A stretch of 64,000 nucleotides of DNA from an uncultured Candidatus Poseidoniales archaeon. GTDB lineage: Archaea > Thermoplasmatota > Poseidoniia > Poseidoniales > Thalassarchaeaceae. Below are positions 1 to 64,000 of this stretch, in pieces. The stretch lies in contig CACELO010000002.1 in the NCBI GenBank assembly GCA_902560445.1, forward strand, positions 66,468 through 130,467, read 5' to 3'. The notes under the pieces are model-generated. The model was not told the origin of the DNA, made no database searches, and was given only the letters and a program-made list of their open reading frames with translations. A program made the position numbers and the translations under genes. How positions within the stretch are numbered: the first letter of the stretch is position 1; each line of letters starts with the position of its first letter.

Positions 1-5
1 CCAGT

Positions 6-956
6 TTGGATGAGGCAATTTCCATTTCTGAAGAGTTGGTATCCGAAAATCAAGAATTTGACTGGGTTGCTGGGGGAACTGACTTGCTTCCAAATTACAA
101 ATGGCACCTCAACGTCAAACCTAACGTGATTTCTCTTGCAAAGATAAGTGAATTAACAGAACTCAATGAGACTCATATTGGAGCCATGGTCAGGCTTCAT
201 GACCTAGTTCAATCAAGCGCTACACACCCAGTTCTTGCCAAAGCGGCTGATACGATTGCCAGTGTTATGGTCAGACGTTCTGGAACGGTGGGGGGTAATA
301 TTTGCCTTGATACTCGATGTTATTGGTTCAATCAAACCGAACAATGGAGAGAATCCATCGATTGGTGTCACAAATGTGATTGTGGAACAGAAGCAGATTG
401 TAGAGTGATTCCAAATCAAAATACACTCTGTGTGGCTACCTATCAAGCAGATCTCGCCCCAGTTCTAATGTGTCTCGGAGCAGTAATACACCTCGCTGGA
501 TCAAACGGTATCCGCTCGATGCCGCTTAGCGAATTTTTCCAACTTGATGGAATGACTCGTAATGTACTCCAACCCGGAGAATTAGTCACACACCTCACAC
601 TTCCAGAAGATGTTTCTGAATGGCATGGAGATTACCAGAAATTACGGCAACGTGAATCTTGGGATTTCCCAGAGGCTGGAGTCGCCGCTGTTTGGAAGAA
701 AAATGGAACCACAAAACCAACCGAACTCAAGGTGGCAACAACTGGACTGGAATCTATTCCAATGCTTCATACAAAAGAGGTTGACTCCTGCCTAAATGGT
801 TGGTCCGGTGCAGAATCAATTAACGAGTTAGCCGAATCTATTAGAAAATCTGTGAAGCCCGTTCAAAACACATGGTTCTCACCTTCCTACAGAAGAAAAA
901 TGGTGAAGGTGTTAACACGGCGAGCTTGCGCCGGATTGGTGGAGGGAGACTCTTGA
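6..956 (+). CDS. FAD-binding subunit of a molybdopterin (xanthine/CO) dehydrogenase family enzyme (CoxM-like). Probably 5'-truncated by the window edge; carries a Cys-rich insertion.
   Basis: AGGTDLL FAD motif near the N-terminus. RSGTVGGNIC and ADLAPVL...PGELVTHLTLP blocks are typical of CoxM/XdhB medium subunits. The ORF begins on a TTG at the window edge. A 40-aa insert with 6 Cys (CYWFNQTEQWRESIDWCHKCDCGTEADC) lies between the conserved blocks. Confidence 0.7.
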   Translation: MDEAISISEELVSENQEFDWVAGGTDLLPNYKWHLNVKPNVISLAKISELTELNETHIGAMVRLHDLVQSSATHPVLAKAADTIASVMVRRSGTVGGNICLDTRCYWFNQTEQWRESIDWCHKCDCGTEADCRVIPNQNTLCVATYQADLAPVLMCLGAVIHLAGSNGIRSMPLSEFFQLDGMTRNVLQPGELVTHLTLPEDVSEWHGDYQKLRQRESWDFPEAGVAAVWKKNGTTKPTELKVATTGLESIPMLHTKEVDSCLNGWSGAESINELAESIRKSVKPVQNTWFSPSYRRKMVKVLTRRACAGLVEGDS

Positions 957-1894
957 GGCGAGAGATTTTACCGATTTTCCTCATCACAGCAATGATAATT
1001 GCAATAATCCCAAACTCCATGGCTCAACCGGAACCATCTCTAGGAAATTGGGAATTGGGAATAGAATATCCAGATGAAGATGAAAGCAACCCATTCATAG
1101 TCTCTGAAGCAGGCATGGCTTCGATTACGATGTTTGTCGATAACCAAGGTCTTCTTTCGGTAAAAGTCGCTTTTGAGTATGATTTCCCATTTGAAGCGGA
1201 AGTTATGGGTGCACCTGAAGACGCAACCATAGAGCCAGGAAATAACGACTCATTCACGATTATGATTCGTGGTATCGATGTCTACCAAATAGATGCTGGA
1301 AAGAAGGAAAGCTTCTCAATTACAGCGAATTTAGAAGAGAGGAATGGAATGCCAGTATTTATTCCTGAAAGTCAAGAAAAGATTGGAGACATTGAAATCC
1401 CAGAAATTTTCATGCTAAATGTTGAGATTGCTGACCCGGTTGGGCCGATGAACTCGGGAACTGATACAATACTCAAAGTCACTGTAACAAACGATGGGAA
1501 TTCTAGAGACAAAGTTCGCGAGTTAGAAGTTACTGACGATTGTCCATTGATGACCACTGACTCCGGGCTTGATGCATTACTAACAAGAAACATAGAGAAA
1601 GGAGGAAGTACTACCGCAGACCTCAAAGTAACAGCATCGGACAGTCATCCACAAAGAAATTGTCGCGTTGAGGTGACGGTTGCATCCGATGGTGCAGATG
1701 GAAGCCAGCTCTCAACTGACTTTACACGAATAACCGTTGAACGACCACCAACAAATACCCAAGACCCCGATGATTCTGATGACCCAGAAGACCCTGTAGA
1801 AGTGGTCACATCAAATCTCCCAGCACCCGGAATAATGGTCATACTTAGTTCGTTAATTGGCGCCTTATTTTTGAACCCTGAAAGAAGACAATAA
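872..1894 (+). CDS. Secreted, acidic, cell-surface protein with an N-terminal signal/TM and a C-terminal Pro/Asp-rich linker plus hydrophobic anchor (variant PGF-CTERM-like). True start is probably downstream of 872 (TTG near 953 or an ATG further on).
   Basis: N-terminal hydrophobic stretch ILPIFLITAMIIAIIPNSMAQP. C-terminal DPDDSDDPEDPVEVVTSNLPAPGIMVILSSLIGALFLNPERRQ. The ORF overlaps the previous gene's stop by 85 nt as drawn. Confidence 0.55.
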   Translation: MVLTFLQKKNGEGVNTASLRRIGGGRLLRREILPIFLITAMIIAIIPNSMAQPEPSLGNWELGIEYPDEDESNPFIVSEAGMASITMFVDNQGLLSVKVAFEYDFPFEAEVMGAPEDATIEPGNNDSFTIMIRGIDVYQIDAGKKESFSITANLEERNGMPVFIPESQEKIGDIEIPEIFMLNVEIADPVGPMNSGTDTILKVTVTNDGNSRDKVRELEVTDDCPLMTTDSGLDALLTRNIEKGGSTTADLKVTASDSHPQRNCRVEVTVASDGADGSQLSTDFTRITVERPPTNTQDPDDSDDPEDPVEVVTSNLPAPGIMVILSSLIGALFLNPERRQ

Positions 1895-1895
1895 T

Positions 1896-1914
1896 CGGGT
1901 TTTTTTATTCTAAT
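1896..1914 (+). terminator. Oligo-T tract immediately after the stop codon (archaeal-type intrinsic terminator candidate).
   Basis: TAA followed by TCGGGTTTTTTTATTC. Confidence 0.35.
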
Positions 1915-2085
1915 TATAATTCCTAAATCAATACACTGAGATAGTGCAATATGCACATCGGACCGTGGGTAATTCCCCCAATTGTGGTGCCCTGTAATCA
2001 ACAACATATATCTGTGAAATGAGGCTCGCGTGGAAGCGTAGGTGTCCCTAGCCTAGGCTAAATCTTTGAATGGAATGGAATTTAC

Positions 2086-3687
2086 ATGGCTGAAGATAAA
2101 TCAGAAGAGGAAAATTTCACCAGAATGGTGGTTGGCTCTTTAGCCATCACAATGGTACTTCTTTTGATCCTCCCCATGATTTTCGTTGCAGGAAAAGCAA
2201 CCTACTATTCTGCCTACACAGAAGGTGAAGGAGGAGAGATTAGTTCTCTCGCCCAAGTCACTGACATGAGAGAAACAATGGCTACTGATGAAGGCTATTT
2301 TATTGCAAACACAATGTCTACTCCAATGTTAGTAAATGATTGGAAAGATCCTCATCGAACGGCATTGATGATAATTGGACCAGAGAAGCCAATTGCTGAA
2401 ACTGAAGCTGATGCGATTTACGACTTTGTAACCAACAGAGGAGGTAAAGTAATCGTCGCCGCTGATGGAACAAATGCAAATCGATTGGCTGAGAAATTTG
2501 GTGTGACTTTCTTTGATTCTCCTCTAAATGATGAGAATCAGTTTTGGATGGAATATGAAGATGGGCAACCAACCGACGGATCCTGGTTAAACGTGTGGGG
2601 GCTTGCAGCTGTTTCAGAAGATGTCAACGATATGCCAAGTTCTTACCTACGGCAAGGATGCGTTGATACAGACGTCTTACAAGAAAATCGACTAAATTGT
2701 AGACTTCCGGTCATGTTCCGTTCCCCCACTGGAATGAAATTCGAGCCTCTACCAGAAGATGATCCAAGTCAAGCATCAGAGAATCAAAGGCAAGTGAAAA
2801 TACTCTCTACTGCTTCTCCATCTGCATTTATTGATGTACAGGGGAACGGTCTTGCAGACGACCAGAGAAATCCAGCACCTGGCGATCTAGCCCTAATCGT
2901 CAGAATCGACTATCCTGAAATTACTACCTTCGACAAGGTTAGCGCTGGTTCTGGAGGATTGGTGGGGGGAAATACCAGAGAACTGCAGGTTACAGGCAGC
3001 ATTGTATTTGTGTCCGATGAGGAGGCTTTCTCAAACCGATTGTGGAGTCTCGATGTGGCGATAGAAAACGACATGAGTTCTTCCTGCGAACAGCAAGCTA
3101 ACAACTGCTGGTTAAACACAGTTAGAGAAACATATTGGCAAGGTAACGAAGAATACTTTTCGCTTCTTATTGATGACATGATGGAACATGATAATAAGAA
3201 GATGGCTAAATCTATTCGTGACGATAAAAGTCAATTTCAGGTTGTCTTTGACGAAAGCCGACACGTTACCGGAATCATATCTGCTCCATTCGTAGAAACC
3301 ATGGGGACCGTTGTACTCCTGACTTCCAATACATTCCTCAAGTGGCTGGTGGTTCTGAATGTTGGATTACTATTGCTTGTTGCGATGATGGTAGTTCCTG
3401 AAAAAGAAAACTGGCGCCATATTTTCGATCTTACGCGATTCAAAGAAAGACCGAATAAATTGGATCCTACATCTTATCGAGAAAGGGTGCAAAAAGCACT
3501 GTTCACGAAAGTTAGAGTTCATTACGACCTAACTAGAGACCAGATGGCGATTAAACCGCCAGCTGAGGTTCAGACGATGATAGGAGATCCGAGACTCGTC
3601 GAACTGGCATATAGCCAAAGCAGAAAATATACTCCCCAAGAATTACGCCAACTAATGGTGGCCATAAGACGATGGGGTAAAAACTGA
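2086..3687 (+). CDS. Membrane protein with a large extracytoplasmic domain, DUF4350-like (GldG/ABC-type 'uncharacterized transport' fold). First gene of the MoxR operon.
   Basis: N-terminal and C-terminal TM helices. ALMIIGPEKPIAETEADAIYDFVTNRGGKVIVAADGT resembles the DUF4350 core. Sits directly upstream of MoxR and DUF58 with 26-nt and 39-nt gaps and GGAG RBSs. Confidence 0.5.
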   Translation: MAEDKSEEENFTRMVVGSLAITMVLLLILPMIFVAGKATYYSAYTEGEGGEISSLAQVTDMRETMATDEGYFIANTMSTPMLVNDWKDPHRTALMIIGPEKPIAETEADAIYDFVTNRGGKVIVAADGTNANRLAEKFGVTFFDSPLNDENQFWMEYEDGQPTDGSWLNVWGLAAVSEDVNDMPSSYLRQGCVDTDVLQENRLNCRLPVMFRSPTGMKFEPLPEDDPSQASENQRQVKILSTASPSAFIDVQGNGLADDQRNPAPGDLALIVRIDYPEITTFDKVSAGSGGLVGGNTRELQVTGSIVFVSDEEAFSNRLWSLDVAIENDMSSSCEQQANNCWLNTVRETYWQGNEEYFSLLIDDMMEHDNKKMAKSIRDDKSQFQVVFDESRHVTGIISAPFVETMGTVVLLTSNTFLKWLVVLNVGLLLLVAMMVVPEKENWRHIFDLTRFKERPNKLDPTSYRERVQKALFTKVRVHYDLTRDQMAIKPPAEVQTMIGDPRLVELAYSQSRKYTPQELRQLMVAIRRWGKN

Positions 3688-3713
3688 AACAAACAGAAAG
3701 TGGAGAGAGAAAA

Positions 3714-4721
3714 ATGACTGAAGAAAAAGCTGCAACAAAAAAGAAGCCTAAGGGCGGCTCAAAAAAGATGAGTGACAAACTCGAAGCCGTCGGTGCAATC
3801 GGACAAGCGATTAGCACCGAGGTGCAGAAAGTAATCATCGGAAAGAGCCATGTTATCGACAATGTGTTGGTTAACATCCTGTCCAATGGTAACCTCTTAT
3901 TCGAGGATTACCCTGGACTTGCAAAGACCCTGATGACGAATACGTTCGCCGATGCACTCGGCTGTGATTTCAAGCGTGTACAATTTACACCTGATCTTCT
4001 ACCAGCCGACATCACAGGAACGAACATCTACGATGCAAAGAAAGGAGAGTTCTCTTTCAAGCCAGGACCGATTTTCTGCAATCTACTACTGTCTGACGAA
4101 ATTAACCGTGCGCCTCCAAAGACGCAAGCGGCACTTCTAGAAGCGATGCAAGAAAAGCAAGTTACTATCGGAACCGTAACTCACAAACTTCCAGCTCCAT
4201 TCCTGACAATGGCAACACAAAATCCAGTGGAACAGGAAGGAACTTACCCTTTACCAGAGGCTCAACTTGACCGATTTATGTTCAAGATGAGTGTTGGATA
4301 TCCAGATCGTGCAGATGAGGATGAAATTCTCGCACGACGTATTGCTCGAAAGAAGGACGATGTAGAAGTAGAGACAATTACCGATCCTGCTCGTGTGGTC
4401 GCTATGCAGACCGCGATTGAGGATGTCTTTGTCGACCCTGCAGTTCGAATGTATATGGTTGAGATTGTTTCTCGAACCCGTGAAGACCCAAGAGTTCTCG
4501 TCGGGTCATCACCACGTGGTTCACAGGCTCTTCTAAAGACAAGTCGGTCCGCTGCTGCTATGCGTGGACGTGACTTTGTTACACCTGATGATGTTAAGTC
4601 AGTTGCAACCCTAGCGGTAGCTCACCGATTAATCCTCAAACCTGAGCACCAGATTAAGGGTCTCGAGACTGATGAAGTAATCTCGGATATCCTACGTCAG
4701 GTACCAGTGCCAACAGTTTGA
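3714..4721 (+). CDS. moxR: MoxR-family AAA+ ATPase
   Basis: LFEDYPGLAKTLMTNTFADALG (Walker A-like GxxKT), LLSDEINRAPPKTQAALLEAMQEKQVTIG (MoxR sensor/arginine region), length 335 aa. Confidence 0.9.
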   Translation: MTEEKAATKKKPKGGSKKMSDKLEAVGAIGQAISTEVQKVIIGKSHVIDNVLVNILSNGNLLFEDYPGLAKTLMTNTFADALGCDFKRVQFTPDLLPADITGTNIYDAKKGEFSFKPGPIFCNLLLSDEINRAPPKTQAALLEAMQEKQVTIGTVTHKLPAPFLTMATQNPVEQEGTYPLPEAQLDRFMFKMSVGYPDRADEDEILARRIARKKDDVEVETITDPARVVAMQTAIEDVFVDPAVRMYMVEIVSRTREDPRVLVGSSPRGSQALLKTSRSAAAMRGRDFVTPDDVKSVATLAVAHRLILKPEHQIKGLETDEVISDILRQVPVPTV

Positions 4722-4760
4722 GGGCATTGATCAGATTTAGCAAAAGGAGGTATTAGCCCG

Positions 4761-6077
4761 ATGGCATGGAGCAGAAAATCAGCCATGTTTGCCGCCCTTG
4801 CGGTAGCCATGTATCTGCTCGGATTGGTGTTGAGAAATCAGCAACTGGTCACAGTCGCCGTTGTTCTACTATCTTTCCTTACCTATGCTGCATTCCGAAC
4901 AACCCATGCCGACGTTGCTTCTAGTGGACGTCGCTTGGAAGATGCAGACGCTGATTCAGGAGTTGCACTACAATCAATTGTTGCAATGCGAAAACTATCC
5001 TCTGCGAGAGTTTTCGAGGACGGTGAAATTGATGTTACCCTTAGGATTCAGAACCGATCATCTCTCCCCAAGGTTCTAGAGGTCCGAGACAGAGTCCCTG
5101 AAGTTATGCGAATAAAGAAAGGAGCAAATTATGTTCTGATGGAATTGGGTGGAAGGAAAGAAACTGAAATATCCTATACTATTGAGACTCCTCTAAGAGG
5201 ATTCTATACAATTGGTCCCGTTTGTGTCAGAGTACAAGATGCCTTCGGATTATTCCACAATGAAAGGGAAATTCAACTCTACGACGATTTCCTTGTATTC
5301 CCCAAGATGGAAGATATCAAGGATGCGTTGATCAAGAGTAGAGTTCCAAAAATCTTCACAGGTGCCGTGAATATTCGTAACCCTGGTGAAGGCACGAATT
5401 TCTACAACCTGCGCGAGTACATCCCAGGAGATCCAATGAAGAAGGTAAACTGGAAGGCTTGGGCTAGGTCTGGAAAGATGATGGTAAACGAGTTTGAACG
5501 TGACGCGGTTAGCGACATAATTCTAATCATCGATAGTCGATCTGTATCTGAAACTGGTCCAGTAAGTCGGAATTCCTTGGTTTATAGTACAAGAGCAGCT
5601 GCAAGTCTTGCACAGTATTTCTTGTCTCGGAGAGACTCAGTTGGTTTGGTGACTTATGGTGACGAAATCGTGTCAATTGACCGAGATACTGGGAAGAAAC
5701 AATTGTACGTTATTTTGACAAAGTTAGCCGGCGCCATGGCAAAGGGTAACACACCTCTGAAAGTGGTGACAAATCGTATTCTCCCTCACATCAATCGTGG
5801 AAGTCCAATTATTATTCTAAGTCCATTAGAAGATGACCCAACTGTGATTGACGCAGTAAGAGACCTTAGAGCTAGGAACTTCGACGTAACCATACTATCT
5901 CCATCTAGCCTCGAATTCGAGTTCGATGCCAGAAGACTTGATCGTACTGGGTATGAAGTTCTCAAGACTGAGCGAGATATCCTAATCAGTGAATTGCGTG
6001 GATTAGGAGCTAATGTTATGGATTGGGAACCAGACATGATGCTCGTAACTGCATTAGCCGGAGCAAGAGGATTCTAG
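4761..6077 (+). CDS. DUF58-domain protein (the vWA-like partner of MoxR)
   Basis: NFYNLREYIPGDPMKKVNWKAWARSGKMMVNEFE is the DUF58 signature. N-terminal TM helices. AGGAGGT RBS 6 nt upstream. Confidence 0.85.
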   Translation: MAWSRKSAMFAALAVAMYLLGLVLRNQQLVTVAVVLLSFLTYAAFRTTHADVASSGRRLEDADADSGVALQSIVAMRKLSSARVFEDGEIDVTLRIQNRSSLPKVLEVRDRVPEVMRIKKGANYVLMELGGRKETEISYTIETPLRGFYTIGPVCVRVQDAFGLFHNEREIQLYDDFLVFPKMEDIKDALIKSRVPKIFTGAVNIRNPGEGTNFYNLREYIPGDPMKKVNWKAWARSGKMMVNEFERDAVSDIILIIDSRSVSETGPVSRNSLVYSTRAAASLAQYFLSRRDSVGLVTYGDEIVSIDRDTGKKQLYVILTKLAGAMAKGNTPLKVVTNRILPHINRGSPIIILSPLEDDPTVIDAVRDLRARNFDVTILSPSSLEFEFDARRLDRTGYEVLKTERDILISELRGLGANVMDWEPDMMLVTALAGARGF

Positions 6078-7027
6078 GAGGTGAAATCATCGCGGACGAA
6101 GTCAAAACAGAGGGATCTTCAGATACCTCCCACCTTTATGATGGAAAGACCGTTAGGTCATCCGCGCCAAGCAGAAAAAAGGCTGCAGGTCGACTAAAGT
6201 CGAGCACTGATATCCCTAAAGATGCAATTCCAGAAGTACATGTGCCATCTTGGATTGAGTCTTTCTTCGGAGGACCAATTGTATCTTCGATGAAGTTCCT
6301 CCCAGCTAATCGAACTGTGACTAATTTACAGGTGAGCTCAGCGGGATGTCTAGTACTTCTAACAGCGCTTACCCTACTATTCACTCCGGTATCTGGAACC
6401 GCTTGGTTTGCTATAGCAAATTTAATTGGAATTCCATTAGTTGGAGGGGTTATTCACATCCTCATCATGATTATTGGTGCTATTGGAGGAGCATATGGTA
6501 TCTTCCAGCGTGACCAGAGGGCTTTGTTAGTCTCTTACGTTGCAATGCTACTTGTAACCCTGAGATTCGCAGGAAGCAAAGTAGAATTCGGATTTAACCT
6601 ACTACCTGAGCAAGAGATTCTACAGAAGGTGCTGCTAATTGCCTACGCAGTTTTCCTAGTCATGTACTTCGAATTAACCAACGGAATTATTCGATTTTCA
6701 ATGTTGGATACTTCAATTAGAACTGGAGAAGTCTACGTTATGGGAGAAGGTAAAATCATCAGGCAATATTACCGAGCGATTGGAATTACTCCAGTTGTTG
6801 CAGGAATAGTAGCCTTGCTAACCCTTCTCATCAACCTAATTATTCCTGCGATGGTCGATATATTCGATAGCGTTCAGGCAAATAGATTGAGAGAGTCGGT
6901 GGAATTAACTTCGGTGTACGGTGTAGCGCTCGGAACAGCCATGGTGTTCACGGTTATCGCAGCCGCATTTGCAGTAAACCTACCTCTACGACTACAACAA
7001 ATACAAGAAGGCCGAGCAAACAAGTAG
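6023..7027 (+). CDS. Polytopic membrane protein of unknown function, last gene of the MoxR/DUF58 operon. The start is probably an internal Met, because 6023 overlaps the DUF58 gene by 55 nt.
   Basis: At least 6 predicted TM helices (LVLLTALTLLF, IGIPLVGGVIHILIMIIGAIGGAY, LLIAYAVFLVMYF, VVAGIVALLTLLINLIIP, ALGTAMVFTVIAAAFAV). Confidence 0.5.
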   Translation: MGTRHDARNCISRSKRILGGEIIADEVKTEGSSDTSHLYDGKTVRSSAPSRKKAAGRLKSSTDIPKDAIPEVHVPSWIESFFGGPIVSSMKFLPANRTVTNLQVSSAGCLVLLTALTLLFTPVSGTAWFAIANLIGIPLVGGVIHILIMIIGAIGGAYGIFQRDQRALLVSYVAMLLVTLRFAGSKVEFGFNLLPEQEILQKVLLIAYAVFLVMYFELTNGIIRFSMLDTSIRTGEVYVMGEGKIIRQYYRAIGITPVVAGIVALLTLLINLIIPAMVDIFDSVQANRLRESVELTSVYGVALGTAMVFTVIAAAFAVNLPLRLQQIQEGRANK

Positions 7028-7036
7028 GCCCCTAAT

Positions 7037-8140
7037 CTACTCTGGATTTAGGAATCCACCAATCATCCCCAGGTCTGCTACAACCAATCTAGCGATAGCT
7101 CTGACAACTGGAACCGCCCGAGGTCCCAATACAGGGTCATGCCTTCCACCGACTCGTAGTGGGCGTTTTTCTCCACTAGGGAGGTGTAGAGTCGATTGTT
7201 CACGGGATATACTACTTGGTGGTTTGAAGTGGATGACGACTCGAATTGGAGCACCGGTTGACCTACCACCGAGTGCACCATCTGCTTGAGCTGATTCTGA
7301 ACCTTCTAACTCGGGTTTATCCCCATCAAAATGCCATGTATCATTATGCTCGGAGCCTCTCATCTTTGATGCTTTAACCCCTCTAGAGAATTCAACAGCA
7401 CGAGCACCAGGAATCGCCATCATACCTCGCGCTAGAGCCGGTTCTAGGCCATCAAACCAAGGCTCACCTACGCCTATTGGTAATCCTTCGATTATACACT
7501 CAACACTCGATCCGACCGAGTCTTGTTCCATCCTAACTTCTTCGATAAAGTTCGAGAATAATTCAGCTGCCTCTGAATCCAGGCAATTCAACCGGGCCAT
7601 TGTCGAACCTTCGGGAGGTTCTCTTTCTCTATCTAGTTGGAACAATGGTTTAGCATGTAAATCACCAACACTATGTAAATGAGTATCAACTCTCCAGCCA
7701 GCCTGATTCAATAACCCCCTTAATTGGCTTGCTGCAGTTACTAATCCGTAGGTCAATCTAGCTGATTGAGAGCCCCCTCCTCTCAAGTCTGCTGCGCCAT
7801 CTGTACGAACCATTTCTGGAAGGTCGGCATGTCCCGGACGTGGTTGATCAGGGAGGAAACTGTAATCCTTGGATTTAGCATCAGAATTCCAAGTAAGTAA
7901 TACAATTGGCCAACCTGTTGCCTTACCTTCATGAACTCCTGAAAGAATCTCACAATCGTCCGATTCAGTACGCCTACTGAGGCCTTTTCTCCCAGGCTTT
8001 CTCTTTGCAATGTCCTCGTTTAATGCCTGTAAATCGATTTCTGTTCCTGCAGGAATACCTTCGACCAATGCGCCTACGCATCTACCGTGACTTTCTCCGA
8101 AGAGAGTCACACGAACCGAATCTCCTAATCTCATTCCCAT
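7037..8140 (-). CDS. aroC: Chorismate synthase
   Basis: MRLGDSVRVTLFGESHGRCVGALVEGIPAG N-terminal signature and overall length. Confidence 0.9.
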   Translation of the reverse strand: MGMRLGDSVRVTLFGESHGRCVGALVEGIPAGTEIDLQALNEDIAKRKPGRKGLSRRTESDDCEILSGVHEGKATGWPIVLLTWNSDAKSKDYSFLPDQPRPGHADLPEMVRTDGAADLRGGGSQSARLTYGLVTAASQLRGLLNQAGWRVDTHLHSVGDLHAKPLFQLDREREPPEGSTMARLNCLDSEAAELFSNFIEEVRMEQDSVGSSVECIIEGLPIGVGEPWFDGLEPALARGMMAIPGARAVEFSRGVKASKMRGSEHNDTWHFDGDKPELEGSESAQADGALGGRSTGAPIRVVIHFKPPSSISREQSTLHLPSGEKRPLRVGGRHDPVLGPRAVPVVRAIARLVVADLGMIGGFLNPE

Positions 8141-8994
8141 TCATCTCTCTCCCAATGAAGGTCAACACCATGATGAGTTCGTGTGTGGATGAATTCAAAC
8201 CCTTTAGATTTGATATGTTCCTTCACCAACTCTGCCTGCTCTGCCTCACAAAGAACTGCGATTGCTGGTCCAGAACCCGAGATCGCAGCAGGGCAACCAA
8301 ATAGAATCTCGATATCTTCACAAATTTGTAATGCCTCCTGATCATTCAAGGCCTCAGCGACCGCTTGTCCATTCATCCTAAAGGCATTGATTGGAGAGCC
8401 ATTCGTTAATTGCAAAACAATTTGTTCAAACCTTGTACGAATGTTCTCAAATGATTGTATTTCGACTACTCCCTTTCGCATATCTCTTAGTACAATTATT
8501 ACTTCCTTTTCAGGAAATTCAATTTGTTGTAATAATCCAGTTCCACTTGCATTTGAGTCAACTATCCAGGTAGCAGGAAAGTTAGCAACTGCGATGTCGT
8601 CTTTACCCCCTGAGATACTACAACCAGCCTTTATTTGAATTGCTGAAATAAGATTAAATGTCACATTGTCGCTAAGAATTACAGAATTACCCGTAGATAA
8701 TGCATTAACCGCAGCCATCAATAATGCTGAACTAGATTTCAGTCCCATACCGTTTGGTATATCCGACTTAACAAGCCATCCAATTTGTCCTGAGGGAAGT
8801 GGTAAATCTCGTTCTTTCCAAGCCTCTAGGAGTAGTTGAAGTAATCTGTGTTCATCTCCCTCAGGGATTAATCTACCTTCCACTAAGCCAACATGCGTCC
8901 AAAGATCAATCGGCGTTGAACTACCATTTCCACATCCAAGAGCATGTAGGAGACTGATTCCACCATGAGCTCGACCAGAACCGTAGACTTTCAT
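8131..8994 (-). CDS. aroK: Archaeal-type shikimate kinase (GHMP kinase family)
   Basis: GHMP motif IPNGMGLKSSSALLMA. Sits between DHQ synthase II and chorismate synthase. Confidence 0.7.
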   Translation of the reverse strand: MKVYGSGRAHGGISLLHALGCGNGSSTPIDLWTHVGLVEGRLIPEGDEHRLLQLLLEAWKERDLPLPSGQIGWLVKSDIPNGMGLKSSSALLMAAVNALSTGNSVILSDNVTFNLISAIQIKAGCSISGGKDDIAVANFPATWIVDSNASGTGLLQQIEFPEKEVIIVLRDMRKGVVEIQSFENIRTRFEQIVLQLTNGSPINAFRMNGQAVAEALNDQEALQICEDIEILFGCPAAISGSGPAIAVLCEAEQAELVKEHIKSKGFEFIHTRTHHGVDLHWERDEWE

Positions 8995-9926
8995 CTTTCA
9001 TTCATCTCCCCTGCGAGTTCTCGGCCAATGTGTCGCATACCCGAGGAAAGTCGTACAGCAATTTTGTCTCCATCCTGTATTGAGGTGACGCTGATGTTTC
9101 CTTCTTCATTGATGAATCGAACAGTTTCGGCCTGTTGTACTAACACTTGTGCCGATTGATTATCACAATCAAATCTGATTAAAAGAAACGGCCTTCTTTC
9201 GATTTTCAAGCGGCCGATAGTAGCGCTACGGGTTTCTCCTGAGAAGTTTGCGATTGCTACCTGATCTCCTGAGGTCAATTCGCTGAGATATTTAGTTGAG
9301 CCGTTAGCCATCAAGCAGTAGGCGTGAACTGCCCCCGCATTAATACGAAATGGCCTAGAAGGAACAAATTCGGAGGGAATGGTTTCTCCATGAATCAAAA
9401 CTAATGCATTTGCAGAAGACCCGATTAGCATACCTTCTCCATCGGTTAGCCTCTCTGTCAAATCAATACAGATTCGTTCCCCCACACCTCCCGATTCTAT
9501 GTTAGTAACATTCCCTAAAACAAATGATTCAGTTACATTTCCACTTTCAGGTTGAACTGAATTCCTTTGTCCAGATATCTCCTCTGCGGCATTCCACAAT
9601 TCTTCATCAGCATGAAGCAATAATGCATCCACTCCATGTTGCAGTGCGAATGCAGCTCCGCTAAGATCTACGGTTTGTGAAATTGCAGCTGCAATTCTAG
9701 TTCCACTTCCTGCAGCTGCGGCTACAATGTTCTCCAAAGGAATCATTGTCCAATCCGAACATCGAACCAAAATCCAATCAATCATACCAACAAGTGAGAC
9801 TGCCTCGTCTTGGCCATAGAAATCATCCAAGTGAACTTCGGCCACATCGTAGTCTGAAGATTTCCAAACCCTATCTGCCCTAAGAGAAAAATCCGAGGAT
9901 TCTTCACTTTCAAGCCACAACTGCAA
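8991..9926 (-). CDS. aroB': 3-dehydroquinate synthase II (archaeal AroB')
   Basis: GMLIGSSANALVLIHGETIPSEFVPSRPFRINAGAVHAYCLMANGSTKYLSELTSGDQVAI closely matches the methanogen DHQS-II block. Confidence 0.85.
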   Translation of the reverse strand: MQLWLESEESSDFSLRADRVWKSSDYDVAEVHLDDFYGQDEAVSLVGMIDWILVRCSDWTMIPLENIVAAAAGSGTRIAAAISQTVDLSGAAFALQHGVDALLLHADEELWNAAEEISGQRNSVQPESGNVTESFVLGNVTNIESGGVGERICIDLTERLTDGEGMLIGSSANALVLIHGETIPSEFVPSRPFRINAGAVHAYCLMANGSTKYLSELTSGDQVAIANFSGETRSATIGRLKIERRPFLLIRFDCDNQSAQVLVQQAETVRFINEEGNISVTSIQDGDKIAVRLSSGMRHIGRELAGEMNER

Positions 9927-9930
9927 GTAA

Positions 9931-10749
9931 TCACCCTAAATATTCTGTAGCCTCGACAGCAGTCTTTCCTTCGTGAATTACCGCTTTTAGAGCCTGAATA
10001 TGAGAGGCTGGATTATTTGCTCCAAATACCTGTCTTCCCATACATACTCCGGCGCCACCCACCGAAATTGACTGCTCGACAATATCAAGTAATTCTGTGA
10101 ATGAAGTTCCACGTGGACCGCCAGCAATTAGAATTGGAATAGGCACTGCCGCACATACTTCAGCAAAAGATTCTACATCACCTGTCCATGGAACTTTGAC
10201 AACATCACAACCTAGTTCCCAAGCAACTCTTGCGGCGTGAGCAATCCCTCCAGTATTGTCATCATCAGAGACAATTAGATTTGGCCCTCGAGGGTATACC
10301 ATACCTAGTACAGGCATTCCGAGGGAAATTGCTTCACCGGTTAAGGCCCCCATTTCAACAATCATTTCCGGTTCGTATTCATCACCGAGATTAATCTGAG
10401 CCGAACATCCCGTTGCTCCTCGAAATAGACATTCTTCTGCGGACGCTACTCGCACTTTGTCTCCTGCACGTTCACCAGCATGTTGGGTAGAAACAGAGAC
10501 GTGACAAACAAAGCGATTCCATCCGGTCCTCTCAAAGTGATGACTCAAGGAGCCTTTCTGGAGAATAATTGCATCGGCTCCCGCTTCGATACATGAATCG
10601 ACGACTTCGTCCATCCTTTCAAGACCCTTTTCTGGATAACCAGATATGCCATGATCCATAGGAATCCAAACACCCTTCCCATCTGGAAGTAAGCGAGCCA
10701 ACCTCTCGAATAGGGTCTCGGCCATGGAATTCCGTCTACACTCCCTCAC
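9931..10749 (-). CDS. aroA': 2-amino-3,7-dideoxy-D-threo-hept-6-ulosonate synthase (ADH synthase, AroA'; DhnA-type class I aldolase family). The ORF start at 10749 is a GTG; the likely true start is the ATG at about 10725 (MAETLFERL...).
   Basis: WIPMDHGISGYPEKGLER...AGADAIILQKG DhnA-aldolase signature. Sits immediately upstream of aroB'. Confidence 0.8.
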   Translation of the reverse strand: MRECRRNSMAETLFERLARLLPDGKGVWIPMDHGISGYPEKGLERMDEVVDSCIEAGADAIILQKGSLSHHFERTGWNRFVCHVSVSTQHAGERAGDKVRVASAEECLFRGATGCSAQINLGDEYEPEMIVEMGALTGEAISLGMPVLGMVYPRGPNLIVSDDDNTGGIAHAARVAWELGCDVVKVPWTGDVESFAEVCAAVPIPILIAGGPRGTSFTELLDIVEQSISVGGAGVCMGRQVFGANNPASHIQALKAVIHEGKTAVEATEYLG

Positions 10750-10798
10750 TTGAAAGGATGCGTTTGGTATTATTGGAATAGTTACTAGATATTCTTAA

Positions 10799-12091
10799 TC
10801 ACTCCAAACTATCTATACCCATCATAAGCAGAGTTAACACTACAATTAACCCCAATGCAAATGTATGGAATATTAGATTAAAGATAATATGCACAGATTT
10901 GTCATCAGTATAATTGTATGGAAACAATTCCATCACCTTCTCACGGCCTCCTTTAATTCCAAAAAGAGGCCTTAGTAATGAAGCACGCTTGACCAACTCA
11001 AAACAAGCTAATACTCCAAAAATCAAAACCGGGGTTCCTATTATCATCGCGGGTAGAAATCCTATGCCAATAATTGCTAAAATCACTATCAAAATAATAG
11101 TAAGGTGCATGTGTAGGATATAGGTTGCATAAACTGATTCATTTAGATAAGAGACAAATTTACCGGGTTTGTTTAGTACTTTAGAGGCCCAAGTGAAAAT
11201 AAGTAGGCACCAGAACCAGGCATGAAAAGATTGTAGAATTGAAGCAATTATTACCTTCAACGAGAATGGAGAATAACCTTCGTTTACCCATCCACCTTCC
11301 ATAACATAAGGTACATCGATTAAGATAATGAAAAAGAACCAGAATATGGCTAACAAGGGTGTGATAATTGTGATAGGGATACGTATTTTTTCCAATGATT
11401 GGAAGTAGTCATTTTTCGCAGATATGAGAAGAAAACCAATTAAAAAATAAATCATATACCTAGGAAATTCCCACCACATACCAACCTCTCCAAATTCCCA
11501 TGGTTTCAATAAAATTCCATTTATTGAAAGTATGACAGGAGGTAAAATAAGAATTCCGAGGCCAGATTTCATTCGAAGAATTCGGCGCATAAAACGCATT
11601 ATTGAACCATTGGGATTAGTCTTTACATGATAGAAAATGGGAGTAAGTACAATTGAGTAAATCAGTAAGTTGTAAACAAACCAAAGGTGACCATACGGCA
11701 TATTTTCTGAAGCTGGAAAAATAGAGAACAAAAGTACGGTTTTTTCTGTAAAATCACGTATTCCGAAAAAAAGAATGTACACAGTGAAAAGAAGAGGCAA
11801 TCCGAGCCTAGTAAGTCTCTCCTTGATGTATTGTTTCCAAGTTCTTTTTCTTAGTGCAAAAGCGGTTCCCATACCTGAAATCACAAACAGAGCCGCTAAC
11901 CTCCACTGATGCATTACAGAAACTACGAAGAAATATGGTAGGCCAAAAATCCCCTCTGGTTGTTCAAAATAGAATACTGCAAAATGAAACCAAATCAGCA
12001 ATCCAAACAAAATTACTCTTAGCCAATCTATGTCATATCGGCGGATGGATTTGTTAGATTCAAGAATCACAACATTGGGAGACCCTTGCAT
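10799..12091 (-). CDS. Membrane O-acyltransferase, acyltransferase family 3 (OafA/OpgC-like)
   Basis: RRYDIDWLRVILFGLLIWFHF N-terminal acyltransferase-3 motif; about 10 TM helices. Confidence 0.5.
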   Translation of the reverse strand: MQGSPNVVILESNKSIRRYDIDWLRVILFGLLIWFHFAVFYFEQPEGIFGLPYFFVVSVMHQWRLAALFVISGMGTAFALRKRTWKQYIKERLTRLGLPLLFTVYILFFGIRDFTEKTVLLFSIFPASENMPYGHLWFVYNLLIYSIVLTPIFYHVKTNPNGSIMRFMRRILRMKSGLGILILPPVILSINGILLKPWEFGEVGMWWEFPRYMIYFLIGFLLISAKNDYFQSLEKIRIPITIITPLLAIFWFFFIILIDVPYVMEGGWVNEGYSPFSLKVIIASILQSFHAWFWCLLIFTWASKVLNKPGKFVSYLNESVYATYILHMHLTIILIVILAIIGIGFLPAMIIGTPVLIFGVLACFELVKRASLLRPLFGIKGGREKVMELFPYNYTDDKSVHIIFNLIFHTFALGLIVVLTLLMMGIDSLE

Positions 12092-12110
12092 GCTAAATGC
12101 CTCATATTCA

Positions 12111-12935
12111 CTACAAACTGAAGTCTATTATTACTGGTGCATGATCCGAGCATTCCAAGCCCGCTAGTCGATTGACCTCTGCGTATTCAAAATTTGACAA
12201 AGCGGCATCATTAGCCAACACATAATCGATACGCCAGCCTCTGTCTAAAATCCTAGCTTGGCCTCTGTTAGACCACCAAGTATAGGGGCCTTTTCTTTCT
12301 CCAAAATAAATACGATGTAAGTCATGCCATCCACTAGCAAGAAAGCGACTGAACCACTCTCTTTCGTGATCTAGGAATCCAGAGGTTAGACGATTTCCGC
12401 TAGGGTTCCAAATATCATCTTCTGTGTGTGCTATATTCAAATCTCCAACCAAAACAACTGGATCTGAGGAATTCAGATATTGATTTGCCCAGATTAGCAA
12501 ATCTTCTAACCATTGATCTTTGTAAGTTTGCCTTGCTGAGCCTGAACCTCCATTTGGAAGGTAAATATTGATGCAAGTAAGAGAACCACACTTTGTAGTT
12601 AGCACCCTACCTTCTAAATCCTCAGGATCTAGTTCAGTTTCTATCCCTCTGGAAATTTCCTCAATACCGATTCTCGAAAAAGATGCCACTCCCGAATAAC
12701 CCTTTTTCTCCGCAGGATGCCAAACGACTTCATGACCCGAGGGTAATTCCCAGTCTTTAGGTAATTGTTCAGGCAACGCCCTTACTTCTTGTAAAAGCCA
12801 GACATCGGCATCGATTTTATCCATCCAAGTATCCATGCCTTTTCGGATAGCGGCCCGTATTCCATTAACGTTCCAAGTCACTACTCGCATCAAATCACCG
12901 ATATCAATTTGAAAATTCTTTGACCTTTTCCACAA
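12111..12935 (-). CDS. xth: Exodeoxyribonuclease III / AP endonuclease
   Basis: MRVVTWNVNGIRAAIRKG...DADVWLLQEVRA; LECSDHAPV C-terminal motif. Confidence 0.9.
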   Translation of the reverse strand: MWKRSKNFQIDIGDLMRVVTWNVNGIRAAIRKGMDTWMDKIDADVWLLQEVRALPEQLPKDWELPSGHEVVWHPAEKKGYSGVASFSRIGIEEISRGIETELDPEDLEGRVLTTKCGSLTCINIYLPNGGSGSARQTYKDQWLEDLLIWANQYLNSSDPVVLVGDLNIAHTEDDIWNPSGNRLTSGFLDHEREWFSRFLASGWHDLHRIYFGERKGPYTWWSNRGQARILDRGWRIDYVLANDAALSNFEYAEVNRLAGLECSDHAPVIIDFSL

Positions 12936-15351
12936 GGTTCATCCTATGTACTCTCCACATACCAACAGGAGTCAACGCAAGTGAAATGAGTAATACAATT
13001 CCAACTAAATATGAAGAAATCAAAGGATCAGCATTGACCTTGAAATAAAATGACCATTGAACTAAACTGCTAATCATCCACTGAGTTCCAAGAATTGAGA
13101 AAATAGCACCCAAAAATCCACCAATTAAACCAATAGCAAAGTGTTCTCCAAGCATCATTGTTCCAATTTTTCTGATTGGTGCACCTAGAACCCTTAGTGT
13201 TGCTAATTCCAAATCTCGTTCTGCTAGATTGATAATTAGAGTGTTGAACAATACAACAATGGCAATTACAACTCCTAAAACCTGAATCGCGATAAAAAAT
13301 GCTTGTTGCTGTTCCATAAGTGATTCCATTGCATCAATGGTTTCTTGTTTATCGATAACTCCAATTGATATATCCCCTAACTCATTAGCTCTATCGAATT
13401 CCTCTGGATAAGTCAAGAATACTGATGTCGCCGCTAGGTCTAGCTCAGAGGACAAATCTACTCGATTAAAGTAAACCGTTCTAGCGATTTCACCCTCTGT
13501 TATTCCAGTTATTTTGAACTCGACTAGTTGTGAGCCAAATCTGATTGCATGTACCTCTCCCACACTCCATCCAAGGAAATGTTGTATTCCTTCGTCAACC
13601 AATGCCTCAGGAGGTTGATTGCCTTGATTCGGTAATTCCCCTTCAATCAAACTTAATGTTTGCATAGCTTGATTTCCTGAAGTTGAAAATACATCTAGAC
13701 CCATGGCAGTTAATTGTCGAGAATCACCATCAGGATTTGCAGGTAGGGCAAGCAATAGTTCGTAATCAATCGAGTTTTCTTCTGCCCAATCAACAATTTC
13801 TACTTCCATTCCAGGAAATACAATTGCCTGCTGATCCCAGTTGGAACTTTCATCAGCATTACCGATGAAAACATCTTCCATGGAATTCATCATGAATAAC
13901 ATTGAACCTAGAATTAGCATCGATAAACCGACTGCAAAAAAGGTGAAAGCCAACCGAATTGGTTTGCGAGTACTTGACCTGATAGTAAGACCAATTGTGG
14001 TTGGGAGCTTAGAAGTAAATTGTTGAATTGCTTTGGATGATAGTTTAACTTCAGTCTGACCCCTGAGGACTTTCAATGGATCTAAATTGGCGGCTTGCCA
14101 AGCTGGCCTTACTCCTGAGAACATAACAAGCAGCATAGTGATTGTCGAAATTTCAAGAACTTGTGTAAATGAAAAACTTTCACCTATAACTGGGATACCC
14201 ATGATATTCTCATAAACTAATTCCATAGCAGGGGATCCTAAGAAAATCCCAAAAATAATTCCAAAAATTGTCCCAAAGAAACCTATTCCTATTGGCGCTA
14301 AAACATAAGAGGGCATTATTGCAGATCGAGGGATACCTAGAGTTCTGAGTATAGCGATTTCTCTTGCTTGAGATTGAATTAACCTTTGTAGACTCAAGAA
14401 TATTGTAATTCCAGCAACAAGTATCAACATTGCCGTGATTACAGGATATGTCACCATGGCACCCTCTGCATCAGCCCTCAGCAATTCTACTGATTCTACG
14501 CCTGAACGGTCGTATATTATTGCCGATTGGTCGATTTGAGATACTGTAATTTTCATAGAGTCAATTATTACTGCAAGGTCTTCACCCTCTTCCTCATCTG
14601 TCGATTGTAAATCATATTCTGGAGTTCCATATACGTCTATCAACAGCATATTTGCTGTTCCTGCAGAAACATTTGCCAATGCCTCTAGTCCAGATGAGGT
14701 TAGGTATCCTGTTGCAAAGGTCCCAGATTCAGCAGGAACTATAGAACCTGGTACTGCAAAATAGAGGTGCATTGGATGGTATCCGAATCCTACTATTGTG
14801 AAATTCAATGTTCCTTGACCTGCACCAATTGTAACAGTATCACCCAATTCGATACCTAATCCCTCAACTACATGGGCATCGAGTACTATTTCATCATGGG
14901 ACTCAGCTAGACGACCCTCGCAACATGAATCATCAGGCATCCAAACTCTATCGACATAGCCCTCATCAATACCGTGCCAAACACCTGGCACCAGCCTTTC
15001 AGAACCATCATCTTCGCTAGCAATCAAGAGTCCTTCGAGAATGAAACGGGGTTCACATTCTACCAAAGGCAATTCAGTATTTGTCCATTGAAATGAAATT
15101 TCTTCACATAGATTTTCAGATTCTTCTAAATCCCAAACATCCCTTGGATTTTCAACCCATATATCGGCTAAATTTACCCCATTTTCGGAATCTTCATAGA
15201 TTTCGGAATACATGTTTGTTGTCATGTGCGCGTAATGGCCGAATGCAATACCCGACATCACTCCAACCATTATGATAAGCACTACCGCAACCAGACGTAA
15301 TTTGCTACGCCATAGACTTCGAAAAAGCCTCTTTGTCAACAGTACTTTCAT
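12904..15351 (-). CDS. ABC transporter permease, FtsX/MacB-like, with a large extracytoplasmic domain
   Basis: N-terminal TM, then two FtsX-type 4-TM bundles (...LILVAGITIFLSLQRLIQSQAREIAILRTLG... and ...RDLELATLRVLGAP...). Sits directly downstream of the ABC ATPase. Confidence 0.7.
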   Translation of the reverse strand: MKVLLTKRLFRSLWRSKLRLVAVVLIIMVGVMSGIAFGHYAHMTTNMYSEIYEDSENGVNLADIWVENPRDVWDLEESENLCEEISFQWTNTELPLVECEPRFILEGLLIASEDDGSERLVPGVWHGIDEGYVDRVWMPDDSCCEGRLAESHDEIVLDAHVVEGLGIELGDTVTIGAGQGTLNFTIVGFGYHPMHLYFAVPGSIVPAESGTFATGYLTSSGLEALANVSAGTANMLLIDVYGTPEYDLQSTDEEEGEDLAVIIDSMKITVSQIDQSAIIYDRSGVESVELLRADAEGAMVTYPVITAMLILVAGITIFLSLQRLIQSQAREIAILRTLGIPRSAIMPSYVLAPIGIGFFGTIFGIIFGIFLGSPAMELVYENIMGIPVIGESFSFTQVLEISTITMLLVMFSGVRPAWQAANLDPLKVLRGQTEVKLSSKAIQQFTSKLPTTIGLTIRSSTRKPIRLAFTFFAVGLSMLILGSMLFMMNSMEDVFIGNADESSNWDQQAIVFPGMEVEIVDWAEENSIDYELLLALPANPDGDSRQLTAMGLDVFSTSGNQAMQTLSLIEGELPNQGNQPPEALVDEGIQHFLGWSVGEVHAIRFGSQLVEFKITGITEGEIARTVYFNRVDLSSELDLAATSVFLTYPEEFDRANELGDISIGVIDKQETIDAMESLMEQQQAFFIAIQVLGVVIAIVVLFNTLIINLAERDLELATLRVLGAPIRKIGTMMLGEHFAIGLIGGFLGAIFSILGTQWMISSLVQWSFYFKVNADPLISSYLVGIVLLISLALTPVGMWRVHRMNLVEKVKEFSN

Positions 15352-15360
15352 GATATCACC

Positions 15361-16212
15361 TCAAACAACTTCGTCGGAAATAATTACTCCACTGTCGAGC
15401 CTGATTATTCTTGTTGCATATTTAGAAAGCGATTCATCATGAGTGACAAAAACAGTGGTGATATTCTCTGCTTCACAGGCTTTGACAAGCACTTCCATTA
15501 CCATCGATGAAGTCTTTGTGTCAAGATTACCAGTTAATTCGTCACCCAGTAATAATTTCGGCCTCTTTGCTAAACTTCTAGCAATAGCGACACGTTGTTG
15601 CTGCCCTCCACTAATCTCTGTAGGGAAACGATCTACCTCCTCTTCTAAACCAACAAGGGCTAGTAATTCTCTCGCACGCTTCTCATCTCTCCCTCCAGCC
15701 AATTCTTGAATTAACAGAATGTTCTCGAGTACGGTTAGGTCTTGTAATAGGTTAAAAAATTGGAATACGTATCCAATATTTTCTCTCCGGAAAGATGTAG
15801 CTTCTTCACTAGCCCTAGCTAGAGGCCTAGAGTAAGTGAAATAATGCAATGGATAGAGAAGTAAACGCAGAGGAATGTTGTTCAAATTGCGGAACATTTC
15901 TGCAATTCTGCTGAATCTACCGAAGCCTTTGAGAGGAGGAATAGGATTCCACCATCTTGGTATAATTTCTGGATATCTAGGTACATCTTCGCCTGCAAAT
16001 CTGTAGGTTCCAGCGGTCGGATTATCTAATGCAGCTATACAATTTAGTAAGGTTGTTTTTCCAGAACCTGAGGGCCCCAGAAGTATAATTCGTTCACCTT
16101 CATTGACTCGTAAATCAACGCCATCAAGCGCCTTTACGGTGCCTGAAACCATCTCATAATACCTTTTCATCCCTTCAATTTTTACTAGATTATTTGTCAT
16201 ATTCCTCACCAC
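15361..16212 (-). CDS. ABC transporter ATP-binding protein (MacB/LolD type) carrying a Pro/aromatic-rich insertion of about 60 aa
   Basis: Walker A GPSGSGKTT, signature LSGGQQQRVAIARSL, Walker B LLLGDELTGNLD. Insert PRYPEIIPRWWNPIPPLKGFGRF...LLYPLHYFTYSRP lies between the Q-loop region and IGYVFQ. Confidence 0.85.
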   Translation of the reverse strand: MVRNMTNNLVKIEGMKRYYEMVSGTVKALDGVDLRVNEGERIILLGPSGSGKTTLLNCIAALDNPTAGTYRFAGEDVPRYPEIIPRWWNPIPPLKGFGRFSRIAEMFRNLNNIPLRLLLYPLHYFTYSRPLARASEEATSFRRENIGYVFQFFNLLQDLTVLENILLIQELAGGRDEKRARELLALVGLEEEVDRFPTEISGGQQQRVAIARSLAKRPKLLLGDELTGNLDTKTSSMVMEVLVKACEAENITTVFVTHDESLSKYATRIIRLDSGVIISDEVV

Positions 16213-16235
16213 GTTTAATCTGTTATTTGGGTACC

Positions 16236-18359
16236 TTAAATTACTTCAGATGAGCCAGCGAAGAATTCCATAGACTCACGGAACAATTCTTCTCTACGCT
16301 TCTTTTTGTTGCGACGCAGATGCATCAATGTAAATCCAATTGCAAGTAAAATCACAAATGGAATGAATGCTTCTGCATGATATCTTTCCATGAATTCTAT
16401 GATCCCCTTGGCGGTATATGCCCAAGTTAGGGATGCTGCAGTACCTCCCATCAAACAAGCCGCCAATACCCTTTGGAAGCGCATTCTAGCAACAAGTCCT
16501 AACATAGCACCAACTAGAACTCCGCTTGCCATGAAGGGTATCCAAACGAAGACAATAAGGAACCAGAATCCATACTTCTCAATTCTATCCTGATTCTTAT
16601 TTGCAATATATTCTACATTAGATAGAATATCTCCCATGAATGGATTTTGTAGTAACGTTCCAGTTATTCCGCCCTGTCGTGCAACAAGTGCCTCACCAAT
16701 CAATTCTTCTTTACCATCATTTGGCACTACGGCTGCGGAAATAAGACCTCCAATTACTCCATCGGATAGTGAGCCCTTGCGTGCTATTCCATAGGCACCC
16801 AATGTTGCATCTTCTACTCTACCTGCCATCGCTCTATCCGAAAGTGTAGCCTTCTCATTTCGAGCGCTTACAATCAGCACCTTACCGTCAAGATACTTCA
16901 GTAAATCATTGCTTAAGTGAGCATGTAAATCCTCTTGCATATCCTGATATGTAGGCTTGAATAGGAAATAGGTAAACCGTGTAACTGGTTTGTAAATCAC
17001 TCTAACAAATACTGCGTCTTCATCAGACAGCACAGCAGTTCCATAATCTACCAAATCATGTTTCTTGAACCAGCGATTTAGGCTGTTGTTTGCGGCCACC
17101 TCTAACCAGCCATATGCACTCATATTGACGAAGAAATCAGAATAATCTTCCATTAAAACAGGTATTTCTCCTAAGGCCAATGAACGTCTATTTCCTTCGT
17201 GAGATTCATGAGTTCCTTCATCTAAACAGATAATTTTCATCTGAAGTGGCTTCATTTCTCCAAAGACCGCGAACTCCTCGAGCAGGCCCTTGGTTAACAC
17301 AGCGCGGATGTCAGATGGTTGTTCAATTGTAGTAGAGCGAGTAGTGTAGGGTACGATGAGATCTATCGAAATTGTTCTTAATTGCATCTTTAATTTATCA
17401 AAATCGATGTCAATATGCAACTTTTCTGTAGACCGCCGTAAAGTTCGACTAATCATTCTACTAAGTTGCTCGTCATTCAATATATCATTTGTATCACGAT
17501 GATACATCTTATGCATCAGAGGATATTGTACACAGAGGAAAAATAGCGACATTCCAAGAGATACCATTGCCATCCACCATGCCGGGATACCGGCACTTCC
17601 ACCCGTTAGCATAGCAGCCTCACGGCCACCTACCCATTCGGCGCCCATCATAATCCAGCCCCAATTACCCAACCCTTGAATCGTCCAACAGGAACGAGGG
17701 TCTTCATCGATAATTTCTACATGAGCGAAATTTTCTATTTTGAATGATTTGCTTTCTAAGTTAACTCCAGAAGAGTCCACCAATAACTGCAATTCTTCCT
17801 GACTCATATCTTCTAAACTGGATTCAGTAATAACTTGCCAAATTGATGCAGATGCATTGTAATGGCCATTTTCTAAATTATCTGGATCGTATTCCAGTTC
17901 TTGGTCGCCAAAACCGCCTTGCAGTAAAGTAATAGATTCAGCCTCCGAAATCACAATTACAATACCGATTACTGTTTCAATTTCAGAATCAACATTGTGA
18001 GATATTACCTTGATTACGTGTCCATCAACATCGTAGAAGACATTAAACCAAACTTCACCCCTCTTGTCAACACATTCATCGCCTGGGTCTAGAGGCGTAG
18101 CTGAAAGGGTCTTGTCAATTACAATTGAGTCAGATGCAACCCAACCTGATGACATGATGAATACCCCACCAAAGAATACAGCCCCGATAATTAAGCCAGT
18201 AAGTAGAGTATAGTCTTCAAAGGCTCCACGAAAGAATCTCTTGTCACCTTCACGCCGAGCACGAATCAGGTCTAACTCTTTGTCGAGACTGTCCTTGTCA
18301 GTCTCCTCGGGCGGCCCCGCCTCAGTCACGGTTTGAAAAGACAAGGGGCGGGTCATCAA
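16236..18359 (-). CDS. Large multidomain membrane protein of unknown function
   Basis: TM segments at N-terminus, middle and C-terminus. The C-terminal region resembles COG2426-like small membrane proteins. Followed by a KKKRREE basic tail. Confidence 0.5.
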   Translation of the reverse strand: MMTRPLSFQTVTEAGPPEETDKDSLDKELDLIRARREGDKRFFRGAFEDYTLLTGLIIGAVFFGGVFIMSSGWVASDSIVIDKTLSATPLDPGDECVDKRGEVWFNVFYDVDGHVIKVISHNVDSEIETVIGIVIVISEAESITLLQGGFGDQELEYDPDNLENGHYNASASIWQVITESSLEDMSQEELQLLVDSSGVNLESKSFKIENFAHVEIIDEDPRSCWTIQGLGNWGWIMMGAEWVGGREAAMLTGGSAGIPAWWMAMVSLGMSLFFLCVQYPLMHKMYHRDTNDILNDEQLSRMISRTLRRSTEKLHIDIDFDKLKMQLRTISIDLIVPYTTRSTTIEQPSDIRAVLTKGLLEEFAVFGEMKPLQMKIICLDEGTHESHEGNRRSLALGEIPVLMEDYSDFFVNMSAYGWLEVAANNSLNRWFKKHDLVDYGTAVLSDEDAVFVRVIYKPVTRFTYFLFKPTYQDMQEDLHAHLSNDLLKYLDGKVLIVSARNEKATLSDRAMAGRVEDATLGAYGIARKGSLSDGVIGGLISAAVVPNDGKEELIGEALVARQGGITGTLLQNPFMGDILSNVEYIANKNQDRIEKYGFWFLIVFVWIPFMASGVLVGAMLGLVARMRFQRVLAACLMGGTAASLTWAYTAKGIIEFMERYHAEAFIPFVILLAIGFTLMHLRRNKKKRREELFRESMEFFAGSSEVI

Positions 18360-18418
18360 CCCGCCGGTCTTGCAATCTGAGTTCCTACGGAACTCATCAT
18401 AAGTGAGTAATTGTATAT

Positions 18419-20566
18419 TCAGTCTCTCCGACTAGCCATCGCTGCACCTAGAAGAGCCAGAGCACCAAGTATTGGACCAAATCCTGGCAATACAGGCGGA
18501 GTAGCTGATGATTCTGACGAATACAGGGAAGCCCAGGTATCGTAAAACTCCATCTTGTCAATCTCCTCACCATCATAGTCGCTCCATTCAACAGACACCT
18601 CATCTCCTGGCGAGACCAGTCCGTCCCCATCGTGATCAGTGTAAGTAATCGTAACACCTTCCGCTTCTCCACCGGTTAGTGGGATGCTGAATTCGTTTGT
18701 GCAAGTACTTAGATCCGGCTGAACCATTTGGTCTTGATCCTCGTCATAAAACTCCTCACAGTCGCTGAGGAAGTGAACTTCGAAGTCGGTGATCGGAGCG
18801 TTGAGTGTCTGATTCTCCGCGACAAATCCGGTAGCGTCATTTCGCTCCATACCATCACCATCATCATCACTGTCGTCGTCATCATGGTCATGGTGCCTGT
18901 CAGCATCATCGTGAGTATGATCGGCCCCATCATCATGGTCATGATGATAGTCTCCATCTCCATGGTGGTGGTGACCTGCATCTTCTTCTGTTTCATGATG
19001 GTCGCCATCATCACTGTCGTCGTCATCACTGTCGTCGTCATCAGATAACATGTCCACAATGCCATCGATGAAGCACTGCATCTCGTCGATGTCGATTAGG
19101 TCGCTTCCATCGTAGTCGCAATCTTCGAACAGGATTGAGACCTCGTCGTAATCCAGTTCGGGGTTTGTTGCATTGGAATCCCAGGAATCCTGGAACTCTT
19201 GGAAACTCATGTATCCATCGTCATTTGCATCTACAGATTCCATAGCCTCTTCTGGAGTAGTGGAGCCATCGCCATCATCCTCTGAACCTGACCACTCGTC
19301 TCCGTCCGCAGAGTGCTCGAATTCCTCGCTCTGTCCGAAGTCGTCAGTGCAGTGCCAGTCTGAGTCATGGTATTCACAGTAATACCACCAATTTTCCCAG
19401 TCCTCATCATCCTGAGATATCTTGCACCACCAACGAGAATCCTCTCCTGCATCAGTAGCATCAGAGTAACCCTCCCATTCGCAGTAGCCGTCATGATAAC
19501 TGTCCCAACTGATATGATTGCCATCATCATGGTGGCCGTCGTCATCGTACTCATCGGAACCGTCCTCGCAATTTTCATAGCCGTCATTCACCCAATCCCA
19601 AGGAATCCAAGTATTCCCACCATCGCATGGGAACATCTCTTCTGAGTCGTCATCACCGTGGTCATCGTGGTCGTTGACATCGTTGAATATCTCAGAATCA
19701 AACCAAACTGGAATCGAGGTTCTTGGAAGTGTGTCATCCACCTCGATGACTATTGCATCTCCCCACATCACCTCATACGTTAGTGATGAGGTCGCAGAGC
19801 CGTTGTCGCTTTCTATGCTCATGGACATAAGGTCTTGATTCTGATCTATGTGAATGGTCATAGTAATCTCTGCTCCACCCTCCGTATACTCCATTGTCAT
19901 TGTCTGGGTTTCCATATCATCACTCATAGTGATTGTAATGACTGCGTCTTCTGGTAAGTCACCATCATCATCATCATCATCCCCATCATCATCACCTCCA
20001 TCATTGAAGAGTCCGGCCTGTTCTGCGATTACCTCCAAAACATTGGGGGTTGCATCTCGAGTTTGATAGGAGCCGGTTGTTGCCTCTCCTTGAACCATCA
20101 TTCCGCCCACCAACAGGTGGACATTGACAACCTCGCCGACCTGCACATGAGTATATTCCATTTGCAATAACCCTGCAATTGAAATTGAGTTGTGAACATA
20201 GACTGAGTCATTGTCAAGATCCGCCATTACAATGTCCTCTATCTCGACATCCATCTGCATCCCCAAATCTTGGTTCCACTCGCTCGATGAAATCGACTGA
20301 GAGTATCCTGCCTTCGGACTCTCTTCTAGCATATCTTCGATACTTCCCATATCAGTCATGGCCTCGATGAAAGTCTCCGTGGTGGCTATGTAAATACAGT
20401 CTCCAACTAACTCGGCCGTGGCGTTTTCTTCGTAATTGGCTGCATTCTCGTCCATACATCCTAAGACATCGTCAACAAGTTCTTCCAAATCTTCACCAGA
20501 AAGGCAACCTGCCATTGGAGTAGCTATCAAAATTAGGCTAGCGAGTAAGGCATACGCGCGATTCAT
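18419..20566 (-). CDS. Highly acidic secreted protein with His/Asp-rich low-complexity tracts, an EF-hand-like Ca-binding loop pair and a canonical PGF-CTERM archaeosortase sorting signal
   Basis: Signal peptide MNRAYALLASLILIATPMAGCLSGE. DANDDGYMSFQEFQ (DxNxDGxMxxxE) and DYDGSDLIDIDE loops. HHETEEDAGHHHHGDGDYHHDHDDGADHTHDDADRHHDHDDDD tract. C-terminal PPVLPGFGPILGALALLGAAMASRRD. Confidence 0.7.
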   Translation of the reverse strand: MNRAYALLASLILIATPMAGCLSGEDLEELVDDVLGCMDENAANYEENATAELVGDCIYIATTETFIEAMTDMGSIEDMLEESPKAGYSQSISSSEWNQDLGMQMDVEIEDIVMADLDNDSVYVHNSISIAGLLQMEYTHVQVGEVVNVHLLVGGMMVQGEATTGSYQTRDATPNVLEVIAEQAGLFNDGGDDDGDDDDDDGDLPEDAVITITMSDDMETQTMTMEYTEGGAEITMTIHIDQNQDLMSMSIESDNGSATSSLTYEVMWGDAIVIEVDDTLPRTSIPVWFDSEIFNDVNDHDDHGDDDSEEMFPCDGGNTWIPWDWVNDGYENCEDGSDEYDDDGHHDDGNHISWDSYHDGYCEWEGYSDATDAGEDSRWWCKISQDDEDWENWWYYCEYHDSDWHCTDDFGQSEEFEHSADGDEWSGSEDDGDGSTTPEEAMESVDANDDGYMSFQEFQDSWDSNATNPELDYDEVSILFEDCDYDGSDLIDIDEMQCFIDGIVDMLSDDDDSDDDDSDDGDHHETEEDAGHHHHGDGDYHHDHDDGADHTHDDADRHHDHDDDDSDDDGDGMERNDATGFVAENQTLNAPITDFEVHFLSDCEEFYDEDQDQMVQPDLSTCTNEFSIPLTGGEAEGVTITYTDHDGDGLVSPGDEVSVEWSDYDGEEIDKMEFYDTWASLYSSESSATPPVLPGFGPILGALALLGAAMASRRD

Positions 20567-20624
20567 TGAACGATTGCAGGAAAACCCCCCTTATCAACAC
20601 AATGTCGGCGTATTAGATGAAAAA

Positions 20625-20709
20625 TGGTGCAGGGGACAGGATTTGAACCTGCGAAGCACTACGCACTGGGACCTAAACCCAGCCCCTTTGACCGCTCGGG
20701 AACCCCTGC
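20625..20709 (-). tRNA. tRNA-Leu (anticodon UAG), long variable arm, genomically encoded CCA
   Basis: Reverse complement reads GCAGGGG-TT-CCCGAGCGGTCAAAGGGG-CTGGG-TTTAGGT-CCCAG-variable arm-GCAGGTTCAAATCCTGT-CCCCTGC-A-CCA. 7-bp acceptor stem, 5-bp anticodon stem with loop UU-UAG-GU, T-loop TTCAAAT. Confidence 0.85.
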
Positions 20710-20807
20710 TTAACATCCGGCCGTAAACTCAAGGTCAAGAATCCAACGGTAGCCAGTTCTTACCCCAAAGAGGTGATAACGGGAGCATTGGGCGATGCGA
20801 TTCAGGG

Positions 20808-21824
20808 GTGCACATGTCACGCATAGGTGTTCTTGGACTGGGCAATTGGGGTACTGCACTAGCAAAGGTCTGGTGTGAAGACGGGCACAATGTGATGGGT
20901 TGGACAATCGAAGCAGAAGTATACGAGTCCTTGATGACCAGCAATATCAACGAAAAGTACCTACCAGGACACGAGATTCAGAGTCTAGACTCCACCATGG
21001 AATTGTCCGATGTTACAGATACTTGCGAGATTCTTGTCTTAGCACTACCCAGTGGTGTAATTCTCTCAGTTGTTAATGAACTGATTCCTTTACTTCGCCC
21101 TTCTCATGTTTTGATTGATCTGGCGAAAGGATTAGCTCCAACATCGGAGAGTGAATCTGGTATGATTTCTCGTGAGATTGAAGACCGACTTTCCGCTGCA
21201 GGTAAATCCAATCCTGTGGTTGTACTAACTGGCCCTACAATCGCTCCCGAAGTAGCTCGAGGAGTAATGACGACTGCCCTAGTTGCCTGCCATGATAGAT
21301 CGGTTGCCGATAGAATCGCAGAGCGACTTTCGACTGAATCACTGGTTCTTACCGCAACGAATGATGTTGAAGGTGCAGAATTATGGGGCGCTTACAAGAA
21401 CACGGTTGCCCTTGCTTGTGGTTTAGTCGATGGTCTAAGAGACGGAATAGGCGGTGACAATCTCAAAGCAGCCCTGGTTCTCGCAGGATTCTCAGAAGGG
21501 ATTACTCTGCTAGACGCAATGGGTGCAAATTCCGGAACAGCATTTGGACCCGCTGGAATCGGAGACTTGTACGTGACTGCAACTAGTCCACGCTCAAGAA
21601 ACCGAACGCTAGGAGAAAAACTTGGTTCTGGAAAATCTCTCGAACAGGCTCTCGCAGAGATGCATATGGTGGCTGAAGGAGTTAGAGCGACTAGGATGTT
21701 CCTTAACCGAGCAGAGAGATTAGAAATTGAGGTACCTTTCCTTTCAGCCTTGGGTAACCTCCTTGATGGAGAGGAAGAAGTTTCAACTGCTGTTCGACGA
21801 ATGGTCGAAGCTTATGGTGTATAA
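20808..21824 (+). CDS. gpsA: NAD(P)H-dependent glycerol-3-phosphate dehydrogenase (bacterial-type GpsA). Probable true start is the ATG at 20814.
   Basis: MSRIGVLGLGNWGTALAKVW Rossmann N-terminus, NEKYLPG motif, overall GpsA length. Confidence 0.85.
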   Translation: MHMSRIGVLGLGNWGTALAKVWCEDGHNVMGWTIEAEVYESLMTSNINEKYLPGHEIQSLDSTMELSDVTDTCEILVLALPSGVILSVVNELIPLLRPSHVLIDLAKGLAPTSESESGMISREIEDRLSAAGKSNPVVVLTGPTIAPEVARGVMTTALVACHDRSVADRIAERLSTESLVLTATNDVEGAELWGAYKNTVALACGLVDGLRDGIGGDNLKAALVLAGFSEGITLLDAMGANSGTAFGPAGIGDLYVTATSPRSRNRTLGEKLGSGKSLEQALAEMHMVAEGVRATRMFLNRAERLEIEVPFLSALGNLLDGEEEVSTAVRRMVEAYGV

Positions 21825-21833
21825 TTTCCAAGT

Positions 21834-22721
21834 TCAATTTCGAGTCCAAGATGGAATGAATACATCTCTCCAATTCGGAGTTGCAAGATATTCTTCCTCG
21901 GTAAAGAATGACCTTGCATAAATCGAAATAAAGTCGATAATTAGAACAACAATGTAGATAATAATCAGGTATGCAAATACCTTGTCATATTGTAAAAATC
22001 TAAGATACAGATCGATGTAATATCCAATTCCTCCTGCACCGACAATGCCGATTACAGTACCAGAACGGAAATTATATTCAAACATGAATATCGAGTGAGA
22101 AATTAGATCATTTGCGGCTTCAGGAATAACTACGTTAACTGCTACTTCCCAACGACTCAAGCCTATTGCATTCGCCGCATCCAAAGGAGTTTTTGTCAGA
22201 CCCTCAATTGATTCATACTGTAATTTTCCAAGATATCCCACTGTGTAAATTGTCATTGCCAGAACGCCAGCTAATGGACCTAAGCCGACTAGAATAACCA
22301 AGAAAATAGCCCAAATCAATGCTGGAAGACTCCTACATGCTGAGATAAGAAAGCGGGTAGGGTAAGATATCCATCGCGGGCTTAAATTTCTTGAAGCCAT
22401 GATTGACAAAGGTAATGTTACAACCATACCAAATACAGTTGCAACAAACGCAATCTTTAGCGTCTCAATAACTCCCTTCCAAGCGGTTGAGCAAGTGAAA
22501 TCGAAAATTGGTTGGGCAGTACAAACAGGATATGTTTGAGGCTCTAGAACGCTCATATCTGGTGGCCAAAGAGACTGAAAGAAGAATCTGACAAGATTAT
22601 CTGGGCCACCTGCTAATCTACCCCAGTCGCCAACCATTCCGTTTAGAATTACAATTGCAAGCAAAAGGAGAATCCATAGCACCAGAGCCATCTTTTCGCC
22701 ATCTACTGCTATCTTCTTCAT
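21834..22721 (-). CDS. ABC transporter permease, PhnE-like (phosphonate/phosphite-type family)
   Basis: 6 TM helices. EAA-loop LDAANAIGLSRWEVAVNVVIPEA. Confidence 0.75.
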   Translation of the reverse strand: MKKIAVDGEKMALVLWILLLLAIVILNGMVGDWGRLAGGPDNLVRFFFQSLWPPDMSVLEPQTYPVCTAQPIFDFTCSTAWKGVIETLKIAFVATVFGMVVTLPLSIMASRNLSPRWISYPTRFLISACRSLPALIWAIFLVILVGLGPLAGVLAMTIYTVGYLGKLQYESIEGLTKTPLDAANAIGLSRWEVAVNVVIPEAANDLISHSIFMFEYNFRSGTVIGIVGAGGIGYYIDLYLRFLQYDKVFAYLIIIYIVVLIIDFISIYARSFFTEEEYLATPNWRDVFIPSWTRN

Positions 22722-23428
22722 GAATTCAACACCACAGCTTTTGGTTTGGTAATGAATGGATTCACTCTTCCATCATCAATAACTAGGAGGCGATTTGCCA
22801 TTGACTTGGCTCTAGAAATATCATGCTCGACAACGATTAATGCTGAATTATTATCTTTCACGTAGCTTGTCACGCTTTCCAAAACCATAGCCAATGTTTC
22901 TTCGTCTAATTCACTCAAAAATTCATCTGCTAGAATTAATCTTGGTCGCTGAGCCAATGTTCTGGCCGTTGCGACTCTTCTCTGTTGGCCACCGGACAAC
23001 CTCCTAATTGGTTCTCTTGACTTTTCCTTAAGCCCCATTTGTTGAATTGCATTGGTAACTCGTTCCTTTCTTTCCTTCCTATCATTAGTTCCAGCTCGAG
23101 CACCCAACATTACATTGTGCCTAACACTTGCATGACGAACTAAACCCAATTTTTGTGGAATATACCCTAGTGCGCCACGGAGAGGTTTCGACGGAATTTC
23201 TGCACCACACACTGTGATCGAACCGGAAATTGGACGTATTAGTCCCGCAATTGTACCAAGTAAAGTTGACTTCCCGATACCAGAAGGGCCCGCTATGGCC
23301 ACTATTTCACCAGGGAATATTTCGAGATTGGGAATACTGACTAAGGGTGATTCAGTTTCATATCCGATTACTATATCTTCGAGGGAGACAATCGGATTTT
23401 CTGAACCCATACCCTCGGACAACTCCAA
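22718..23428 (-). CDS. ABC transporter ATP-binding protein, PhnC-like. The ORF starts on a TTG at 23428; the ATG at about 23410 (MGSENPIV...) is the likelier start.
   Basis: Walker A GPSGIGKSTLL, signature LSGGQQRRVATARTL, Walker B LILADEFLSELD. Overlaps the permease gene by 4 nt. Confidence 0.8.
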   Translation of the reverse strand: MELSEGMGSENPIVSLEDIVIGYETESPLVSIPNLEIFPGEIVAIAGPSGIGKSTLLGTIAGLIRPISGSITVCGAEIPSKPLRGALGYIPQKLGLVRHASVRHNVMLGARAGTNDRKERKERVTNAIQQMGLKEKSREPIRRLSGGQQRRVATARTLAQRPRLILADEFLSELDEETLAMVLESVTSYVKDNNSALIVVEHDISRAKSMANRLLVIDDGRVNPFITKPKAVVLNS

Positions 23429-23441
23429 AGCCCCCTTGTAA

Positions 23442-23457
23442 TTTAGGCGGCCCTAAA
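23442..23457. promoter_or_regulatory. 16-bp palindromic candidate operator TTTAGGCGGCCCTAAA upstream of the PhnC-like/PhnE-like ABC genes
   Basis: Perfect TTTAGG-N4-CCTAAA palindrome. Sits 30-45 nt upstream of the probable ATG, next to an AT-rich CCAATATATGG element. One of four copies in the window. Confidence 0.55.
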
Positions 23458-23514
23458 CCAATATATGGTATTGATGGGTTTAGTGATAACAAAATATCTT
23501 ACGAATCAGATAAC

Positions 23515-25611
23515 TTATATCGATTCTTGCAAGAATGAATAGGCTCCGGGTACAACACTTACCACCTCAGATAGCAAGCCAAGATGTTCTTGTGAATTTG
23601 TTCTAACAATCCCTGTACCATCGAGTATATTGTTTAGAATTTCATCACCACAGATTTCCCTATTATTATCTGAATTTACCTTGTGTGTAGAAATATCGTA
23701 ACAACCAGTATATGTTCCAAATCCGGGTCTAGAATAATTCTCTAGATACATCTGATAATTCAAAGTAACTAAGGCGTTGAGAATAGCGGCTCTACTTCTA
23801 GAATCAAGAGTCGAAGGGTTGTACATTACAGATTCACTTGGAGACACACCGACTTGACCCAAAGATAGGTACTGGTCAATTTCCATGCACCAATCTTGAT
23901 TTTCTTGTTCTTCTTGATTACAATTTTCTTCTAGTGCATCTTCTCCGACGAATGCTATTTCACTTACATTTTCGGATAGGCAGCTAATCGCACCTACCTC
24001 TCCCGCAGGGGTGCTTGAAGATGAAAGAAGAGATGATTGATTTCCAAAATAGCCGCGTATTGTTTCGATAATCTCGACATTTTCTTGATTAGGCGAATAA
24101 TACTCATTTTCAATTAGATAATGAATAGGAAGAATTGTGTGAATTGGAGATTGAGAACCGGTGAAGCAAGACACTCTTCCCTGCATCATTGCAAATGGAT
24201 CGGTGCTAGATTCATTGTCTGAACTTGCGGTAGCCAATTCTCCTAAATTTGAGACTAAGGCCATAGAATACCGCTGAGTCAATTGATCTTTGTTTTGTAT
24301 GGCTCCTAGAACTGATAGATTATGTAATTTCCATCCAATTAACGAAGAAGATGAAGGAAGAAATCCAATATGAGCCTCGCCTGTTTCAATTGATTCAATC
24401 ATTTCTGATTGAGAATTAACATAGTGAATTGAAACATTAATTCCTAATTCTATGGATAAAAATTCGGCTAAATGAATCGGGTCACTATTGGTTTCTAATT
24501 TTGATTCATCTAGTTCAAATGCAACAATTAATTCTTCTATTGTTATTGTTATTGATTGACTTCCATTGTCGGTATAATAAGCTGAAATCCCAGGGATATT
24601 CGAAACCAGAGGCGTGTATATACCAAGATGAGATTCAGAATCTGTAGAAACTACACCCTTTGTCCCTAGTGTGTTGTAGAGAATTTCGCTGTAATCCTCG
24701 TTTGAACTAAAGTCAATTAGAAAATCCGTAAGTTCACTGATTACTAAATCATCATCAAAATTAGAATGAGTCATGAAAACATCACTGGGGGTCTTAGCGA
24801 ATGGTTCGAGAGAAACATATCTCGAGGCATCCAAACACCATTCTTCGACATTATTTCCATTTTCTGTGGTGCAGTATTGAGAGGCCGTGTTATCCTTCGC
24901 AAATGCAACCTCACCGGAACCATCTGAAAGACATCTTAGAGCCCCTGAAAATCCATAGTACTGTGTGCCAGGTTCCGGAATTGATGAGTTTTCGTTAAAG
25001 AATTGAAAAATTGTATTTCTTAGAGATTCGATATCATTTGGATCGCCAATTACATTTGCATACCCCAATCCAAGGAAGAATCCCATTGGAACCATCATTC
25101 CTGTTGAGTGTAACCAACCCGTATGGCAGGAAGTTTTGCCTTGCATCAGTGAGAATGGATTTGTTAGCGGATCATCGTCAAAATATGCTTCTGCGATATC
25201 GCTATCGTCGAGAACCCAAGCGAGAGAATTGTAGTATGTCCTGCCGTCTGATTTTTGGTCCGCTGCAAAAGCCTGCAAACCGTATTGATTCCACCCAATC
25301 CAAGCAGCACCGCTATCCATTAGAGCGATGTCGGCATTTCCAAACCTTAGTGCCTCGAGTATCGCTGCTTCTGAATCAACGGCATATATTGTAAAATCAA
25401 ATCTACTGTTTTGGGTAAGAATTTCTGCCAGCATCTCAGGATTAGTTTCTGACTCAAGCATACCTTCGGACACTTCGAATGCCAGAACAATGGGAGTTCT
25501 TGTTTGATTATTTGATTCTTCAGAATCACTCAAGCAACCAGAGAGAGTGCTAGAAAGCAGGATAATGGTATAACAAATGACCAGTATTTTGTAATGTCTT
25601 TTTGTCGGCAT
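23515..25611 (-). CDS. Bilobal transferrin-family substrate-binding lipoprotein (N-lobe near-canonical, C-lobe degenerate); first gene of an SBP-ATPase-permease operon
   Basis: Signal/lipobox LLSSTLSGCLSD. N-lobe: GNADIALMDSGAAW, RTYYNSLAWVLDDS, QGKTSCHTGWLHSTGMMVPMGFFLG, TQYYGFSGALRCLSDGSGEVAFAKD, EEWCLDAS...FAKTPSDVF. C-lobe repeats the same order of blocks (QGRVSCFTGS..., GEVGAISCLSENVSEIAFVGED, DWCMEIDQ) with the ligand residues lost. Confidence 0.75.
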   Translation of the reverse strand: MPTKRHYKILVICYTIILLSSTLSGCLSDSEESNNQTRTPIVLAFEVSEGMLESETNPEMLAEILTQNSRFDFTIYAVDSEAAILEALRFGNADIALMDSGAAWIGWNQYGLQAFAADQKSDGRTYYNSLAWVLDDSDIAEAYFDDDPLTNPFSLMQGKTSCHTGWLHSTGMMVPMGFFLGLGYANVIGDPNDIESLRNTIFQFFNENSSIPEPGTQYYGFSGALRCLSDGSGEVAFAKDNTASQYCTTENGNNVEEWCLDASRYVSLEPFAKTPSDVFMTHSNFDDDLVISELTDFLIDFSSNEDYSEILYNTLGTKGVVSTDSESHLGIYTPLVSNIPGISAYYTDNGSQSITITIEELIVAFELDESKLETNSDPIHLAEFLSIELGINVSIHYVNSQSEMIESIETGEAHIGFLPSSSSLIGWKLHNLSVLGAIQNKDQLTQRYSMALVSNLGELATASSDNESSTDPFAMMQGRVSCFTGSQSPIHTILPIHYLIENEYYSPNQENVEIIETIRGYFGNQSSLLSSSSTPAGEVGAISCLSENVSEIAFVGEDALEENCNQEEQENQDWCMEIDQYLSLGQVGVSPSESVMYNPSTLDSRSRAAILNALVTLNYQMYLENYSRPGFGTYTGCYDISTHKVNSDNNREICGDEILNNILDGTGIVRTNSQEHLGLLSEVVSVVPGAYSFLQESI

Positions 25612-25908
25612 TGATCAAAACCTCTGTCTACCCGACTCTTGCTCAGGATGCTGATTTTTCAATGTTAGTCCTGAAGGAAATAACATAATTTTCAGTTTAA
25701 TCCTGGTGTTGACAGGGGAACCTGTGATGTGTACAGATGCTCCTATGTGACGCTGTTAGAGTCCCCCGTGCCAACGGGTATTGCCAATGCTATTGGCTAA
25801 GGTTGTTGACAGGGGGCCTATTGCGTTCGAATACGAAATTCGAATGTAGGTGTCAGGCGCTGATACGCCCCCTGCCAACTGTTTTGTCTTATCGACTGGT
25901 TACGTACT

Positions 25909-27144
25909 TCATTGGAGAGTTCCAATGTCTTCGGCTGTGATGCCAAATGCATCCCAGACTGGCTGTAGATAGGAGCGGATATCCGCTTCGTAATCTGCTG
26001 TTGCATCTCCATCATTCTTCAGATCGAAGATTTCGAGAATCTTGTCATTGTAGTAATTAGCATACCACCCAAATGCCTCGCACTCCTCCTCTGACATACC
26101 CTCATGCTGAGCGTGTGTCACTGAATTATAGCATCCTGTGAATTCCTCTCCACTCGGATCGTTTGGAGAAGTGTAGTTCTCCAGATACATGTATGCCTCG
26201 CAGGATGCCTGTGAGCTATCCGATGAGACCGTGTGAGATACCATGTTGTAGCAGATCGAAGTGTACTCAGCGACATATGCCTCGATTACCCTGTAGAAGG
26301 CGTGACCCTCTGCCTGGTGCTTGTCGTAGTCTGCAGTATCTCCAGCAGCTAGGTCGTCCGTCATCTTTGATGCGTACCTCACAGAAGCCTGTGAGTAGAC
26401 GATTACAATATTCTTCAGAACCTCGTCGCGTGCGTCGACTACTCCTTGCATATCTTCATTCTGAAGTGCAGTCAAGCCAGCGTTCATTGCGGCTAGAGTA
26501 GCGATGTTTGTAGCATCACCAGTCCCAAAGTTGCCCCCTCTCTTGGCAGCGGTTGCATATGGCCCACATCCATCGTAATCATGGTTGGAATCGTCAGGAC
26601 CATGGTAGAAAGCCCATCCTTCGTCCCAAGCGTGTTGAGCGTCATCGGCCCCCCAGTTTCCTGCTTCCGCCTTGATGATTGCAGCGTTGAGTTCATGGAT
26701 TGCATAAGCAGTCATCACACCATTCTGGATTCCCTTTTCGACTGCTTGATCTCTGACTGTGTCAGATTCTCCCTCGAAAGGACCTGTGCCATCAATAGCC
26801 GCAGATACGAAGTCATTCCATGAGCCGTCTGCATCATAGTATGCGTCGTAGGCGTGGTTCTTGCCGGAAGCATCTGCGAAGCCCATGAGGGTCCTGTAGG
26901 AACCGTCGGACTTCTCCGCGTGCTTTCCATCATCATAGATATCCTTCACACCGTCCCAATCGTATGCACCAGAGAGGTCCTTAATATCGCAGACATCACC
27001 CATTAACATTCGGTGATTATCAACGTTGGAAGCATACGTGTATCCTCCATCTGCGTCATCAAGATCTACATCATCTCCTGCACAACCGGCAATCGCACTG
27101 CCGATTAATACTAAAGTCATCATTAAAGTCATTGTTCTATTCAT
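25909..27144 (-). CDS. Secreted lipoprotein, Asp/Tyr/His-rich, unknown function (possibly imelysin/EfeO-like and iron-related)
   Basis: Lipobox LVLIGSAIAGCAGDD. HQAEGH (HxxE) and HAWDEGWAFYHG motifs. Two palindromic operator copies sit in its promoter region. Confidence 0.5.
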   Translation of the reverse strand: MNRTMTLMMTLVLIGSAIAGCAGDDVDLDDADGGYTYASNVDNHRMLMGDVCDIKDLSGAYDWDGVKDIYDDGKHAEKSDGSYRTLMGFADASGKNHAYDAYYDADGSWNDFVSAAIDGTGPFEGESDTVRDQAVEKGIQNGVMTAYAIHELNAAIIKAEAGNWGADDAQHAWDEGWAFYHGPDDSNHDYDGCGPYATAAKRGGNFGTGDATNIATLAAMNAGLTALQNEDMQGVVDARDEVLKNIVIVYSQASVRYASKMTDDLAAGDTADYDKHQAEGHAFYRVIEAYVAEYTSICYNMVSHTVSSDSSQASCEAYMYLENYTSPNDPSGEEFTGCYNSVTHAQHEGMSEEECEAFGWYANYYNDKILEIFDLKNDGDATADYEADIRSYLQPVWDAFGITAEDIGTLQ

Positions 27145-27146
27145 AG

Positions 27147-27162
27147 TTTAGGTCTCCCTAAA
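27147..27162. promoter_or_regulatory. Palindromic candidate operator TTTAGGTCTCCCTAAA, 3 nt upstream of the start codon of the 411-aa lipoprotein gene
   Basis: TTTAGG-N4-CCTAAA palindrome, operator-proximal copy. Confidence 0.55.
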
Positions 27163-27190
27163 CCGGCCGGATAGCGAATCGTATATGAAA

Positions 27191-27206
27191 TTTAGGGCGC
27201 CCTAAA
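27191..27206. promoter_or_regulatory. Palindromic candidate operator TTTAGGGCGCCCTAAA in the divergent promoter region (lipoprotein gene on the minus strand, GDPD-like gene on the plus strand)
   Basis: Perfect 16-bp palindrome. Separated from copy 27147..27162 by 28 nt that include TTTCATATA (TATA-like on the minus strand). Confidence 0.55.
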
Positions 27207-27299
27207 CTCTTGAATCGTGCGTGGAAAATTGTCATATAACTGATGAGCAGTCAATTGAATTGGAGACGAGGTTTTTTTACTCATTTCTATTCGTAAATA

Positions 27300-27905
27300 T
27301 TGGTTTTAGTTACAAGGAGAGGATTAGTCTTGAGGAATTTGGGGCATAGATTGGGGGCTTCTGGTACCAAAATGGAAAATACCATTGACGGGCTTATGAA
27401 TTCATTAGAACAGGTAAATAATAGAAAATTTAAGTATTGGGAATTTGATATTAGAGAATCTTTGGATGGAATAATTTTTGTCTTTCATGATGATCAAATA
27501 CTTGTAGATGGAGAATTAATCGAAACCGCCAAATTGAATTTCTCTGAAATAATGAAAGCGGGTGAGGATTTGGGGGTAAAGATACCTACATTTTCAGAAG
27601 TTGTTGAAATATTGGGTGACCGGAAAGAAGATGTCATGGTTGAAGTGAAAGAATTGAGAACTGATGCCGCTAGAAGAACCGTAATCACTGCGATTTCTAG
27701 TAAACCAAATTGGAAACTGATGGCTACTCCAACTAGATTCTTGGAATCTTTTCCTAGTGAATCCAGGGAGTATTGGGAGCGATTTACTCGAGATTTGGAC
27801 GTAGAATTCGTTAGAGTTGGCCGCCATAAATTGGACCTTTTCAGCGCTTCTAAATCCTATTTTAGGTGGAAATTTGCTCGATTTAAATGGTTTTTCGGGA
27901 TTTAA
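27300..27905 (+). CDS. Glycerophosphodiester phosphodiesterase-like (GDPD family) protein. Likely start is the TTG at about 27329, downstream of a GGAGAGGA RBS.
   Basis: GHRLGASG...ENTIDGL...WEFDIRESLDGIIFVFHDD follows the GDPD HRG/ENT/E-D/HD pattern. Confidence 0.5.
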   Translation: MVLVTRRGLVLRNLGHRLGASGTKMENTIDGLMNSLEQVNNRKFKYWEFDIRESLDGIIFVFHDDQILVDGELIETAKLNFSEIMKAGEDLGVKIPTFSEVVEILGDRKEDVMVEVKELRTDAARRTVITAISSKPNWKLMATPTRFLESFPSESREYWERFTRDLDVEFVRVGRHKLDLFSASKSYFRWKFARFKWFFGI

Positions 27906-27968
27906 TAATGATGACTATTTTGAATTAATTTTTCCTACAATTGATTATGAACCCCATTACTCACCCTA

Positions 27969-28403
27969 ATGTTGAAGAAAATGGTCAGTACTGATGAGTT
28001 AATTGTGGCGCTAAATAATGCTCTCGCTTGGGAATTAAGGGCTATTGCAATGTATGCTCACTATTCCGCATACGTTTCAGGGATTCATAGATTACAACTT
28101 TCGGTATTCTTCAATAATGAAGTAACAGAATCAATTGCGCATGCTTCAACCGTAAGATCCGCTATAGTGAAATTACACGGTAAGGCCACTACGGAGAGGG
28201 CAGAAGACCCTATTTTACACTCAATGGACTTCCGAGATATGTTGGAAGAGGCACACAAAACTGAGTTGAAAGCTAGCGAGACATATGGAGAAATTTTACC
28301 AATGGTTGAGCAAATTGGGGATAGCGAACTTTTTGATGCCCTGGAAGTTATTTACTTTGATGAACTGAGATCTGTAGAAGAATTGAGAATGATGCTTGGT
28401 TGA
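27969..28403 (+). CDS. Ferritin-like (bacterioferritin/Dps-like four-helix bundle) protein
   Basis: LNNALAWELRAIAMYAHYS...EVTESIAHASTVRSAI...EEAHKTELKASETYG: paired E...H / ExxH-like diiron-site spacing typical of ferritin-like proteins. Confidence 0.5.
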   Translation: MLKKMVSTDELIVALNNALAWELRAIAMYAHYSAYVSGIHRLQLSVFFNNEVTESIAHASTVRSAIVKLHGKATTERAEDPILHSMDFRDMLEEAHKTELKASETYGEILPMVEQIGDSELFDALEVIYFDELRSVEELRMMLG

Positions 28404-28429
28404 GATTTAAACATACTATTTACCGTTAG

Positions 28430-28445
28430 TTTAGGGTGCCCTAAA
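28430..28445. promoter_or_regulatory. Palindromic candidate operator TTTAGGGTGCCCTAAA between a TTTAAA TATA-like element and the start of the monolobal transferrin-like gene
   Basis: TTTAGG-N4-CCTAAA palindrome about 20 nt downstream of TTTAAA (about 28405) and about 30 nt upstream of ATG 28476. That placement would overlap the TSS. Confidence 0.55.
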
Positions 28446-28475
28446 CATTATCAAACAAACCGATTTCGGAGATGT

Positions 28476-29546
28476 ATGGAAAAAACTAGTTGGGCTGGTT
28501 GGGCCAAAGCTAACAAAGCACTTTTGCTCGCTGGATTAGTGCTATCTGCGACCGTATTGTATCTCATTTTCGACATTAATTACGAACAATGTGATGATCA
28601 AGATAACTGTATTACAATCGCTTTTGAGGTACAAGATGACTATTTGTATTTTGGAAAAGAGAACCCTCAGCACTTGGCAGACAAAATGAGTGCTCTGACT
28701 GGTATGGATGTTGAAATAATGCCTGTATCGAATTCCGGCGCGATAATCGAGGCTATCAATAATGGCAATGCGGATATTGGATTTGTAGATGGAGCGGCCG
28801 CTTGGCTTGCATGGGAAGTTTACGATTTGGACGTGCTAGCGGCAGAGTGGAAATTTGATCAAAGGACGTACTATAATGCGGCAGCCTGGGTGAAAAAGGA
28901 CTCTGAAATTGCAGACGCGTATCTAGATGATGATCCAGATACAGACCCATTTGCTTTAATGAATGGAAAAACGTCTTGCCATACAGGATGGCTGAAAAGT
29001 GCTGGGATGTTGATTCCAATGGGTTACTTGATTGGAAATGGGTATGCCGAGGTGCGTGGAGATCCTGAAGAAATTACTTCACTACGAGATACAGTGACGC
29101 ATTTCTTCAACGAAGATTCAAGCATACCTGACGGAGGTACTCAATATTCCGGATATAAGGGGGCATTGAAGTGTATGATGACTGATCGCGGAGACGTTGC
29201 TTTAGTCAAGGATACAGCATATATGCTCTACTGTGACGAAAATGAGGACGGAATTGCAGATGGTCCTGATTGGTGTTTGGATAGAGATGAGCTCGTTATG
29301 CTCGAGTCATTTGGTCGAGCACCGAGTCACCCCGCTTTGTATAATCCCTCAGCTATGAATAACGAAACGGTCGAACTAATTCAAAATGCATTGGTGGATA
29401 TGAATAATGATGAAGAAGGTACAAAGATACTCTCCGATGTCTTAAACACTGAAGGAATGGTTGTTACGAATGCTACTGCTCACCTAGGCACATATGGTGC
29501 GGCTGTAGAGAACGTCCCTGGAATACAAGCATTTTTTGAGGATTGA
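28476..29546 (+). CDS. Monolobal transferrin-family iron-binding protein (membrane-anchored/secreted) with a complete Asp/Tyr/Tyr/His ligand set
   Basis: NADIGFVDGAAAW (Asp), RTYYNAAAWVKKDS (Tyr), GKTSCHTGWLKSAGMLIPMG (anion-site Thr; Arg replaced by Lys), QYSGYKGALKCMMTDRGDVALVKD (Tyr), DWCLDRDE...GRAPSHPALYNPS (His). N-terminal TM anchor. Confidence 0.75.
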   Translation: MEKTSWAGWAKANKALLLAGLVLSATVLYLIFDINYEQCDDQDNCITIAFEVQDDYLYFGKENPQHLADKMSALTGMDVEIMPVSNSGAIIEAINNGNADIGFVDGAAAWLAWEVYDLDVLAAEWKFDQRTYYNAAAWVKKDSEIADAYLDDDPDTDPFALMNGKTSCHTGWLKSAGMLIPMGYLIGNGYAEVRGDPEEITSLRDTVTHFFNEDSSIPDGGTQYSGYKGALKCMMTDRGDVALVKDTAYMLYCDENEDGIADGPDWCLDRDELVMLESFGRAPSHPALYNPSAMNNETVELIQNALVDMNNDEEGTKILSDVLNTEGMVVTNATAHLGTYGAAVENVPGIQAFFED

Positions 29547-29592
29547 TCACACAATCCCAACTAGCGTACTGCCACAACGTTGAGGTTTCATA

Positions 29593-30798
29593 ATGAGAGT
29601 GACCATCACTATCCTAATTTTATTGATAATATCTCTATTTTCTGGATGTTTTTCAGACGATGGAGATGATTTTGATTGGACTGATCCCCAAACAACAGAG
29701 TGCAATTTAGGCAATAACCTAACTTGTACTAATTTGTTTCCGGGAGCTGGTACTCCTCATCACTCAGAAGTAAATCCTCAAACTAATGAATTATGGATAA
29801 TTTATCTCAGTGGAATGGTAAAAATTTGGCAAGATGATGAACTAATACAAGCTGGTGACTTAAGTGAAATTGTAAATAGATGCCATACAGAACAAGGATT
29901 GCTTGGATTTGCATTCGATGCCAACTATAATTCTTCCAAACAACTATTGTTATCATATGTGGAAAAAGGCAGCTGCGAAGGGGCGAATAATGCAGACCTC
30001 GTTCTTGCTTCAGTTGTTGTTACTGATGATGATATGATAAATTTGGACTCGTTAATCGTCTTGAAAACCGTAGAACAACCATACAGGAATCATAACGGGG
30101 GGCATTTACATGGTTTGGGTAATGGAGAATACCTCTGGGGAATTGGAGACGGAGGTGGAGCTAACGACCCAGAAAAGAATGGGCAGAATTCTGAAAATTT
30201 ATTGGGCACTATTGTTTACTTCCAATACTCAAATGGCGATGTTAATCCGATAATGGATTCAGAAAATGGAAACCCCTACATCTTGCACTATGGTTTGCGA
30301 AATCCATGGAAATTCGACGTGGGCCCTAATGAGGAACTATGGATTGCTGATGTCGGACAAAATTGTTGGGAAGAAATTAATTTGGTAAATTTGGTAAACA
30401 AATCAAACCTTGGGTGGTCAGAAAAAGAAGGATTCAGTGATTTTTCCGAAGGTGGAAGTTGTGAAGGAGGAGTTCTATCTGAAAATAATGAATTTACAGA
30501 CCCTGTCTTTGTCTATGGTCACAATAACGGAAATTGTTCCATAACCGGTGGCTTTTGGACTGAGAATACAATAATCTCAGACCAAGGTGGTTATCTGTTT
30601 GGAGACTTTTGTTCTGGTTCGCTATGGATTCTTTCCAATGGTGTAAATCACACATGGAAAGAGACCTATCTTGGTAACGTGGGGGGACTAATTGTAGGGT
30701 TTGGAGAAGGGGCTAATGGTGAGCTTCTGGTCTTTTTCTGGACTGGAGAAATCATACAAATCACTCAATCCGCTGCCGCCGATAGCAATATCGTGTGA
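29593..30798 (+). CDS. Lipoprotein of the soluble PQQ-dependent sugar (glucose/sorbosone) dehydrogenase beta-propeller family
   Basis: Lipobox ISLFSGCFSDDG. GLLGFAFD, NHNGGHLHGLGNGEYLWGIGDGGGANDPEKNGQNSENLLGTIVYF and GLRNPWKFDVGPNEELWIADVGQNCWEEINLV match GSDH family blocks. Confidence 0.65.
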   Translation: MRVTITILILLIISLFSGCFSDDGDDFDWTDPQTTECNLGNNLTCTNLFPGAGTPHHSEVNPQTNELWIIYLSGMVKIWQDDELIQAGDLSEIVNRCHTEQGLLGFAFDANYNSSKQLLLSYVEKGSCEGANNADLVLASVVVTDDDMINLDSLIVLKTVEQPYRNHNGGHLHGLGNGEYLWGIGDGGGANDPEKNGQNSENLLGTIVYFQYSNGDVNPIMDSENGNPYILHYGLRNPWKFDVGPNEELWIADVGQNCWEEINLVNLVNKSNLGWSEKEGFSDFSEGGSCEGGVLSENNEFTDPVFVYGHNNGNCSITGGFWTENTIISDQGGYLFGDFCSGSLWILSNGVNHTWKETYLGNVGGLIVGFGEGANGELLVFFWTGEIIQITQSAAADSNIV

Positions 30799-32815
30799 TA
30801 CCTGCTCCAGTATTGTGATGAGACGCCAAGGCGCGCTTAGAATCGTGGTCATGATTACGATTATTGGAATGATGATTTCTTCGTTACAAATCGGCTACCA
30901 ACAAGGTGGTCTTGATGAATCTCAAGACAGAAGAGAACAGCTCGGCCCTGATGAGCCTACACTGGAGGAGCGATGTAGCGTCCTTACTTTCGAGGATATG
31001 TTTGAGTATACTAAAGCAGTATTCAATTTCACTATTGCCAATGATTGGAGTTCTGCCGAAATTGAAGCAGTTGCTTGGGTAAATGGGACTTTGGCAGATG
31101 ATGTAAGACAGAGTTTAGATGAATATATTGCACAAATCTACCCAAGTGGCGATGATGGCTGGATTTCTACCGATGAAAGGGAGGGAGTCAGAGCTATTGC
31201 TTCGGAGTGTGTTCAATACACGTTTACTAGAATGGGTATGCGTGATGGAAGTCCTCACAGAGGAGGTGACGGTACCGATTGGAAAAACACATCTTGGAAC
31301 GAAGACGAGGTCCTAGTAGAAGAATGGAATCTAGTCCCTCCTCGACATTCGGAATCGAGAGAATGTTCAGGGATTGGTAGTGGTAGCGATTGCTACGAGG
31401 TTCCGGTATATCCGGATAGTGAACGAGATTGCGACACCGAGGTAGATTCATCGAGCAGTCAAGATGAATGTAGAATGAAGTTATGGCTAAATGCTACCAT
31501 GATAATCTCCGAGATAAATGATCCAAGTGACTTCACAATAGCCTATAATGCCTCAAACATGAGTGGGGCTGAATATCATATCAAATTCCCCGTAACCGAA
31601 GGACTCCGACTAGATATGTGGGAGGAATGTGAAGGACGAGACGTGCAAGTGGATATGGGTGATTTTGCTGGTGTGGCTCCTCTGAGAGGTAGTTGTATTG
31701 GTGACGGTTCTAGCAGCTATGAACTTAATGAAAACGAAGATGGAAGTCTAACTTACTCCTTCTATCCCAACATGCCTCAGTGGCCTGTAGGAGAGGACCT
31801 GTTTGCCGACTTTACAACTGCACCAATCCCAGTGGACGACCCTCCTGTCTGGACTGATAGCGCACCGACAGATGGAGCCTGGTTCCCTCGTGCGAGTGGG
31901 GGGGCACAGATTATCGCGGACTGGAATGAAGTTCAAAATTGGTTCAATGATGAGGCTGGAGTATCGAACCTTGAGATGAATTGTAGAGGTGATGCAGGAT
32001 TAGTAATTACCTACTCACAACGAGAGTTGTCGATGGATGTACCAAGAGGTCAGGCAGGAGAGGTCACCTGTGAAGCAATCGACAGTTCTGGCCAATCCTC
32101 AGGAAATAGAACTTGGAATGTAGGAGTTCCATTCCAAATTTCAACTACAGATACTGAACTATCAGACCCACATCCGATTACTCTCTCTCCAACCGCTGGC
32201 TGGCCTGATCTATCTGTAGAACTCGGATTTTCCTCAAGCTTCGAAGAGGCAGGAACATATTACGGCCCATATTCAATCCAAGGCTCGGAAATAACTCAAG
32301 ATATTGCTGTGGTGGGACTTGTCCCCGGTCCAGTATATGTCGCTGTAATAGTAACCGGAGAAGGAGTTTATAGTTTGCAAGCGACTTATGATTTGGGGAT
32401 TCAAAAGGCCAGCAGTCCTCCAATAATGACAGTCACCACCGAAGGGTGGGATGGTAATTCATGGTCAATGAGTGGTCAATTCTCCGACCCCGATGGTGAA
32501 ACGATTAGTTTCAGCCTGATGATTGATGGGGCCTCAGTTGGAAGTATTACGGTCAGTGGCAATATGTGGTCTACACCTGCGATTGATTTCTCAGTATGGA
32601 CAGAAGGTTCACATATTGTTGAGGTTCAAGCCTGTGATGAGTCTGGCCTATGTTCAAGTCAGCAACGTAGCGTTGACAATACTCATTTGTTCGTTGATCC
32701 TGAACCTGAACCTGAACCACCGAAGGATAACTCTTCGGTTCTTCCCTCAATGGGATTGGCCGGTCTGATTCTTGCGGCATCTGCCGCACTCATATACTCG
32801 GGCCGACGCGACTGA
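30701..32815 (+). CDS. Large secreted cell-surface protein with a C-terminal PEPEPEPP linker plus hydrophobic anchor (variant PGF-CTERM-like). The true start is probably at about 30815 (MRRQGALRIVVMITIIGMMISSL signal).
   Basis: Internal signal-peptide-like Met. The ORF as drawn overlaps the upstream gene by about 100 nt. C-terminal LPSMGLAGLILAASAALIYSGRRD. Confidence 0.55.
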   Translation: MEKGLMVSFWSFSGLEKSYKSLNPLPPIAISCDTCSSIVMRRQGALRIVVMITIIGMMISSLQIGYQQGGLDESQDRREQLGPDEPTLEERCSVLTFEDMFEYTKAVFNFTIANDWSSAEIEAVAWVNGTLADDVRQSLDEYIAQIYPSGDDGWISTDEREGVRAIASECVQYTFTRMGMRDGSPHRGGDGTDWKNTSWNEDEVLVEEWNLVPPRHSESRECSGIGSGSDCYEVPVYPDSERDCDTEVDSSSSQDECRMKLWLNATMIISEINDPSDFTIAYNASNMSGAEYHIKFPVTEGLRLDMWEECEGRDVQVDMGDFAGVAPLRGSCIGDGSSSYELNENEDGSLTYSFYPNMPQWPVGEDLFADFTTAPIPVDDPPVWTDSAPTDGAWFPRASGGAQIIADWNEVQNWFNDEAGVSNLEMNCRGDAGLVITYSQRELSMDVPRGQAGEVTCEAIDSSGQSSGNRTWNVGVPFQISTTDTELSDPHPITLSPTAGWPDLSVELGFSSSFEEAGTYYGPYSIQGSEITQDIAVVGLVPGPVYVAVIVTGEGVYSLQATYDLGIQKASSPPIMTVTTEGWDGNSWSMSGQFSDPDGETISFSLMIDGASVGSITVSGNMWSTPAIDFSVWTEGSHIVEVQACDESGLCSSQQRSVDNTHLFVDPEPEPEPPKDNSSVLPSMGLAGLILAASAALIYSGRRD

Positions 32816-33569
32816 GTTCGTGAGCTTCTCAGGCACCGTGGACAGAGAGTCGCATGAAGGGGGCCTCCTCGTTTCCTTTGAGGGACGTGCGCCGAGACTT
32901 GGGGCTACTTTACGAATAATCGGTGGAAAGCCGATTGGTAAGGTTAATTCAGTAATTGGAGCGATTGATGGGGCGTTTGTTCACATTCATCCAATTACAG
33001 ATCAAATAGAAGTCACAAGCACAATCGGCTCTCCGGTTGAAATCGCTCCAAGAGAGAAAAAAGAGTATCGTGGTCGTGGAAGAGATAGTTACTCGAAAAG
33101 AAATTCTCGCCGTGATAGGCGACATGGTGGGAATAATGACAGAAAAGGCGGAGATTGGACTTGTCCAAAGTGTAACAATTCTAATTTTGCCTTTCGAAAG
33201 AAGTGTAATCGCTGTGAAGCAGATAGGCCTCGAGATGGAGGAAGGAAATTCGAAAGAAAATTTGAACGAGGTGGTAACAATAAGCAAAAAGGAGGTGATT
33301 GGACTTGCCCTAAGTGCAACAACTCTAACTTCGCCTTCAGAGATAAATGCAATCGCTGTGATGCTAGTCGACCTAGCTCAGGTGGCAAGGCCCCCTCGAG
33401 AAGTAGATCCAACCAAAACCGAGGTCCTAGGCCTCAACGAGGCCCATCTGGACGAGGGCGAGGGCGAGCCCCGGGGAGCGCAAGTAAACCACGAAGATCT
33501 GGATTCAGAGGAACTGGCCGAGGTGGTCCTAGAGGTAATCGACCAGGAAGAGGTAGCGGTAGGCGCTGA
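32772..33569 (+). CDS. gar1: H/ACA ribonucleoprotein subunit Gar1 homolog fused to two RanBP2-type zinc fingers and a C-terminal RGG/GAR-rich tail. The start could be the GTG at about 32820, just after the upstream stop.
   Basis: Gar1 barrel: GTVDRESHEGGLLVSFEGRAPRLGATLRIIGGKPIGKVNSVIGAIDGAFVHIHPI (cf. archaeal Gar1 G.V...G.LIV....P.L...V...IG.V.DVFGP...PY..VKP). Two copies of W-x-C-x2-C-x3-N-x6-C-x2-C (GDWTCPKCNNSNFAFRKKCNRC and GDWTCPKCNNSNFAFRDKCNRC). Tail: GRGRGRAPGS...GFRGTGRGGPRGNRPGRGSGRR. Confidence 0.7.
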   Translation: MRHLPHSYTRADATEFVSFSGTVDRESHEGGLLVSFEGRAPRLGATLRIIGGKPIGKVNSVIGAIDGAFVHIHPITDQIEVTSTIGSPVEIAPREKKEYRGRGRDSYSKRNSRRDRRHGGNNDRKGGDWTCPKCNNSNFAFRKKCNRCEADRPRDGGRKFERKFERGGNNKQKGGDWTCPKCNNSNFAFRDKCNRCDASRPSSGGKAPSRSRSNQNRGPRPQRGPSGRGRGRAPGSASKPRRSGFRGTGRGGPRGNRPGRGSGRR

Positions 33570-33616
33570 GTTTGGGTCACCCCAGCATTCATTTTGTCTA
33601 ATCCCGAGCAAGACCT

Positions 33617-34645
33617 ATGGCGAACAAGGCGGATATGCTCTGGGAAGATGTTCTCGATCTTGAAGAGGCTGGTGAGAGGCTGGAAGCCCTCGATCTATGT
33701 CGCCAAATCACCCGCATGGAGCCAGACCATGCCGCCGCTTGGAAAATGACCGCAAGGATGACTCTTCCAGCAGCAAGGAGAGGTGTGCAAGATATGCCTA
33801 CTCTACGACAAGCGGCTAGTGCTTATTCCGCATTACAAAATGTCGTGAGATTGGAACCAGAGGATACAGAATCATGGGCATTGGGAGGAATTCTTCTCGT
33901 TGACCACCTGGGTATGCTAGAAGAAGCACTTGAGTGGTGGCAGCAAAGAAGGCAAGTCAACCCCGAAGATGTGATGCCACTAATCGAACAAATTGCCATT
34001 CTTGTACGGCTTGGGATGTATTCTGAAGCTAGCGAGTTGTTGGAAATCATGTTCGACTCGGAAATGGAACAACCAGACCGTAAGCAACTAATCAATATGG
34101 ATCGAGTTAGACAGATGGTTGACAAGGCGGCCAAAATGGAGAAAGAGGAAATATTCAGACCACAAAATCCCAAACATCCTCGATGGGAGATAATCGGTCG
34201 AATGAAAACTCGTAAACCGCTCTCTGAAACCTTCTTCCTGTTCACTTTTGTTGCTCCAATTGTATTCATTATTGGCAGTATAGCTATGAGTGCACTTGGA
34301 GGTAGTCAATATGGCTTCATTTTAGTATTTTTGATTATTCTAGCGCTATTTATGGTGGTAAGTCGAGCCGGTGCTGGATTATTACAAAAACTCAATCGGC
34401 ACGCACTTGACTTAGAAAGAGCGATTGATATTGAAGCTACTTCAGGAAAGGTGTGTGTACCTGCCGAAATTCGCGGTAGTAAACTCTACAATTATATGAT
34501 TGGAAAACGAACTGAAGCCTTCCAAGACCGCCATAGTAAAATTATTGATTCAGACGAAATTATTGATAAAAAGTGGAAACCAGAAATACTCGGTTTTTCA
34601 AACATGGAAAGTAGGTGGGGAGAGGCTGAGGAATCCGAGGATTAA
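33617..34645 (+). CDS. TPR-like helical-repeat protein with a C-terminal double TM anchor, unknown function
   Basis: Helical-repeat N-terminus (LEALDLCRQITRMEPDHAAAWKM...). TM helices FFLFTFVAPIVFIIGSIAMSAL and FILVFLIILALFMVV. Confidence 0.45.
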   Translation: MANKADMLWEDVLDLEEAGERLEALDLCRQITRMEPDHAAAWKMTARMTLPAARRGVQDMPTLRQAASAYSALQNVVRLEPEDTESWALGGILLVDHLGMLEEALEWWQQRRQVNPEDVMPLIEQIAILVRLGMYSEASELLEIMFDSEMEQPDRKQLINMDRVRQMVDKAAKMEKEEIFRPQNPKHPRWEIIGRMKTRKPLSETFFLFTFVAPIVFIIGSIAMSALGGSQYGFILVFLIILALFMVVSRAGAGLLQKLNRHALDLERAIDIEATSGKVCVPAEIRGSKLYNYMIGKRTEAFQDRHSKIIDSDEIIDKKWKPEILGFSNMESRWGEAEESED

Positions 34646-34659
34646 CTCAGAATTATTTC

Positions 34660-35925
34660 TCATGTCCCTGCAGAATAATCTTCTAGATAGGCTAATTGCT
34701 CATCGGTCAAACTATCGATACTAATTCCTTCTGATGTGAGTTTTAGCCTTGCCAATTCACTATCTTGTTCGGCACTAATATCGTAGACGATATTGTCGTA
34801 TCCTTCACCCTCAGTCGCTAACCGACAAAGCGCTAGGAATTGATTGGCGAATGACATATCCATTACTTCGCTTGGATGGCCTTCTGCTGCGGCTAGATTC
34901 ACCAGTCTTCCACGAGCAAGCAAATGTATAGTACGGCCATCTTTGAGTTGGAAAGCTTCGTTATTCTCTCTGATAGTGTAAATTTTCTTGGCTCTATCTT
35001 CAAGATGTGAGAGATTGATTTCACAATCGTAATGCCCTGTATTACAAACGATTACTCCTTCTTTCATAATGTCGAAGTGACGTCCTGTGATTACATCCTT
35101 CATTCCAGTTGCTGTGCAGAATATTTCGCCAATCTTTGCAGCATCATCCATCTGCATCACACGGTATCCATCCATGACTGCTTTCAGAGCAGCGATTGGA
35201 TCGACTTCCGTGACGATTACATTGGCACCCATACCACGTGCACGATTGGCTAATCCCTTGCCACAATGTCCGTATCCAGCAACTACAAAGGTTTTCCCTG
35301 CTAGCAATACACTAGTCGCTTGGATGATTCCGTCAAGGGTTGATTGGCCTGTCCCATGTACATTGTCGAAGTCCCACTTGGTAGATGCGTCATTGACTGC
35401 AATTACTGGATAGAGGAGTTCTCCTGCCTCACCCATCGCTCTGAGTCTGTGAACTCCCGTGGTTGTTTCTTCGGTACCTCCGATTACGTCTTCTGCTAGC
35501 TCTGGAAATTTGCTATGGACACGATAAATTAGGTCTGCGCCATCGTCTAAAGTAAGTGTTGGATTTATTTCCAGAGTACGATCTATTGATTGGTAGAACT
35601 CGTCGGTGTTTTGACCATACCAAGCATGTATATCATAACCTTCAGATGCAAGCCAAGCCGCTACATCGTCTTGAGTAGATAGCGGATTACAACCGGACCA
35701 AGAGACCTTGCCGCCAGCGGCCTCAATGGTCTCAATTAGAACAGCGGTTTCTTTAGTAACATGTAAGCAACCAGCAATTCTTTGACCGGCTAAAGGCAGT
35801 TCTTTCTCAGCCTTTTCGCGCAATGCTGCTAGAGCCGGCATTCTGCTTCGGGCCCAGTTTACCTTTAGGCCACCTGCCTTTGATAGAGAGAGATCTGCCA
35901 CAGTGTATGTGTCACCCGTGTCCAT
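34660..35925 (-). CDS. ahcY: Adenosylhomocysteinase (S-adenosyl-L-homocysteine hydrolase)
   Basis: YTVADLSLSKAGGLKVNWARSRMPAL, NAD-binding GYGHCGKG, length 421 aa. Confidence 0.9.
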   Translation of the reverse strand: MDTGDTYTVADLSLSKAGGLKVNWARSRMPALAALREKAEKELPLAGQRIAGCLHVTKETAVLIETIEAAGGKVSWSGCNPLSTQDDVAAWLASEGYDIHAWYGQNTDEFYQSIDRTLEINPTLTLDDGADLIYRVHSKFPELAEDVIGGTEETTTGVHRLRAMGEAGELLYPVIAVNDASTKWDFDNVHGTGQSTLDGIIQATSVLLAGKTFVVAGYGHCGKGLANRARGMGANVIVTEVDPIAALKAVMDGYRVMQMDDAAKIGEIFCTATGMKDVITGRHFDIMKEGVIVCNTGHYDCEINLSHLEDRAKKIYTIRENNEAFQLKDGRTIHLLARGRLVNLAAAEGHPSEVMDMSFANQFLALCRLATEGEGYDNIVYDISAEQDSELARLKLTSEGISIDSLTDEQLAYLEDYSAGT

Positions 35926-35990
35926 GGCCTACGGCGGCCACCAACAGGCCTTCAAGGTGCGTTTTGAGCATCCCCCTTTCGAGGGTTTAC

Positions 35991-38900
35991 TCAATTGCCG
36001 TCCCCTTGGCCTTGCTGGGCGTAATATGCTGCGTAATATTGCTCGGCATATTGCCTCGCGGTAGCTTCGTCATAGCCTTGTCCGACCATCTGTTGTACGT
36101 ATGCTTCGACGGGGTCCATTTGCTCCACACCACCAAACTGTTCAACAGTGTCTTGGCCATCATCCGATTTACCTCTCGATCTAACAACGACTAGAGTTAC
36201 ACCAACAATTGCTAGAACCAAAATAACTCCGATAGCAGCGAACATGATGACGTCGGTGCTACCACTTTCTGACTCACAACCATCGCTTGATGGATTCAGA
36301 GCACAAGGGTCGCTTGGTCGAGGAAGTAAGTCAATTGTAAACTGGTCATCCAAGGTGTACCTGCTTCCATCTCCCTCAACAATTCTCCAGTATATTGTGA
36401 CCTGTTTCCCAGTAGTCTCCAAGTAAAGGTCTGCAATGTTGAGAGTGATTGTGAAGGAGTCACCATCTCCAAGTGGGGCTGGACCTGTAGAATTGTATTT
36501 TCCTAGTGCCTTCTGAGTAGCCTTTGGAGAGGGTGTCAAATCCAAATGGGCAGAATCTAAAGCCACCTCAATTATGACACCGTTTTCGGCACCTGATTCC
36601 ACAATACCATTGATTGTGACCAAATCTTGGCTCTGAGAATCAGTAGAACGTGGTGAAGTAATATCCACAACTGGCGGTTCGTCTCCGAAGTCCTCTCCAA
36701 CTACAATGAAGTAGATTCGTGCCTTTTCTGATTGCTTTCCAGCACGATCGTATACAATCAATTCTAGCCTAATCTGGTTCTCAAGCGTTCCATCGCTAGT
36801 CATGTTACGGAATACATAATTCCACGTGTCACCACCTGCTGCGTTAGGTACCTGGAAGGTATGGCCTTCTAGAGTTGGACTCGAGGAATCTACAGGATAA
36901 TCAAAGAATACACGATATTCAAACATCTCAATTCCTCTCTCACCCTCAGGTGCGTCGTCGTCAGAGCTTGCTGAAGAATCGAAGGAAAGACTGATATCAC
37001 CACTGTCGGTCAATCTAACTCGATATATTGGCCAATCTATGCCCCCAACGGTTTTGCTCCCTTCAAGACTTACGTACTCATCTGTAACGCTGTCCTCAAT
37101 CATTTGTAGATCTGCATTAGGTCGGAATTCATCCGCTAATGTATCATCTGTTACTAGATTGATGTAAGTGATTCTTGTGTGACCCTCATCATCATGTAAA
37201 TACAGAGTCAGATGCCATTCTGCACCGATTCTACATCCAGTTGTGGAACTCGAATCGCCAACGCAGAAGCTACCAAGAGCTGGTATGCTCGCACTGTTTT
37301 GACGAATGTGGCTAGTTTCACCGAAATCGATAATTTCTCCTTCCCACCCTGTAACCGACTCATTCATGTCTATAGATTGTAATGTCCAATCGGCAATAAT
37401 ACCGTCAGCCAAGGATGAATCCGACGTCAAGAAAGAGAAATCCAGTTCAGAGTTCGACTTGATGTACATGGTTGAGTAGGCGCCTGTTACCGTGTCAATC
37501 GAAGGGGCTTCTCCATTCACAGTCAAGTCAAATCCATCACCTGCAATTCCGAAGTTACTTGGGTATGGAGTTACTTGATAGCCAAGCATATTGGATAACA
37601 GTGGCATAGATGTTCCATTAAATGGTTGAGAGAAGCTTGGATTCTCAACGTCAAGGGTAGTAACAATCATTCCACCTGCTCCGCGATTACATATCGAAAG
37701 TAACGACTGTGAGTCAAACGATTCACTTCGCATTAGAGTATGGAAGGTTCCGGTTGGATCACTAATTCGACCACCACATACTTGTGGAATTTGGTCGAAT
37801 TGTACCTGTGCTGTATCGAGACCTGCTAATGCGACGTAGGACCCACCGTGAACGCCGGCAAAGGCTGCAGTATCGACGTTATTCATCAGTGGGTGGTATG
37901 CATCGACAATAACTAGGTCATCATTTGTGACTGTGTTATTCCATTGGTTTCGCATAGCGATATCCATTCCGAAAGGTAGCCTATTTGGCTGATATTCGTT
38001 ACGATATGGCCCAAGGTGAATCTGAACAGTTCCACCGTTAACCATGTATGCCTCAAGGACTTCTGTAACCGAGAGACCGTCTGATTCCCTAGTAGATGCT
38101 AGTGTCTCGTAATATTGTCCATACTCGACATTGTAATCGGTCTGCCATGGTAGCAAGATCTTGTCATAATGGGACATCCAGTTCTCAGTTGCGTATCGAT
38201 CCCAATCATTTACTGACAACTGAGTATATGTCATTCCCATCGACTCTAGGTCTTGCTTAACTCTCTGCAAACGATTCTGATCTGTAGGGTTGGATAGAAT
38301 TGCGACATCGACAGTTTCAAAGAATTCTATTTCAAAGAATCGATCGTTTCCTGATGGTTCTCCGTCTTCAGTCAATATAGCATAGAAGCTGATGTTGTAT
38401 TGATGACCATCATACCAGCCGTTGTAAGGTGCGGTCCAATTAGCGAAGTCTCGAGCATGAGCTTCAAGATCAAACGGCCCATTATCTGCCGGCTGTTCGT
38501 AAACAGTTTGGCCTGTTGTCATGTCTACAATCTTCATATTCACTTCATACTCGCCTGCGATTACACCATTCAGAAGAGGAACAGTGAATGAGTGCTGAGA
38601 GACTGAATCATATGTGTAGACGCACTTGTATGTGATATCAGAGACACAATCAAGTACATTTGGTTGCATCAAAGTTATGTCTGCGCTTGCGATACTGAAG
38701 ATAATTTGGGTGTGATTATTTGCGGTGGTAATCTCGGTTTTATTATACCATGATGTATCTTCAATTGTACTATTGAATAGAGTTGTTGCATCAATTCGGT
38801 AAATTCCCGATTTGAAGTCGTGCGTTGCCACCGTAACGTCTTCGCGCTCCGATGCATCAAGTCCATTGATGTCGTTGATGTAAGTTCCATCATCCTCGAA

Positions 38901-41900
38901 AGTGAATTCATCGATACGAATATTATCGACTGCAAATCCGGCAAGACCAGCATTTCCATTGACCCCATCATCATTTGATTGGAATCTCCATGTTAAAGTG
39001 ACTTCCGAGCCAGAAAGATCTGTGCACTCCGTCCTCCACTCGAAGGTATCGTTAGAGGTCTGGTTTAGCAGAGTTATGTGAGTCATATCAATGATTACTG
39101 ATTTAACTAGACTCTCGGAATCAAACCAAACTACAGACTCGTATCGGTCGGAATGGTCTCCCATGTATTCGACCTCATCATATCGACCATTGTTGTCGAA
39201 ATCTTCACAGGCACCTAGACCACTACCATCTTGGAAAGGTCTCAGTCCATTTTCGTTAAGATCAGTCCAGCTTCCCCAAACGGTTCCACTGAAGATTTCT
39301 CCACCCTTAGACCACTCAATTTCTAGGCCAGCAGCATCACGTATTGCCAGAATGTTCCCTTGCTGATCTGAGAGGAAATCACCTTCCGCAAAGTAGTCAA
39401 ATGTCAGGTAAGTGAAGTCGGTTCCACCGGAAGCAACCGGGAAAGGATCTAGGGTTAAAGTCTCATCCCAGTTGTCACCATAACCTGTATCTGGGTCTCC
39501 TAACCAATATGCAAAGGAATTGAACACGCCTCTGCTTTGTGGTAGCATTGGATGGTCACCATTGGTGTCATCTAATCGACTTCCATTCATATTTCCATCA
39601 TCTTCCCAAATTGGTTCGAATCCTGAGAAATCCTCTATTGCGATTAGATCAGGCAGAGCGTTCTTGACTTTAGTTTCCAATTGGAAGTCTGTTAGTGTGT
39701 TTCCAAAGTTTTGAACTCGAATTTCTATGTCGCGATCGCCAGATGCATATCTCAATCCATTCTCAAGACTAATCCATGGCTCCTCTGCAACACCTGGGTC
39801 GAATAGGTTCTTGACAGTAATCTGGAATTTGACTTCGTCATTTGTTGCATCAGCATTATCGAATCCACTAGGATTGGTTAATTCTGTCTTGATATAATAT
39901 GTTCGATTATCGACGAAATCAGCATTAAGAGTGACCTCCTCGGTAGCACCAGCTGCAAAATCTGTGAATGACAGAGTTTGACTTACGACTTCTTCGGTAC
40001 CGAATATAATGTCGGTTTTGCGAATAGAGATGTTGTCAAAGGCATACCCATCTAATCCAGTGTCCTGAGAGGAACCGTCTGGGCCAACACTTCCCATCAA
40101 TCCGCTGCGGAAGCGGAAGCGGATATCAACAACCTCCCCGGCGTAGGGCGTAAGATCGATTGCATCATCACCGGAAAAACTCGTCCAAGTGGTAACCGTA
40201 TTAGTGTTGAAGTTTCCATTGTAGGTGTTGTATTCGGGATCTTGGCCGAATCCATAGAGACGCAGATATCTTTCATTATCCCAGCCACCAGTAAAGAATA
40301 CCTGTTCCCATCCATTTCCATCGCTCCAAACCTCAATACCACAGGAGTCCTCATACAACCATCGCTCTACTACGGCGTATTGCTCAGCGAGATACAACTC
40401 ATAGAATGCGGCGCTGCAGAAAAGATCCAAATCCAGATATGCTGCATCTGCACCTGTTAAGTCAACATTCTCGATTATGAACGCCTCGTCCATGTTGTTG
40501 TAGTAACCTGAATCGTTATCCTGGTTATTGTGATCCATTCCGGCCCACATATATGTAGTTGGGTTTCTGTCAGCTTCCCACCAGTCATCGGTGGCTGAAC
40601 CATTAGAATCTGTAGAGGCATTCCATTCCTCGTGCCATGAGGATGAACCTTCGCTATATTCTCCTGTGTAAGATTTTAGGGTAATTGCACAAGCAGGACA
40701 ATTGGTATTATCGATATTACCCTCAAAGTCGTTGGAATAAACAAGAGTATCAATTCCGTCAAGAACTTCCTTGACTTCTAAATCGACATCTATTGAGCCA
40801 GAAATAGGGTTAAGACCTGTGTTTTTTACTGTTAAGTTAACAAAACGATTGCCCTCACCAATCATGGCTGCTCCAGTCGCCGGATCGTAGGCCGCCGGTG
40901 CAATACTTACCTCGGTAATTCCAACATCCTCATTATCGAGACTGAGGACTGAAAGGAAATCACCTGCTCCAGCCCAACCTTGAGTATCAAGCCACATAGC
41001 GCTGTTTGCGAATCTGTATGATCTGTCTCGCTGTCCGATGGCTATCTCGTATGCACTATTTTCTCCGCCAGCTAACTGACCCGGGACTGCCATAGTTGGT
41101 CGCCGACCAACGTCAAAGGAAAGCGATGAAAGATATCCATTTCCGTTTGGATTACCAAGAATGATTTCTACAGTATTGATTTCCCTCAGATTATCCACAA
41201 GCAAGTATGTCTGGTTCTGCGCAGTGGAGTCCTGCAAGCGAGTTAGAGTAACCTCCGTTGGAACAAAGAAATCCATGTGTCCATCTCGATTTACATCAGC
41301 AATGGTAAGCGAGGCACCTAGGTAATCGCCTAGGGGCACGTAATTTTGAGTATTCCATGTCGAACCAGATCGAGTTGCATAGGATATATATCCTGTAATT
41401 CCATCAACAGCGGCGATTAAGTCAACCTCACCGTCATCATTGGTATCGGAAATATCGATTCCGTACAAAGGATAGTTATGTTCTGCGTCAAGCTTGAAAT
41501 TGTGTACACCATTTGCTGTTGCATCCAATGGGTTTGGATAAGCTCCTAGAGTGCAGTCGTATTCAAGCACAGTCATATTGTCATAGTGACCATTCGAGTA
41601 TCCAACACCAGTGTTGTACGGAGGTGAACGCAGCAACCAAATATCCAGATCTTCACAATCTCCAACACCGCCACCAGGAAGGCCACCACCGCCAAGGACA
41701 TCTTCTCCCCAATGTCCTAGCATTAGGTTCGTGTGTAATCCATTAGTTAGTGGCACTGGAATGGTTTGTTGAGCCGTTAATTGAGTTGGGTCAGGACCCT
41801 TGTATATGTTGATGTAATTATTTGTGAAAGTAGGGTCAACCACACTCATCACAATATCTGCATCTCCGTCGCCATCAATATCCTCTACATCCATATCCTG

Positions 41901-42476
41901 AAGATACGGGTTGCTAACTGTGATTGCCTCAGAAGGATTCCAATTATTGATTCTCTCGCTACAATCTCCCCAAAGTACAGTTAGATTTCCGGGGACCATG
42001 GGCCCTCCTACGAATCGGATGTTTTGTTGGTAGTATACAACATCGTTAACGCCGTCGCCGTCTACATCGGCGACATAGACTCTGGTTCCGTCGGCTGTAT
42101 CCCTGAATCCAGCGCGGAAAGAATCGTTGTTTGATATGAATACGTCCTGCCTGTCTCCAAATCCTCCATTACCGTCATTGTAAAGTGCAGTGATGAAGTG
42201 ACCCATTGAACTGGCCGATACTATATCGTTATCGTCATCGCAGTCAATATCTCCTATAGAAATGAAAGAGGGATCTCTTTGTACTGCATAGTCGGTAATG
42301 TGGGACGCTGATACAGATGGAACCAATGATAACATTGGCGAACTTAACATCAGCATAACCAAGAAAATCGCTATTCGACCTCCTTTGGATTCGTTTCGGG
42401 TGTTCTTAGACAGGGACATCATGACTTCGCCGAATTTCATTTCATTATTATGCCTAATGGGGAGTTGTTTTTCCAA
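35991..42476 (-). CDS. Giant (2161-aa) secreted cell-surface protein with integrin-alpha-like FG-GAP Ca-binding repeats, a single C-terminal TM helix and a Tyr/Gln/Ala-rich cytoplasmic tail (putative adhesin)
   Basis: Signal peptide RIAIFLVMLMLSSPMLSLVPSVSAS. Repeated DxDGDGxxD motifs (DIDCDDDNDIV, DVDGDGVNDVV, DIDGDGDADIV, DVNRDGHMDFF). C-terminal FAAIGVILVLAIVGVTLVVV followed by ...QQMVGQGYDEATARQYAEQYYAAYYAQQGQGDGN. Confidence 0.75.
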   Translation of the reverse strand: MEKQLPIRHNNEMKFGEVMMSLSKNTRNESKGGRIAIFLVMLMLSSPMLSLVPSVSASHITDYAVQRDPSFISIGDIDCDDDNDIVSASSMGHFITALYNDGNGGFGDRQDVFISNNDSFRAGFRDTADGTRVYVADVDGDGVNDVVYYQQNIRFVGGPMVPGNLTVLWGDCSERINNWNPSEAITVSNPYLQDMDVEDIDGDGDADIVMSVVDPTFTNNYINIYKGPDPTQLTAQQTIPVPLTNGLHTNLMLGHWGEDVLGGGGLPGGGVGDCEDLDIWLLRSPPYNTGVGYSNGHYDNMTVLEYDCTLGAYPNPLDATANGVHNFKLDAEHNYPLYGIDISDTNDDGEVDLIAAVDGITGYISYATRSGSTWNTQNYVPLGDYLGASLTIADVNRDGHMDFFVPTEVTLTRLQDSTAQNQTYLLVDNLREINTVEIILGNPNGNGYLSSLSFDVGRRPTMAVPGQLAGGENSAYEIAIGQRDRSYRFANSAMWLDTQGWAGAGDFLSVLSLDNEDVGITEVSIAPAAYDPATGAAMIGEGNRFVNLTVKNTGLNPISGSIDVDLEVKEVLDGIDTLVYSNDFEGNIDNTNCPACAITLKSYTGEYSEGSSSWHEEWNASTDSNGSATDDWWEADRNPTTYMWAGMDHNNQDNDSGYYNNMDEAFIIENVDLTGADAAYLDLDLFCSAAFYELYLAEQYAVVERWLYEDSCGIEVWSDGNGWEQVFFTGGWDNERYLRLYGFGQDPEYNTYNGNFNTNTVTTWTSFSGDDAIDLTPYAGEVVDIRFRFRSGLMGSVGPDGSSQDTGLDGYAFDNISIRKTDIIFGTEEVVSQTLSFTDFAAGATEEVTLNADFVDNRTYYIKTELTNPSGFDNADATNDEVKFQITVKNLFDPGVAEEPWISLENGLRYASGDRDIEIRVQNFGNTLTDFQLETKVKNALPDLIAIEDFSGFEPIWEDDGNMNGSRLDDTNGDHPMLPQSRGVFNSFAYWLGDPDTGYGDNWDETLTLDPFPVASGGTDFTYLTFDYFAEGDFLSDQQGNILAIRDAAGLEIEWSKGGEIFSGTVWGSWTDLNENGLRPFQDGSGLGACEDFDNNGRYDEVEYMGDHSDRYESVVWFDSESLVKSVIIDMTHITLLNQTSNDTFEWRTECTDLSGSEVTLTWRFQSNDDGVNGNAGLAGFAVDNIRIDEFTFEDDGTYINDINGLDASEREDVTVATHDFKSGIYRIDATTLFNSTIEDTSWYNKTEITTANNHTQIIFSIASADITLMQPNVLDCVSDITYKCVYTYDSVSQHSFTVPLLNGVIAGEYEVNMKIVDMTTGQTVYEQPADNGPFDLEAHARDFANWTAPYNGWYDGHQYNISFYAILTEDGEPSGNDRFFEIEFFETVDVAILSNPTDQNRLQRVKQDLESMGMTYTQLSVNDWDRYATENWMSHYDKILLPWQTDYNVEYGQYYETLASTRESDGLSVTEVLEAYMVNGGTVQIHLGPYRNEYQPNRLPFGMDIAMRNQWNNTVTNDDLVIVDAYHPLMNNVDTAAFAGVHGGSYVALAGLDTAQVQFDQIPQVCGGRISDPTGTFHTLMRSESFDSQSLLSICNRGAGGMIVTTLDVENPSFSQPFNGTSMPLLSNMLGYQVTPYPSNFGIAGDGFDLTVNGEAPSIDTVTGAYSTMYIKSNSELDFSFLTSDSSLADGIIADWTLQSIDMNESVTGWEGEIIDFGETSHIRQNSASIPALGSFCVGDSSSTTGCRIGAEWHLTLYLHDDEGHTRITYINLVTDDTLADEFRPNADLQMIEDSVTDEYVSLEGSKTVGGIDWPIYRVRLTDSGDISLSFDSSASSDDDAPEGERGIEMFEYRVFFDYPVDSSSPTLEGHTFQVPNAAGGDTWNYVFRNMTSDGTLENQIRLELIVYDRAGKQSEKARIYFIVVGEDFGDEPPVVDITSPRSTDSQSQDLVTINGIVESGAENGVIIEVALDSAHLDLTPSPKATQKALGKYNSTGPAPLGDGDSFTITLNIADLYLETTGKQVTIYWRIVEGDGSRYTLDDQFTIDLLPRPSDPCALNPSSDGCESESGSTDVIMFAAIGVILVLAIVGVTLVVVRSRGKSDDGQDTVEQFGGVEQMDPVEAYVQQMVGQGYDEATARQYAEQYYAAYYAQQGQGDGN

Positions 42477-42509
42477 CCCCTATGGGGTTGATGGGTTTAA
42501 TCAGTGCAA

Positions 42510-43235
42510 TTAGTTCGCTTCGAGCCAACTAGGATTTGGAGCGTATTGAGTCTCGGAACCACCGTGTATACGCTCCAATTTACCCAGGAGCCAGAGCCTA
42601 TCTAGGAACATCTGTAACTCTAATCCTGAACGGTTAATTCGCTCCCCCAATAAACTCTCTATTGAGCCTACTGAAAGAGAGGTATGACCGTGTTCACGAA
42701 CCACTAAAGTCATGACTAACTGAATCCAAGATTCTGCCATTGGGTCGCCAGACATGTTGTCGGATAGAGGCTCGGGGTCTTCTTCCAATTCTTCCAAAAA
42801 TAAGCTAATTTCTGCGAGGTTCGGTTCGCTTCTCTGAGGGACGCCTAACTCTGCGACTCCGGCATCTATGTCAAGGTCTCCGACAACTCTGACAATGGAT
42901 GGTAATCGACTTGGATCGGGTGGAGGCCCTGGTAATTCTCTAGCCTCTTTAGCAAGTTTAGAGCCATCGGAGGTTCCTGAAGTCGAGGAAATAACCGATT
43001 GTGTGTATCCGATATCACCTTCGAGACCTATTCTTTCACGGTATAGGTTAACCCAAGACGGCGGGCCTTGGATTACAACTTCTACTTCATGCTCATTAGA
43101 GCGGAAGGAGAAGCGGATGTTTTCCTCGTCAGACATATAATCACCGGTTAAGTTATCAGATTTCAATTCAAGTATCTGCCAAATTGCGCAAAACGGCCTG
43201 AAGGATTCCGCCATTTCGGTAATAGTCGACCTCAA
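42510..43235 (-). CDS. Acidic hypothetical protein. The true start is probably the internal Met at about 43136, because 43235 overlaps the 3' end of the aconitase gene.
   Basis: Intact ORF with no recognisable motif. As drawn it overlaps the aconitase gene by 68 nt. Confidence 0.4.
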
Positions 43236-45852
43236 CAGGCGTATCTAGTCTCACGACTGCATCGAATTCGATAACCTCTCCACTTTCCTTCGTCGCTTTG
43301 ACAGTTATGGAGGATAGCGGAATTAGGTCAGCTGTAGCAGGAATATCAAAAGTCTCAGTTCCATCAAGGCCGATAGAATCTGCGTTATCTCCCTCTGGGA
43401 AGGTCAATGGAAGCACACCCATACCAACTAGATTGGAACGATGAATTCGCTCAAAGGAGGTCGCAATTACTGCCTTCACCCCAAGGAGATAGGTGCCTTT
43501 GGCAGCCCAGTCTCTGCTACTACCTGTGCCATACTGAGTACCCGCTAAGACTACCAGAGGCGTTCCTTCAGCTTGGTATCTCATGCTTGCATCGAATACC
43601 GAGACTACTTCATCGGTTGGGAAATGAGTAGTGAATCCACCTTCGGTCCCGTAAGCTATATCATTACGAATTCGAACATTAGCAAAAGTTCCTCTCATCA
43701 TCACTTCATGGTTACCTCGGCGGCTCCCAAAGGAATTGAAATCTCGAGGTTCTACACCCTTTGAAATGAGGTATTGACCAGCTGGCCCATGGTGAGGGAA
43801 AGCGCCGGCGGGACTAATGTGATCTGTGGTTACAGAATCTCCTAACTTGAGCAGAACTTTAGCTCCGTGAATAGGTTCTATTGGAGCAGGTTCAGGGAGA
43901 ATTCCTTCAAAGAAAGACGGGAGACGAACATAAGTTGATTCATTTGCCCAAGGATATAGAGCGGATTCAGAACTACTAATTGCGTCCCATCGAGGTTCCT
44001 TTAGAACATCTGAGTAGCGTCTTCGGAACATTTCAGGACCAATTGAATTAGCTATAGTTTGCTTTATCTCGTCATCACTCGGCCATATGTCGGATAGCAT
44101 AACTGGACCATTTGGGCCGTTACCAACCGGGTCTGTCTCAAAATCGACATCTAGTGTTCCAGCGATTGCATAAGCAACTACCAGAGGGGGGCTTGCGAGA
44201 TAATTTGCTTTGACCTTCTGGTGTATTCTTCCCTCGAAATTTCGATTTCCTGAAAGTACACTTCCAACAATCAAATCCGCCTCATCAATTGCTGCTTCAA
44301 TATCAGCGTCCAGGGGTCCAGAATTTCCAATACAGGTTGTGCAACCATATCCTACGACACTGAAACCAAGTGAATCTAGATCCTCAGTAAGTCCAGCCGC
44401 ATCAAAATACTCAGTGACTACTCGAGAACCAGGCGCTAGGCTCGGTTTTACACTTGGTGCAATTGTTAAGCCCGCTTGTCTGGCTTTTCTTGCCAGTAAA
44501 CCAGCAGCAATCATTACACTTGGATTACTGGTGTTGGTGCAACTCGTAATAGCGGCGATTACGATATCACCGTGTTTCAGGTCAACCCCTCTAGAGCCAA
44601 TTTTAGCAGAGGAATCATTCTTACTTTCATGAATGCCATGTCCGCTATGTCCAATAGGTGCATTTAGACTTGTTTTCCAATGGTTTTTCATATCTGAAAG
44701 ATCGACCCTATCCTGAGGCCTTTTGGGACCAGCCAATGCGGGTTCTACGGTCGATAAATCGAGCGATAGGTTGCTTGTAAAGGACGGTGTAGGAGTTTCG
44801 GATGTATGGAACATTCCTTGAGCTGAGAGATAGCGTTTAACATCCTCAATATGAGACTCTTCTCTGCCAGAAAGTCGCATGTAATCTAACGTGGTTTCAT
44901 CGACTGGAAAGAATCCACATGTTGCTCCATATTCAGGAGCCATGTTGGCAATTGTTGCCCTATCGGGAAGACTTAGATTTGCGAGCCCAGAACCATGGAA
45001 TTCTACAAACTTACCAACCACACCATGTGCCCTCAGCATCTCTACTATTCTTAGTGTCATATCGGTGGCTGTGACTCCAGGTCTGAGAGAGCCTGTTAAC
45101 TCAAAACCACAAACTTCGGGAAGAAGCATGTAAATTGGCTGACCTAGCATTACCGCCTCAGCCTCAATTCCACCGACTCCCCAACCTAAAACTCCGAGCC
45201 CGTTGATCATGGTTGTGTGACTATCAGTACCAACTAGAGTATCGGGTAACCAAACGCCATTTTCACCTCTAGCTACGCTAGCAATCCACTCCAGGTTTAC
45301 CTGATGAACAATCCCCCTTCCGGGAGGTACTGCACGAAAATTATCCAAACTTTCCTGACCCCATTTAAGGAATTCATAGCGCTCCATATTTCGTTGGTAT
45401 TCAATCTCCAAATTTCTCTCTCTTGCATCTAAGAATAATCCGGATACATCAACCTGAACAGAATGATCGATTACCAAATCGACTGGGACTTGTGGATTTA
45501 CTTTCTCAGGATCTCCACCCAACTCTACCATTGCGTCCCTTAGGGCAGCAATATCAACAACAGCAGGCACTCCTGTGAAGTCCTGTAAAATTACACGACT
45601 TGGTGAGAATGGAATTTCTTCAGGAGTCATTGTAGGCGACCAAGATGCGATGCGTTCAACATCTTCACGAGTAATGAGGAAACCATCGCACTTTCGCAAC
45701 GCGGCTTCCAACAATAATCGAATTGTAAAGGGAAGAGAATCAAGGTCACAGAGACCTAATTCTTGCAGATGATAAAGTGAGTGAAAGTCGGCTTCAGTAC
45801 CGTCAGATTTGGCAAATGATCTCACAGAATCAAAGCCTACTGAATCCATCAT
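43168..45852 (-). CDS. acnA: Aconitate hydratase A
   Basis: 894 aa; N-terminal [18 protein letters not shown]; multiple Fe-S ligand Cys blocks ([21 protein letters not shown]); [15 protein letters not shown]-terminal motif. Confidence 0.9.
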
Positions 45853-45944
45853 CCCAATACCTCTTGATTTATTGGGTTAGGGAACCCTCCATCAATGTGA
45901 CTATTGGAAGCATATTCCATATGATAGCCAAGGTTATGGTAATA

Positions 45945-47000
45945 TTAATTTCTGTAGGCCTGAATTAATCGAACATCCTCAACCGGTTTATCGTTGCTAC
46001 CAGTTGATACTTCGCTAATCGCATCAACGTGGTTCATTCCCGAAGTCACCATTCCGAATACCGTGTGAACACCGTCAAGGTGACTTGGTGTACTATCAGA
46101 AGGGACAATGTAAAACTGGCTACCAGCTGTATTGGGGGCAGAAGTCTTTGCCATGGCAATTACGCTTGGTTCGTGCAAGAGACCATTGTCAGCCTCATCG
46201 GGTACAGTCCAATCATTTCTTGGACAATTTTCAGATGTGTAAATTTCTCCATCGCTTCCAGATATCTCTCCATTGCAGTACCCATACCAAATTCCAGCAT
46301 AACCCCCTGCGCCATTCATGTCATCAATGTCCCCGCCTTGTATCATAAAACCATCAATTATTCGATGGAAAATTGTTGAGTCGTACATTCCATTGTCGAC
46401 TAGATACAGGAAGTTCTCTACGTGCTTTGGTGCTTCTGAGGAATACAATTGAATGACGATTTCCCCCTCTAAGCGAGAATTAGGATTATCCGGGTCAATG
46501 TATGAGACTTGTAGGGTAACTTCGGTACTGTCCAATGGCTGTTCGAGCGATTCTCCTGCAAATTTGAAGGCAACTAAGAACACCATTATTCCTACAAATA
46601 CGGCAGCAAGTCCTGCTGGTGTAGGATTGCCGTCATCGAATAGCTGCAAACCTTTGCCCAATGAAATCGATTGCTCGTCCATCATCGATGCTAATTTATT
46701 CTGAGCTCGACGGATATCTTTGTTTGATGGTTCTAGTTTCAACGCGCGTTGGTAGCTATTGTGTGCATCTTGCCAATGCATTTTGCGATTGCCCATGTCA
46801 ATATCGCCTTTGGCAATCTTTGCCTCAGCTGCCAAGGATATTACCTGAACCTTCTGAGAGTTATTTTCTGTTGCAGCCCATGCTTCGGTTCTAAGTAGTT
46901 CTAGAGCATTATCTACATCTCCAGAATCAATCATTGATATGGCGCGGGACAGGGCGTCCTTCAGAGCGCTCGGTCCTGCAGGCATAGGTCCGCCGACCAC
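45945..47000 (-). CDS. Membrane-anchored cyclophilin-type peptidyl-prolyl cis-trans isomerase with an N-terminal helical (TPR-like) cytoplasmic domain
   Basis: HVENFLYLVDNGMYDSTIFHRIIDGFMIQGGD and HLDGVHTVFGMV cyclophilin blocks. TM LAAVFVGIMVFLVAF. Confidence 0.8.
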   Translation of the reverse strand: MVGGPMPAGPSALKDALSRAISMIDSGDVDNALELLRTEAWAATENNSQKVQVISLAAEAKIAKGDIDMGNRKMHWQDAHNSYQRALKLEPSNKDIRRAQNKLASMMDEQSISLGKGLQLFDDGNPTPAGLAAVFVGIMVFLVAFKFAGESLEQPLDSTEVTLQVSYIDPDNPNSRLEGEIVIQLYSSEAPKHVENFLYLVDNGMYDSTIFHRIIDGFMIQGGDIDDMNGAGGYAGIWYGYCNGEISGSDGEIYTSENCPRNDWTVPDEADNGLLHEPSVIAMAKTSAPNTAGSQFYIVPSDSTPSHLDGVHTVFGMVTSGMNHVDAISEVSTGSNDKPVEDVRLIQAYRN

Positions 47001-47023
47001 CCACCCCTTGAAAACCGCAACGG

Positions 47024-48982
47024 ATGGGAAATCAAACCTTAGAGCGTGATATTGACTGTATCATGACTTTGGGGTTGAGGAATTACGGAACGGGAACGGC
47101 TAAGACCGTAATTAACACGGCCCACGTTGCGCAAGCATACCGTATGTGCCCGCAGACCCCCCCCTGGAGACCTCAAACGATGGCAGATATCGTCAACGAT
47201 TTCACAGTCAATATCGCAACTGCAAATGGAACAGGGTCGCAGTCTGCGAACCTGATTTTGCTTCATTCGATGTTCGAGATGGGAGTGCCTGTAAGTGGGA
47301 AGAATCTCTTCCCAAGTAACATATCTGGGCTACCAACTTGGTTTATAATCCGGGCTAGTGATGAAGGTTATCAAGCTCCGGGAGACGTCACCCACATTCA
47401 GGTAGTAATGAACAAGGATACTTGGCTGGCTGATGTGGAGAAGGCTGAGCCCGGGACTATTATCATCCACAATATGGATGTAAAACTACCAGTTGAAAGA
47501 GATGATTGCATAGTGCTCGGAATGCCAATGACAAAGATGGCTCGCTCAATTAATCCAAAACTTGCGAGAATGATTGCAAACATGTACTATGTCGGAGGAC
47601 TTGCTGAAACTCTCGGTATTGAAGAATCAGCAATCGCTTCTGCTGTGGCTCAGCAATTCAAGGGTAAGGAAAAGGCAATTCAATTGAATCTCCAGGCGAT
47701 TTCCGAGGGCAGGGATTTTGCTAGAGAAAACTGGAATTGTGATATCGGCTATTCTGTTGCTGCGCGAGACAAAGACCCAAACACATTCCTAATCGAAGGT
47801 AACGAAGCGGCAGCTTTGGGATGTATTTTCGGTGGAATCAACATGTTATCTTGGTATCCTATTACTCCTTCTTCATCACTTGCTGAATCAATTATATCTT
47901 GGTTGCCAAAATTGCGCGAAGCAGAAGATGGTGGAGCTACCTGTGCAGTTATTCAAGCCGAAGATGAATTAGCGGCTGTTGGAATGGTGGTTGGAGCTGG
48001 TTGGGCTGGTGGAAGAGGAATGACATGTACCAGCGGCCCTGGTATTTCCTTGATGTCTGAATTCATAGGATTGGCTTACTTTGCTGAGGTTCCTGGCGTG
48101 ATTTGGGATGTTAACCGAGTCGGGCCTTCAACCGGGCTGCCAACCAGAACTCAGCAAGGTGACCTTACTATGCTATACGAAGCCAGTCATGGAGATACTC
48201 AACATATTGTGTTGATTCCAGGAACTGTCGATGAATGCTTCGAATTTGGCTGGCGGTGTTTTGACGTAGCAGAAAAATTCCAGACTCTTGTCTTCGGATT
48301 CTCAGACTTAGATTTGGGAATGAACCGTTGGGTTACAGCAGGATTCGAATACCCTAATCAGAAATTGGACAGAGGTAAGGTAATCAGGACTCAAGAACAA
48401 CTTGATGCTATCGAGAATTTTGGCCGATATAGAGATGTAGACGGAGATGGAATTCCATACCGAACTCTCCCTGGTAGTGGATTAGAGCCGATTCTTTACA
48501 GAGGAACTGGTCACGATGAAGATGGAGTATATTCGGAAGACCCTGAAGTATACGCTGCAACAGTGGCACGCTTGAAGCGTAAAATCGAGGGCGCAAGGGA
48601 CAAACTTCCTGCTCCAGTTATGCGCGAGGAAAACGATAAGCAAGTGGGAATAATCTACTACGGGTCAGTCGAGAATACGATTACAGAAATCGACGATATT
48701 CTAGAATCAACTACCGGCATGAAGGTCAGTACTTGTAGAGTTAGAGCGCTACCATACCATTCAGAGGTAGAGCGCTTCATAGCAGAACATGACCAAGTGG
48801 TAGTCTTAGAAATCAACAGAGATGGACAGCTATTCGGAATTCTTCGGAAAGAATTACCTGTTGAACACCTGAGCAAATTGCATTCGGTCGCCTTTAGTGA
48901 TGGAATTCCTCCGCGAGCCCGGGTATATGCTGAGATGATATTGAAAACCTTGTCTGGCGATACAAAAGAGGTGATTGTATGA
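47024..48982 (+). CDS. korA: 2-oxoacid:ferredoxin oxidoreductase, alpha subunit (fused gamma-alpha, Sulfolobus type)
   Basis: 652 aa. GNEAAALGCIFGGINMLSWYPITPSSSLAE. Overlaps the beta-subunit gene by 4 nt. Confidence 0.85.
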   Translation: MGNQTLERDIDCIMTLGLRNYGTGTAKTVINTAHVAQAYRMCPQTPPWRPQTMADIVNDFTVNIATANGTGSQSANLILLHSMFEMGVPVSGKNLFPSNISGLPTWFIIRASDEGYQAPGDVTHIQVVMNKDTWLADVEKAEPGTIIIHNMDVKLPVERDDCIVLGMPMTKMARSINPKLARMIANMYYVGGLAETLGIEESAIASAVAQQFKGKEKAIQLNLQAISEGRDFARENWNCDIGYSVAARDKDPNTFLIEGNEAAALGCIFGGINMLSWYPITPSSSLAESIISWLPKLREAEDGGATCAVIQAEDELAAVGMVVGAGWAGGRGMTCTSGPGISLMSEFIGLAYFAEVPGVIWDVNRVGPSTGLPTRTQQGDLTMLYEASHGDTQHIVLIPGTVDECFEFGWRCFDVAEKFQTLVFGFSDLDLGMNRWVTAGFEYPNQKLDRGKVIRTQEQLDAIENFGRYRDVDGDGIPYRTLPGSGLEPILYRGTGHDEDGVYSEDPEVYAATVARLKRKIEGARDKLPAPVMREENDKQVGIIYYGSVENTITEIDDILESTTGMKVSTCRVRALPYHSEVERFIAEHDQVVVLEINRDGQLFGILRKELPVEHLSKLHSVAFSDGIPPRARVYAEMILKTLSGDTKEVIV

Positions 48983-50016
48983 GTATGAGGCCGATTCAAC
49001 TCAATGTTATCGACCTACCAAAGGCAGACTATACTGGAGGGCCTTCCTCTCTATGTCCTGGTTGTGGACACGATCAAATTTCCAACGTAATCATCCAAGC
49101 CGCTTGGGAAAATGGTATTGCACCAGAAAAAATTGCCAAGATGTCGGGTATCGGGTGTTCTTCCAAGACTCCTGCTTACTTCCTAGGCAAGTCTCACGGA
49201 TTCAACACAGTACACGGTAGAATGCCCTCGGTTACAACCGGTGCAAACATGGTCAACAAGGACCTCGCCTTCCTCGGTGTATCTGGTGACGGTGATACCG
49301 CTTCAATTGGAATTGGACAATTTATCCATGCGATTAGACGTAATCTAAACATGGTCTACATTATCGAAAATAACGGAGTTTATGGACTGACAAAGGGTCA
49401 GTACTCTGCAACAGTAGAAAAAGGTTCGAAAAAAAAGAAGGGGGCAACCAACGAAAATCCTCCAATCGATCTTTGTAAGATGGCAATTAACCTTGGATGT
49501 GGCTTCGTAGCAAGGTCATTTTCGGGTTCAAAAAAGCAGTTAACTGCACTATTACGGGCCGCCTTATCGCACAAGGGAATGGCGGTAATCGATGTGATTT
49601 CACCTTGTGTTACTTTCGCAAATAATGATGAATCATACCGTTCTTACAATTACGTTAAGGGGAATGAAGAGGAACTTCATACCGTTGATTACATCCCACA
49701 CTTTACTCCGATCGAAGAGGTAGAAGTTCCGGAAGGCCAATTCGAGGATATCAGCCTATTTGATGGTTCAACCCTGAGATTAGAAACACTTGGGGAAGAT
49801 CACGACCCAGGTAATCCGGTGGCTGCATTGGCAGCGATTCATGAGGCTGAAGAAAATGACAAGCACGTAACGGGACTTCTCTATTATGATTCAGAGATGA
49901 AGACTGCTGACGAGGCACTGGGCCTAACTGACACTCCTTTAGTAGATTTATCTGAGGATGAATTAAGGCCAAGTAAGGCAGCTCTGAAAGAACTCAACCA
50001 ATCTTTCCGGGCTTGA
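48979..50016 (+). CDS. korB: 2-oxoacid:ferredoxin oxidoreductase, beta subunit (TPP-binding)
   Basis: CPGCGHDQI, GIGCSS, GDGD TPP motifs. Confidence 0.85.
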   Translation: MSMRPIQLNVIDLPKADYTGGPSSLCPGCGHDQISNVIIQAAWENGIAPEKIAKMSGIGCSSKTPAYFLGKSHGFNTVHGRMPSVTTGANMVNKDLAFLGVSGDGDTASIGIGQFIHAIRRNLNMVYIIENNGVYGLTKGQYSATVEKGSKKKKGATNENPPIDLCKMAINLGCGFVARSFSGSKKQLTALLRAALSHKGMAVIDVISPCVTFANNDESYRSYNYVKGNEEELHTVDYIPHFTPIEEVEVPEGQFEDISLFDGSTLRLETLGEDHDPGNPVAALAAIHEAEENDKHVTGLLYYDSEMKTADEALGLTDTPLVDLSEDELRPSKAALKELNQSFRA

Positions 50017-50081
50017 GTAATTGAGTCAATAATCTATCGAGCGGTTTTGTTGAAATATACGACCCGACTCGGCGAGTCGCT

Positions 50082-50157
50082 AGTCCCTTAGTGTAGCGGT
50101 CCATCATATGGCACTCTGGATGCCATGACCCTGGTTCAAATCCGGGAGGGACTACCA
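50082..50157 (+). tRNA. tRNA-Gln (anticodon CUG), encoded CCA
   Basis: AGTCCCT-TA-GTGTAGCGGTCCATCA-TGGCA-CTCTGGA-TGCCA-TGA-CCTGG-TTCAAAT-CCGGG-AGGGACT-A-CCA. Perfect 7-bp acceptor stem, 5-bp anticodon stem, 5-bp T stem. Confidence 0.85.
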
Positions 50158-50352
50158 AACAAATCACAGTGCACGGTTGAGTAATCTAGAAGCGAATGAA
50201 ATCATTAGGATAATCATAAACCAAGCCACGGCATATCTAGCCCAAGGAGTCTCCTTCTTTGGTTCAGGAAAAGGGTCAATTCCAGCTTCTATAGCTTCTG
50301 CGAACAAAGCTAATTCTTCCTCAATAGTCTCGGGGTCTCTCATTTCTATTCC

Positions 50353-51216
50353 TCAAGGTTCAGCAGTTGGGTTCCAACCAGAAACATAGGCTTCTTCTAA
50401 TTGATTAAACGCAGATTCTGTGCCATTAATATCTACTTTCAAACTTGCAAGATTCTCGTATATTCTACCGGGATTACTAGATTTAGGGATGGTAATTGCA
50501 CCAGTATCGTAAACCCATTTAATTGCGGCTTGGGCTGGTGTACATCCTAGTGATTTTGCTATCTTTGTGAGATTACCACATTCCACTTTGTGACCTCTTG
50601 CCAACGGTGAGTAAGCCATTACATTGGCCCCGATGGCTTCTGTTGCTGCACGGAGCGCAGGTCGCTGATTCCAAGGATGCAATTCCACCTGATTGACGGC
50701 AGGTAAAATGGTGGCATAGGCTCGCATATCATCTAGATGATGAGCGCCATAATTACTCACTCCAATCGTTCTAGTCCATCCACGAGCGAGGCATTCTTCC
50801 ATTCCTCTCCAAACCTCTGCTCTAGCGTCGATATCTTCAGGTGGAGCATGAACGAGATATAGGTCAATAGAATCCAAGCCAAGCATATCTAGACTGATTC
50901 GACAGTGCTCTAAAGCTGCTTCATAACTCGTCGCATGTGGTCTTCGTAGTTTAGTTACGACAAATATCTCCTCTCTTGCAACCCCGCTCTCTCGAATAGC
51001 CGCTCCCGTCTCGGTTTCGTTTGCGTAAGATCTTGCAGTATCGATTAGTCGATATCCATGGTTGATTGCATGCTTAACAGCGCTACGGCATTCACCCCCT
51101 TCGGACATTTGCCAAACTCCTAGACCAAACCTAGGCATTTGCACTTCATGCTCGCGATGGCCTGTGGCTGTATTGGTATGTCCAATGGTAATGTAGTCAA
51201 AGTCGCCAGCGCTCAT
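50353..51216 (-). CDS. Aldo/keto reductase family oxidoreductase
   Basis: LGVWQM...AINHGYRLIDTARSYANE...LYLVHAP...VSNY AKR signature blocks. Confidence 0.85.
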   Translation of the reverse strand: MSAGDFDYITIGHTNTATGHREHEVQMPRFGLGVWQMSEGGECRSAVKHAINHGYRLIDTARSYANETETGAAIRESGVAREEIFVVTKLRRPHATSYEAALEHCRISLDMLGLDSIDLYLVHAPPEDIDARAEVWRGMEECLARGWTRTIGVSNYGAHHLDDMRAYATILPAVNQVELHPWNQRPALRAATEAIGANVMAYSPLARGHKVECGNLTKIAKSLGCTPAQAAIKWVYDTGAITIPKSSNPGRIYENLASLKVDINGTESAFNQLEEAYVSGWNPTAEP

Positions 51217-51302
51217 GTTCTTTCCTGAGAGATGCTTGACTTGAGTTTGCCGAGAGGCTACGCTCAGGGCTGGATTGAAGCGGTAAACCCCCTCGTTGAG
51301 TC

Positions 51303-52814
51303 ATGGGTGAGTTGCCAGAGGGGGTTGAATTACCCTCGGTCGAGGTCGCAAAACCACGACCTTCGGCTGCAGCAGTAATCAGTAGGAATGCAGGAGAAAA
51401 CATGGAGATATTACTCTGTCATAGAGTATCTGAAGTCCCTAGTTTCCCCGATTTTTGGGCATTTCCCGGCGGTGGGATTAGTAGGGTTGATCGAAAGGTA
51501 GCGGAATCCAACCCCTCTTGGTTTTCTGAAAGAGAAGATCGTGAGTGGTTAATCGCACTATTGAGAGAAATGTTGGAAGAAGTAGGGGTTGTACCCGATG
51601 GTAATGGGGATTTTGTGAATGTTGAAATTGAAATTATCGATCGAGTCAATGAAAATAAATCAGAATGGTCGAAACTAGTTTTTGAAAATAAATTATCAAT
51701 CGATAATTTCAACCCTGCACAAATTACACAAAGAACTACTCCACCGGTTGCACCAATTCGCCATAGGAATCGATTCTATCATGTCGATACTGGAAATAAT
51801 CTAATTAAACCAAAATTACCTACAGGTCGTTCTGAATTTGATGAATTTCAATGGTGGAAGCCAGCCGAACTACTTCATGCCTGGCTTTCTCACAAAGTAA
51901 AGCTACCACCCCCTCAAGTCACACTTATTCGTGACATAGTTGAGTTAGGATTCTCTGAATTAGCCAAAAACCCTCCAAGCGGGTATCATAGAATCGAATA
52001 TGCAAATGGTGTGGAACTAGTACCAATACCGACTGACACACTTCCTCCAGCAACCCATACAGATTGCTATGTTTTAGGTCATCCTGGCGGAAGTAGAATC
52101 ATTGTCGACCCAGCTGCTAGGTCGATTGAGGCCTTGGAAATACTAAGCAAAAAGGTGGCTGAAATAGAGAAATCTGGAAGTAAAATAATTGCTACTGTAT
52201 TTACTCACAAACATCCCGACCACATAGGAGATTTATTAGAGATTTCCAAGATTTACCAAGCACCAATTTTTGCTAGTGAAGAAACTCTTTCCGTTTTACC
52301 AAAATGCGAAACCGATAGGACTGTTAGCGAGGGAGATATTATCGAGATTGATGATGAAACTTGGAGCGTTATCGAAACACATGGTCATTGTCCTGGACAC
52401 ATTTGCTTGGTTGGGGAAGCAGGTATTGTAAGTGGAGATAACGCTGTACTATTCGGCACAATTCTAGTTCCATCCTCAGATGGAGACATGAATGAGTATC
52501 TTGCAGGATTAGAACGCCTGAGAGACTTGGATCCACCTCTTCTATTCCCAGGTCATGGACCCATGGTTGCAAATCCGAAGAGATTATTGACACGTTATTT
52601 GAATCATCGTAAAGAACGTCATTTGAGAGTATTAAATGCTGTCAAATCAAGCGACGGAAGCCTTGATTCGATTACCAGTGAAGCATACGCAGATACTCCA
52701 GATGCTCATCCAAATCTTGCCATGGATCAAACCTATTCACACTTACTTGCACTTGAGGAAAGTGGAAACATTCGTCAAGAAGATGGAATATGGAATTTTG
52801 TTAAGGTGAAATGA
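51303..52814 (+). CDS. Fusion protein: N-terminal NUDIX hydrolase domain plus C-terminal metallo-beta-lactamase-fold hydrolase domain
   Basis: Nudix box GGGISRVDRKVAES...LLREMLEEVGVV. MBL motifs HTHKHPDHIGD, THGHCPGHICL, FPGHGP. Confidence 0.7.
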   Translation: MGELPEGVELPSVEVAKPRPSAAAVISRNAGENMEILLCHRVSEVPSFPDFWAFPGGGISRVDRKVAESNPSWFSEREDREWLIALLREMLEEVGVVPDGNGDFVNVEIEIIDRVNENKSEWSKLVFENKLSIDNFNPAQITQRTTPPVAPIRHRNRFYHVDTGNNLIKPKLPTGRSEFDEFQWWKPAELLHAWLSHKVKLPPPQVTLIRDIVELGFSELAKNPPSGYHRIEYANGVELVPIPTDTLPPATHTDCYVLGHPGGSRIIVDPAARSIEALEILSKKVAEIEKSGSKIIATVFTHKHPDHIGDLLEISKIYQAPIFASEETLSVLPKCETDRTVSEGDIIEIDDETWSVIETHGHCPGHICLVGEAGIVSGDNAVLFGTILVPSSDGDMNEYLAGLERLRDLDPPLLFPGHGPMVANPKRLLTRYLNHRKERHLRVLNAVKSSDGSLDSITSEAYADTPDAHPNLAMDQTYSHLLALEESGNIRQEDGIWNFVKVK

Positions 52815-52815
52815 A

Positions 52816-53670
52816 ATGCAGTCGGAATTGTGGCAGGAAATTCCAGAATTTGACGGAGCAGATGTTGAACAGAAATGGATTGAGGGAAATACGGGATACA
52901 ATCTAAGAGTCCTACATTGGACCCCAAAAAATGAAGATTATAAACAAGCTAGAACACTTGTAATGATTCCTGGCTGGAACTCGGTTCCGGAGGGATGGTT
53001 TCCTATTCTTTCGGAGTGGGTGAAGCAGAGACCTGTAGTTTACATTGAAACTCGGGAAAAAGGAAGTTGTCGAATTGACATGAAAATTTCCAAAGAGTCG
53101 TTCCAAATCCAAAATATCGCATCCGATTTACCAATCATTTTGGCAAGGATAGGGCTTGAACCATCAGACTGTGACGCCATGGGTTCATCATTGGGCGCTA
53201 CACTATTACTCGAAGGACTTAGGGGTGAAACATTGGTTTTTCGAAGTATTGTTGTATTATCTCCAAACCTAGCATTCACTCCCCCTATTTGGGCTAGACC
53301 TCTAATTCCCGCACCATTATTTCTGTACGATGCTTTGGTTAAATTTGTAATTTGGTATCTGGATAAGCGTTTGAAAGAAGAGGGCCAAAGAATCCGTTAT
53401 AGAAGAACTCTATTAGCAGCGCCAATCGATAGACTAAGGCTTTGCTCGTTAGTCTTTAGAAAATACAAGATGAACCTTGATTTCTCCAATACTAACGCCC
53501 CGGTAGGGATTCTCAGAGCATCTTCTGACACTCTACATGACCACTCGGATGCCGGTAAACTTAGCAATCAAATCCCAAATTCCAGATTAATTGAAATCGA
53601 AAGTAATCAATTTGCACATGAGGCGCCCGCTATATCTGTAATCGAAGATTTCATGGAAACCGCTGCCTGA
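52816..53670 (+). CDS. Alpha/beta-fold hydrolase
   Basis: Nucleophile elbow GSSLG. Starts 2 nt after the upstream gene. Confidence 0.55.
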   Translation: MQSELWQEIPEFDGADVEQKWIEGNTGYNLRVLHWTPKNEDYKQARTLVMIPGWNSVPEGWFPILSEWVKQRPVVYIETREKGSCRIDMKISKESFQIQNIASDLPIILARIGLEPSDCDAMGSSLGATLLLEGLRGETLVFRSIVVLSPNLAFTPPIWARPLIPAPLFLYDALVKFVIWYLDKRLKEEGQRIRYRRTLLAAPIDRLRLCSLVFRKYKMNLDFSNTNAPVGILRASSDTLHDHSDAGKLSNQIPNSRLIEIESNQFAHEAPAISVIEDFMETAA

Positions 53671-53673
53671 TTT

Positions 53674-54732
53674 TCAAGCCATTGAAGAGAATGGGTCGTC
53701 CCCACTCCATGAGTCTACTGAACCGTCGTCGTATCGCCCCAATTTATCATATAGATTCTCAATAATTGCATATGGCCAATCTGGGTTTGTTGGGCCGTAT
53801 CTCTCTGCCATACGGTTCCCCTCACCACCATGAAAATGCATTGGAACCTCGAGACGGCGCAGCATACCATCAGGCACACCACCCATAGCAAACAGGTGCT
53901 CAGTTCCATTTCGCCCTAGAACACGATCTGGCACCGAGTCTTCATCTGCTGGTAAGTCACAGGCATCTACAATAGAATCAACAAGAGCGTTAAATGCAGC
54001 ATCTGTCCCACCTTCGTGTGTAATTGATTCAATTGCAGGAATTATGTTCATTGGGTCCAATTCTCCTGTCAAAATCTGTAACCAAGTATGGTGTGCTAAA
54101 CAATTGAACTTCCAAGGATCTGAGACCACAAATCGCCAAGCCGCATATGGCCCTCTGGAACTATCTCCGGGTTCGGGAAGTAAACCATATTCGATGAAGG
54201 CATCCTTCAATCCACCAAGTCTAGTTGGATCCATTGCAATATGTGCGTTAGCGAGAGTTTCTTCTGTCAATAACCACCATTCCGGTCCCTCTCTATGAGT
54301 AGAAATAGTATCATGTAATTGATCATAAACACCAAAATTAGTCGGTAATGAGCCGGTTTGAGCATGAGTTCGCATCACATGAGAACTCAGACCTGAATCG
54401 AAGCGGTGATGGAAGTATTCATGGTCAAATCCGAAAATAAATGCTAAGTCCAAGGCCAACATTTCAGCCTCTTCAATCCCATTCTCATTCATTCGGTTTG
54501 CCATTATTGCCGCCTGCTCGGCTAGTGCATCTGCATTGCAATGTATACCCCAATCAATATCCACTTCTACATCGATAGTATTCCGAAGTAGCATTGGCCG
54601 ATACCAAAAGGCTCTGAGACCTATGTCGACTTCTCCCATGGTTTCTGGACCATACACGTATGGCACCCCATCGCCCATGCGAAGCCCCCCCATACCAGTC
54701 ATTGTCAATGGGCCTAAGCCGTCAGATATCAA
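53674..54732 (-). CDS. Hypothetical protein with a His-rich motif (possibly a metal-dependent enzyme)
   Basis: Intact 352-aa ORF; FDHEYFHHRFD and HHTWLQ motifs; no family confidently recognised. Confidence 0.4.
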   Translation of the reverse strand: MISDGLGPLTMTGMGGLRMGDGVPYVYGPETMGEVDIGLRAFWYRPMLLRNTIDVEVDIDWGIHCNADALAEQAAIMANRMNENGIEEAEMLALDLAFIFGFDHEYFHHRFDSGLSSHVMRTHAQTGSLPTNFGVYDQLHDTISTHREGPEWWLLTEETLANAHIAMDPTRLGGLKDAFIEYGLLPEPGDSSRGPYAAWRFVVSDPWKFNCLAHHTWLQILTGELDPMNIIPAIESITHEGGTDAAFNALVDSIVDACDLPADEDSVPDRVLGRNGTEHLFAMGGVPDGMLRRLEVPMHFHGGEGNRMAERYGPTNPDWPYAIIENLYDKLGRYDDGSVDSWSGDDPFSSMA

Positions 54733-56918
54733 GCGATTGTCTGATGAAGGGCACGCTTGCCCTCATAATGATAGTCATGCGTGCGCAGTCGTCTTCATTC
54801 GATGTCGCCCGCATGGTCAGGGAACTACGGGGAATGATTGGAACCCGCGCACGCAAAGCCTACCAGCCACATTACGAACAAGTTGTTTTGAGGTTAAATC
54901 CGAAGGGAAAACCTTCAGTTGATTTGGTCATTGTGCGCGGAAAAAGGTTGTATATGTCCAGAAGAGATAGGCCGATGCCAAACAATCCGTCTCCTTTTGC
55001 TATGATTTTGAGAAAACATCTAGGCAATTCACGCTTGGTTGAGGTAGAGCAAATAGGCTTCGACAGAGTAGTGGTTTTGACCTTCGAACACGGAGGAGGC
55101 CAATACAAACTAGTCATTGAATTATTTAGGGATGGAAACGTGTTGCTCCTAGATGATAATGACGTGATTATTCAGCCATTAACACACGCAAAATATGCAA
55201 GTCGTGCTCTAAAGAGAGGTGAACCGTACACACCTCCTCCAGAAACTTTGGACCCTAGAAAACTTGACAAGAGTGGCTTGAATAATTTATTGGATAATTC
55301 CGATCATTCTCTGATTCGGACGCTTGCGGCGCGTGCAAACCTTGGTCGAATCTACGGAAATGCGATTTGTAGTGCCGCAGAAATCGATTCAGATGATCCT
55401 GCTGATTCTCTTGAGGAATCTCAGAGAAAGGCTCTCAGTGAATCGATGAATAAATTACTTAATGAGTTATCAGAAGACCAAGGTGCATATATTTGGTTTG
55501 AAGAAAAAGAAGGATTAAAATCTTGGAATTCCGCAGAAGATAATCCTCAAGCCAGAGATTCTGCCAGTGGATTGATTAGCGAATTTTCGCCAATAAATCT
55601 TCCATTCATGGATTCAAAACTTAGAGCGAAAGTCGCAGATCTATCAGAAGCATATGATGTGATATTTGGAGCACATGATGCAATCGCTTACATCCGTCGA
55701 GAAGAAGAAAAACTAGCCGCGGCGGGTGAAGATGATGCGCAACAGAAAGCAAAGCTCGACCGAAGGGCTACTCAGCAACGCTCAGCAATCGAGCGGTTTG
55801 AATCTCAAGCCACTTTGACTCAGGAATTAGCAAAATCGATTCAGGATAATTGGACTCATGTAGACGATTTACTCGGTCAAGTAAATTTATTGATTACAAA
55901 TGAAGGATGGCAAACTCTAGATTCAAAGATTACAGATGTTGCGTGGATAGATAGAATTGATCCTGTAAAACGTACCATTTTGGCTAGGTTACCGGACGAG
56001 GATAACGAACCTGGAGCAAGTGTAACTCTATCTGTAGAAAATTCTGTCCACCAAAATGCTCAGACTTATTTCGAACAGGCTAGAACTCTGAAGGATAAAG
56101 CGAAAGGAGCTAGATTGGCCTTGGAAAAAACGGAAAATAAAGTCGCCAAGGATGCTGCCAAAAGAGAGAAAGAAGCGGCGGCTGGAAGAGTAAGAATAGG
56201 AAAGCGCAGCAAGAGATTCTGGTTCGAAAAACATCGCTGGGGTATTTTGTCGGATGGTAGAATGATTGTTGGCGGCCGTGACGCAAAGGGCAATGATACA
56301 GTGGTTAGGAAATATCTGCGTTCTACCGACCTCTATGTGCATGCCGATTTACATGGGGCCCCATCTTGCTCCCTCAGATTACACGACGGGTTAGAAACTG
56401 AACCTAACCCTATAGGATTCAGACCGGAAGGTGTTGTATCATTACAAATTTCACAGGACCTCGCTGGTTCAATAGAAGATGCCCAGAATCTACCTACTGA
56501 TATCATCAAAGAAGCTGCGCAATTGGCAATCTGTTGGTCTCGTGCATGGGGTAGTGGTAGCGCCGCAGCAACCGCATTCCATGCTCGCCCTGCGCAAGTT
56601 TCCAAACAAACTGAGAGTGGGGAATCGCTAGGTCGTGGTGCATTTGTTGTCAGAGGACAAAGAACTTGGTACAGAGATGTAGATATGGAAATAGCGATTG
56701 GTTTTGCAACCGTCAACAACATCCCAATCCCAATTTCTGGAACCGTAGAGGGTGTGTCTAAATTATGTCAAAGATGGGCTATTATTAGACCAGGATTAGA
56801 AAAGAAAGAAACCGTAGCCAATCGAATTGCAAAAGCTACTGGCCTAGCACAAGACGACGTTTTAGCAACCTTGCCTTCTGGTACTTGTGAAATGACTGAT
56901 AACGGGTTACTTGGGTAA
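54660..56918 (+). CDS. NFACT-family protein (Rqc2/NEMF/FbpA homolog, ribosome quality control). The true start is probably at about 54768-54777 (MRAQSSSFDVARMVRELR).
   Basis: NFACT-N block FDVARMVRELRGMIGTRARKAYQPHYEQVVLRLNPKGKPSVDLVI. Coiled-coil middle region. DUF814-like C-terminal block (WFEKHRWGILSDGRMIVGGRDAKGNDTVVRKYLRSTDLYVHADLHGAPSC). Confidence 0.75.
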   Translation: MAPHRPCEAPPYQSLSMGLSRQISSDCLMKGTLALIMIVMRAQSSSFDVARMVRELRGMIGTRARKAYQPHYEQVVLRLNPKGKPSVDLVIVRGKRLYMSRRDRPMPNNPSPFAMILRKHLGNSRLVEVEQIGFDRVVVLTFEHGGGQYKLVIELFRDGNVLLLDDNDVIIQPLTHAKYASRALKRGEPYTPPPETLDPRKLDKSGLNNLLDNSDHSLIRTLAARANLGRIYGNAICSAAEIDSDDPADSLEESQRKALSESMNKLLNELSEDQGAYIWFEEKEGLKSWNSAEDNPQARDSASGLISEFSPINLPFMDSKLRAKVADLSEAYDVIFGAHDAIAYIRREEEKLAAAGEDDAQQKAKLDRRATQQRSAIERFESQATLTQELAKSIQDNWTHVDDLLGQVNLLITNEGWQTLDSKITDVAWIDRIDPVKRTILARLPDEDNEPGASVTLSVENSVHQNAQTYFEQARTLKDKAKGARLALEKTENKVAKDAAKREKEAAAGRVRIGKRSKRFWFEKHRWGILSDGRMIVGGRDAKGNDTVVRKYLRSTDLYVHADLHGAPSCSLRLHDGLETEPNPIGFRPEGVVSLQISQDLAGSIEDAQNLPTDIIKEAAQLAICWSRAWGSGSAAATAFHARPAQVSKQTESGESLGRGAFVVRGQRTWYRDVDMEIAIGFATVNNIPIPISGTVEGVSKLCQRWAIIRPGLEKKETVANRIAKATGLAQDDVLATLPSGTCEMTDNGLLG

Positions 56919-56919
56919 T

Positions 56920-57525
56920 TCAGGAAGCGCGTTTTTCATCCCATTCCGGCTTTGTGATTGCATATAATTTGGCATCGACATAGTGATCGTATAGCCACTC
57001 TCTATCTTTGGTGACTCCCTCTAATCTCATACCTATTCTGTCCGCAATCTCACAGCTCGGGATATTGTCTACAGCCGCTTCAAGAACAAATCTGTGTAGA
57101 CTTAGATCGTAGAAGCAATGTTCCATTAATCGAATACAAGATTTCGTTACATATCCTTTTCCAGTTTGGTCCTCAGAGAGCCAATATCCAACGCCTGTCG
57201 CCCTATTTCCCCAATCTATCCAATTTAGGCTAATCGTTCCTATGATACGGTTATTGAGTAGGATTGTGTAGAATGCTCCTTCTCGTTTTTCATATTCCTC
57301 AAGGCTATTAGAAATAAATACGGTTTCATCATCAATGCTATTCGTTGCATCAAGCCAAGGTAGCCATTGCCTGAGGTAATCTCTGTTAGAATCGACAACG
57401 GAGAATAATTCCGCTGCGTCGGCATTACCGACGAGATGTAAATCAAGACCTTCTTGGACATGAAGTTGACTTGCAGGTCGAAATAAGTCCGACTTTTCTT
57501 GTGGACCGCCGCATCTACCTGTCAT
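56920..57525 (-). CDS. GNAT-family N-acetyltransferase (RimJ/RimL-like)
   Basis: IGTISLNWIDWGNRATGVGYWLSEDQTGKGYVTKS acetyl-CoA binding motifs. Confidence 0.75.
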   Translation of the reverse strand: MTGRCGGPQEKSDLFRPASQLHVQEGLDLHLVGNADAAELFSVVDSNRDYLRQWLPWLDATNSIDDETVFISNSLEEYEKREGAFYTILLNNRIIGTISLNWIDWGNRATGVGYWLSEDQTGKGYVTKSCIRLMEHCFYDLSLHRFVLEAAVDNIPSCEIADRIGMRLEGVTKDREWLYDHYVDAKLYAITKPEWDEKRAS

Positions 57526-57595
57526 AGATTGTCGACTAAATTCTACAATTTATACGGTTCCTATTCCGAACTGTGGCTAGGGTAACGATTCAAGC

Positions 57596-58699
57596 GTGAA
57601 GCGTCATCCGGACAGCATGGGCGGCTCAGGCAGCGAGGGCAATTGGACATACGGTGACTATCTACAATTGCCCGCTTTGTTAGAACTTCAAGGAGAAGAT
57701 AGAGGAGTAAGTCCGGATGAAATGCATTTCATAATCGTTCACCAAACCTTTGAACTTTGGTTCAAACAGGTGATACGTGAATTAACCGAAGTTCGAGATA
57801 TTCTCACACAAAATCATGTTCCTGAGGACGATATTCCAAGGGCAGTTGACCACCTCGGACGTACAACCGAAATTTTTCGATTAATGGCGAATCAGTGGAC
57901 TGTATTGGAAACCTTGACTCCTCAAGGATTCTTAGCATTTAGAGACGGGCTTGGAACTGCGTCTGGATTTGAATCCTACCAAATGCGCGAATTCGAAATT
58001 TTACTTGGTTTGGCCAATGAAGATAGATTGTATGGAATGGACCCTATCAGTACATTTCGTAAGTTAGCAAAGAATTCCGAAAGAGATGCTGCTATTCTCA
58101 CTCGCTTGGAAGATGTCGCTTCCAAACCATCCCTAAGTGAATCGTTGCTACAATGGGTGTCTAGGACTCCAATCATGGGTTCATTAGCAGGAAATGATGG
58201 CGACGAGCATACCGTTACAGAGTATATTGACGATCATCTGAGTTCACATGAAAACATAGGAAAGCAGGCCGCTGAGCGGATGTCGGGGTATGGTGCTTCT
58301 ACGTCCGAAAAAGTGGCAGAGCGCTTTGCCGCGTCTCATCAAGGAGCCATTGATTTCCTCAAGCCAGATGGAAAAATTAGCCGCGCTCGTGCTGGATTAT
58401 TATTCATTGAATCATACAGAGAATTGCCATTATTAACTTGGCCAAGAACTCTAATCGATGCAATTGTAGAACTTGAAGAGTCCATGGTCAAATGGCGACA
58501 TTCACACGCAAGAATGGTAGAGAGAATAATGGGTAGAAGAATTGGAACTGGTGGAACTAGTGGTGTCGATTATCTCGATGCAACCTCTCAATATCGTATC
58601 TTCAAGGATCTCTGGGCTGTTCGAACCATACTTGTAAAACCTGATTTCAGACCCAAATTGAAGAATACAGAATTTTACGGTTATTCATCCGAAAACTGA
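57596..58699 (+). CDS. kynA: Tryptophan 2,3-dioxygenase
   Basis: MHFIIVHQTFELWFKQVIRELTEV (TDO haem-distal motif). C-terminal SGVDYLDATSQYRIFKDLW. TTTATA box about 35 nt upstream. Confidence 0.75.
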   Translation: MKRHPDSMGGSGSEGNWTYGDYLQLPALLELQGEDRGVSPDEMHFIIVHQTFELWFKQVIRELTEVRDILTQNHVPEDDIPRAVDHLGRTTEIFRLMANQWTVLETLTPQGFLAFRDGLGTASGFESYQMREFEILLGLANEDRLYGMDPISTFRKLAKNSERDAAILTRLEDVASKPSLSESLLQWVSRTPIMGSLAGNDGDEHTVTEYIDDHLSSHENIGKQAAERMSGYGASTSEKVAERFAASHQGAIDFLKPDGKISRARAGLLFIESYRELPLLTWPRTLIDAIVELEESMVKWRHSHARMVERIMGRRIGTGGTSGVDYLDATSQYRIFKDLWAVRTILVKPDFRPKLKNTEFYGYSSEN

Positions 58700-58758
58700 G
58701 GGATAGCGGCGGTGCATCCATCGCACCTTTCAAGGGGAGTAACTCGCTCGCCTCGCCT

Positions 58759-59916
58759 GTGTCGACTCCGGTCATATGCGCATATGCGAGAACTCCCTTC
58801 GGCCGCTTTCGTGGAGCATTAGCCCATTACACCGCGGTAGAATTGGGTACATTGGCTGTAGAGGGAGTATTGGAACGCACTGGAATAGACCCTCATAGCG
58901 GAATTATCGATCAAGTCTACATGGGACAGGTGCTTCAAGCAGGGGCAGGACAAGCACCTGCTCGCCAAGTAGCGATAGCTGCTGGACTTCCGTACTCAAC
59001 CCCATGTACAACCATCAACAAAGTCTGCGGTTCAAGTCTCAAGGCCGTAATGGTTGCTGCAACAGAAATTATGGCTGGAAAATCCAATGTTGTAATTGCT
59101 GGTGGGATGGAGTCCATGAGTCAAGCACCACACTTTATACGCGGGGCAAAGCGTGGTGATGAAATTTCATTTGCAGAATTGACCGGAATTTTGAATCACG
59201 ATGGTCTAAAGGATGCCTATGATGGATCAATGATGGGAATTACCGGCGAGACAATTGCAAAGGAAGCGGATATTTCTCGTTCAGAATCTGACAGATATGC
59301 ACTCCGTTCGCACACACTTTCTGACTCAGCCTGGGAAAATGGATGGCTTGCAGAAGAGGTTGTTTCTATCGACGAGTTGGAGCGAGATGAAGGAATTAGA
59401 ATTGACACATCCATCGAAGGTCTTGCTGGACTTAGAACTGTATTCAGGGATGATGGACAAGTTACCGCAGGTAACGCAAGTCAGGTGTCTGATGGAGGTT
59501 CAGCCGTTCTAATCGCTTCTGAGGAAATCGCCAATGAAAATGGATGGCCAATACTTGCTAGAATCATTGATTACATCACATCTGGTGTAGAGCCAAATAG
59601 AGTTATGTCTGCGCCTATTCCAGCTATTCAAATGCTCTTAGTTCGGAACCAATTGGAAATTTCTGATATCGATATTTTAGAGCATAATGAGGCTTTTGCA
59701 GCGGCTTCTTGTGCCATTCAGAATGCATTTGAGTTCCCAGATGAGGGATTCAACCCACACGGAGGAGCGGTGGCGATTGGGCATCCACTTGGGGCAACTG
59801 GAACACGTTGCCTGATGACTCTCGTAAATGCCCTGAATCGAAATAATGGTGGTACTGGAATTGTAACAATTTGCCTCGGTGGTGGTAACGCTGTTGGGAT
59901 GCTCATTGAAGCCTGA
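58759..59916 (+). CDS. Acetyl-CoA C-acetyltransferase (thiolase)
   Basis: VICAYARTPFGRFRGAL; active-site Cys blocks NKVCGSSLKA and CLGGGNAVGMLIE. Confidence 0.9.
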   Translation: MSTPVICAYARTPFGRFRGALAHYTAVELGTLAVEGVLERTGIDPHSGIIDQVYMGQVLQAGAGQAPARQVAIAAGLPYSTPCTTINKVCGSSLKAVMVAATEIMAGKSNVVIAGGMESMSQAPHFIRGAKRGDEISFAELTGILNHDGLKDAYDGSMMGITGETIAKEADISRSESDRYALRSHTLSDSAWENGWLAEEVVSIDELERDEGIRIDTSIEGLAGLRTVFRDDGQVTAGNASQVSDGGSAVLIASEEIANENGWPILARIIDYITSGVEPNRVMSAPIPAIQMLLVRNQLEISDIDILEHNEAFAAASCAIQNAFEFPDEGFNPHGGAVAIGHPLGATGTRCLMTLVNALNRNNGGTGIVTICLGGGNAVGMLIEA

Positions 59917-59930
59917 AGTATACTAGAAAT

Positions 59931-59951
59931 CCGCCCCCATAGGGGGCGAAG
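59931..59951. terminator. GC-rich perfect hairpin (CGCCCCC-ATA-GGGGGCG) 15 nt after the thiolase stop; terminator/RNA-stability candidate
   Basis: 7-bp all-G/C inverted repeat with a 3-nt loop. Confidence 0.3.
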
Positions 59952-59995
59952 GCTAGCCGGTGGGCTAATAGGGAGGTCTCGGGTCGGCGGCCTCA

Positions 59996-60256
59996 ATGGT
60001 TACTCCACTACGGCACCACACTCGCTTCGAGAAGGCTCGAATCATAGGTGCAAGAGCATTACAAATTAGTATGGGTGCACCGCTATATGTATCCGAAGAT
60101 GAACTCCGTGAAAATTTCATGGAAGAACTAGTCCAGCTTTTTGGAACAGAAGACGCTCAAGCAAGATTCGTACTTGACCCTCTTAAAATTGCAACGCTAG
60201 AGTACGAATCTCACCGTATTCCAATCGATGTGGACCCTCATATTGAGGAAGAGTGA
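59996..60256 (+). CDS. rpoK: DNA-directed RNA polymerase subunit K (Rpb6/omega homolog)
   Basis: [25 protein letters not shown] matches the RpoK/Rpb6 core (TxYExARxxxxRALQxxMxAP). Confidence 0.7.
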
Positions 60257-61356
60257 GGGCTCTTCCGCTTTTCGCCATTCAGAGGTGGCAAGCAATGCTT
60301 CAGAAAGTCGATACTAAGAGACTAACCGCTGGTTTAATCCTACTTACCTTTCTAGTGATTGCTGTTGGCGGATTGATCAGAGTTTCAGATGCTGGAGAAT
60401 CCTGCCCGGATTGGCCGACTTGTTTCGGCACATGGGGATTCGATATTAGCCCCGAGGAGCAAGAAAGATGGTGGGAAGAAAACCCCGATGAAATAGACTC
60501 CCGCGGTGAACATCATAGATACACAACTTTTGAAATTTTTACGGAATGGTTTCACAGACTATTGGCAGGAGCAATTCTTGGCCCTCTGGTAATTCTAAAC
60601 TGGCTAACCATACGTCGTAATGAAGATACGTCAAAACGCTCGACTTTCGCTTCTAACTTGGCATTGGGACTAATCATTTGGCAAGGGGCACTCGGTTGGT
60701 TAACCGTCAAAATTGACAATATTCATTGGAGTGTAGCAATGCATCTATCAAGCGCTCTTGCATTCATATTATGTCTCATATGGTTATGGATTTGCATTAA
60801 TCGAGATGAAGGAATTCAACCATCTTGGTTAGAATTTGACCCAATCCTCGCTTCTAAGTGGAAGAATAGAATTGCATGGTTAGGGCTTAGCACCTTTACC
60901 ACAGTTTTTGCTGGAGTGTTTGTCGCTACAACACCCGGTGCAGATCAGATATGTGGCGTTTCAGGCGATGTAAATTCATGGCCTCTTTGTAACGGAGATT
61001 ACCTTCCAGAAATAGTTGATTTAGAAAATCAATCCCAAATTATTCATCGATGGCTGGTTGCATTTGTTGGAGGCATGCTACTAATTGCTTCTTGGTATGT
61101 TAGAAATGAACAGTTACAGCACCAGCATGGAATAATCCTCAGAAATTGGATTTGGGCAGCAACTGCACTATATTGTTTGAATATTGCAATCGGAGCTCTG
61201 TACATCCTTTCTTGGTCGCCAGATAATGAAACATTCCGTGAAATACTTTCTCTGATTCATCTATTGGTAGGTAGCACATCATTCCTCACTCTTGCAACCT
61301 CTTGGCTGGCTATCTCTGCCTTCGCCCTACATGAGCCTGAACCTGAGGCCCTATGA
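60253..61356 (+). CDS. ctaA: Heme A synthase
   Basis: 8 TM helices in two 4-helix halves, each with the EWxHR / HRW His motif (EWFHRLLAG; [11 protein letters not shown]). Confidence 0.75.
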
Positions 61357-61394
61357 TGAGTCGAATTGAAGGGCATACACCCTAAGGACGCGCT

Positions 61395-62480
61395 ATGGGA
61401 GATACCGGGAGTACGGCTAAGGCTTGGCTGACTCTAACCAAGCCAGGGGTGGTTGTTCTTCTGCAGATTACGGCACTATGTGCGGTATTATCTCACGATT
61501 TGCTTGAAGCATCGGGATTCTCTGATATGGATTGGAATGAATCCATTCGTACCATGGCGATTGTTTTCGTTGGAGGCTATCTCACAGCAGGAGGTGCTAA
61601 TGCAATCAATATGTGGTACGATAGAGATATTGACCCAATTATGCAACGAACTTCAAAAAGACCGATACCAACTGGTACTGTGAGTGCAAATGGAGCACTG
61701 ATTTTTGGAATCCTCATTTCGCTAGCGGGAGTTATTTGGTTCCTTGAATTTGCTAACCAAGTAGCTGCCTTTTGGGCTGCATTTAGTATCCTATTCTATG
61801 TATTCATTTACACAATCTGGCTTAAGCGAACCTCAGTTCAAAACATTGTCATCGGAGGTTTAGCTGGTGCAACTCCACCAGTAATCGGTTGGGCTACTTC
61901 AGTAGGCGACTTAAGTATCAATCTAGATTCAGTAGAAGATTTTGTAATTTCAATTTTTGATTTGGGGAGCTTAATGCCTTGGTACCTCCTCTTGCTAATT
62001 TTCCTATGGACTCCACCTCATTTCTGGGCATTGGCACTATATCGTTCGGAGGAATACAACTCGGTTGGAATCCCAATGATGCCTGGAGTTAAAGGTGCAA
62101 GAAGAACTCTGATAGAGATGAAGGTATATTCTATTTTCTTGATTATTTTAGCAGTATTTGCACCCATAGCAATGGGCGGAATGAATAGGTATGATACAAT
62201 ATACCATGTATTTGGATGGACTACAATTATTGTCACTTTATGGTATGCCAGAACAGTATTCATCATTGACCCAAATGAGCCTCATACTGCTTCTGGACGA
62301 ATCCCTACCGCGGCTCGCTCTTTTTTTGTTTCAATGATATATCTCGCCCTGATGTTTGCAATTGTGGTTACTGCAAGTGCTGGTTTACAAGGGTCAATTC
62401 TGGGAGCAGTATTTGCGGCTACAATTATTGTTAGGGATGAATGGAATTCAAAAGCGCCTTCTTCGGAGATTTCAGCCTGA
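61395..62480 (+). CDS. ctaB: Protoheme IX farnesyltransferase (heme O synthase), UbiA family, with extra C-terminal TM helices
   Basis: LTKPGVVVLLQITALCAV, NMWYDRDIDPIMQRTSKRP, YTIWLKRTSVQNIVIGGLAGATPPVIGW. Confidence 0.85.
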   Translation: MGDTGSTAKAWLTLTKPGVVVLLQITALCAVLSHDLLEASGFSDMDWNESIRTMAIVFVGGYLTAGGANAINMWYDRDIDPIMQRTSKRPIPTGTVSANGALIFGILISLAGVIWFLEFANQVAAFWAAFSILFYVFIYTIWLKRTSVQNIVIGGLAGATPPVIGWATSVGDLSINLDSVEDFVISIFDLGSLMPWYLLLLIFLWTPPHFWALALYRSEEYNSVGIPMMPGVKGARRTLIEMKVYSIFLIILAVFAPIAMGGMNRYDTIYHVFGWTTIIVTLWYARTVFIIDPNEPHTASGRIPTAARSFFVSMIYLALMFAIVVTASAGLQGSILGAVFAATIIVRDEWNSKAPSSEISA

Positions 62481-63814
62481 ATTCAGGAAATCCTCAAACG
62501 CCTGCCCGTCTGTTCGACGACCGTGGTACGCGTCAAGTGGCCGGAGGGTCGAGAATGAATGAGCGAGAACTCATCTATGATTGGAACATCATAGACTACG
62601 AAATACAACGCGATTCTGCTAACCACCCACATGGTGTTTGGTTCGATGATGAAACCCTGAGAGATGGGCTACAAAGCCCGAGTGCGCGTAATCCAACCAT
62701 AGAGCAGAAAATCGAATTAATTGATTATATGGAAAGGCTAGGAATTCAGAAAGTGGATCTTGGCCTTCCCGGAGCCGGCCCATTTCATGTTAGTCACATA
62801 GATGCAATGCTTACCCACATGGGCGAGAATGGTTACGATTTGAGACCGGGGTGTGCTGTTCGGACCGTTGTTGGAGATATCGAACCGCTAGTAGATTTGC
62901 AAGCCAAGCACGAGAGACAGATTCAAGCAAGTGCATTCCTAGGAACAAGCCCCATTAGACAATTTGCAGAAGGTTGGACCATGGAACGAATCCTAAGTAC
63001 GGCCGAGAAAGCAGTTACCTTTGCGGTTGACAACGATATCCCTGTGATGTTCGTTACTGAGGATACCACTCGCTCAAAGCCCGAAGAAATCAAGGCTGTT
63101 TATACTAGAGCAATAGAATTGGGCGCCGACAGAATTTGTATTTGCGACACCTGTGGTCATGTGACTCCTAACGGAGTGCGCAAATTACTTTCTTTTATTC
63201 AAGACGAAGTTATTCCTGACGCAGCAGTGAAACGTAGAGATATCGAAGTCAATTGGCATGGTCACCAAGACAGAGGTTTGGGTGTTGCAAACAACCTCGC
63301 GGCTGTTGAAGTTGGGGCGGATGTAATTCACGGAACTGCATTGGGTGTAGGAGAAAGAGCAGGGAATGCTCCACTGGATCAAACCCTAGTCAATCTCTCA
63401 CTGATGGGAGTTATCGAAAATGACCTAACTGCCCTAAATGAATACATGAGAAAGGCTCATGAGTATGTCGAAGTAGCTCTCCCTCGGAATTACCCTGTCT
63501 TTGGAGAAGATGCCTTTGAAACTGGCACTGGAGTACATGCTAGCGCGGTAATCAAGGCTATGAAAAAGGGAGATCATTGGTTAGCAGACCGTGTATACTC
63601 AGGAGTACCTGCTCAGGATTATGGCCTTCAGCAAGTTATTCGAATTGGACATATGAGTGGGCGTTCAAACATTATCTGGTGGTTGAAAGAAAATGGTTAT
63701 CAAGCAGATGACGATTTAGTCGCTCATATGTTTGAGGTAGCAAAAAATCAGCGCCGGTTGATGGATGATGAAGAAGTTCATCATGCTATATCAGAATACA
63801 ATCAAAACAACTGA
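62441..63814 (+). CDS. LeuA-family synthase (2-isopropylmalate / citramalate / homocitrate synthase; HMGL-like TIM barrel). The true start is probably the ATG at about 62555, preceded by GGAGGG.
   Basis: LRDGLQSP, CDTCGH, WHGHQDRGLGVANNLAAVEVGADVIHGTALGVGERAGNAPLDQ. The first 38 codons of the ORF as drawn overlap ctaB. Confidence 0.75.
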   Translation: MEFKSAFFGDFSLNSGNPQTPARLFDDRGTRQVAGGSRMNERELIYDWNIIDYEIQRDSANHPHGVWFDDETLRDGLQSPSARNPTIEQKIELIDYMERLGIQKVDLGLPGAGPFHVSHIDAMLTHMGENGYDLRPGCAVRTVVGDIEPLVDLQAKHERQIQASAFLGTSPIRQFAEGWTMERILSTAEKAVTFAVDNDIPVMFVTEDTTRSKPEEIKAVYTRAIELGADRICICDTCGHVTPNGVRKLLSFIQDEVIPDAAVKRRDIEVNWHGHQDRGLGVANNLAAVEVGADVIHGTALGVGERAGNAPLDQTLVNLSLMGVIENDLTALNEYMRKAHEYVEVALPRNYPVFGEDAFETGTGVHASAVIKAMKKGDHWLADRVYSGVPAQDYGLQQVIRIGHMSGRSNIIWWLKENGYQADDDLVAHMFEVAKNQRRLMDDEEVHHAISEYNQNN

Positions 63815-63894
63815 TTAATTAGTGATTTGAGGCGATGCGTTGACCACCCATGCATCGGCAACGGCTAAAACCCCTACAACGTCGAATCCGACCC

Positions 63895-64000
63895 ATGCGT
63901 ACGATAGCGATGCTCTTTGTTCTGATGCTTGTATCACCTGTCGGGGCAACTACTGGTGAAGGGCAAAATAACAATATTGACTTTGAAGTGAGTGGAGAGA
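63895..64000 (+). CDS. 5' end of a gene for a secreted protein (signal peptide only), truncated by the window end
   Basis: ATG at about 63895 encoding MRTIAMLFVLMLVSPVGATTGEGQNNNIDFEVSGE. Confidence 0.3.
   Translation, partial: MRTIAMLFVLMLVSPVGATTGEGQNNNIDFEVSGE

What the first reader, a model, noticed from the sequence alone, without database searches (positions are those of the whole stretch)
23442..28445. Four copies of a 16-bp palindrome TTTAGG-N4-CCTAAA confined to promoters of the iron island: candidate metalloregulator (DtxR/IdeR-like) operator
TTTAGGCGGCCCTAAA (about 23442) lies upstream of the PhnC/E-like ABC genes. TTTAGGTCTCCCTAAA (about 27147) and TTTAGGGCGCCCTAAA (about 27191) lie in the promoter of the 411-aa lipoprotein gene, flanking a TATA-like TTTCATATA and touching the start codon. 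TTTAGGGTGCCCTAAA (about 28430) lies between a TTTAAA box and the monolobal transferrin-like gene. I found no further copies elsewhere in the 64 kb. The TTAGG...CCTAA half-sites resemble the ends of the DtxR/IdeR iron box (TTAGGTTAGGCTAACCTAA). The positions, overlapping TATA/TSS, fit a repressor. This independently supports the view that the locus is an iron-responsive regulon, and it defines a motif that could be used to find the rest of the regulon.
Basis: seen in the sequence. Interest (0 to 1): 0.8.

Follow-up and report, generated by a model that had tools for sequence, protein, structure and literature searches.

The report
Iron-repressor operator in marine archaeal iron genes
The four 16-bp palindromes are real, strongly conserved binding sites of the kind used by DtxR-family iron repressors, and they mark an iron-uptake gene set in Marine Group II archaea that I found described nowhere in the literature I searched; the type of site itself is already known from other archaea.

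Summary
Observation confirmed. TTTAGG-N4-CCTAAA occurs exactly four times in the 64 kb (0 expected), always in non-coding DNA in front of iron genes. The window comes from a Ca. Thalassarchaeum MAG (Marine Group II, Poseidoniales).

- **Conservation:** 68 of 71 related loci with the Fea1 5' region have an exact copy upstream. The other three are fragments or weak partial matches. Fea1 protein identity falls to 41% while the 12 core bases stay invariant.
- **Placement:** about 154 copies in 1.13 Mb lie essentially all in the 5% that is intergenic. The spacer is strictly 4 bp.
- **Promoter anatomy:** each site abuts a TATA-like box or lies between TATA and the start, which are repressor positions.
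- **Identity:** the motif equals the ChIP-seq motif of the Haloferax volcanii DtxR-family regulator TroR (TTTAGGC-NNN-CCTAAA). In a metagenome scan the same palindrome sits directly upstream of DtxR-family genes, and of FeoB, FTR1 and multicopper oxidase genes, in unrelated organisms.
- **Gap:** the regulator gene was not found in the window or the related loci. Published tables list troR (DtxR family) in 220 of 250 MGII genomes.

This is a new member of a known kind and of moderate interest. It implies that the "phosphonate" ABC transporter of MGII belongs to an iron regulon.

The parts
23442..23457 (.). Operator copy 1 (TTTAGGCGGCCCTAAA), in front of the ABC ATPase/permease genes. On the gene strand it lies between a TATA-like box and the start.
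   Evidence: Homologous sites precede the ABC ATPase gene in related loci.
23460..23467 (-). TATA-like box (CCATATATT on the minus strand) immediately upstream of operator 1.
   Evidence: Sequence. The string 'ccatatat(g/t)gg' is conserved directly 5' of the operator in ABC ATPase promoters of related loci. Its function is inferred.
27147..27162 (.). Operator copy 2 (O2, proximal), 2 nt before the Fea1 ATG. The predicted transcription start falls in it. Its spacer with flanking G's reads GGGAG 9 nt before the ATG on the gene strand.
   Evidence: 49 related loci have two sites at this promoter, counting sites with at most one mismatch.
27182..27190 (-). TATA-like box TTTCATATA between the two Fea1 operators.
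   Evidence: The consensus WTnATAWA directly after the distal operator is conserved across loci.
27191..27206 (.). Operator copy 3 (O1, distal), a perfect 16-bp palindrome TTTAGGGCGCCCTAAA that abuts the TATA box, at the BRE position.
28430..28445 (.). Operator copy 4, 30 nt before the ATG of the 356-aa transferrin-like binding protein.
   Evidence: Homologous sites lie 30-32 nt before the ATG in most related loci.
28446..28455 (+). TATA-like box CATTATCAAA directly after operator 4. It implies a leaderless or nearly leaderless mRNA.
   Evidence: 'ttttatc', 'cattatc' or 'tttatca' are conserved at this position in relatives. Inferred.
25909..27144 (-). Target gene: 411-aa Fea1-family protein (low-iron-inducible periplasmic protein family).
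   Evidence: Pfam PF07692, E=3e-19.
23515..25611 (-). 698-aa double Phosphonate-bd/Transferrin binding protein, downstream of Fea1. It has no operator of its own in this window.
   Evidence: In some Marine Group II contigs tandem operators lie next to a homologue of this protein and no Fea1 homologue is detected (L187, L205, L238).
21834..23428 (-). Target genes: ABC ATPase (22718-23428) and permease (21834-22721).
   Evidence: Pfam ABC_tran and BPD_transp_1.
28476..29546 (+). Target gene: 356-aa single-lobe transferrin-like binding protein. It is followed on the same strand by genes for a GSDH-like protein, a 704-aa Ig-domain protein, a Zn-ribbon protein and a TPR protein (to 34645), which may be co-transcribed.
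   Evidence: Pfam. The best matches among solved structures are transferrins, with ovotransferrin at 3e-20. In other loci the 704-aa gene diverges from Fea1, about 30 nt from the distal operator.

Best explanation
The four palindromes are operators for a dimeric, metal-sensing transcription factor of the DtxR family. The factor is most likely the TroR/IdeR-type regulator annotated in most Marine Group II genomes. With iron bound, it would sit on TTTAGG-N4-CCTAAA and shut off the iron-uptake genes.

At the transferrin-like and Fea1 promoters the operator abuts the TATA box and covers the BRE position, so a bound factor would compete with TFB and TBP. At the second Fea1 site and at the ABC ATPase promoter the operator lies between TATA and the transcription start, so it would block RNA polymerase recruitment. 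When iron is scarce the factor would leave the DNA and the Fea1 protein, the transferrin-like binding proteins and the ABC transporter would be made.

Shown here:
- the motif is real and is conserved across the order;
- it is confined to these promoters, with a fixed 4-bp spacer and phased tandem copies;
- it is identical to an experimentally defined DtxR-family motif;
- it is physically associated with DtxR-family genes elsewhere.

Inferred: the identity of the Marine Group II factor, iron as the signal, the transcription starts, and repression as the direction of control.
For: 1. Significance: 4 exact copies against 0 expected.

2. Phylogenetic footprint. The window is from a Ca. Thalassarchaeum MAG. 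69 of 73 related loci carry the motif. 68 of 71 loci with the Fea1 5' region have an exact copy upstream, and the other three are fragments or weak partial matches. Fea1 protein identity falls to 41%.

3. Placement. 145 of 157 exact copies lie in the 5% of sequence that is intergenic. The 12 'coding' copies lie in or just before the first 74 nt of ORF calls that are probably over-extended, apart from two that fall in short unannotated ORFs upstream of Fea1 or the ATPase gene. At two mismatches the ratio reverses to 21 coding and 2 intergenic.

4. Geometry. The spacer is strictly 4 bp, with 154 copies against 3 or fewer for any other spacing from 0 to 12. The flanks are symmetric: never C at position -1 and almost never G at +16. 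Centre-to-centre spacing of the tandem Fea1 sites is 34, 43-45 or 53 bp, which is steps of about one helical turn.

5. Promoter anatomy. A TATA-like WTnATAWA follows the distal operators directly. The ATG lies 30-32 nt after the operator at the transferrin-like gene. At the ABC ATPase promoter the operator lies between TATA and the start.

6. Known cognate. Haloferax volcanii TroR (DtxR family) has the ChIP-seq motif TTTAGGC-NNN-CCTAAAANAN, with tandem copies about 30 bp apart. It represses uptake genes when iron is replete, and mutating both copies abolishes repression (PMC10783522).

7. Independent association. A metagenome scan with the motif returned 80 loci. Eleven are Marine Group II iron islands. 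In at least 6 unrelated contigs the palindrome lies 1-57 nt upstream of a DtxR-family gene. One is from Methanomassiliicoccales, in the same phylum, and has an archaeal TATA. Two have bacterial TTGACA-17-TATAAT promoters. Other downstream genes are FeoB, FTR1, multicopper oxidases, TonB-receptor Plug-domain proteins and a nicotianamine-synthase-like protein. A DtxR-FeoB operon from an abundant archaeon shows the same one-mismatch variants (TTTCGG.., ATTAGG..) around its TATA box.

8. Regulator in the order. 'troR; DtxR family transcriptional regulator' is listed in 140 of 158 and 80 of 92 Marine Group II genomes (Tully 2019, Supplementary Data 10).
Against: - No DtxR- or Fur-family ORF is present in the window, in 1.1 Mb of related loci, or in the roughly 6 kb gained upstream of the window. 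The regulator of this genome was never seen.
- Three database routes to a Poseidoniales DtxR sequence failed.
- There are no expression or binding data for Marine Group II.
- TATA boxes and transcription starts are inferred from sequence only.
- An operator just upstream of TATA can also act positively in archaea, and TroR activates dpsA in Haloferax.
- The metal could be manganese rather than iron, as the KEGG name suggests.
- Three metagenome hits 'in DtxR genes' are a coding coincidence, because TTA GGN NNN CCT AAA encodes LGxPK. They must not be counted as operators.
Confidence: 0.85

Rival explanations
1. The element works at the RNA level, as a hairpin in the 5' leader or between cistrons that controls translation, stability or termination.
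For: Each copy can fold into a 7-9 bp hairpin of -7.9 to -10 kcal/mol. Sites 1 and 4 lie between genes on the same strand. Site 2 would sit in the Fea1 leader, and its loop region carries GGGAG 9 nt before the ATG.
Against: - Fold z-scores are only -1.2 to -2.3, and no terminator-like sites are found.
- Both arms are invariant in sequence over about 154 copies, while the spacer varies freely.
- The recurrent variants TTTCGG..CCTAAA and ATTAGG..CCTAAA (8 loci each) break a pair without compensation.
- The site works in both orientations. It can serve divergent genes from the centre of a 76-nt spacer, and distal copies lie upstream of the TATA box, so they would not be transcribed.
- The same sequence is a ChIP-defined DNA site.
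Confidence: 0.03
2. It is an operator, but for a regulator outside the DtxR family, for example a Fur-, ArsR- or TrmB-type protein.
For: The regulator of this genome was not identified, and no DtxR gene is near the island.
Against: The motif is identical to the TroR ChIP-seq motif. It recurs directly upstream of DtxR-family genes in at least 6 unrelated contigs and one further operon. It corresponds to the TTAGG-N4-CCTAA unit inside the classical DtxR/IdeR box. troR is listed in 88% of Marine Group II genomes.
Confidence: 0.06
3. It is a DtxR-family site, but it acts mainly as an activator site, or as a dual switch, recruiting TFB/TBP under some metal condition rather than repressing.
For: The distal operators lie directly upstream of TATA, a position some archaeal activators use (own knowledge). 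TroR activates dpsA in Haloferax. DtxR directly induces ferritin in C. diphtheriae (PMC13001254). A ferritin-like gene sits inside the island.
Against: The operator touches the TATA box and therefore covers the BRE itself. The second Fea1 site and the ABC ATPase site lie between TATA and the start, which are classic repressor positions. The targets are uptake genes, which TroR and DtxR repress. There is no operator in front of the ferritin-like gene.
Confidence: 0.05
4. It is a specialised core-promoter element (a BRE/TATA variant read by an alternative TFB or TBP) or a small mobile repeat, not a regulator site.
For: The half-site CCTAAA runs into an A/T-rich TATA-like stretch. The copies are nearly identical.
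Against: The full palindrome with its strict 4-bp spacer is conserved even where only one gene is served. The same site also occurs downstream of TATA (ABC ATPase, second Fea1 site). Flanks beyond about 2 nt are not conserved, so this is not a transposed unit. The same palindrome is used behind bacterial sigma-70 promoters.
Confidence: 0.01

Closest known systems
TroR box of Haloferax volcanii (DtxR-family regulator; ChIP-seq motif TTTAGGC-NNN-CCTAAAANAN; PMC10783522)
   Same: The same 6-4-6 palindrome with an A/T-rich 3' flank. Tandem copies sit in promoters of iron-uptake genes. In Haloferax it mediates repression when iron is replete.
   Different: The host is a different class of archaea. 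Position 7 is mostly G here and C there. The sites here touch the TATA box or the start codon, whereas the paper places the motif about 100 nt upstream of start codons. The targets are Fea1 and transferrin-like proteins instead of siderophore genes. The regulator here has not been identified.
Classical DtxR/IdeR iron box of Corynebacterium and Mycobacterium (19 bp, TTAGGTTAGGCTAACCTAA)
   Same: It shares the TTAGG/CCTAA recognition pentamers. The 19-bp box contains TTAGG-N4-CCTAA at positions 6-19, and a near-mirror copy at positions 1-14.
   Different: The 19-bp form is absent here: TTAGG-N9-CCTAA occurs 0 times in the window plus 73 loci, and the best match is 15 of 19. From my own recollection of the DtxR/IdeR-DNA crystal structures, the 19-bp box binds two dimers on opposite faces. 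The 16-bp site here fits one dimer. That step is inference.
Autoregulated DtxR-family operons in Methanomassiliicoccales and other uncultured archaea and bacteria
   Same: The identical palindrome lies next to an archaeal TATA box or behind a bacterial -10 box, upstream of DtxR-family, FeoB, FTR1 and multicopper oxidase genes.
   Different: In those cases the regulator gene sits directly at the site. In the Marine Group II islands it does not.
Comparative-genomics reconstructions of archaeal DtxR-family regulons (Leyn and Rodionov 2015, J Bacteriol 197:451)
   Same: Palindromic DtxR-family motifs were predicted upstream of metal-uptake genes in archaea. This rests on my recollection of the abstract and on how PMC10783522 cites it.
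   Different: The paper could not be read here. The citing paper describes its data set as covering Euryarchaeota, Crenarchaeota and Korarchaeota, and I do not recall Marine Group II genomes being included; I could not check this.

Membership tests
DtxR-family (TroR/IdeR-type) operator | Palindromic site matching an experimentally defined DtxR-family motif | tested here: met
   TTTAGG-N4-CCTAAA against the TroR ChIP-seq motif TTTAGGC-NNN-CCTAAAANAN.
DtxR-family (TroR/IdeR-type) operator | Located in promoters of metal-uptake genes and not spread through coding DNA | tested here: met
   Targets are Fea1, transferrin-like binding proteins and ABC genes. 145 of 157 exact copies are intergenic, and the rest lie at or just before over-extended ORF starts or in short unannotated ORFs within the same promoters. 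Elsewhere the targets include a ZIP-M28 fusion and ferrochelatase.
DtxR-family (TroR/IdeR-type) operator | Association of the same site with DtxR-family genes (autoregulation) in other genomes | tested here: met
   At least 6 unrelated metagenome contigs and one DtxR-FeoB operon. Three intragenic hits are excluded as a coding coincidence.
DtxR-family (TroR/IdeR-type) operator | A DtxR-family regulator encoded in the same genome | tested here: inconclusive
   None in the window, the 73 loci or the upstream extension, and the rest of the MAG could not be read. The literature lists troR in 220 of 250 Marine Group II genomes.
DtxR-family (TroR/IdeR-type) operator | Metal-dependent binding and repression | not testable with these tools
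   Needs EMSA or footprinting, reporters, or metatranscriptomes.
Classical 19-bp double-dimer DtxR/IdeR iron box | 19-bp TTAGGTTAGSCTAACCTAA with the outer pentamers 9 bp apart | tested here: not met
   TTAGG-N9-CCTAA occurs 0 times in the window plus 73 loci. The best window match is 15 of 19 and overlaps site 4.
Structured RNA element or intrinsic terminator | Pairing kept by compensatory changes; for a terminator, a U-tract after the stem | tested here: not met
   The arms are invariant. The recurrent single changes are not compensated. There are no terminator-like sites. Fold z-scores are -1.2 to -2.3. There are no Rfam matches apart from tRNAs.

The most novel reading that the evidence does not exclude
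The iron box defines an order-wide iron regulon in the most abundant planktonic archaea of the surface ocean, and I found no description of it. The regulon is built on a Fea1/phytotransferrin-like protein and transferrin-like binding proteins. The ABC system listed in the Marine Group II literature as core 'phosphonate transport' would then be an iron-regulated, transferrin-type iron importer. The conserved neighbours (a GSDH-like protein, a 704-aa Ig-domain protein, a Zn-ribbon protein and a TPR protein) would be further parts of that machinery. In addition, one palindrome would double as the BRE for leaderless promoters, sometimes serving two divergent genes at once.
Probability: 0.55. Interest if true: 0.65.

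Novelty: new member of a known kind. Interest (0 to 1): 0.45.

Why it matters
Marine Group II archaea are uncultured, so almost nothing is known about how they regulate genes. This motif provides a sequence-only handle on one regulon.

- It can be scanned across their genomes to list iron-responsive genes.
- It predicts which transcripts should respond in iron-addition experiments at sea.
- It argues that the transporter repeatedly annotated as 'phosphonate uptake' belongs to iron acquisition. Its binding protein matches transferrins best, and it sits under an iron box next to a Fea1-family protein.
- The identical site is bound by TroR in the genetically tractable Haloferax volcanii, so Marine Group II promoters could be tested there directly.

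The mechanism itself, a DtxR-family repressor on a palindrome, is standard.

Tried and rejected
- **Regulator next to the island.** phmmer with remembered DtxR, IdeR, MntR and Fur sequences against all ORFs of the window and 73 loci found nothing. Pfam on the window ORFs of at least 100 aa up to 57525 (those beyond, and the 2161-aa ORF, were not scanned) and on conserved neighbours found no metal regulator.\n- **Extending the contig.** Three edge proteins were not on record, probably because my start codons differ from the called ones. One worked and added about 6 kb, containing only an HTH_10 regulator.\n- **Fetching a Poseidoniales DtxR.** A profile of bacterial DtxR proteins returned only actinobacterial hits. 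The Methanomassiliicoccales seed returned only its own order. The representative search gave 150 unnamed proteins. Thirty were looked up, chosen by rank and composition, and turned out to be Methanomethylophilaceae, Thermoplasmata, Geothermarchaeales, Thorarchaeota, Freyarchaeota and unnamed. None was Poseidoniales. An abundant candidate (P0402) turned out to sit in a DtxR-FeoB operon of a CofC-bearing archaeon. P0306 lay on a 1-kb contig. One protein search was left unused because no seed was likely to reach Marine Group II.\n- **Literature.** Leyn and Rodionov 2015 is not held. No paper links Marine Group II to DtxR, phytotransferrin or iron regulation.\n- **Viral-contig control.** A viral-contig scan with a narrower variant of the motif (RTTTAGGGNNNCCTAAAWWT) gave 105 scattered single hits. 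I took this as about chance level, but I did not examine them.\n- **Other island genes.** Flavodoxin, the FecCD/periplasmic-binding-protein genes and the CREG/DUF2470 gene have no operator of their own upstream.


Full report
**Observation.** The pattern TTTAGGNNNNCCTAAA occurs exactly four times in the 64-kb window, at 23442, 27147, 27191 and 28430. None was found in 100 dinucleotide-preserving shuffles. Allowing two mismatches adds one site, at 62482, where about 2.5 are expected by chance. So there are four perfect copies and no degenerate halo. All four lie in non-coding DNA.
- Site 1 lies between the stop of a 698-aa gene and the start of an ABC ATPase gene.
- Sites 2 and 3 lie in front of a 411-aa gene on the minus strand. 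TTTCATATA sits between them, and site 2 ends 2 nt before the ATG.
- Site 4 lies 30 nt before the ATG of a 356-aa gene.

**Context.** Pfam assigns these genes as follows.

| Gene | Pfam assignment |
|---|---|
| 411-aa protein | Fea1 (low-iron-inducible periplasmic protein) |
| 698-aa protein | Phosphonate-bd + Transferrin, double |
| 356-aa protein | Phosphonate-bd + Transferrin, single |
| two genes after site 1 | ABC ATPase and permease |
| 144-aa protein | ferritin-like |

The best sequence matches of the 356-aa protein among solved structures are eukaryotic transferrins, with ovotransferrin at 3e-20. The window is archaeal: it has 3-dehydroquinate synthase II and a weak, sub-threshold PGF-CTERM match. 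It is identical to a contig of a Ca. Thalassarchaeum MAG of Marine Group IIb, order Poseidoniales.

**Conservation.** A search with the Fea1 protein returned 73 loci from Poseidoniales genomes, with protein identity from 100% down to 41%.
- Sixty-nine of the 73 loci contain the exact palindrome.
- Of 71 loci that include the Fea1 5' region, 68 have an exact copy just upstream. The three exceptions are gene fragments or weak partial matches.
- In 1.13 Mb of these loci, 145 of 157 exact copies lie in the 5% that my rough gene calls leave as intergenic. The 12 'coding' copies lie in or just before the first 74 nt of ORFs that my caller probably extended too far upstream, apart from two that fall in short unannotated ORFs upstream of Fea1 or the ATPase gene. 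With two mismatches the picture reverses to 21 coding and 2 intergenic, which is background.
- The spacer is strictly 4 bp: 154 copies, against at most 3 for any other spacing from 0 to 12.
- The flanks are symmetric. Position -1 is never C and position +16 is almost never G, while the four spacer bases vary.

The same three promoters carry the site throughout the order. Fea1 has two copies in 49 loci, counting sites with up to one mismatch. The single-lobe transferrin-like gene has one copy, as does the ABC ATPase gene. Occasional further targets are a ZIP-M28 fusion and a divergent ferrochelatase. The two Fea1 copies are 34, 43-45 or 53 bp apart centre to centre. These are steps of about one helical turn, as expected for proteins bound on one face of the DNA.

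**Anatomy.** Aligned promoters show a TATA-like element, consensus WTnATAWA, starting directly after the operator at the transferrin-like promoter and after the distal Fea1 operator.
- At the transferrin-like gene the ATG follows 30-32 nt after the operator. This fits a leaderless or nearly leaderless mRNA, with the operator lying where the BRE should be.
- At Fea1 the order is operator, TATA, about 28 nt, second operator, then the ATG at 0-4 nt or after a short leader with GGAG.
- At the ABC ATPase promoter the TATA-like 'ccatatat' lies upstream of the operator, and a GGTGG or GGGGG motif follows it. The operator therefore lies between TATA and the start.
- In several genomes one palindrome sits in the middle of a 76-nt spacer, 30 nt from each of two divergent start codons.

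These positions are those of archaeal repressors that exclude TFB/TBP or RNA polymerase. The TATA boxes and starts are inferred from sequence and were not measured.

**Which protein binds.** Three lines point to the DtxR family.
1. In Haloferax volcanii the DtxR-family regulator TroR has the ChIP-seq motif TTTAGGC-NNN-CCTAAAANAN, often in tandem about 30 bp apart. It represses iron-uptake genes when iron is replete, and repression is lost when both copies are mutated (PMC10783522). That is the same 6-4-6 palindrome.
   - Eleven loci are Marine Group II iron islands.
   - In at least six unrelated contigs, with G+C from 0.46 to 0.73, the palindrome lies 1-57 nt upstream of a DtxR-family gene.
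   - One of these regulators belongs to Methanomassiliicoccales, in the same phylum as Marine Group II, and its site is followed by TTTAATATA.
   - Two others sit behind bacterial TTGACA-17-TATAAT promoters.
   - Among 38 genes just downstream of intergenic hits, the commonest families are the two DtxR domains and FeoA. FeoB, FTR1, multicopper oxidases, TonB-receptor Plug domains and a nicotianamine-synthase-like protein also occur.
   - A DtxR-FeoB operon from another abundant archaeon carries TTTCGGTTCACCTAAA and ATTAGGTTAGCCTAAA around its TATA box. These are the same one-mismatch variants seen in Marine Group II.
   - Caveat: TTA GGN NNN CCT AAA also encodes the conserved LGxPK of DtxR proteins. 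Three hits inside DtxR genes are therefore coincidences and were excluded.
3. The classical 19-bp IdeR box TTAGGTTAGGCTAACCTAA contains TTAGG-N4-CCTAA at positions 6-19, and a near-mirror copy at positions 1-14. From what I recall of the DtxR/IdeR-DNA crystal structures, that box binds two dimers on opposite faces. The site here looks like the single-dimer unit. The 19-bp form itself is absent: TTAGG-N9-CCTAA occurs 0 times and the best match is 15 of 19.

**The regulator gene.** I did not find it. No DtxR or Fur homologue is present in the window, in the 73 loci, or in about 6 kb gained upstream of the window. Several database routes did not reach a Poseidoniales sequence. Published tables list 'troR; DtxR family transcriptional regulator' in 140 of 158 and 80 of 92 Marine Group II genomes (Tully 2019, Supplementary Data 10). 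The family is therefore a core feature of the order. Its presence in this particular MAG, and its binding to these sites, remain untested.

**Rivals.**
- *RNA hairpin.* This is unlikely. The folds are modest, at -7.9 to -10 kcal/mol with z-scores of -1.2 to -2.3. No terminator-like sites are found. The arms never covary, the recurrent single changes are uncompensated, and the distal copies lie upstream of the TATA box.
- *A regulator of another family.* This cannot be excluded without the protein, but it would have to explain the identity with the TroR motif and the repeated adjacency to DtxR-family genes.
- *An activating role.* This is possible in principle, since TroR activates dpsA and DtxR induces ferritin. 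The sites here cover the BRE or lie between TATA and the start, and they serve uptake genes, so repression is the better reading.
- *A mobile repeat or a special core-promoter element.* This does not fit the non-conserved flanks or the use of the same site on either side of TATA.

**Comparison and novelty.** What I found described nowhere in the searched literature is this regulon in Marine Group II and its content. That content is a Fea1-family protein, transferrin-like binding proteins, their ABC transporter, and probably the conserved genes that follow or diverge from them. The Marine Group II literature lists 'transport of phosphonates' and phnE as core traits. This most likely refers to this transporter, which the operator places in an iron regulon. 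I file the finding as a new member of a known kind, of moderate interest.

**Limits.** Gene calls in the related loci are my own rough ORF calls. The metagenome scan was truncated and used a pattern biased towards sites followed by a TATA-like box. Metal specificity, the direction of control and the transcription starts are all inferred.

Noticed in passing
window 25805-25879 (-) and 25708-25775 (-); for example L005:11249-11320, L022:11277-11358: A conserved structured element lies directly 3' of the Fea1 gene on the sense strand. There are two tandem copies here and one copy in 17 further loci (21 loci plus the window in all). The closing stem is GTTGGCxGGGGG...CCCCCxGTCAAC. It has 13 pairs, 4 of them with compensatory changes, and an invariant G.U pair, which points to RNA. 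Rfam has no family for it at gathering score in the window, nor in three loci, one of which (L005) carries the element. Its function is unknown; it could be a 3' UTR or an attenuator before the next genes.
   Followed up: partly
window 21834-25611 and 28476-29546: The ABC system whose binding proteins hit Pfam Phosphonate-bd is probably what Marine Group II papers call core 'phosphonate transport' (PMC6336850). Here the best matches of the binding protein among solved structures are transferrins, and the genes sit under an iron box. The phosphonate annotation may be wrong.
   Followed up: partly
L207:2324, L239:9110, L190:468: The operator sequence read as TTA GGN NNN CCT AAA encodes L-G-x-P-K of the conserved LGxPKFDPHG stretch of DtxR proteins. 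Motif scans therefore hit inside DtxR genes by coincidence, which can inflate an apparent motif-regulator association.
   Followed up: yes
L015 (PARX01000028.1, labelled Rhodobacteraceae bacterium) and L026 (DEAP01000005.1, labelled Dehalococcoidia bacterium): These contigs carry the Marine Group II Fea1 gene (79% and 73% identity) with the same operators. They are probably mis-binned archaeal contigs in bacterial MAGs.
   Followed up: no
related loci, Fea1 promoters; window 27147-27206: Centre-to-centre spacing of the two Fea1 operators takes only the values 34 (10 loci), 43-45 (38 loci) and 53 bp (1 locus). These are steps of about one helical turn.
   Followed up: yes
window 27300-27905: The GDPD-like ORF probably starts at TTG 27330, behind AGGAGAGG (27315-27322), rather than at the ORF caller's TTG 27300. 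The ferritin-like gene after it has no operator of its own.
   Followed up: no
window 29593-34645; loci L004-L068: Genes for a 704-aa Ig-domain protein, a Zn-ribbon (RanBP-type) protein and a TPR protein accompany the island in 39-54 loci. In many loci the 704-aa gene diverges from Fea1, with the distal operator about 25-50 nt from its start. These may be co-regulated components of unknown function.
   Followed up: partly
L192, L212, L260, L257, L221, L246 (metagenome contigs): The same palindrome precedes multicopper oxidase, nicotianamine-synthase-like, FTR1 and glutamyl-tRNA reductase genes in other uncultured organisms whose taxonomy I did not determine. L221 has the Marine Group II-like layout, with the ATG 31 nt after the site.
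   Followed up: partly

What the first reader, a model, noticed from the sequence alone, without database searches (positions are those of the whole stretch)
23515..25611. Bilobal transferrin-like lipoprotein whose C-lobe has lost the metal ligands: an independent lobe duplication
The 698-aa protein is an internal tandem duplication of the lobe; the blocks GNADIA/GEAHIG, QGKTSCHTG/QGRVSCFTG, SGEVAFAKD/SEIAFVGED and EEWCLDAS/DWCMEIDQ recur in the same order. The N-lobe keeps Asp, the first Tyr and the CHTG helix, but has Phe at the second-Tyr position (YYGF) and Asp in place of His (TPSDVF). The C-lobe has lost Asp (FLPSS), the CHTG Thr context (CFTG) and the His (SPSESV). This mirrors the lobe-duplication-and-degeneration history of animal transferrins (melanotransferrin, insect Tf), but within an SBP of an ABC importer.
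Basis: seen in the sequence. Interest (0 to 1): 0.6.

Follow-up and report, generated by a model that had tools for sequence, protein, structure and literature searches.

The report
Archaeal two-lobed transferrin with dead C-lobe
A marine archaeon's "phosphonate" ABC-transporter binding protein is really a two-lobed transferrin homologue that duplicated independently of animal transferrins and then lost the iron-binding residues of its second lobe. In related genomes that loss goes with the presence of an algal-type FEA1 iron-protein gene next door.

Summary
ORF 23515-25611(-) encodes a 698-aa lipoprotein (lipobox LSGC) whose halves align at E=4e-38. It passes Pfam Transferrin, and its AF2 model matches only bilobal transferrins.

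Aligned to verified human transferrin:
- N-lobe: D99, Y127, T164, H168, F221, D277 (human D63, Y95, T120, R124, Y188, H249).
- C-lobe: P419, R447, T484, S488, E538, E593.

The gene heads an SBP–ATPase–PhnE-permease operon in Ca. Thalassarchaeum (Marine Group II).

New context:
- Most orthologues across MGIIa, MGIIb and MGIII are bilobal with the full D-Y-T-K-Y-H set in both lobes, and their lobes are 72-77% identical.
- All archaeal lobes form one clade (89%), apart from the animal N+C clade (100%). The duplication is therefore independent of animals but order-wide, not lineage-specific.
- C-lobe site loss arose in at least two, probably three, clades. It tracks an adjacent FEA1-related lipoprotein gene (25 vs 2; 0 vs 38).
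- The dead lobe is still under purifying selection (dN/dS 0.12-0.19).

Most likely this is an iron-importer component whose capture role shifted to FEA1 and a canonical single-lobe paralogue. Biochemistry is untested.

The parts
25534..25611 (-). Signal peptide and lipobox (aa 1-26, ...LSG-C26)
   Evidence: Hydrophobic N-terminus followed by LSGC. G25 and C26 are invariant in 47 homologues. Neighbouring secreted proteins carry similar lipoboxes: MAGC, IAGC, FSGC.
24571..25500 (-). N-lobe (aa ~38-347): transferrin-type lobe with a remodelled site D99/Y127/T164/H168/F221/D277
   Evidence: HMM lobe envelope and ligand mapping against human Tf. His->Asp is found in 31/31 members of this subfamily, and Tyr->Phe/Leu in 30/31 (Glu in one). 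The His motif is remodelled from APSHPV to TPSDVF, and G100 becomes S. dN/dS is 0.07-0.08.
24541..24570 (-). Inter-lobe linker (aa ~348-357)
   Evidence: pLDDT is below 50 at residues 347-352 in the AF2 model.
23518..24540 (-). C-lobe (aa ~358-698): folded transferrin-type lobe lacking all four metal ligands and the anion-binding Lys (P419/R447/T484/S488/E538/E593)
   Evidence: Ligand mapping. The ligand columns are hypervariable even among 85-98% identical orthologues. pLDDT is about 85-94 over residues 370-470. dN/dS is 0.12-0.19, about twice that of the N-lobe. Only 79 of 191 type-A-invariant positions are kept, against 105 of 148 in the N-lobe.
23650..23760 (-). C-lobe-specific ~35-aa insert 'NYQMYLENY...TGCYDISTH...C' (aa ~618-654; invariant C637, Y638, H643, C654)
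   Evidence: Present in C-lobes of both canonical and degenerate orthologues and absent from N-lobes and single lobes. It forms a beta-meander in the model. The same module occurs 2-5 times in the tail of FEA1-related lipoproteins. In the window and in about 1.3 Mb of related loci it occurs in no other real protein; the only other pattern matches are in 80-123-aa ORFs with no CYN-type sequence.
22718..23428 (-). ABC transporter ATP-binding subunit (236 aa), 86 nt downstream of the SBP gene
   Evidence: PF00005 at 1.5e-31. The best NCBIfam hit is PhnC, 132.5 bits, below its 266.1 cut-off. It is syntenic in nearly all 84 related loci.
21834..22721 (-). PhnE-type ABC permease (295 aa), overlapping the ATPase gene by 4 nt
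   Evidence: TIGR01097 PhnE equivalog, 233.7 bits > 216.7 cut-off. Syntenic across loci.
25909..27144 (-). FEA1-related lipoprotein (411 aa) immediately upstream, with two C-terminal CYNxx[ST]H..C modules
   Evidence: PF07692 Fea1 at 3.2e-19. NF038033 FEA1_rel_lipo, 358 > 250 bits. Modules at aa 298-315 and 338-355. Its presence correlates with C-lobe site loss.
28476..29546 (+). Single-lobe transferrin-like paralogue (356 aa, N-terminal membrane anchor) with the full D-Y-T-K-Y-H set
   Evidence: Pfam hits. 44.7% identical to the N-lobe and 30% to the C-lobe. Ligand set. Found in the B1 loci that have about 10 kb of upstream flank, except L007 where a canonical bilobal gene replaces it.
27969..28403 (+). 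Ferritin-like protein (144 aa) in the same cassette
   Evidence: PF00210 at 1.1e-15.

Best explanation
SHOWN. The gene encodes the lipid-anchored binding protein of a PhnC/PhnE-type ABC importer in a Marine Group IIb archaeon. The protein belongs to a branch of the transferrin family whose named prokaryotic members are all Thermoplasmatota. In that branch a single-lobe binding protein with the transferrin Fe3+/carbonate site was duplicated in tandem, independently of animals and before MGIIa, MGIIb and MGIII diverged. The site is Asp, Tyr, Tyr, His plus Thr and Lys at the anion helix. The result was a bilobal protein with two intact sites, and most species still have that form. In the window's clade the C-lobe has lost every ligand and the N-lobe is remodelled (Tyr->Phe, His->Asp, Lys->His). 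C-lobe site loss happened in at least two, probably three, clades. Except in two loci, it is found with an FEA1-related ('phytotransferrin-like') lipoprotein gene directly upstream, and never without site loss where FEA1 is present.

INFERRED.
1. The transporter imports ferric iron, not phosphonate.
2. Once FEA1 took over iron capture at the cell surface, the C-lobe site became redundant and decayed. In this clade a canonical single-lobe paralogue also contributes.
3. The C-lobe is retained under purifying selection for a role that does not involve ligand binding: a scaffold, a docking surface, or a partner surface for FEA1. The shared CYN..H..C module hints at the FEA1 option.
4. The remodelled N-lobe serves as a weaker relay site that hands iron to the permease.

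My confidence in the identity and evolutionary history is about 0.9. My confidence in the redundancy/relay mechanism is about 0.4.
For: Identity.
- Internal duplication E=4e-38.
- Pfam Transferrin above threshold.
- PDB sequence and fold hits are exclusively transferrins.
- AF2 pLDDT 81.6 with two lobes.
- Lipobox invariant.

Operon.
- PhnE equivalog passes its cut-off.
- SBP-ATPase-permease-G3PDH synteny holds in nearly all 84 loci.

Ancestral bilobal state.
- D-Y-T-K-Y-H in both lobes in 86 of 121 homologue clusters and 43 of 80 GTDB species loci.
- Canonical N and C lobes are 72-77% identical.
- The C-lobe-only insert is shared by canonical and degenerate forms in MGIIa, MGIIb and MGIII.

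Independence from animals.
- NJ tree of 80 lobes, 273 columns: animal clade 100%, archaeal clade 89%.

Orthology of canonical and degenerate forms.
- Same chromosomal position.

FEA1 link.
- Degenerate with FEA1 25, degenerate without 2, canonical with FEA1 0, canonical without 38.
- The three degenerate clades are each 100% supported and never monophyletic together (0/100) in a PhnE+ATPase tree.
- B1 C-lobes are as far from B2/B3 C-lobes (1.06-1.12) as from canonical ones (1.06).

Selection.
- C-lobe dN/dS is 0.075-0.22 in degenerate clades, 1.4-2.9 times the N-lobe value.
- The ratio is 0.66-1.8 in the five canonical pairs with measurable divergence in both lobes.

Iron context.
- FEA1, a ferritin-like gene and a canonical single lobe lie in the window.
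- DtxR/IdeR-type iron-repressor genes sit beside canonical bilobal genes (L035, L046, L048, L058) and beside single-lobe operons (L085, L088, the latter with a ZIP transporter).
- No phosphonate-catabolism domain is found among the window ORFs of 150 aa or more that were scanned.

Cassette swap.
- In strain L007 the FEA1/single-lobe cassette is replaced by one canonical bilobal gene. The degenerate protein therefore again sits beside a canonical transferrin-like gene.
Against: - No metal- or ligand-binding experiment exists for any member. Iron binding is inferred from ligand conservation and gene context only.
- Non-canonical sites can still bind iron. From my own knowledge, insect transferrin-1 (PDB 6wb6) uses two Tyr plus carbonates. 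The N-lobe may therefore be fully functional.
- The FEA1 correlation is not phylogenetically corrected and rests on NJ trees. The N-lobe tree groups B2 with B3 (71%), so there may be only two independent events.
- L056 is degenerate without FEA1 within 10 kb.
- FEA1 type and C-lobe type do not strictly co-vary: B1-type FEA1 occurs with B2-type SBPs in L028, L029 and L039.
- The canonical C-lobes of FEA1-less genomes also carry the CYN module, so the module did not evolve for FEA1 contact.
- No iron-repressor gene or DtxR-box-like site is present in this window.
- Only 64 kb of the genome was seen, so another canonical copy elsewhere cannot be excluded.
Confidence: 0.55

Rival explanations
1. 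Neofunctionalisation. The remodelled N-lobe (Asp, Tyr, Asp, no second Tyr, variable residue at the anion position) has switched to a different substrate. Candidates are another hard metal ion, Fe(II), or an iron-organic complex. On this reading the protein is a specialised SBP for that substrate and the C-lobe is inert ballast.
For: - The N-lobe changes are conserved, not random: His->Asp in 31/31, Tyr->Phe/Leu in 30/31 (Glu in one), and a coordinated APSHPV->TPSDVF and G100S change.
- The N-lobe is under strong purifying selection, 0.07-0.08.
- A canonical single-lobe paralogue in the same locus could cover Fe3+.
- Other degenerate clades show carboxylate-rich patterns, such as N-S-S-D-D-D in the B2 C-lobe.
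Against: - The residue at the anion-binding position varies (H/K/E/D) within the clade, which is odd for a newly fixed specificity.
- The whole gene context is iron-related.
- No alternative substrate is suggested by any neighbour.
Confidence: 0.22
2. It is what the automatic annotation says: a PhnD-type phosphate/phosphite/phosphonate binding protein of a PhnCDE transporter. This is consistent with the published statement that phosphonate transport is a core MGII trait.
For: - PF12974 Phosphonate-bd at 3.6e-24.
- The permease is a PhnE equivalog above its cut-off, and PhnC is the best ATPase model.
- JGI names homologues 'ABC-type phosphate/phosphonate transport system substrate-binding protein'.
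- Tully 2019 lists phosphonate transport in the MGII core genome (PMC6336850).
Against: - The PhnD equivalog TIGR03431 scores 40.9 against a cut-off of 261.1, and TIGR01098 scores 67.7 against 112.
- Orthologues carry the complete transferrin Fe3+/carbonate ligand set in both lobes.
- The nearest solved relatives by sequence and fold are all transferrins.
- Neighbours are FEA1, a ferritin-like gene and, in other lineages, DtxR-type iron repressors and ZIP.
- No C-P lyase or phosphonatase domain is found among the window ORFs of 150 aa or more that were scanned.
Confidence: 0.05
3. The protein is a decaying relic. Both sites are dead, and the gene is on its way to loss, now that FEA1 and the single-lobe paralogue do the work.
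For: - Neither lobe has the canonical ligand set.
- The C-lobe ligand columns are hypervariable.
- Further subfamilies exist in which both lobes are strongly degenerate: P0161, P0165, P0168.
Against: - dN/dS is 0.07-0.19, far below 1, in both lobes.
- The ORF is intact and its length is conserved from 52% to 100% identity across many species.
- It remains the only binding-protein gene in operon position with the ATPase and permease.
- 105 of 148 type-A-invariant N-lobe positions are retained.
Confidence: 0.05
4. The bilobal gene was acquired ready-made from a eukaryote, so the duplication is the same event as in animal or holozoan transferrins.
For: - Outside Thermoplasmatota, the best-scoring relatives whose source I could identify are eukaryotic: the ichthyosporeans Chromosphaera and Amoebidium, then animals.
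- The family is small in prokaryotes: 275 representatives at E<=1e-3 in 1.84 billion proteins.
Against: - Archaeal N and C lobes cluster together (89%) and animal N and C lobes cluster together (100%).
- Archaeal N/C identity reaches 77%, against 40% or less to the ichthyosporean Amoebidium lobes.
- Single-lobe SBP-ATPase-permease operons with canonical ligands exist in other Thermoplasmatota and in high-GC prokaryotic contigs.
- Lobe duplication is recurrent in the family, with 3-lobed archaeal and 6-lobed ichthyosporean proteins.
Confidence: 0.02

Closest known systems
Animal transferrins with a non-binding C-lobe (melanotransferrin; insect transferrin-1)
   Same: - Same Pfam family (PF00405) and the same bilobal architecture produced by tandem duplication of a ~330-aa lobe.
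- One lobe has lost its iron ligands while the fold is kept.
- Melanotransferrin 6xr0 is the best structural hit (1.6e-26), and Manduca Tf1 6wb6 is also among the top 50.
   Different: - The duplication is an independent event.
- The protein is a lipobox-anchored binding protein in an operon with an ABC ATPase and a PhnE-type permease, not a secreted or GPI-anchored eukaryotic protein taken up by endocytosis.
- Lys rather than Arg occupies the anion site in canonical members.
- The disulfide-rich animal pattern is absent.
- The C-lobe carries a unique CY[DN]..H..C insert.
PhnD, the phosphonate-binding protein of PhnCDE
   Same: - Same SBP superfamily: PF12974 is hit at 3.6e-24.
- Same transporter type, with a PhnE equivalog permease.
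- PhnD-like proteins are the proposed common stock of transferrin and phytotransferrin (McQuaid 2018 as summarised in PMC7676907).
   Different: - It fails the PhnD equivalog and subfamily cut-offs.
- It is bilobal.
- Orthologues carry transferrin metal ligands.
- The gene context is iron, not phosphonate.
Phytotransferrin ISIP2a / FEA1 of algae
   Same: - It is proposed to work the same way, as a cell-surface Fe3+ (carbonate-dependent) capture step for uptake.
- An FEA1-family lipoprotein is encoded immediately upstream.
   Different: - The SBP itself is not an FEA1-fold protein.
- The FEA1 relative here is prokaryotic and lipobox-anchored, and it has a tail of CYN modules.
- Uptake would be through an ABC importer rather than endocytosis.
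FbpA/FutA 'bacterial transferrin' ferric-binding proteins
   Same: Functional analogy: an SBP delivers Fe3+ with a synergistic anion to an ABC importer. This comparison rests on my own knowledge.
   Different: - FbpA has a different ligand set (His, Glu, Tyr, Tyr plus phosphate or carbonate) and belongs to a different SBP family (my own knowledge).
- No FbpA chain is among the 60 listed PDB sequence hits, which are all transferrin-family chains.
- FbpA is single-lobed.
Tandem substrate-binding domains of ABC importers (e.g. GlnPQ SBD1-SBD2)
   Same: Two covalently linked binding domains serve one ABC translocator. This is a resemblance recalled from knowledge, not tested here.
   Different: Here the tandem domains form a free lipoprotein and are not fused to the permease. 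In this lineage one of them has no binding site.

Membership tests
Transferrin family (Pfam PF00405) | Sequence match above the curated family threshold | tested here: met
   73.9 bits against a gathering score of 20.3, E=1.7e-20. The best PDB sequence hits are lactoferrin and transferrin at 4e-21.
Transferrin family (Pfam PF00405) | Bilobal fold, each lobe a two-subdomain clamshell | tested here: met
   AF2 model with pLDDT 81.6 and two lobes joined by a low-confidence linker. All top 50 Foldseek PDB hits are bilobal transferrins.
Transferrin family (Pfam PF00405) | Four protein ligands for Fe3+ (Asp, Tyr, Tyr, His) in at least one lobe | tested here: not met
   The N-lobe has D99, Y127, F221, D277 and the C-lobe has P419, R447, E538, E593. 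The feature is met in both lobes of most orthologues and in the neighbouring single-lobe paralogue.
Transferrin family (Pfam PF00405) | Synergistic-anion site: Thr plus a basic residue (Arg124 position) at the N-terminus of helix 5 | tested here: not met
   Thr is kept in both lobes (T164, T484). The basic residue is His168 in the N-lobe and Ser488 in the C-lobe. Canonical archaeal members have Lys.
Transferrin family (Pfam PF00405) | Reversible Fe3+ binding with carbonate | not testable with these tools
   This needs recombinant protein with UV-vis, ITC or ICP-MS.
PhnD phosphonate-binding protein (NCBIfam TIGR03431 / TIGR01098) | Score above the equivalog or subfamily cut-off | tested here: not met
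   TIGR03431 scores 40.9 against 261.1. TIGR01098 scores 67.7 against 112.05.
PhnD phosphonate-binding protein (NCBIfam TIGR03431 / TIGR01098) | Operon with PhnC and PhnE | tested here: met
   The permease is a PhnE equivalog at 233.7 > 216.7. PhnC is the top ATPase model but falls below its cut-off, 132.5 < 266.1.
PhnD phosphonate-binding protein (NCBIfam TIGR03431 / TIGR01098) | Genomic association with phosphonate catabolism (C-P lyase, phosphonatase) | tested here: not met
   No such Pfam domain is found among the window ORFs of 150 aa or more that were scanned. Only this 64-kb window was examined, not the genome.
Substrate-binding lipoprotein of a type I ABC importer | Signal peptide with a lipobox Cys, and a gene adjacent to and co-oriented with the ATPase and permease | tested here: met
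   LSG-C26, with G25 and C26 invariant. The gap to the ATPase is 86 nt, and the ATPase and permease overlap by 4 nt. Synteny is conserved across the 84 loci.
Substrate-binding lipoprotein of a type I ABC importer | Docking to and delivery into the permease | not testable with these tools
   This needs complex modelling or biochemistry.

The most novel reading that the evidence does not exclude
The transferrin-type binding proteins of Thermoplasmatota are the prokaryotic stock, or a surviving sister, of eukaryotic transferrins. The 'phosphonate transporter' counted in the MGII core genome would then be a carbonate-dependent Fe(III) ABC importer. In FEA1-bearing lineages the dead C-lobe would have been converted into the receptor surface through which an archaeal 'phytotransferrin' (the FEA1-related lipoprotein) hands iron to the importer. 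That would make a two-component capture and relay system, evolved repeatedly, in one of the most abundant archaeal groups of the surface ocean.
Probability: 0.2. Interest if true: 0.85.

Novelty: new variant of a known kind. Interest (0 to 1): 0.68.

Why it matters
A current review places the origin of single-lobed and bilobed transferrins in early metazoans (PMC9378453). The proposed link to prokaryotic PhnD-like binding proteins has been phylogenetic only (McQuaid 2018 via PMC7676907).

This locus shows a prokaryotic family with three relevant features:
- It carries the exact transferrin ligand set.
- It is still wired to a PhnC/PhnE ABC importer.
- It underwent its own lobe duplication, triplication and lobe-specific site loss.

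It therefore offers a natural replicate of the animal melanotransferrin and insect-transferrin history.

It also suggests that the 'phosphonate transport' scored as a core MGII trait (PMC6336850) is iron uptake. That would change how the nutrient physiology of these abundant ocean archaea is read, and it would tie their iron acquisition to seawater carbonate chemistry, as in diatoms.

The near-perfect association between FEA1 and loss of the C-lobe site gives a concrete, testable hypothesis about how FEA1/ISIP2a-type proteins cooperate with membrane transporters.

In the held literature I found no paper combining 'transferrin' with any MGII term.

Tried and rejected
- **Iron-repressor site.** A DtxR/IdeR-box consensus with up to 3 mismatches gave 0 hits in the window. 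No short inverted repeats occur in the four intergenic regions of the cassette. No DtxR homologue is present in the window. Co-regulation by iron therefore could not be shown here.
- **FEA1 in the PDB.** The FEA1 neighbour has no PDB sequence hit at E<=1.
- **FEA1 homologue search.** The listed top 120 hits were all 98-100% identical sequences. They were useless for a deep alignment, so I did not model FEA1 or the CYN module.
- **McQuaid et al. 2018.** The paper is not held. Its conclusion is cited second-hand from PMC7676907.
- **Early literature hits.** Hits for 'transferrin' plus MGII were word-start artefacts such as 'transferring'.
- **First Tyr ligand column.** My first choice (Y126) was wrong. 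Alignment with verified human transferrin puts the ligand at Y127/R447, so I recomputed the patterns.
- **Single origin of degenerate forms.** I rejected a single origin of all degenerate forms (0/100 bootstraps), but B2 and B3 may share one origin (71% in the N-lobe tree).
- **Single lobe derived from the N-lobe.** I considered that the single-lobe paralogue derives from this protein's N-lobe and rejected it. It branches outside the clade of bilobal lobes and is only 45% identical to the N-lobe.


Full report
**1. The observation**

The ORF at 23515..25611(-) is real: 698 aa with an ATG start. Its N-terminus is a signal peptide ending in the lipobox LSG-C26. G25 and C26 are invariant in a 47-sequence alignment.

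BLASTP of residues 28-350 against 351-698 gives E=4e-38, with 27% identity over 335 columns.

The family and fold assignments agree:
- Pfam reports both PF00405 Transferrin (73.9 bits, threshold 20.3) and PF12974 Phosphonate-bd.
- The best PDB sequence matches are lactoferrin, transferrin and melanotransferrin, from 4e-21.
- An AF2 model built on the alignment has pLDDT 81.6, two folded lobes and a disordered linker at residues 347-352.
- Its top 50 Foldseek hits in the PDB are all bilobal transferrins, with melanotransferrin first at 1.6e-26.

**2. Ligand mapping**

I then aligned its two lobes with 78 other lobes.

The human ligands and anion residues are D63, Y95, T120, R124, Y188 and H249. 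They fall on these query residues:

| Human | N-lobe | C-lobe |
|---|---|---|
| D63 | D99 | P419 |
| Y95 | Y127 | R447 |
| T120 | T164 | T484 |
| R124 | H168 | S488 |
| Y188 | F221 | E538 |
| H249 | D277 | E593 |

The C-lobe has in fact lost both tyrosines and the basic anion residue as well.

**3. Context in the window**

The gene is followed by an ABC ATPase after 86 nt, and then by a permease that overlaps the ATPase by 4 nt. The permease passes the PhnE equivalog cut-off, 233.7 > 216.7.

Other genes in the cassette:
- Immediately upstream, on the same strand, lies an FEA1-related lipoprotein (NF038033, 358 > 250; PF07692).
- Beyond it, on the other strand, lie a GDPD-like gene and a ferritin-like gene.
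- Next comes a 356-aa membrane-anchored single-lobe transferrin-like paralogue that keeps D-Y-T-K-Y-H.
- Last is a GSDH-type lipoprotein.

The organism is Ca. Thalassarchaeum sp. (MGIIb-O1). Locus L005, from MAG ALOHA_A2.0_21, is identical.

None of the window ORFs of 150 aa or more that were scanned carries a phosphonate-catabolism domain.

**4. The family**

The word-indexed search returned 675 relatives. The best 120 are about 700-aa proteins from MGII MAGs. NCBI names them 'PhnD/SsuA/transferrin family substrate-binding protein', and JGI names them phosphate/phosphonate SBPs.

The ligand columns split them into two groups:
- 86 of 121 carry D-Y-T-K-Y-H in both lobes. These are 43-47% identical to the query.
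- 31 form the query's subfamily, called B1 here. The N-lobe is D-Y-T-x-[F/L]-D, with His->Asp in 31/31 and Phe/Leu in 30/31. The C-lobe ligand columns differ even between 85-98% identical sequences.

In canonical proteins the two lobes are 72-77% identical to each other. In the query they are 30% identical.

A scan of one genome per GTDB species found 318 coding stretches. Among the best 80, the family occurs in Thalassarchaeaceae, Poseidoniaceae and one MGIII MAG. Two records with bacterial titles are probably mis-binned.

The exhaustive HMMER search with the single-lobe paralogue found only 275 representatives at E<=1e-3 among 1.84 billion proteins. Named prokaryotic members are all Thermoplasmatota. 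Among the best-scoring non-archaeal relatives are multi-lobed proteins of the ichthyosporeans Chromosphaera and Amoebidium, followed by animals.

**5. Independent and old duplication**

I built an NJ tree of 80 lobes with 273 columns and 100 bootstraps:
- All animal lobes, including human N and C, form one clade (100%).
- All MGII lobes (N, C and single) form another (89%).

A roughly 35-aa insert, Y.ENY...TGCY[DN]..H...C, is present only in C-lobes. It occurs in canonical and degenerate proteins alike, and in MGIIa, MGIIb and MGIII. It is found in 78 of 86 bilobal ORFs.

The duplication is therefore independent of animals but ancestral to the whole order, not specific to this lineage.

Lobe duplication is recurrent in the family. 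Examples are a three-lobed archaeal protein (P0006, with lobes 1 and 2 81% identical) and a six-lobed ichthyosporean protein.

**6. Canonical and degenerate forms are orthologues**

Both forms sit between the AdoHcy hydrolase side and the conserved ATPase-PhnE-G3PDH-...-DeoC block.

**7. Site loss tracks FEA1**

I counted GTDB loci with at least 1.7 kb of upstream sequence.

| C-lobe site | FEA1-related gene within the locus (found just upstream of the SBP) | No FEA1 gene |
|---|---|---|
| Degenerate | 25 | 2 (L007, L056) |
| Canonical | 0 | 38 |

The uncorrected Fisher test gives p = 5e-16.

There are three degenerate patterns:
- B1: the query's clade.
- B2: N-lobe canonical, C-lobe N-S-S-D-D-D.
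- B3: both lobes altered.

In a PhnE+ATPase tree (513 columns) each of the three is a 100% clade. The three together are never monophyletic (0/100), and B2 groups with canonical loci at 74%.

In SBP-lobe trees B1 is separate from B2 and B3. B1 C-lobes are as distant from B2/B3 C-lobes as from canonical ones. B2 and B3 group at 71% in the N-lobe tree.

I conclude that there were at least two, and probably three, independent losses.

**8. The dead lobe is not dead weight**

dN/dS against close orthologues is 0.07-0.08 for the N-lobe and 0.12-0.19 for the C-lobe.

Across nine degenerate pairs (ratio computable in eight), the C/N ratio of dN/dS is 1.4-2.9. In the five canonical pairs with measurable divergence in both lobes it is 0.66-1.8.

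Positions invariant in canonical proteins are retained in B1 at 105/148 in the N-lobe and 79/191 in the C-lobe. The C-lobe has 28 positions that became hypervariable.

**9. Evidence that the system handles iron**

- Orthologues keep the complete transferrin ligand set.
- FEA1 and a ferritin-like gene are neighbours.
- DtxR/IdeR-type iron-dependent repressor genes lie divergently upstream of canonical bilobal genes in L035, L046, L048 and L058.
- The same repressor type lies next to the single-lobe SBP-ATPase-permease operons L085 and L088; L088 also has a ZIP transporter.
- The PhnD equivalog model is failed by a wide margin.

In strain L007 the 4.85-kb cassette (window 25923-30773: FEA1, GDPD, ferritin-like, single lobe, GSDH) is replaced by one canonical bilobal gene. 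That gene is 87% identical in nucleotides to the MGIII locus L035. The degenerate protein therefore again has a canonical partner.

**10. Mechanism**

Steps shown:
- Membership of the transferrin family by sequence and fold.
- The operon with an ABC importer.
- The ancestral two-site state.
- The independent duplication.
- The recurrent C-lobe site loss linked to FEA1.
- Purifying selection on both lobes.

Steps inferred:
- Fe3+/carbonate is the substrate of the ancestral system.
- FEA1, plus the single-lobe paralogue in this clade, made the C-lobe site redundant.
- The C-lobe is retained for a structural, docking or FEA1-contact role.
- The N-lobe acts as a weaker relay site.

Caveat, from my own knowledge: insect transferrin-1 binds iron with a non-canonical set, so the N-lobe may still bind iron well.

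**11. Comparison and novelty**

The protein works like, and is homologous to, animal transferrins with a silent C-lobe. It fails the defining ligand test itself, while its orthologues pass it. It is not a PhnD equivalog.

I found no paper combining 'transferrin' with any MGII term. One MGII genomics paper counts phosphonate transport as a core trait. A recent review places the origin of transferrin in early metazoans.

I rate it a new variant of a known kind, with interest 0.68.

Noticed in passing
window 23650-23760(-) and 26080-26253(-); loci L002-L076: A ~34-aa Cys-bracketed module 'CYNxx[ST]H-x8-10-C' occurs once as an insert in the C-lobe of the bilobal SBPs. It occurs 2-5 times in tandem at the C-terminus of the FEA1-related lipoproteins. 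In the window and in ~1.3 Mb of related loci it is found in no other real protein. Pfam does not cover it.
   Followed up: partly
L007 7549-9654 versus window 25923-30773: Strain-level cassette swap. In a 97%-identical relative, the FEA1 / GDPD / ferritin-like / single-lobe / GSDH cassette is replaced by one canonical bilobal transferrin-like gene. That gene is 87% identical in nucleotides to the MGIII locus L035. This could be a flexible iron island or an assembly chimera.
   Followed up: partly
P0006 / P0123 (MAK77820.1, Euryarchaeota archaeon): A three-lobed 1156-1175-aa version with D-Y-T-K-Y-H in all three lobes. Lobes 1 and 2 are 81% identical, which points to a further recent lobe duplication.
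   Followed up: partly
L035 9226-9867, L046, L048, L058; L085 2170-2598; L088 2597-3256: DtxR/IdeR-type iron-dependent repressor genes lie next to canonical bilobal or single-lobe transferrin-like SBP operons. L088 also has a ZIP transporter. L085 is 69% GC, so the family reaches beyond MGII.
   Followed up: partly
P0161, P0165, P0168 (about 660-706 aa archaeal proteins): Further bilobal subfamilies in which both lobes have strongly divergent ligand columns, for example DQSSYR / DQTYPS. Their function is unknown.
   Followed up: no
window 18419-20566(-): A 715-aa hyper-acidic lipoprotein with long Asp/His-rich runs and a C-terminal PGF-like membrane anchor, with no Pfam hit. The syntenic protein in related loci shows faint EF-hand and LDL-receptor-A hits, so it may be a cation-binding surface protein.
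   Followed up: no
window 29593-30798(+) and 27300-27905(+): A GSDH-type (PQQ-dependent dehydrogenase-like) lipoprotein and a GDPD-like gene always travel with the single-lobe transferrin-like gene as one cassette. The cassette lies upstream of the SBP in B1 loci and downstream of the permease in B2 loci.
   Followed up: no
L029 (Rhodobacteraceae MAG title) and L082 (Rhodobiaceae MAG title): Two loci with typical MGII synteny are filed under bacterial MAG names. This is most likely a binning error in the public records.
   Followed up: no
window 35991-42476(-): A 2161-aa protein with FG-GAP-like repeats flanks the island and is syntenic in related loci.
   Followed up: no
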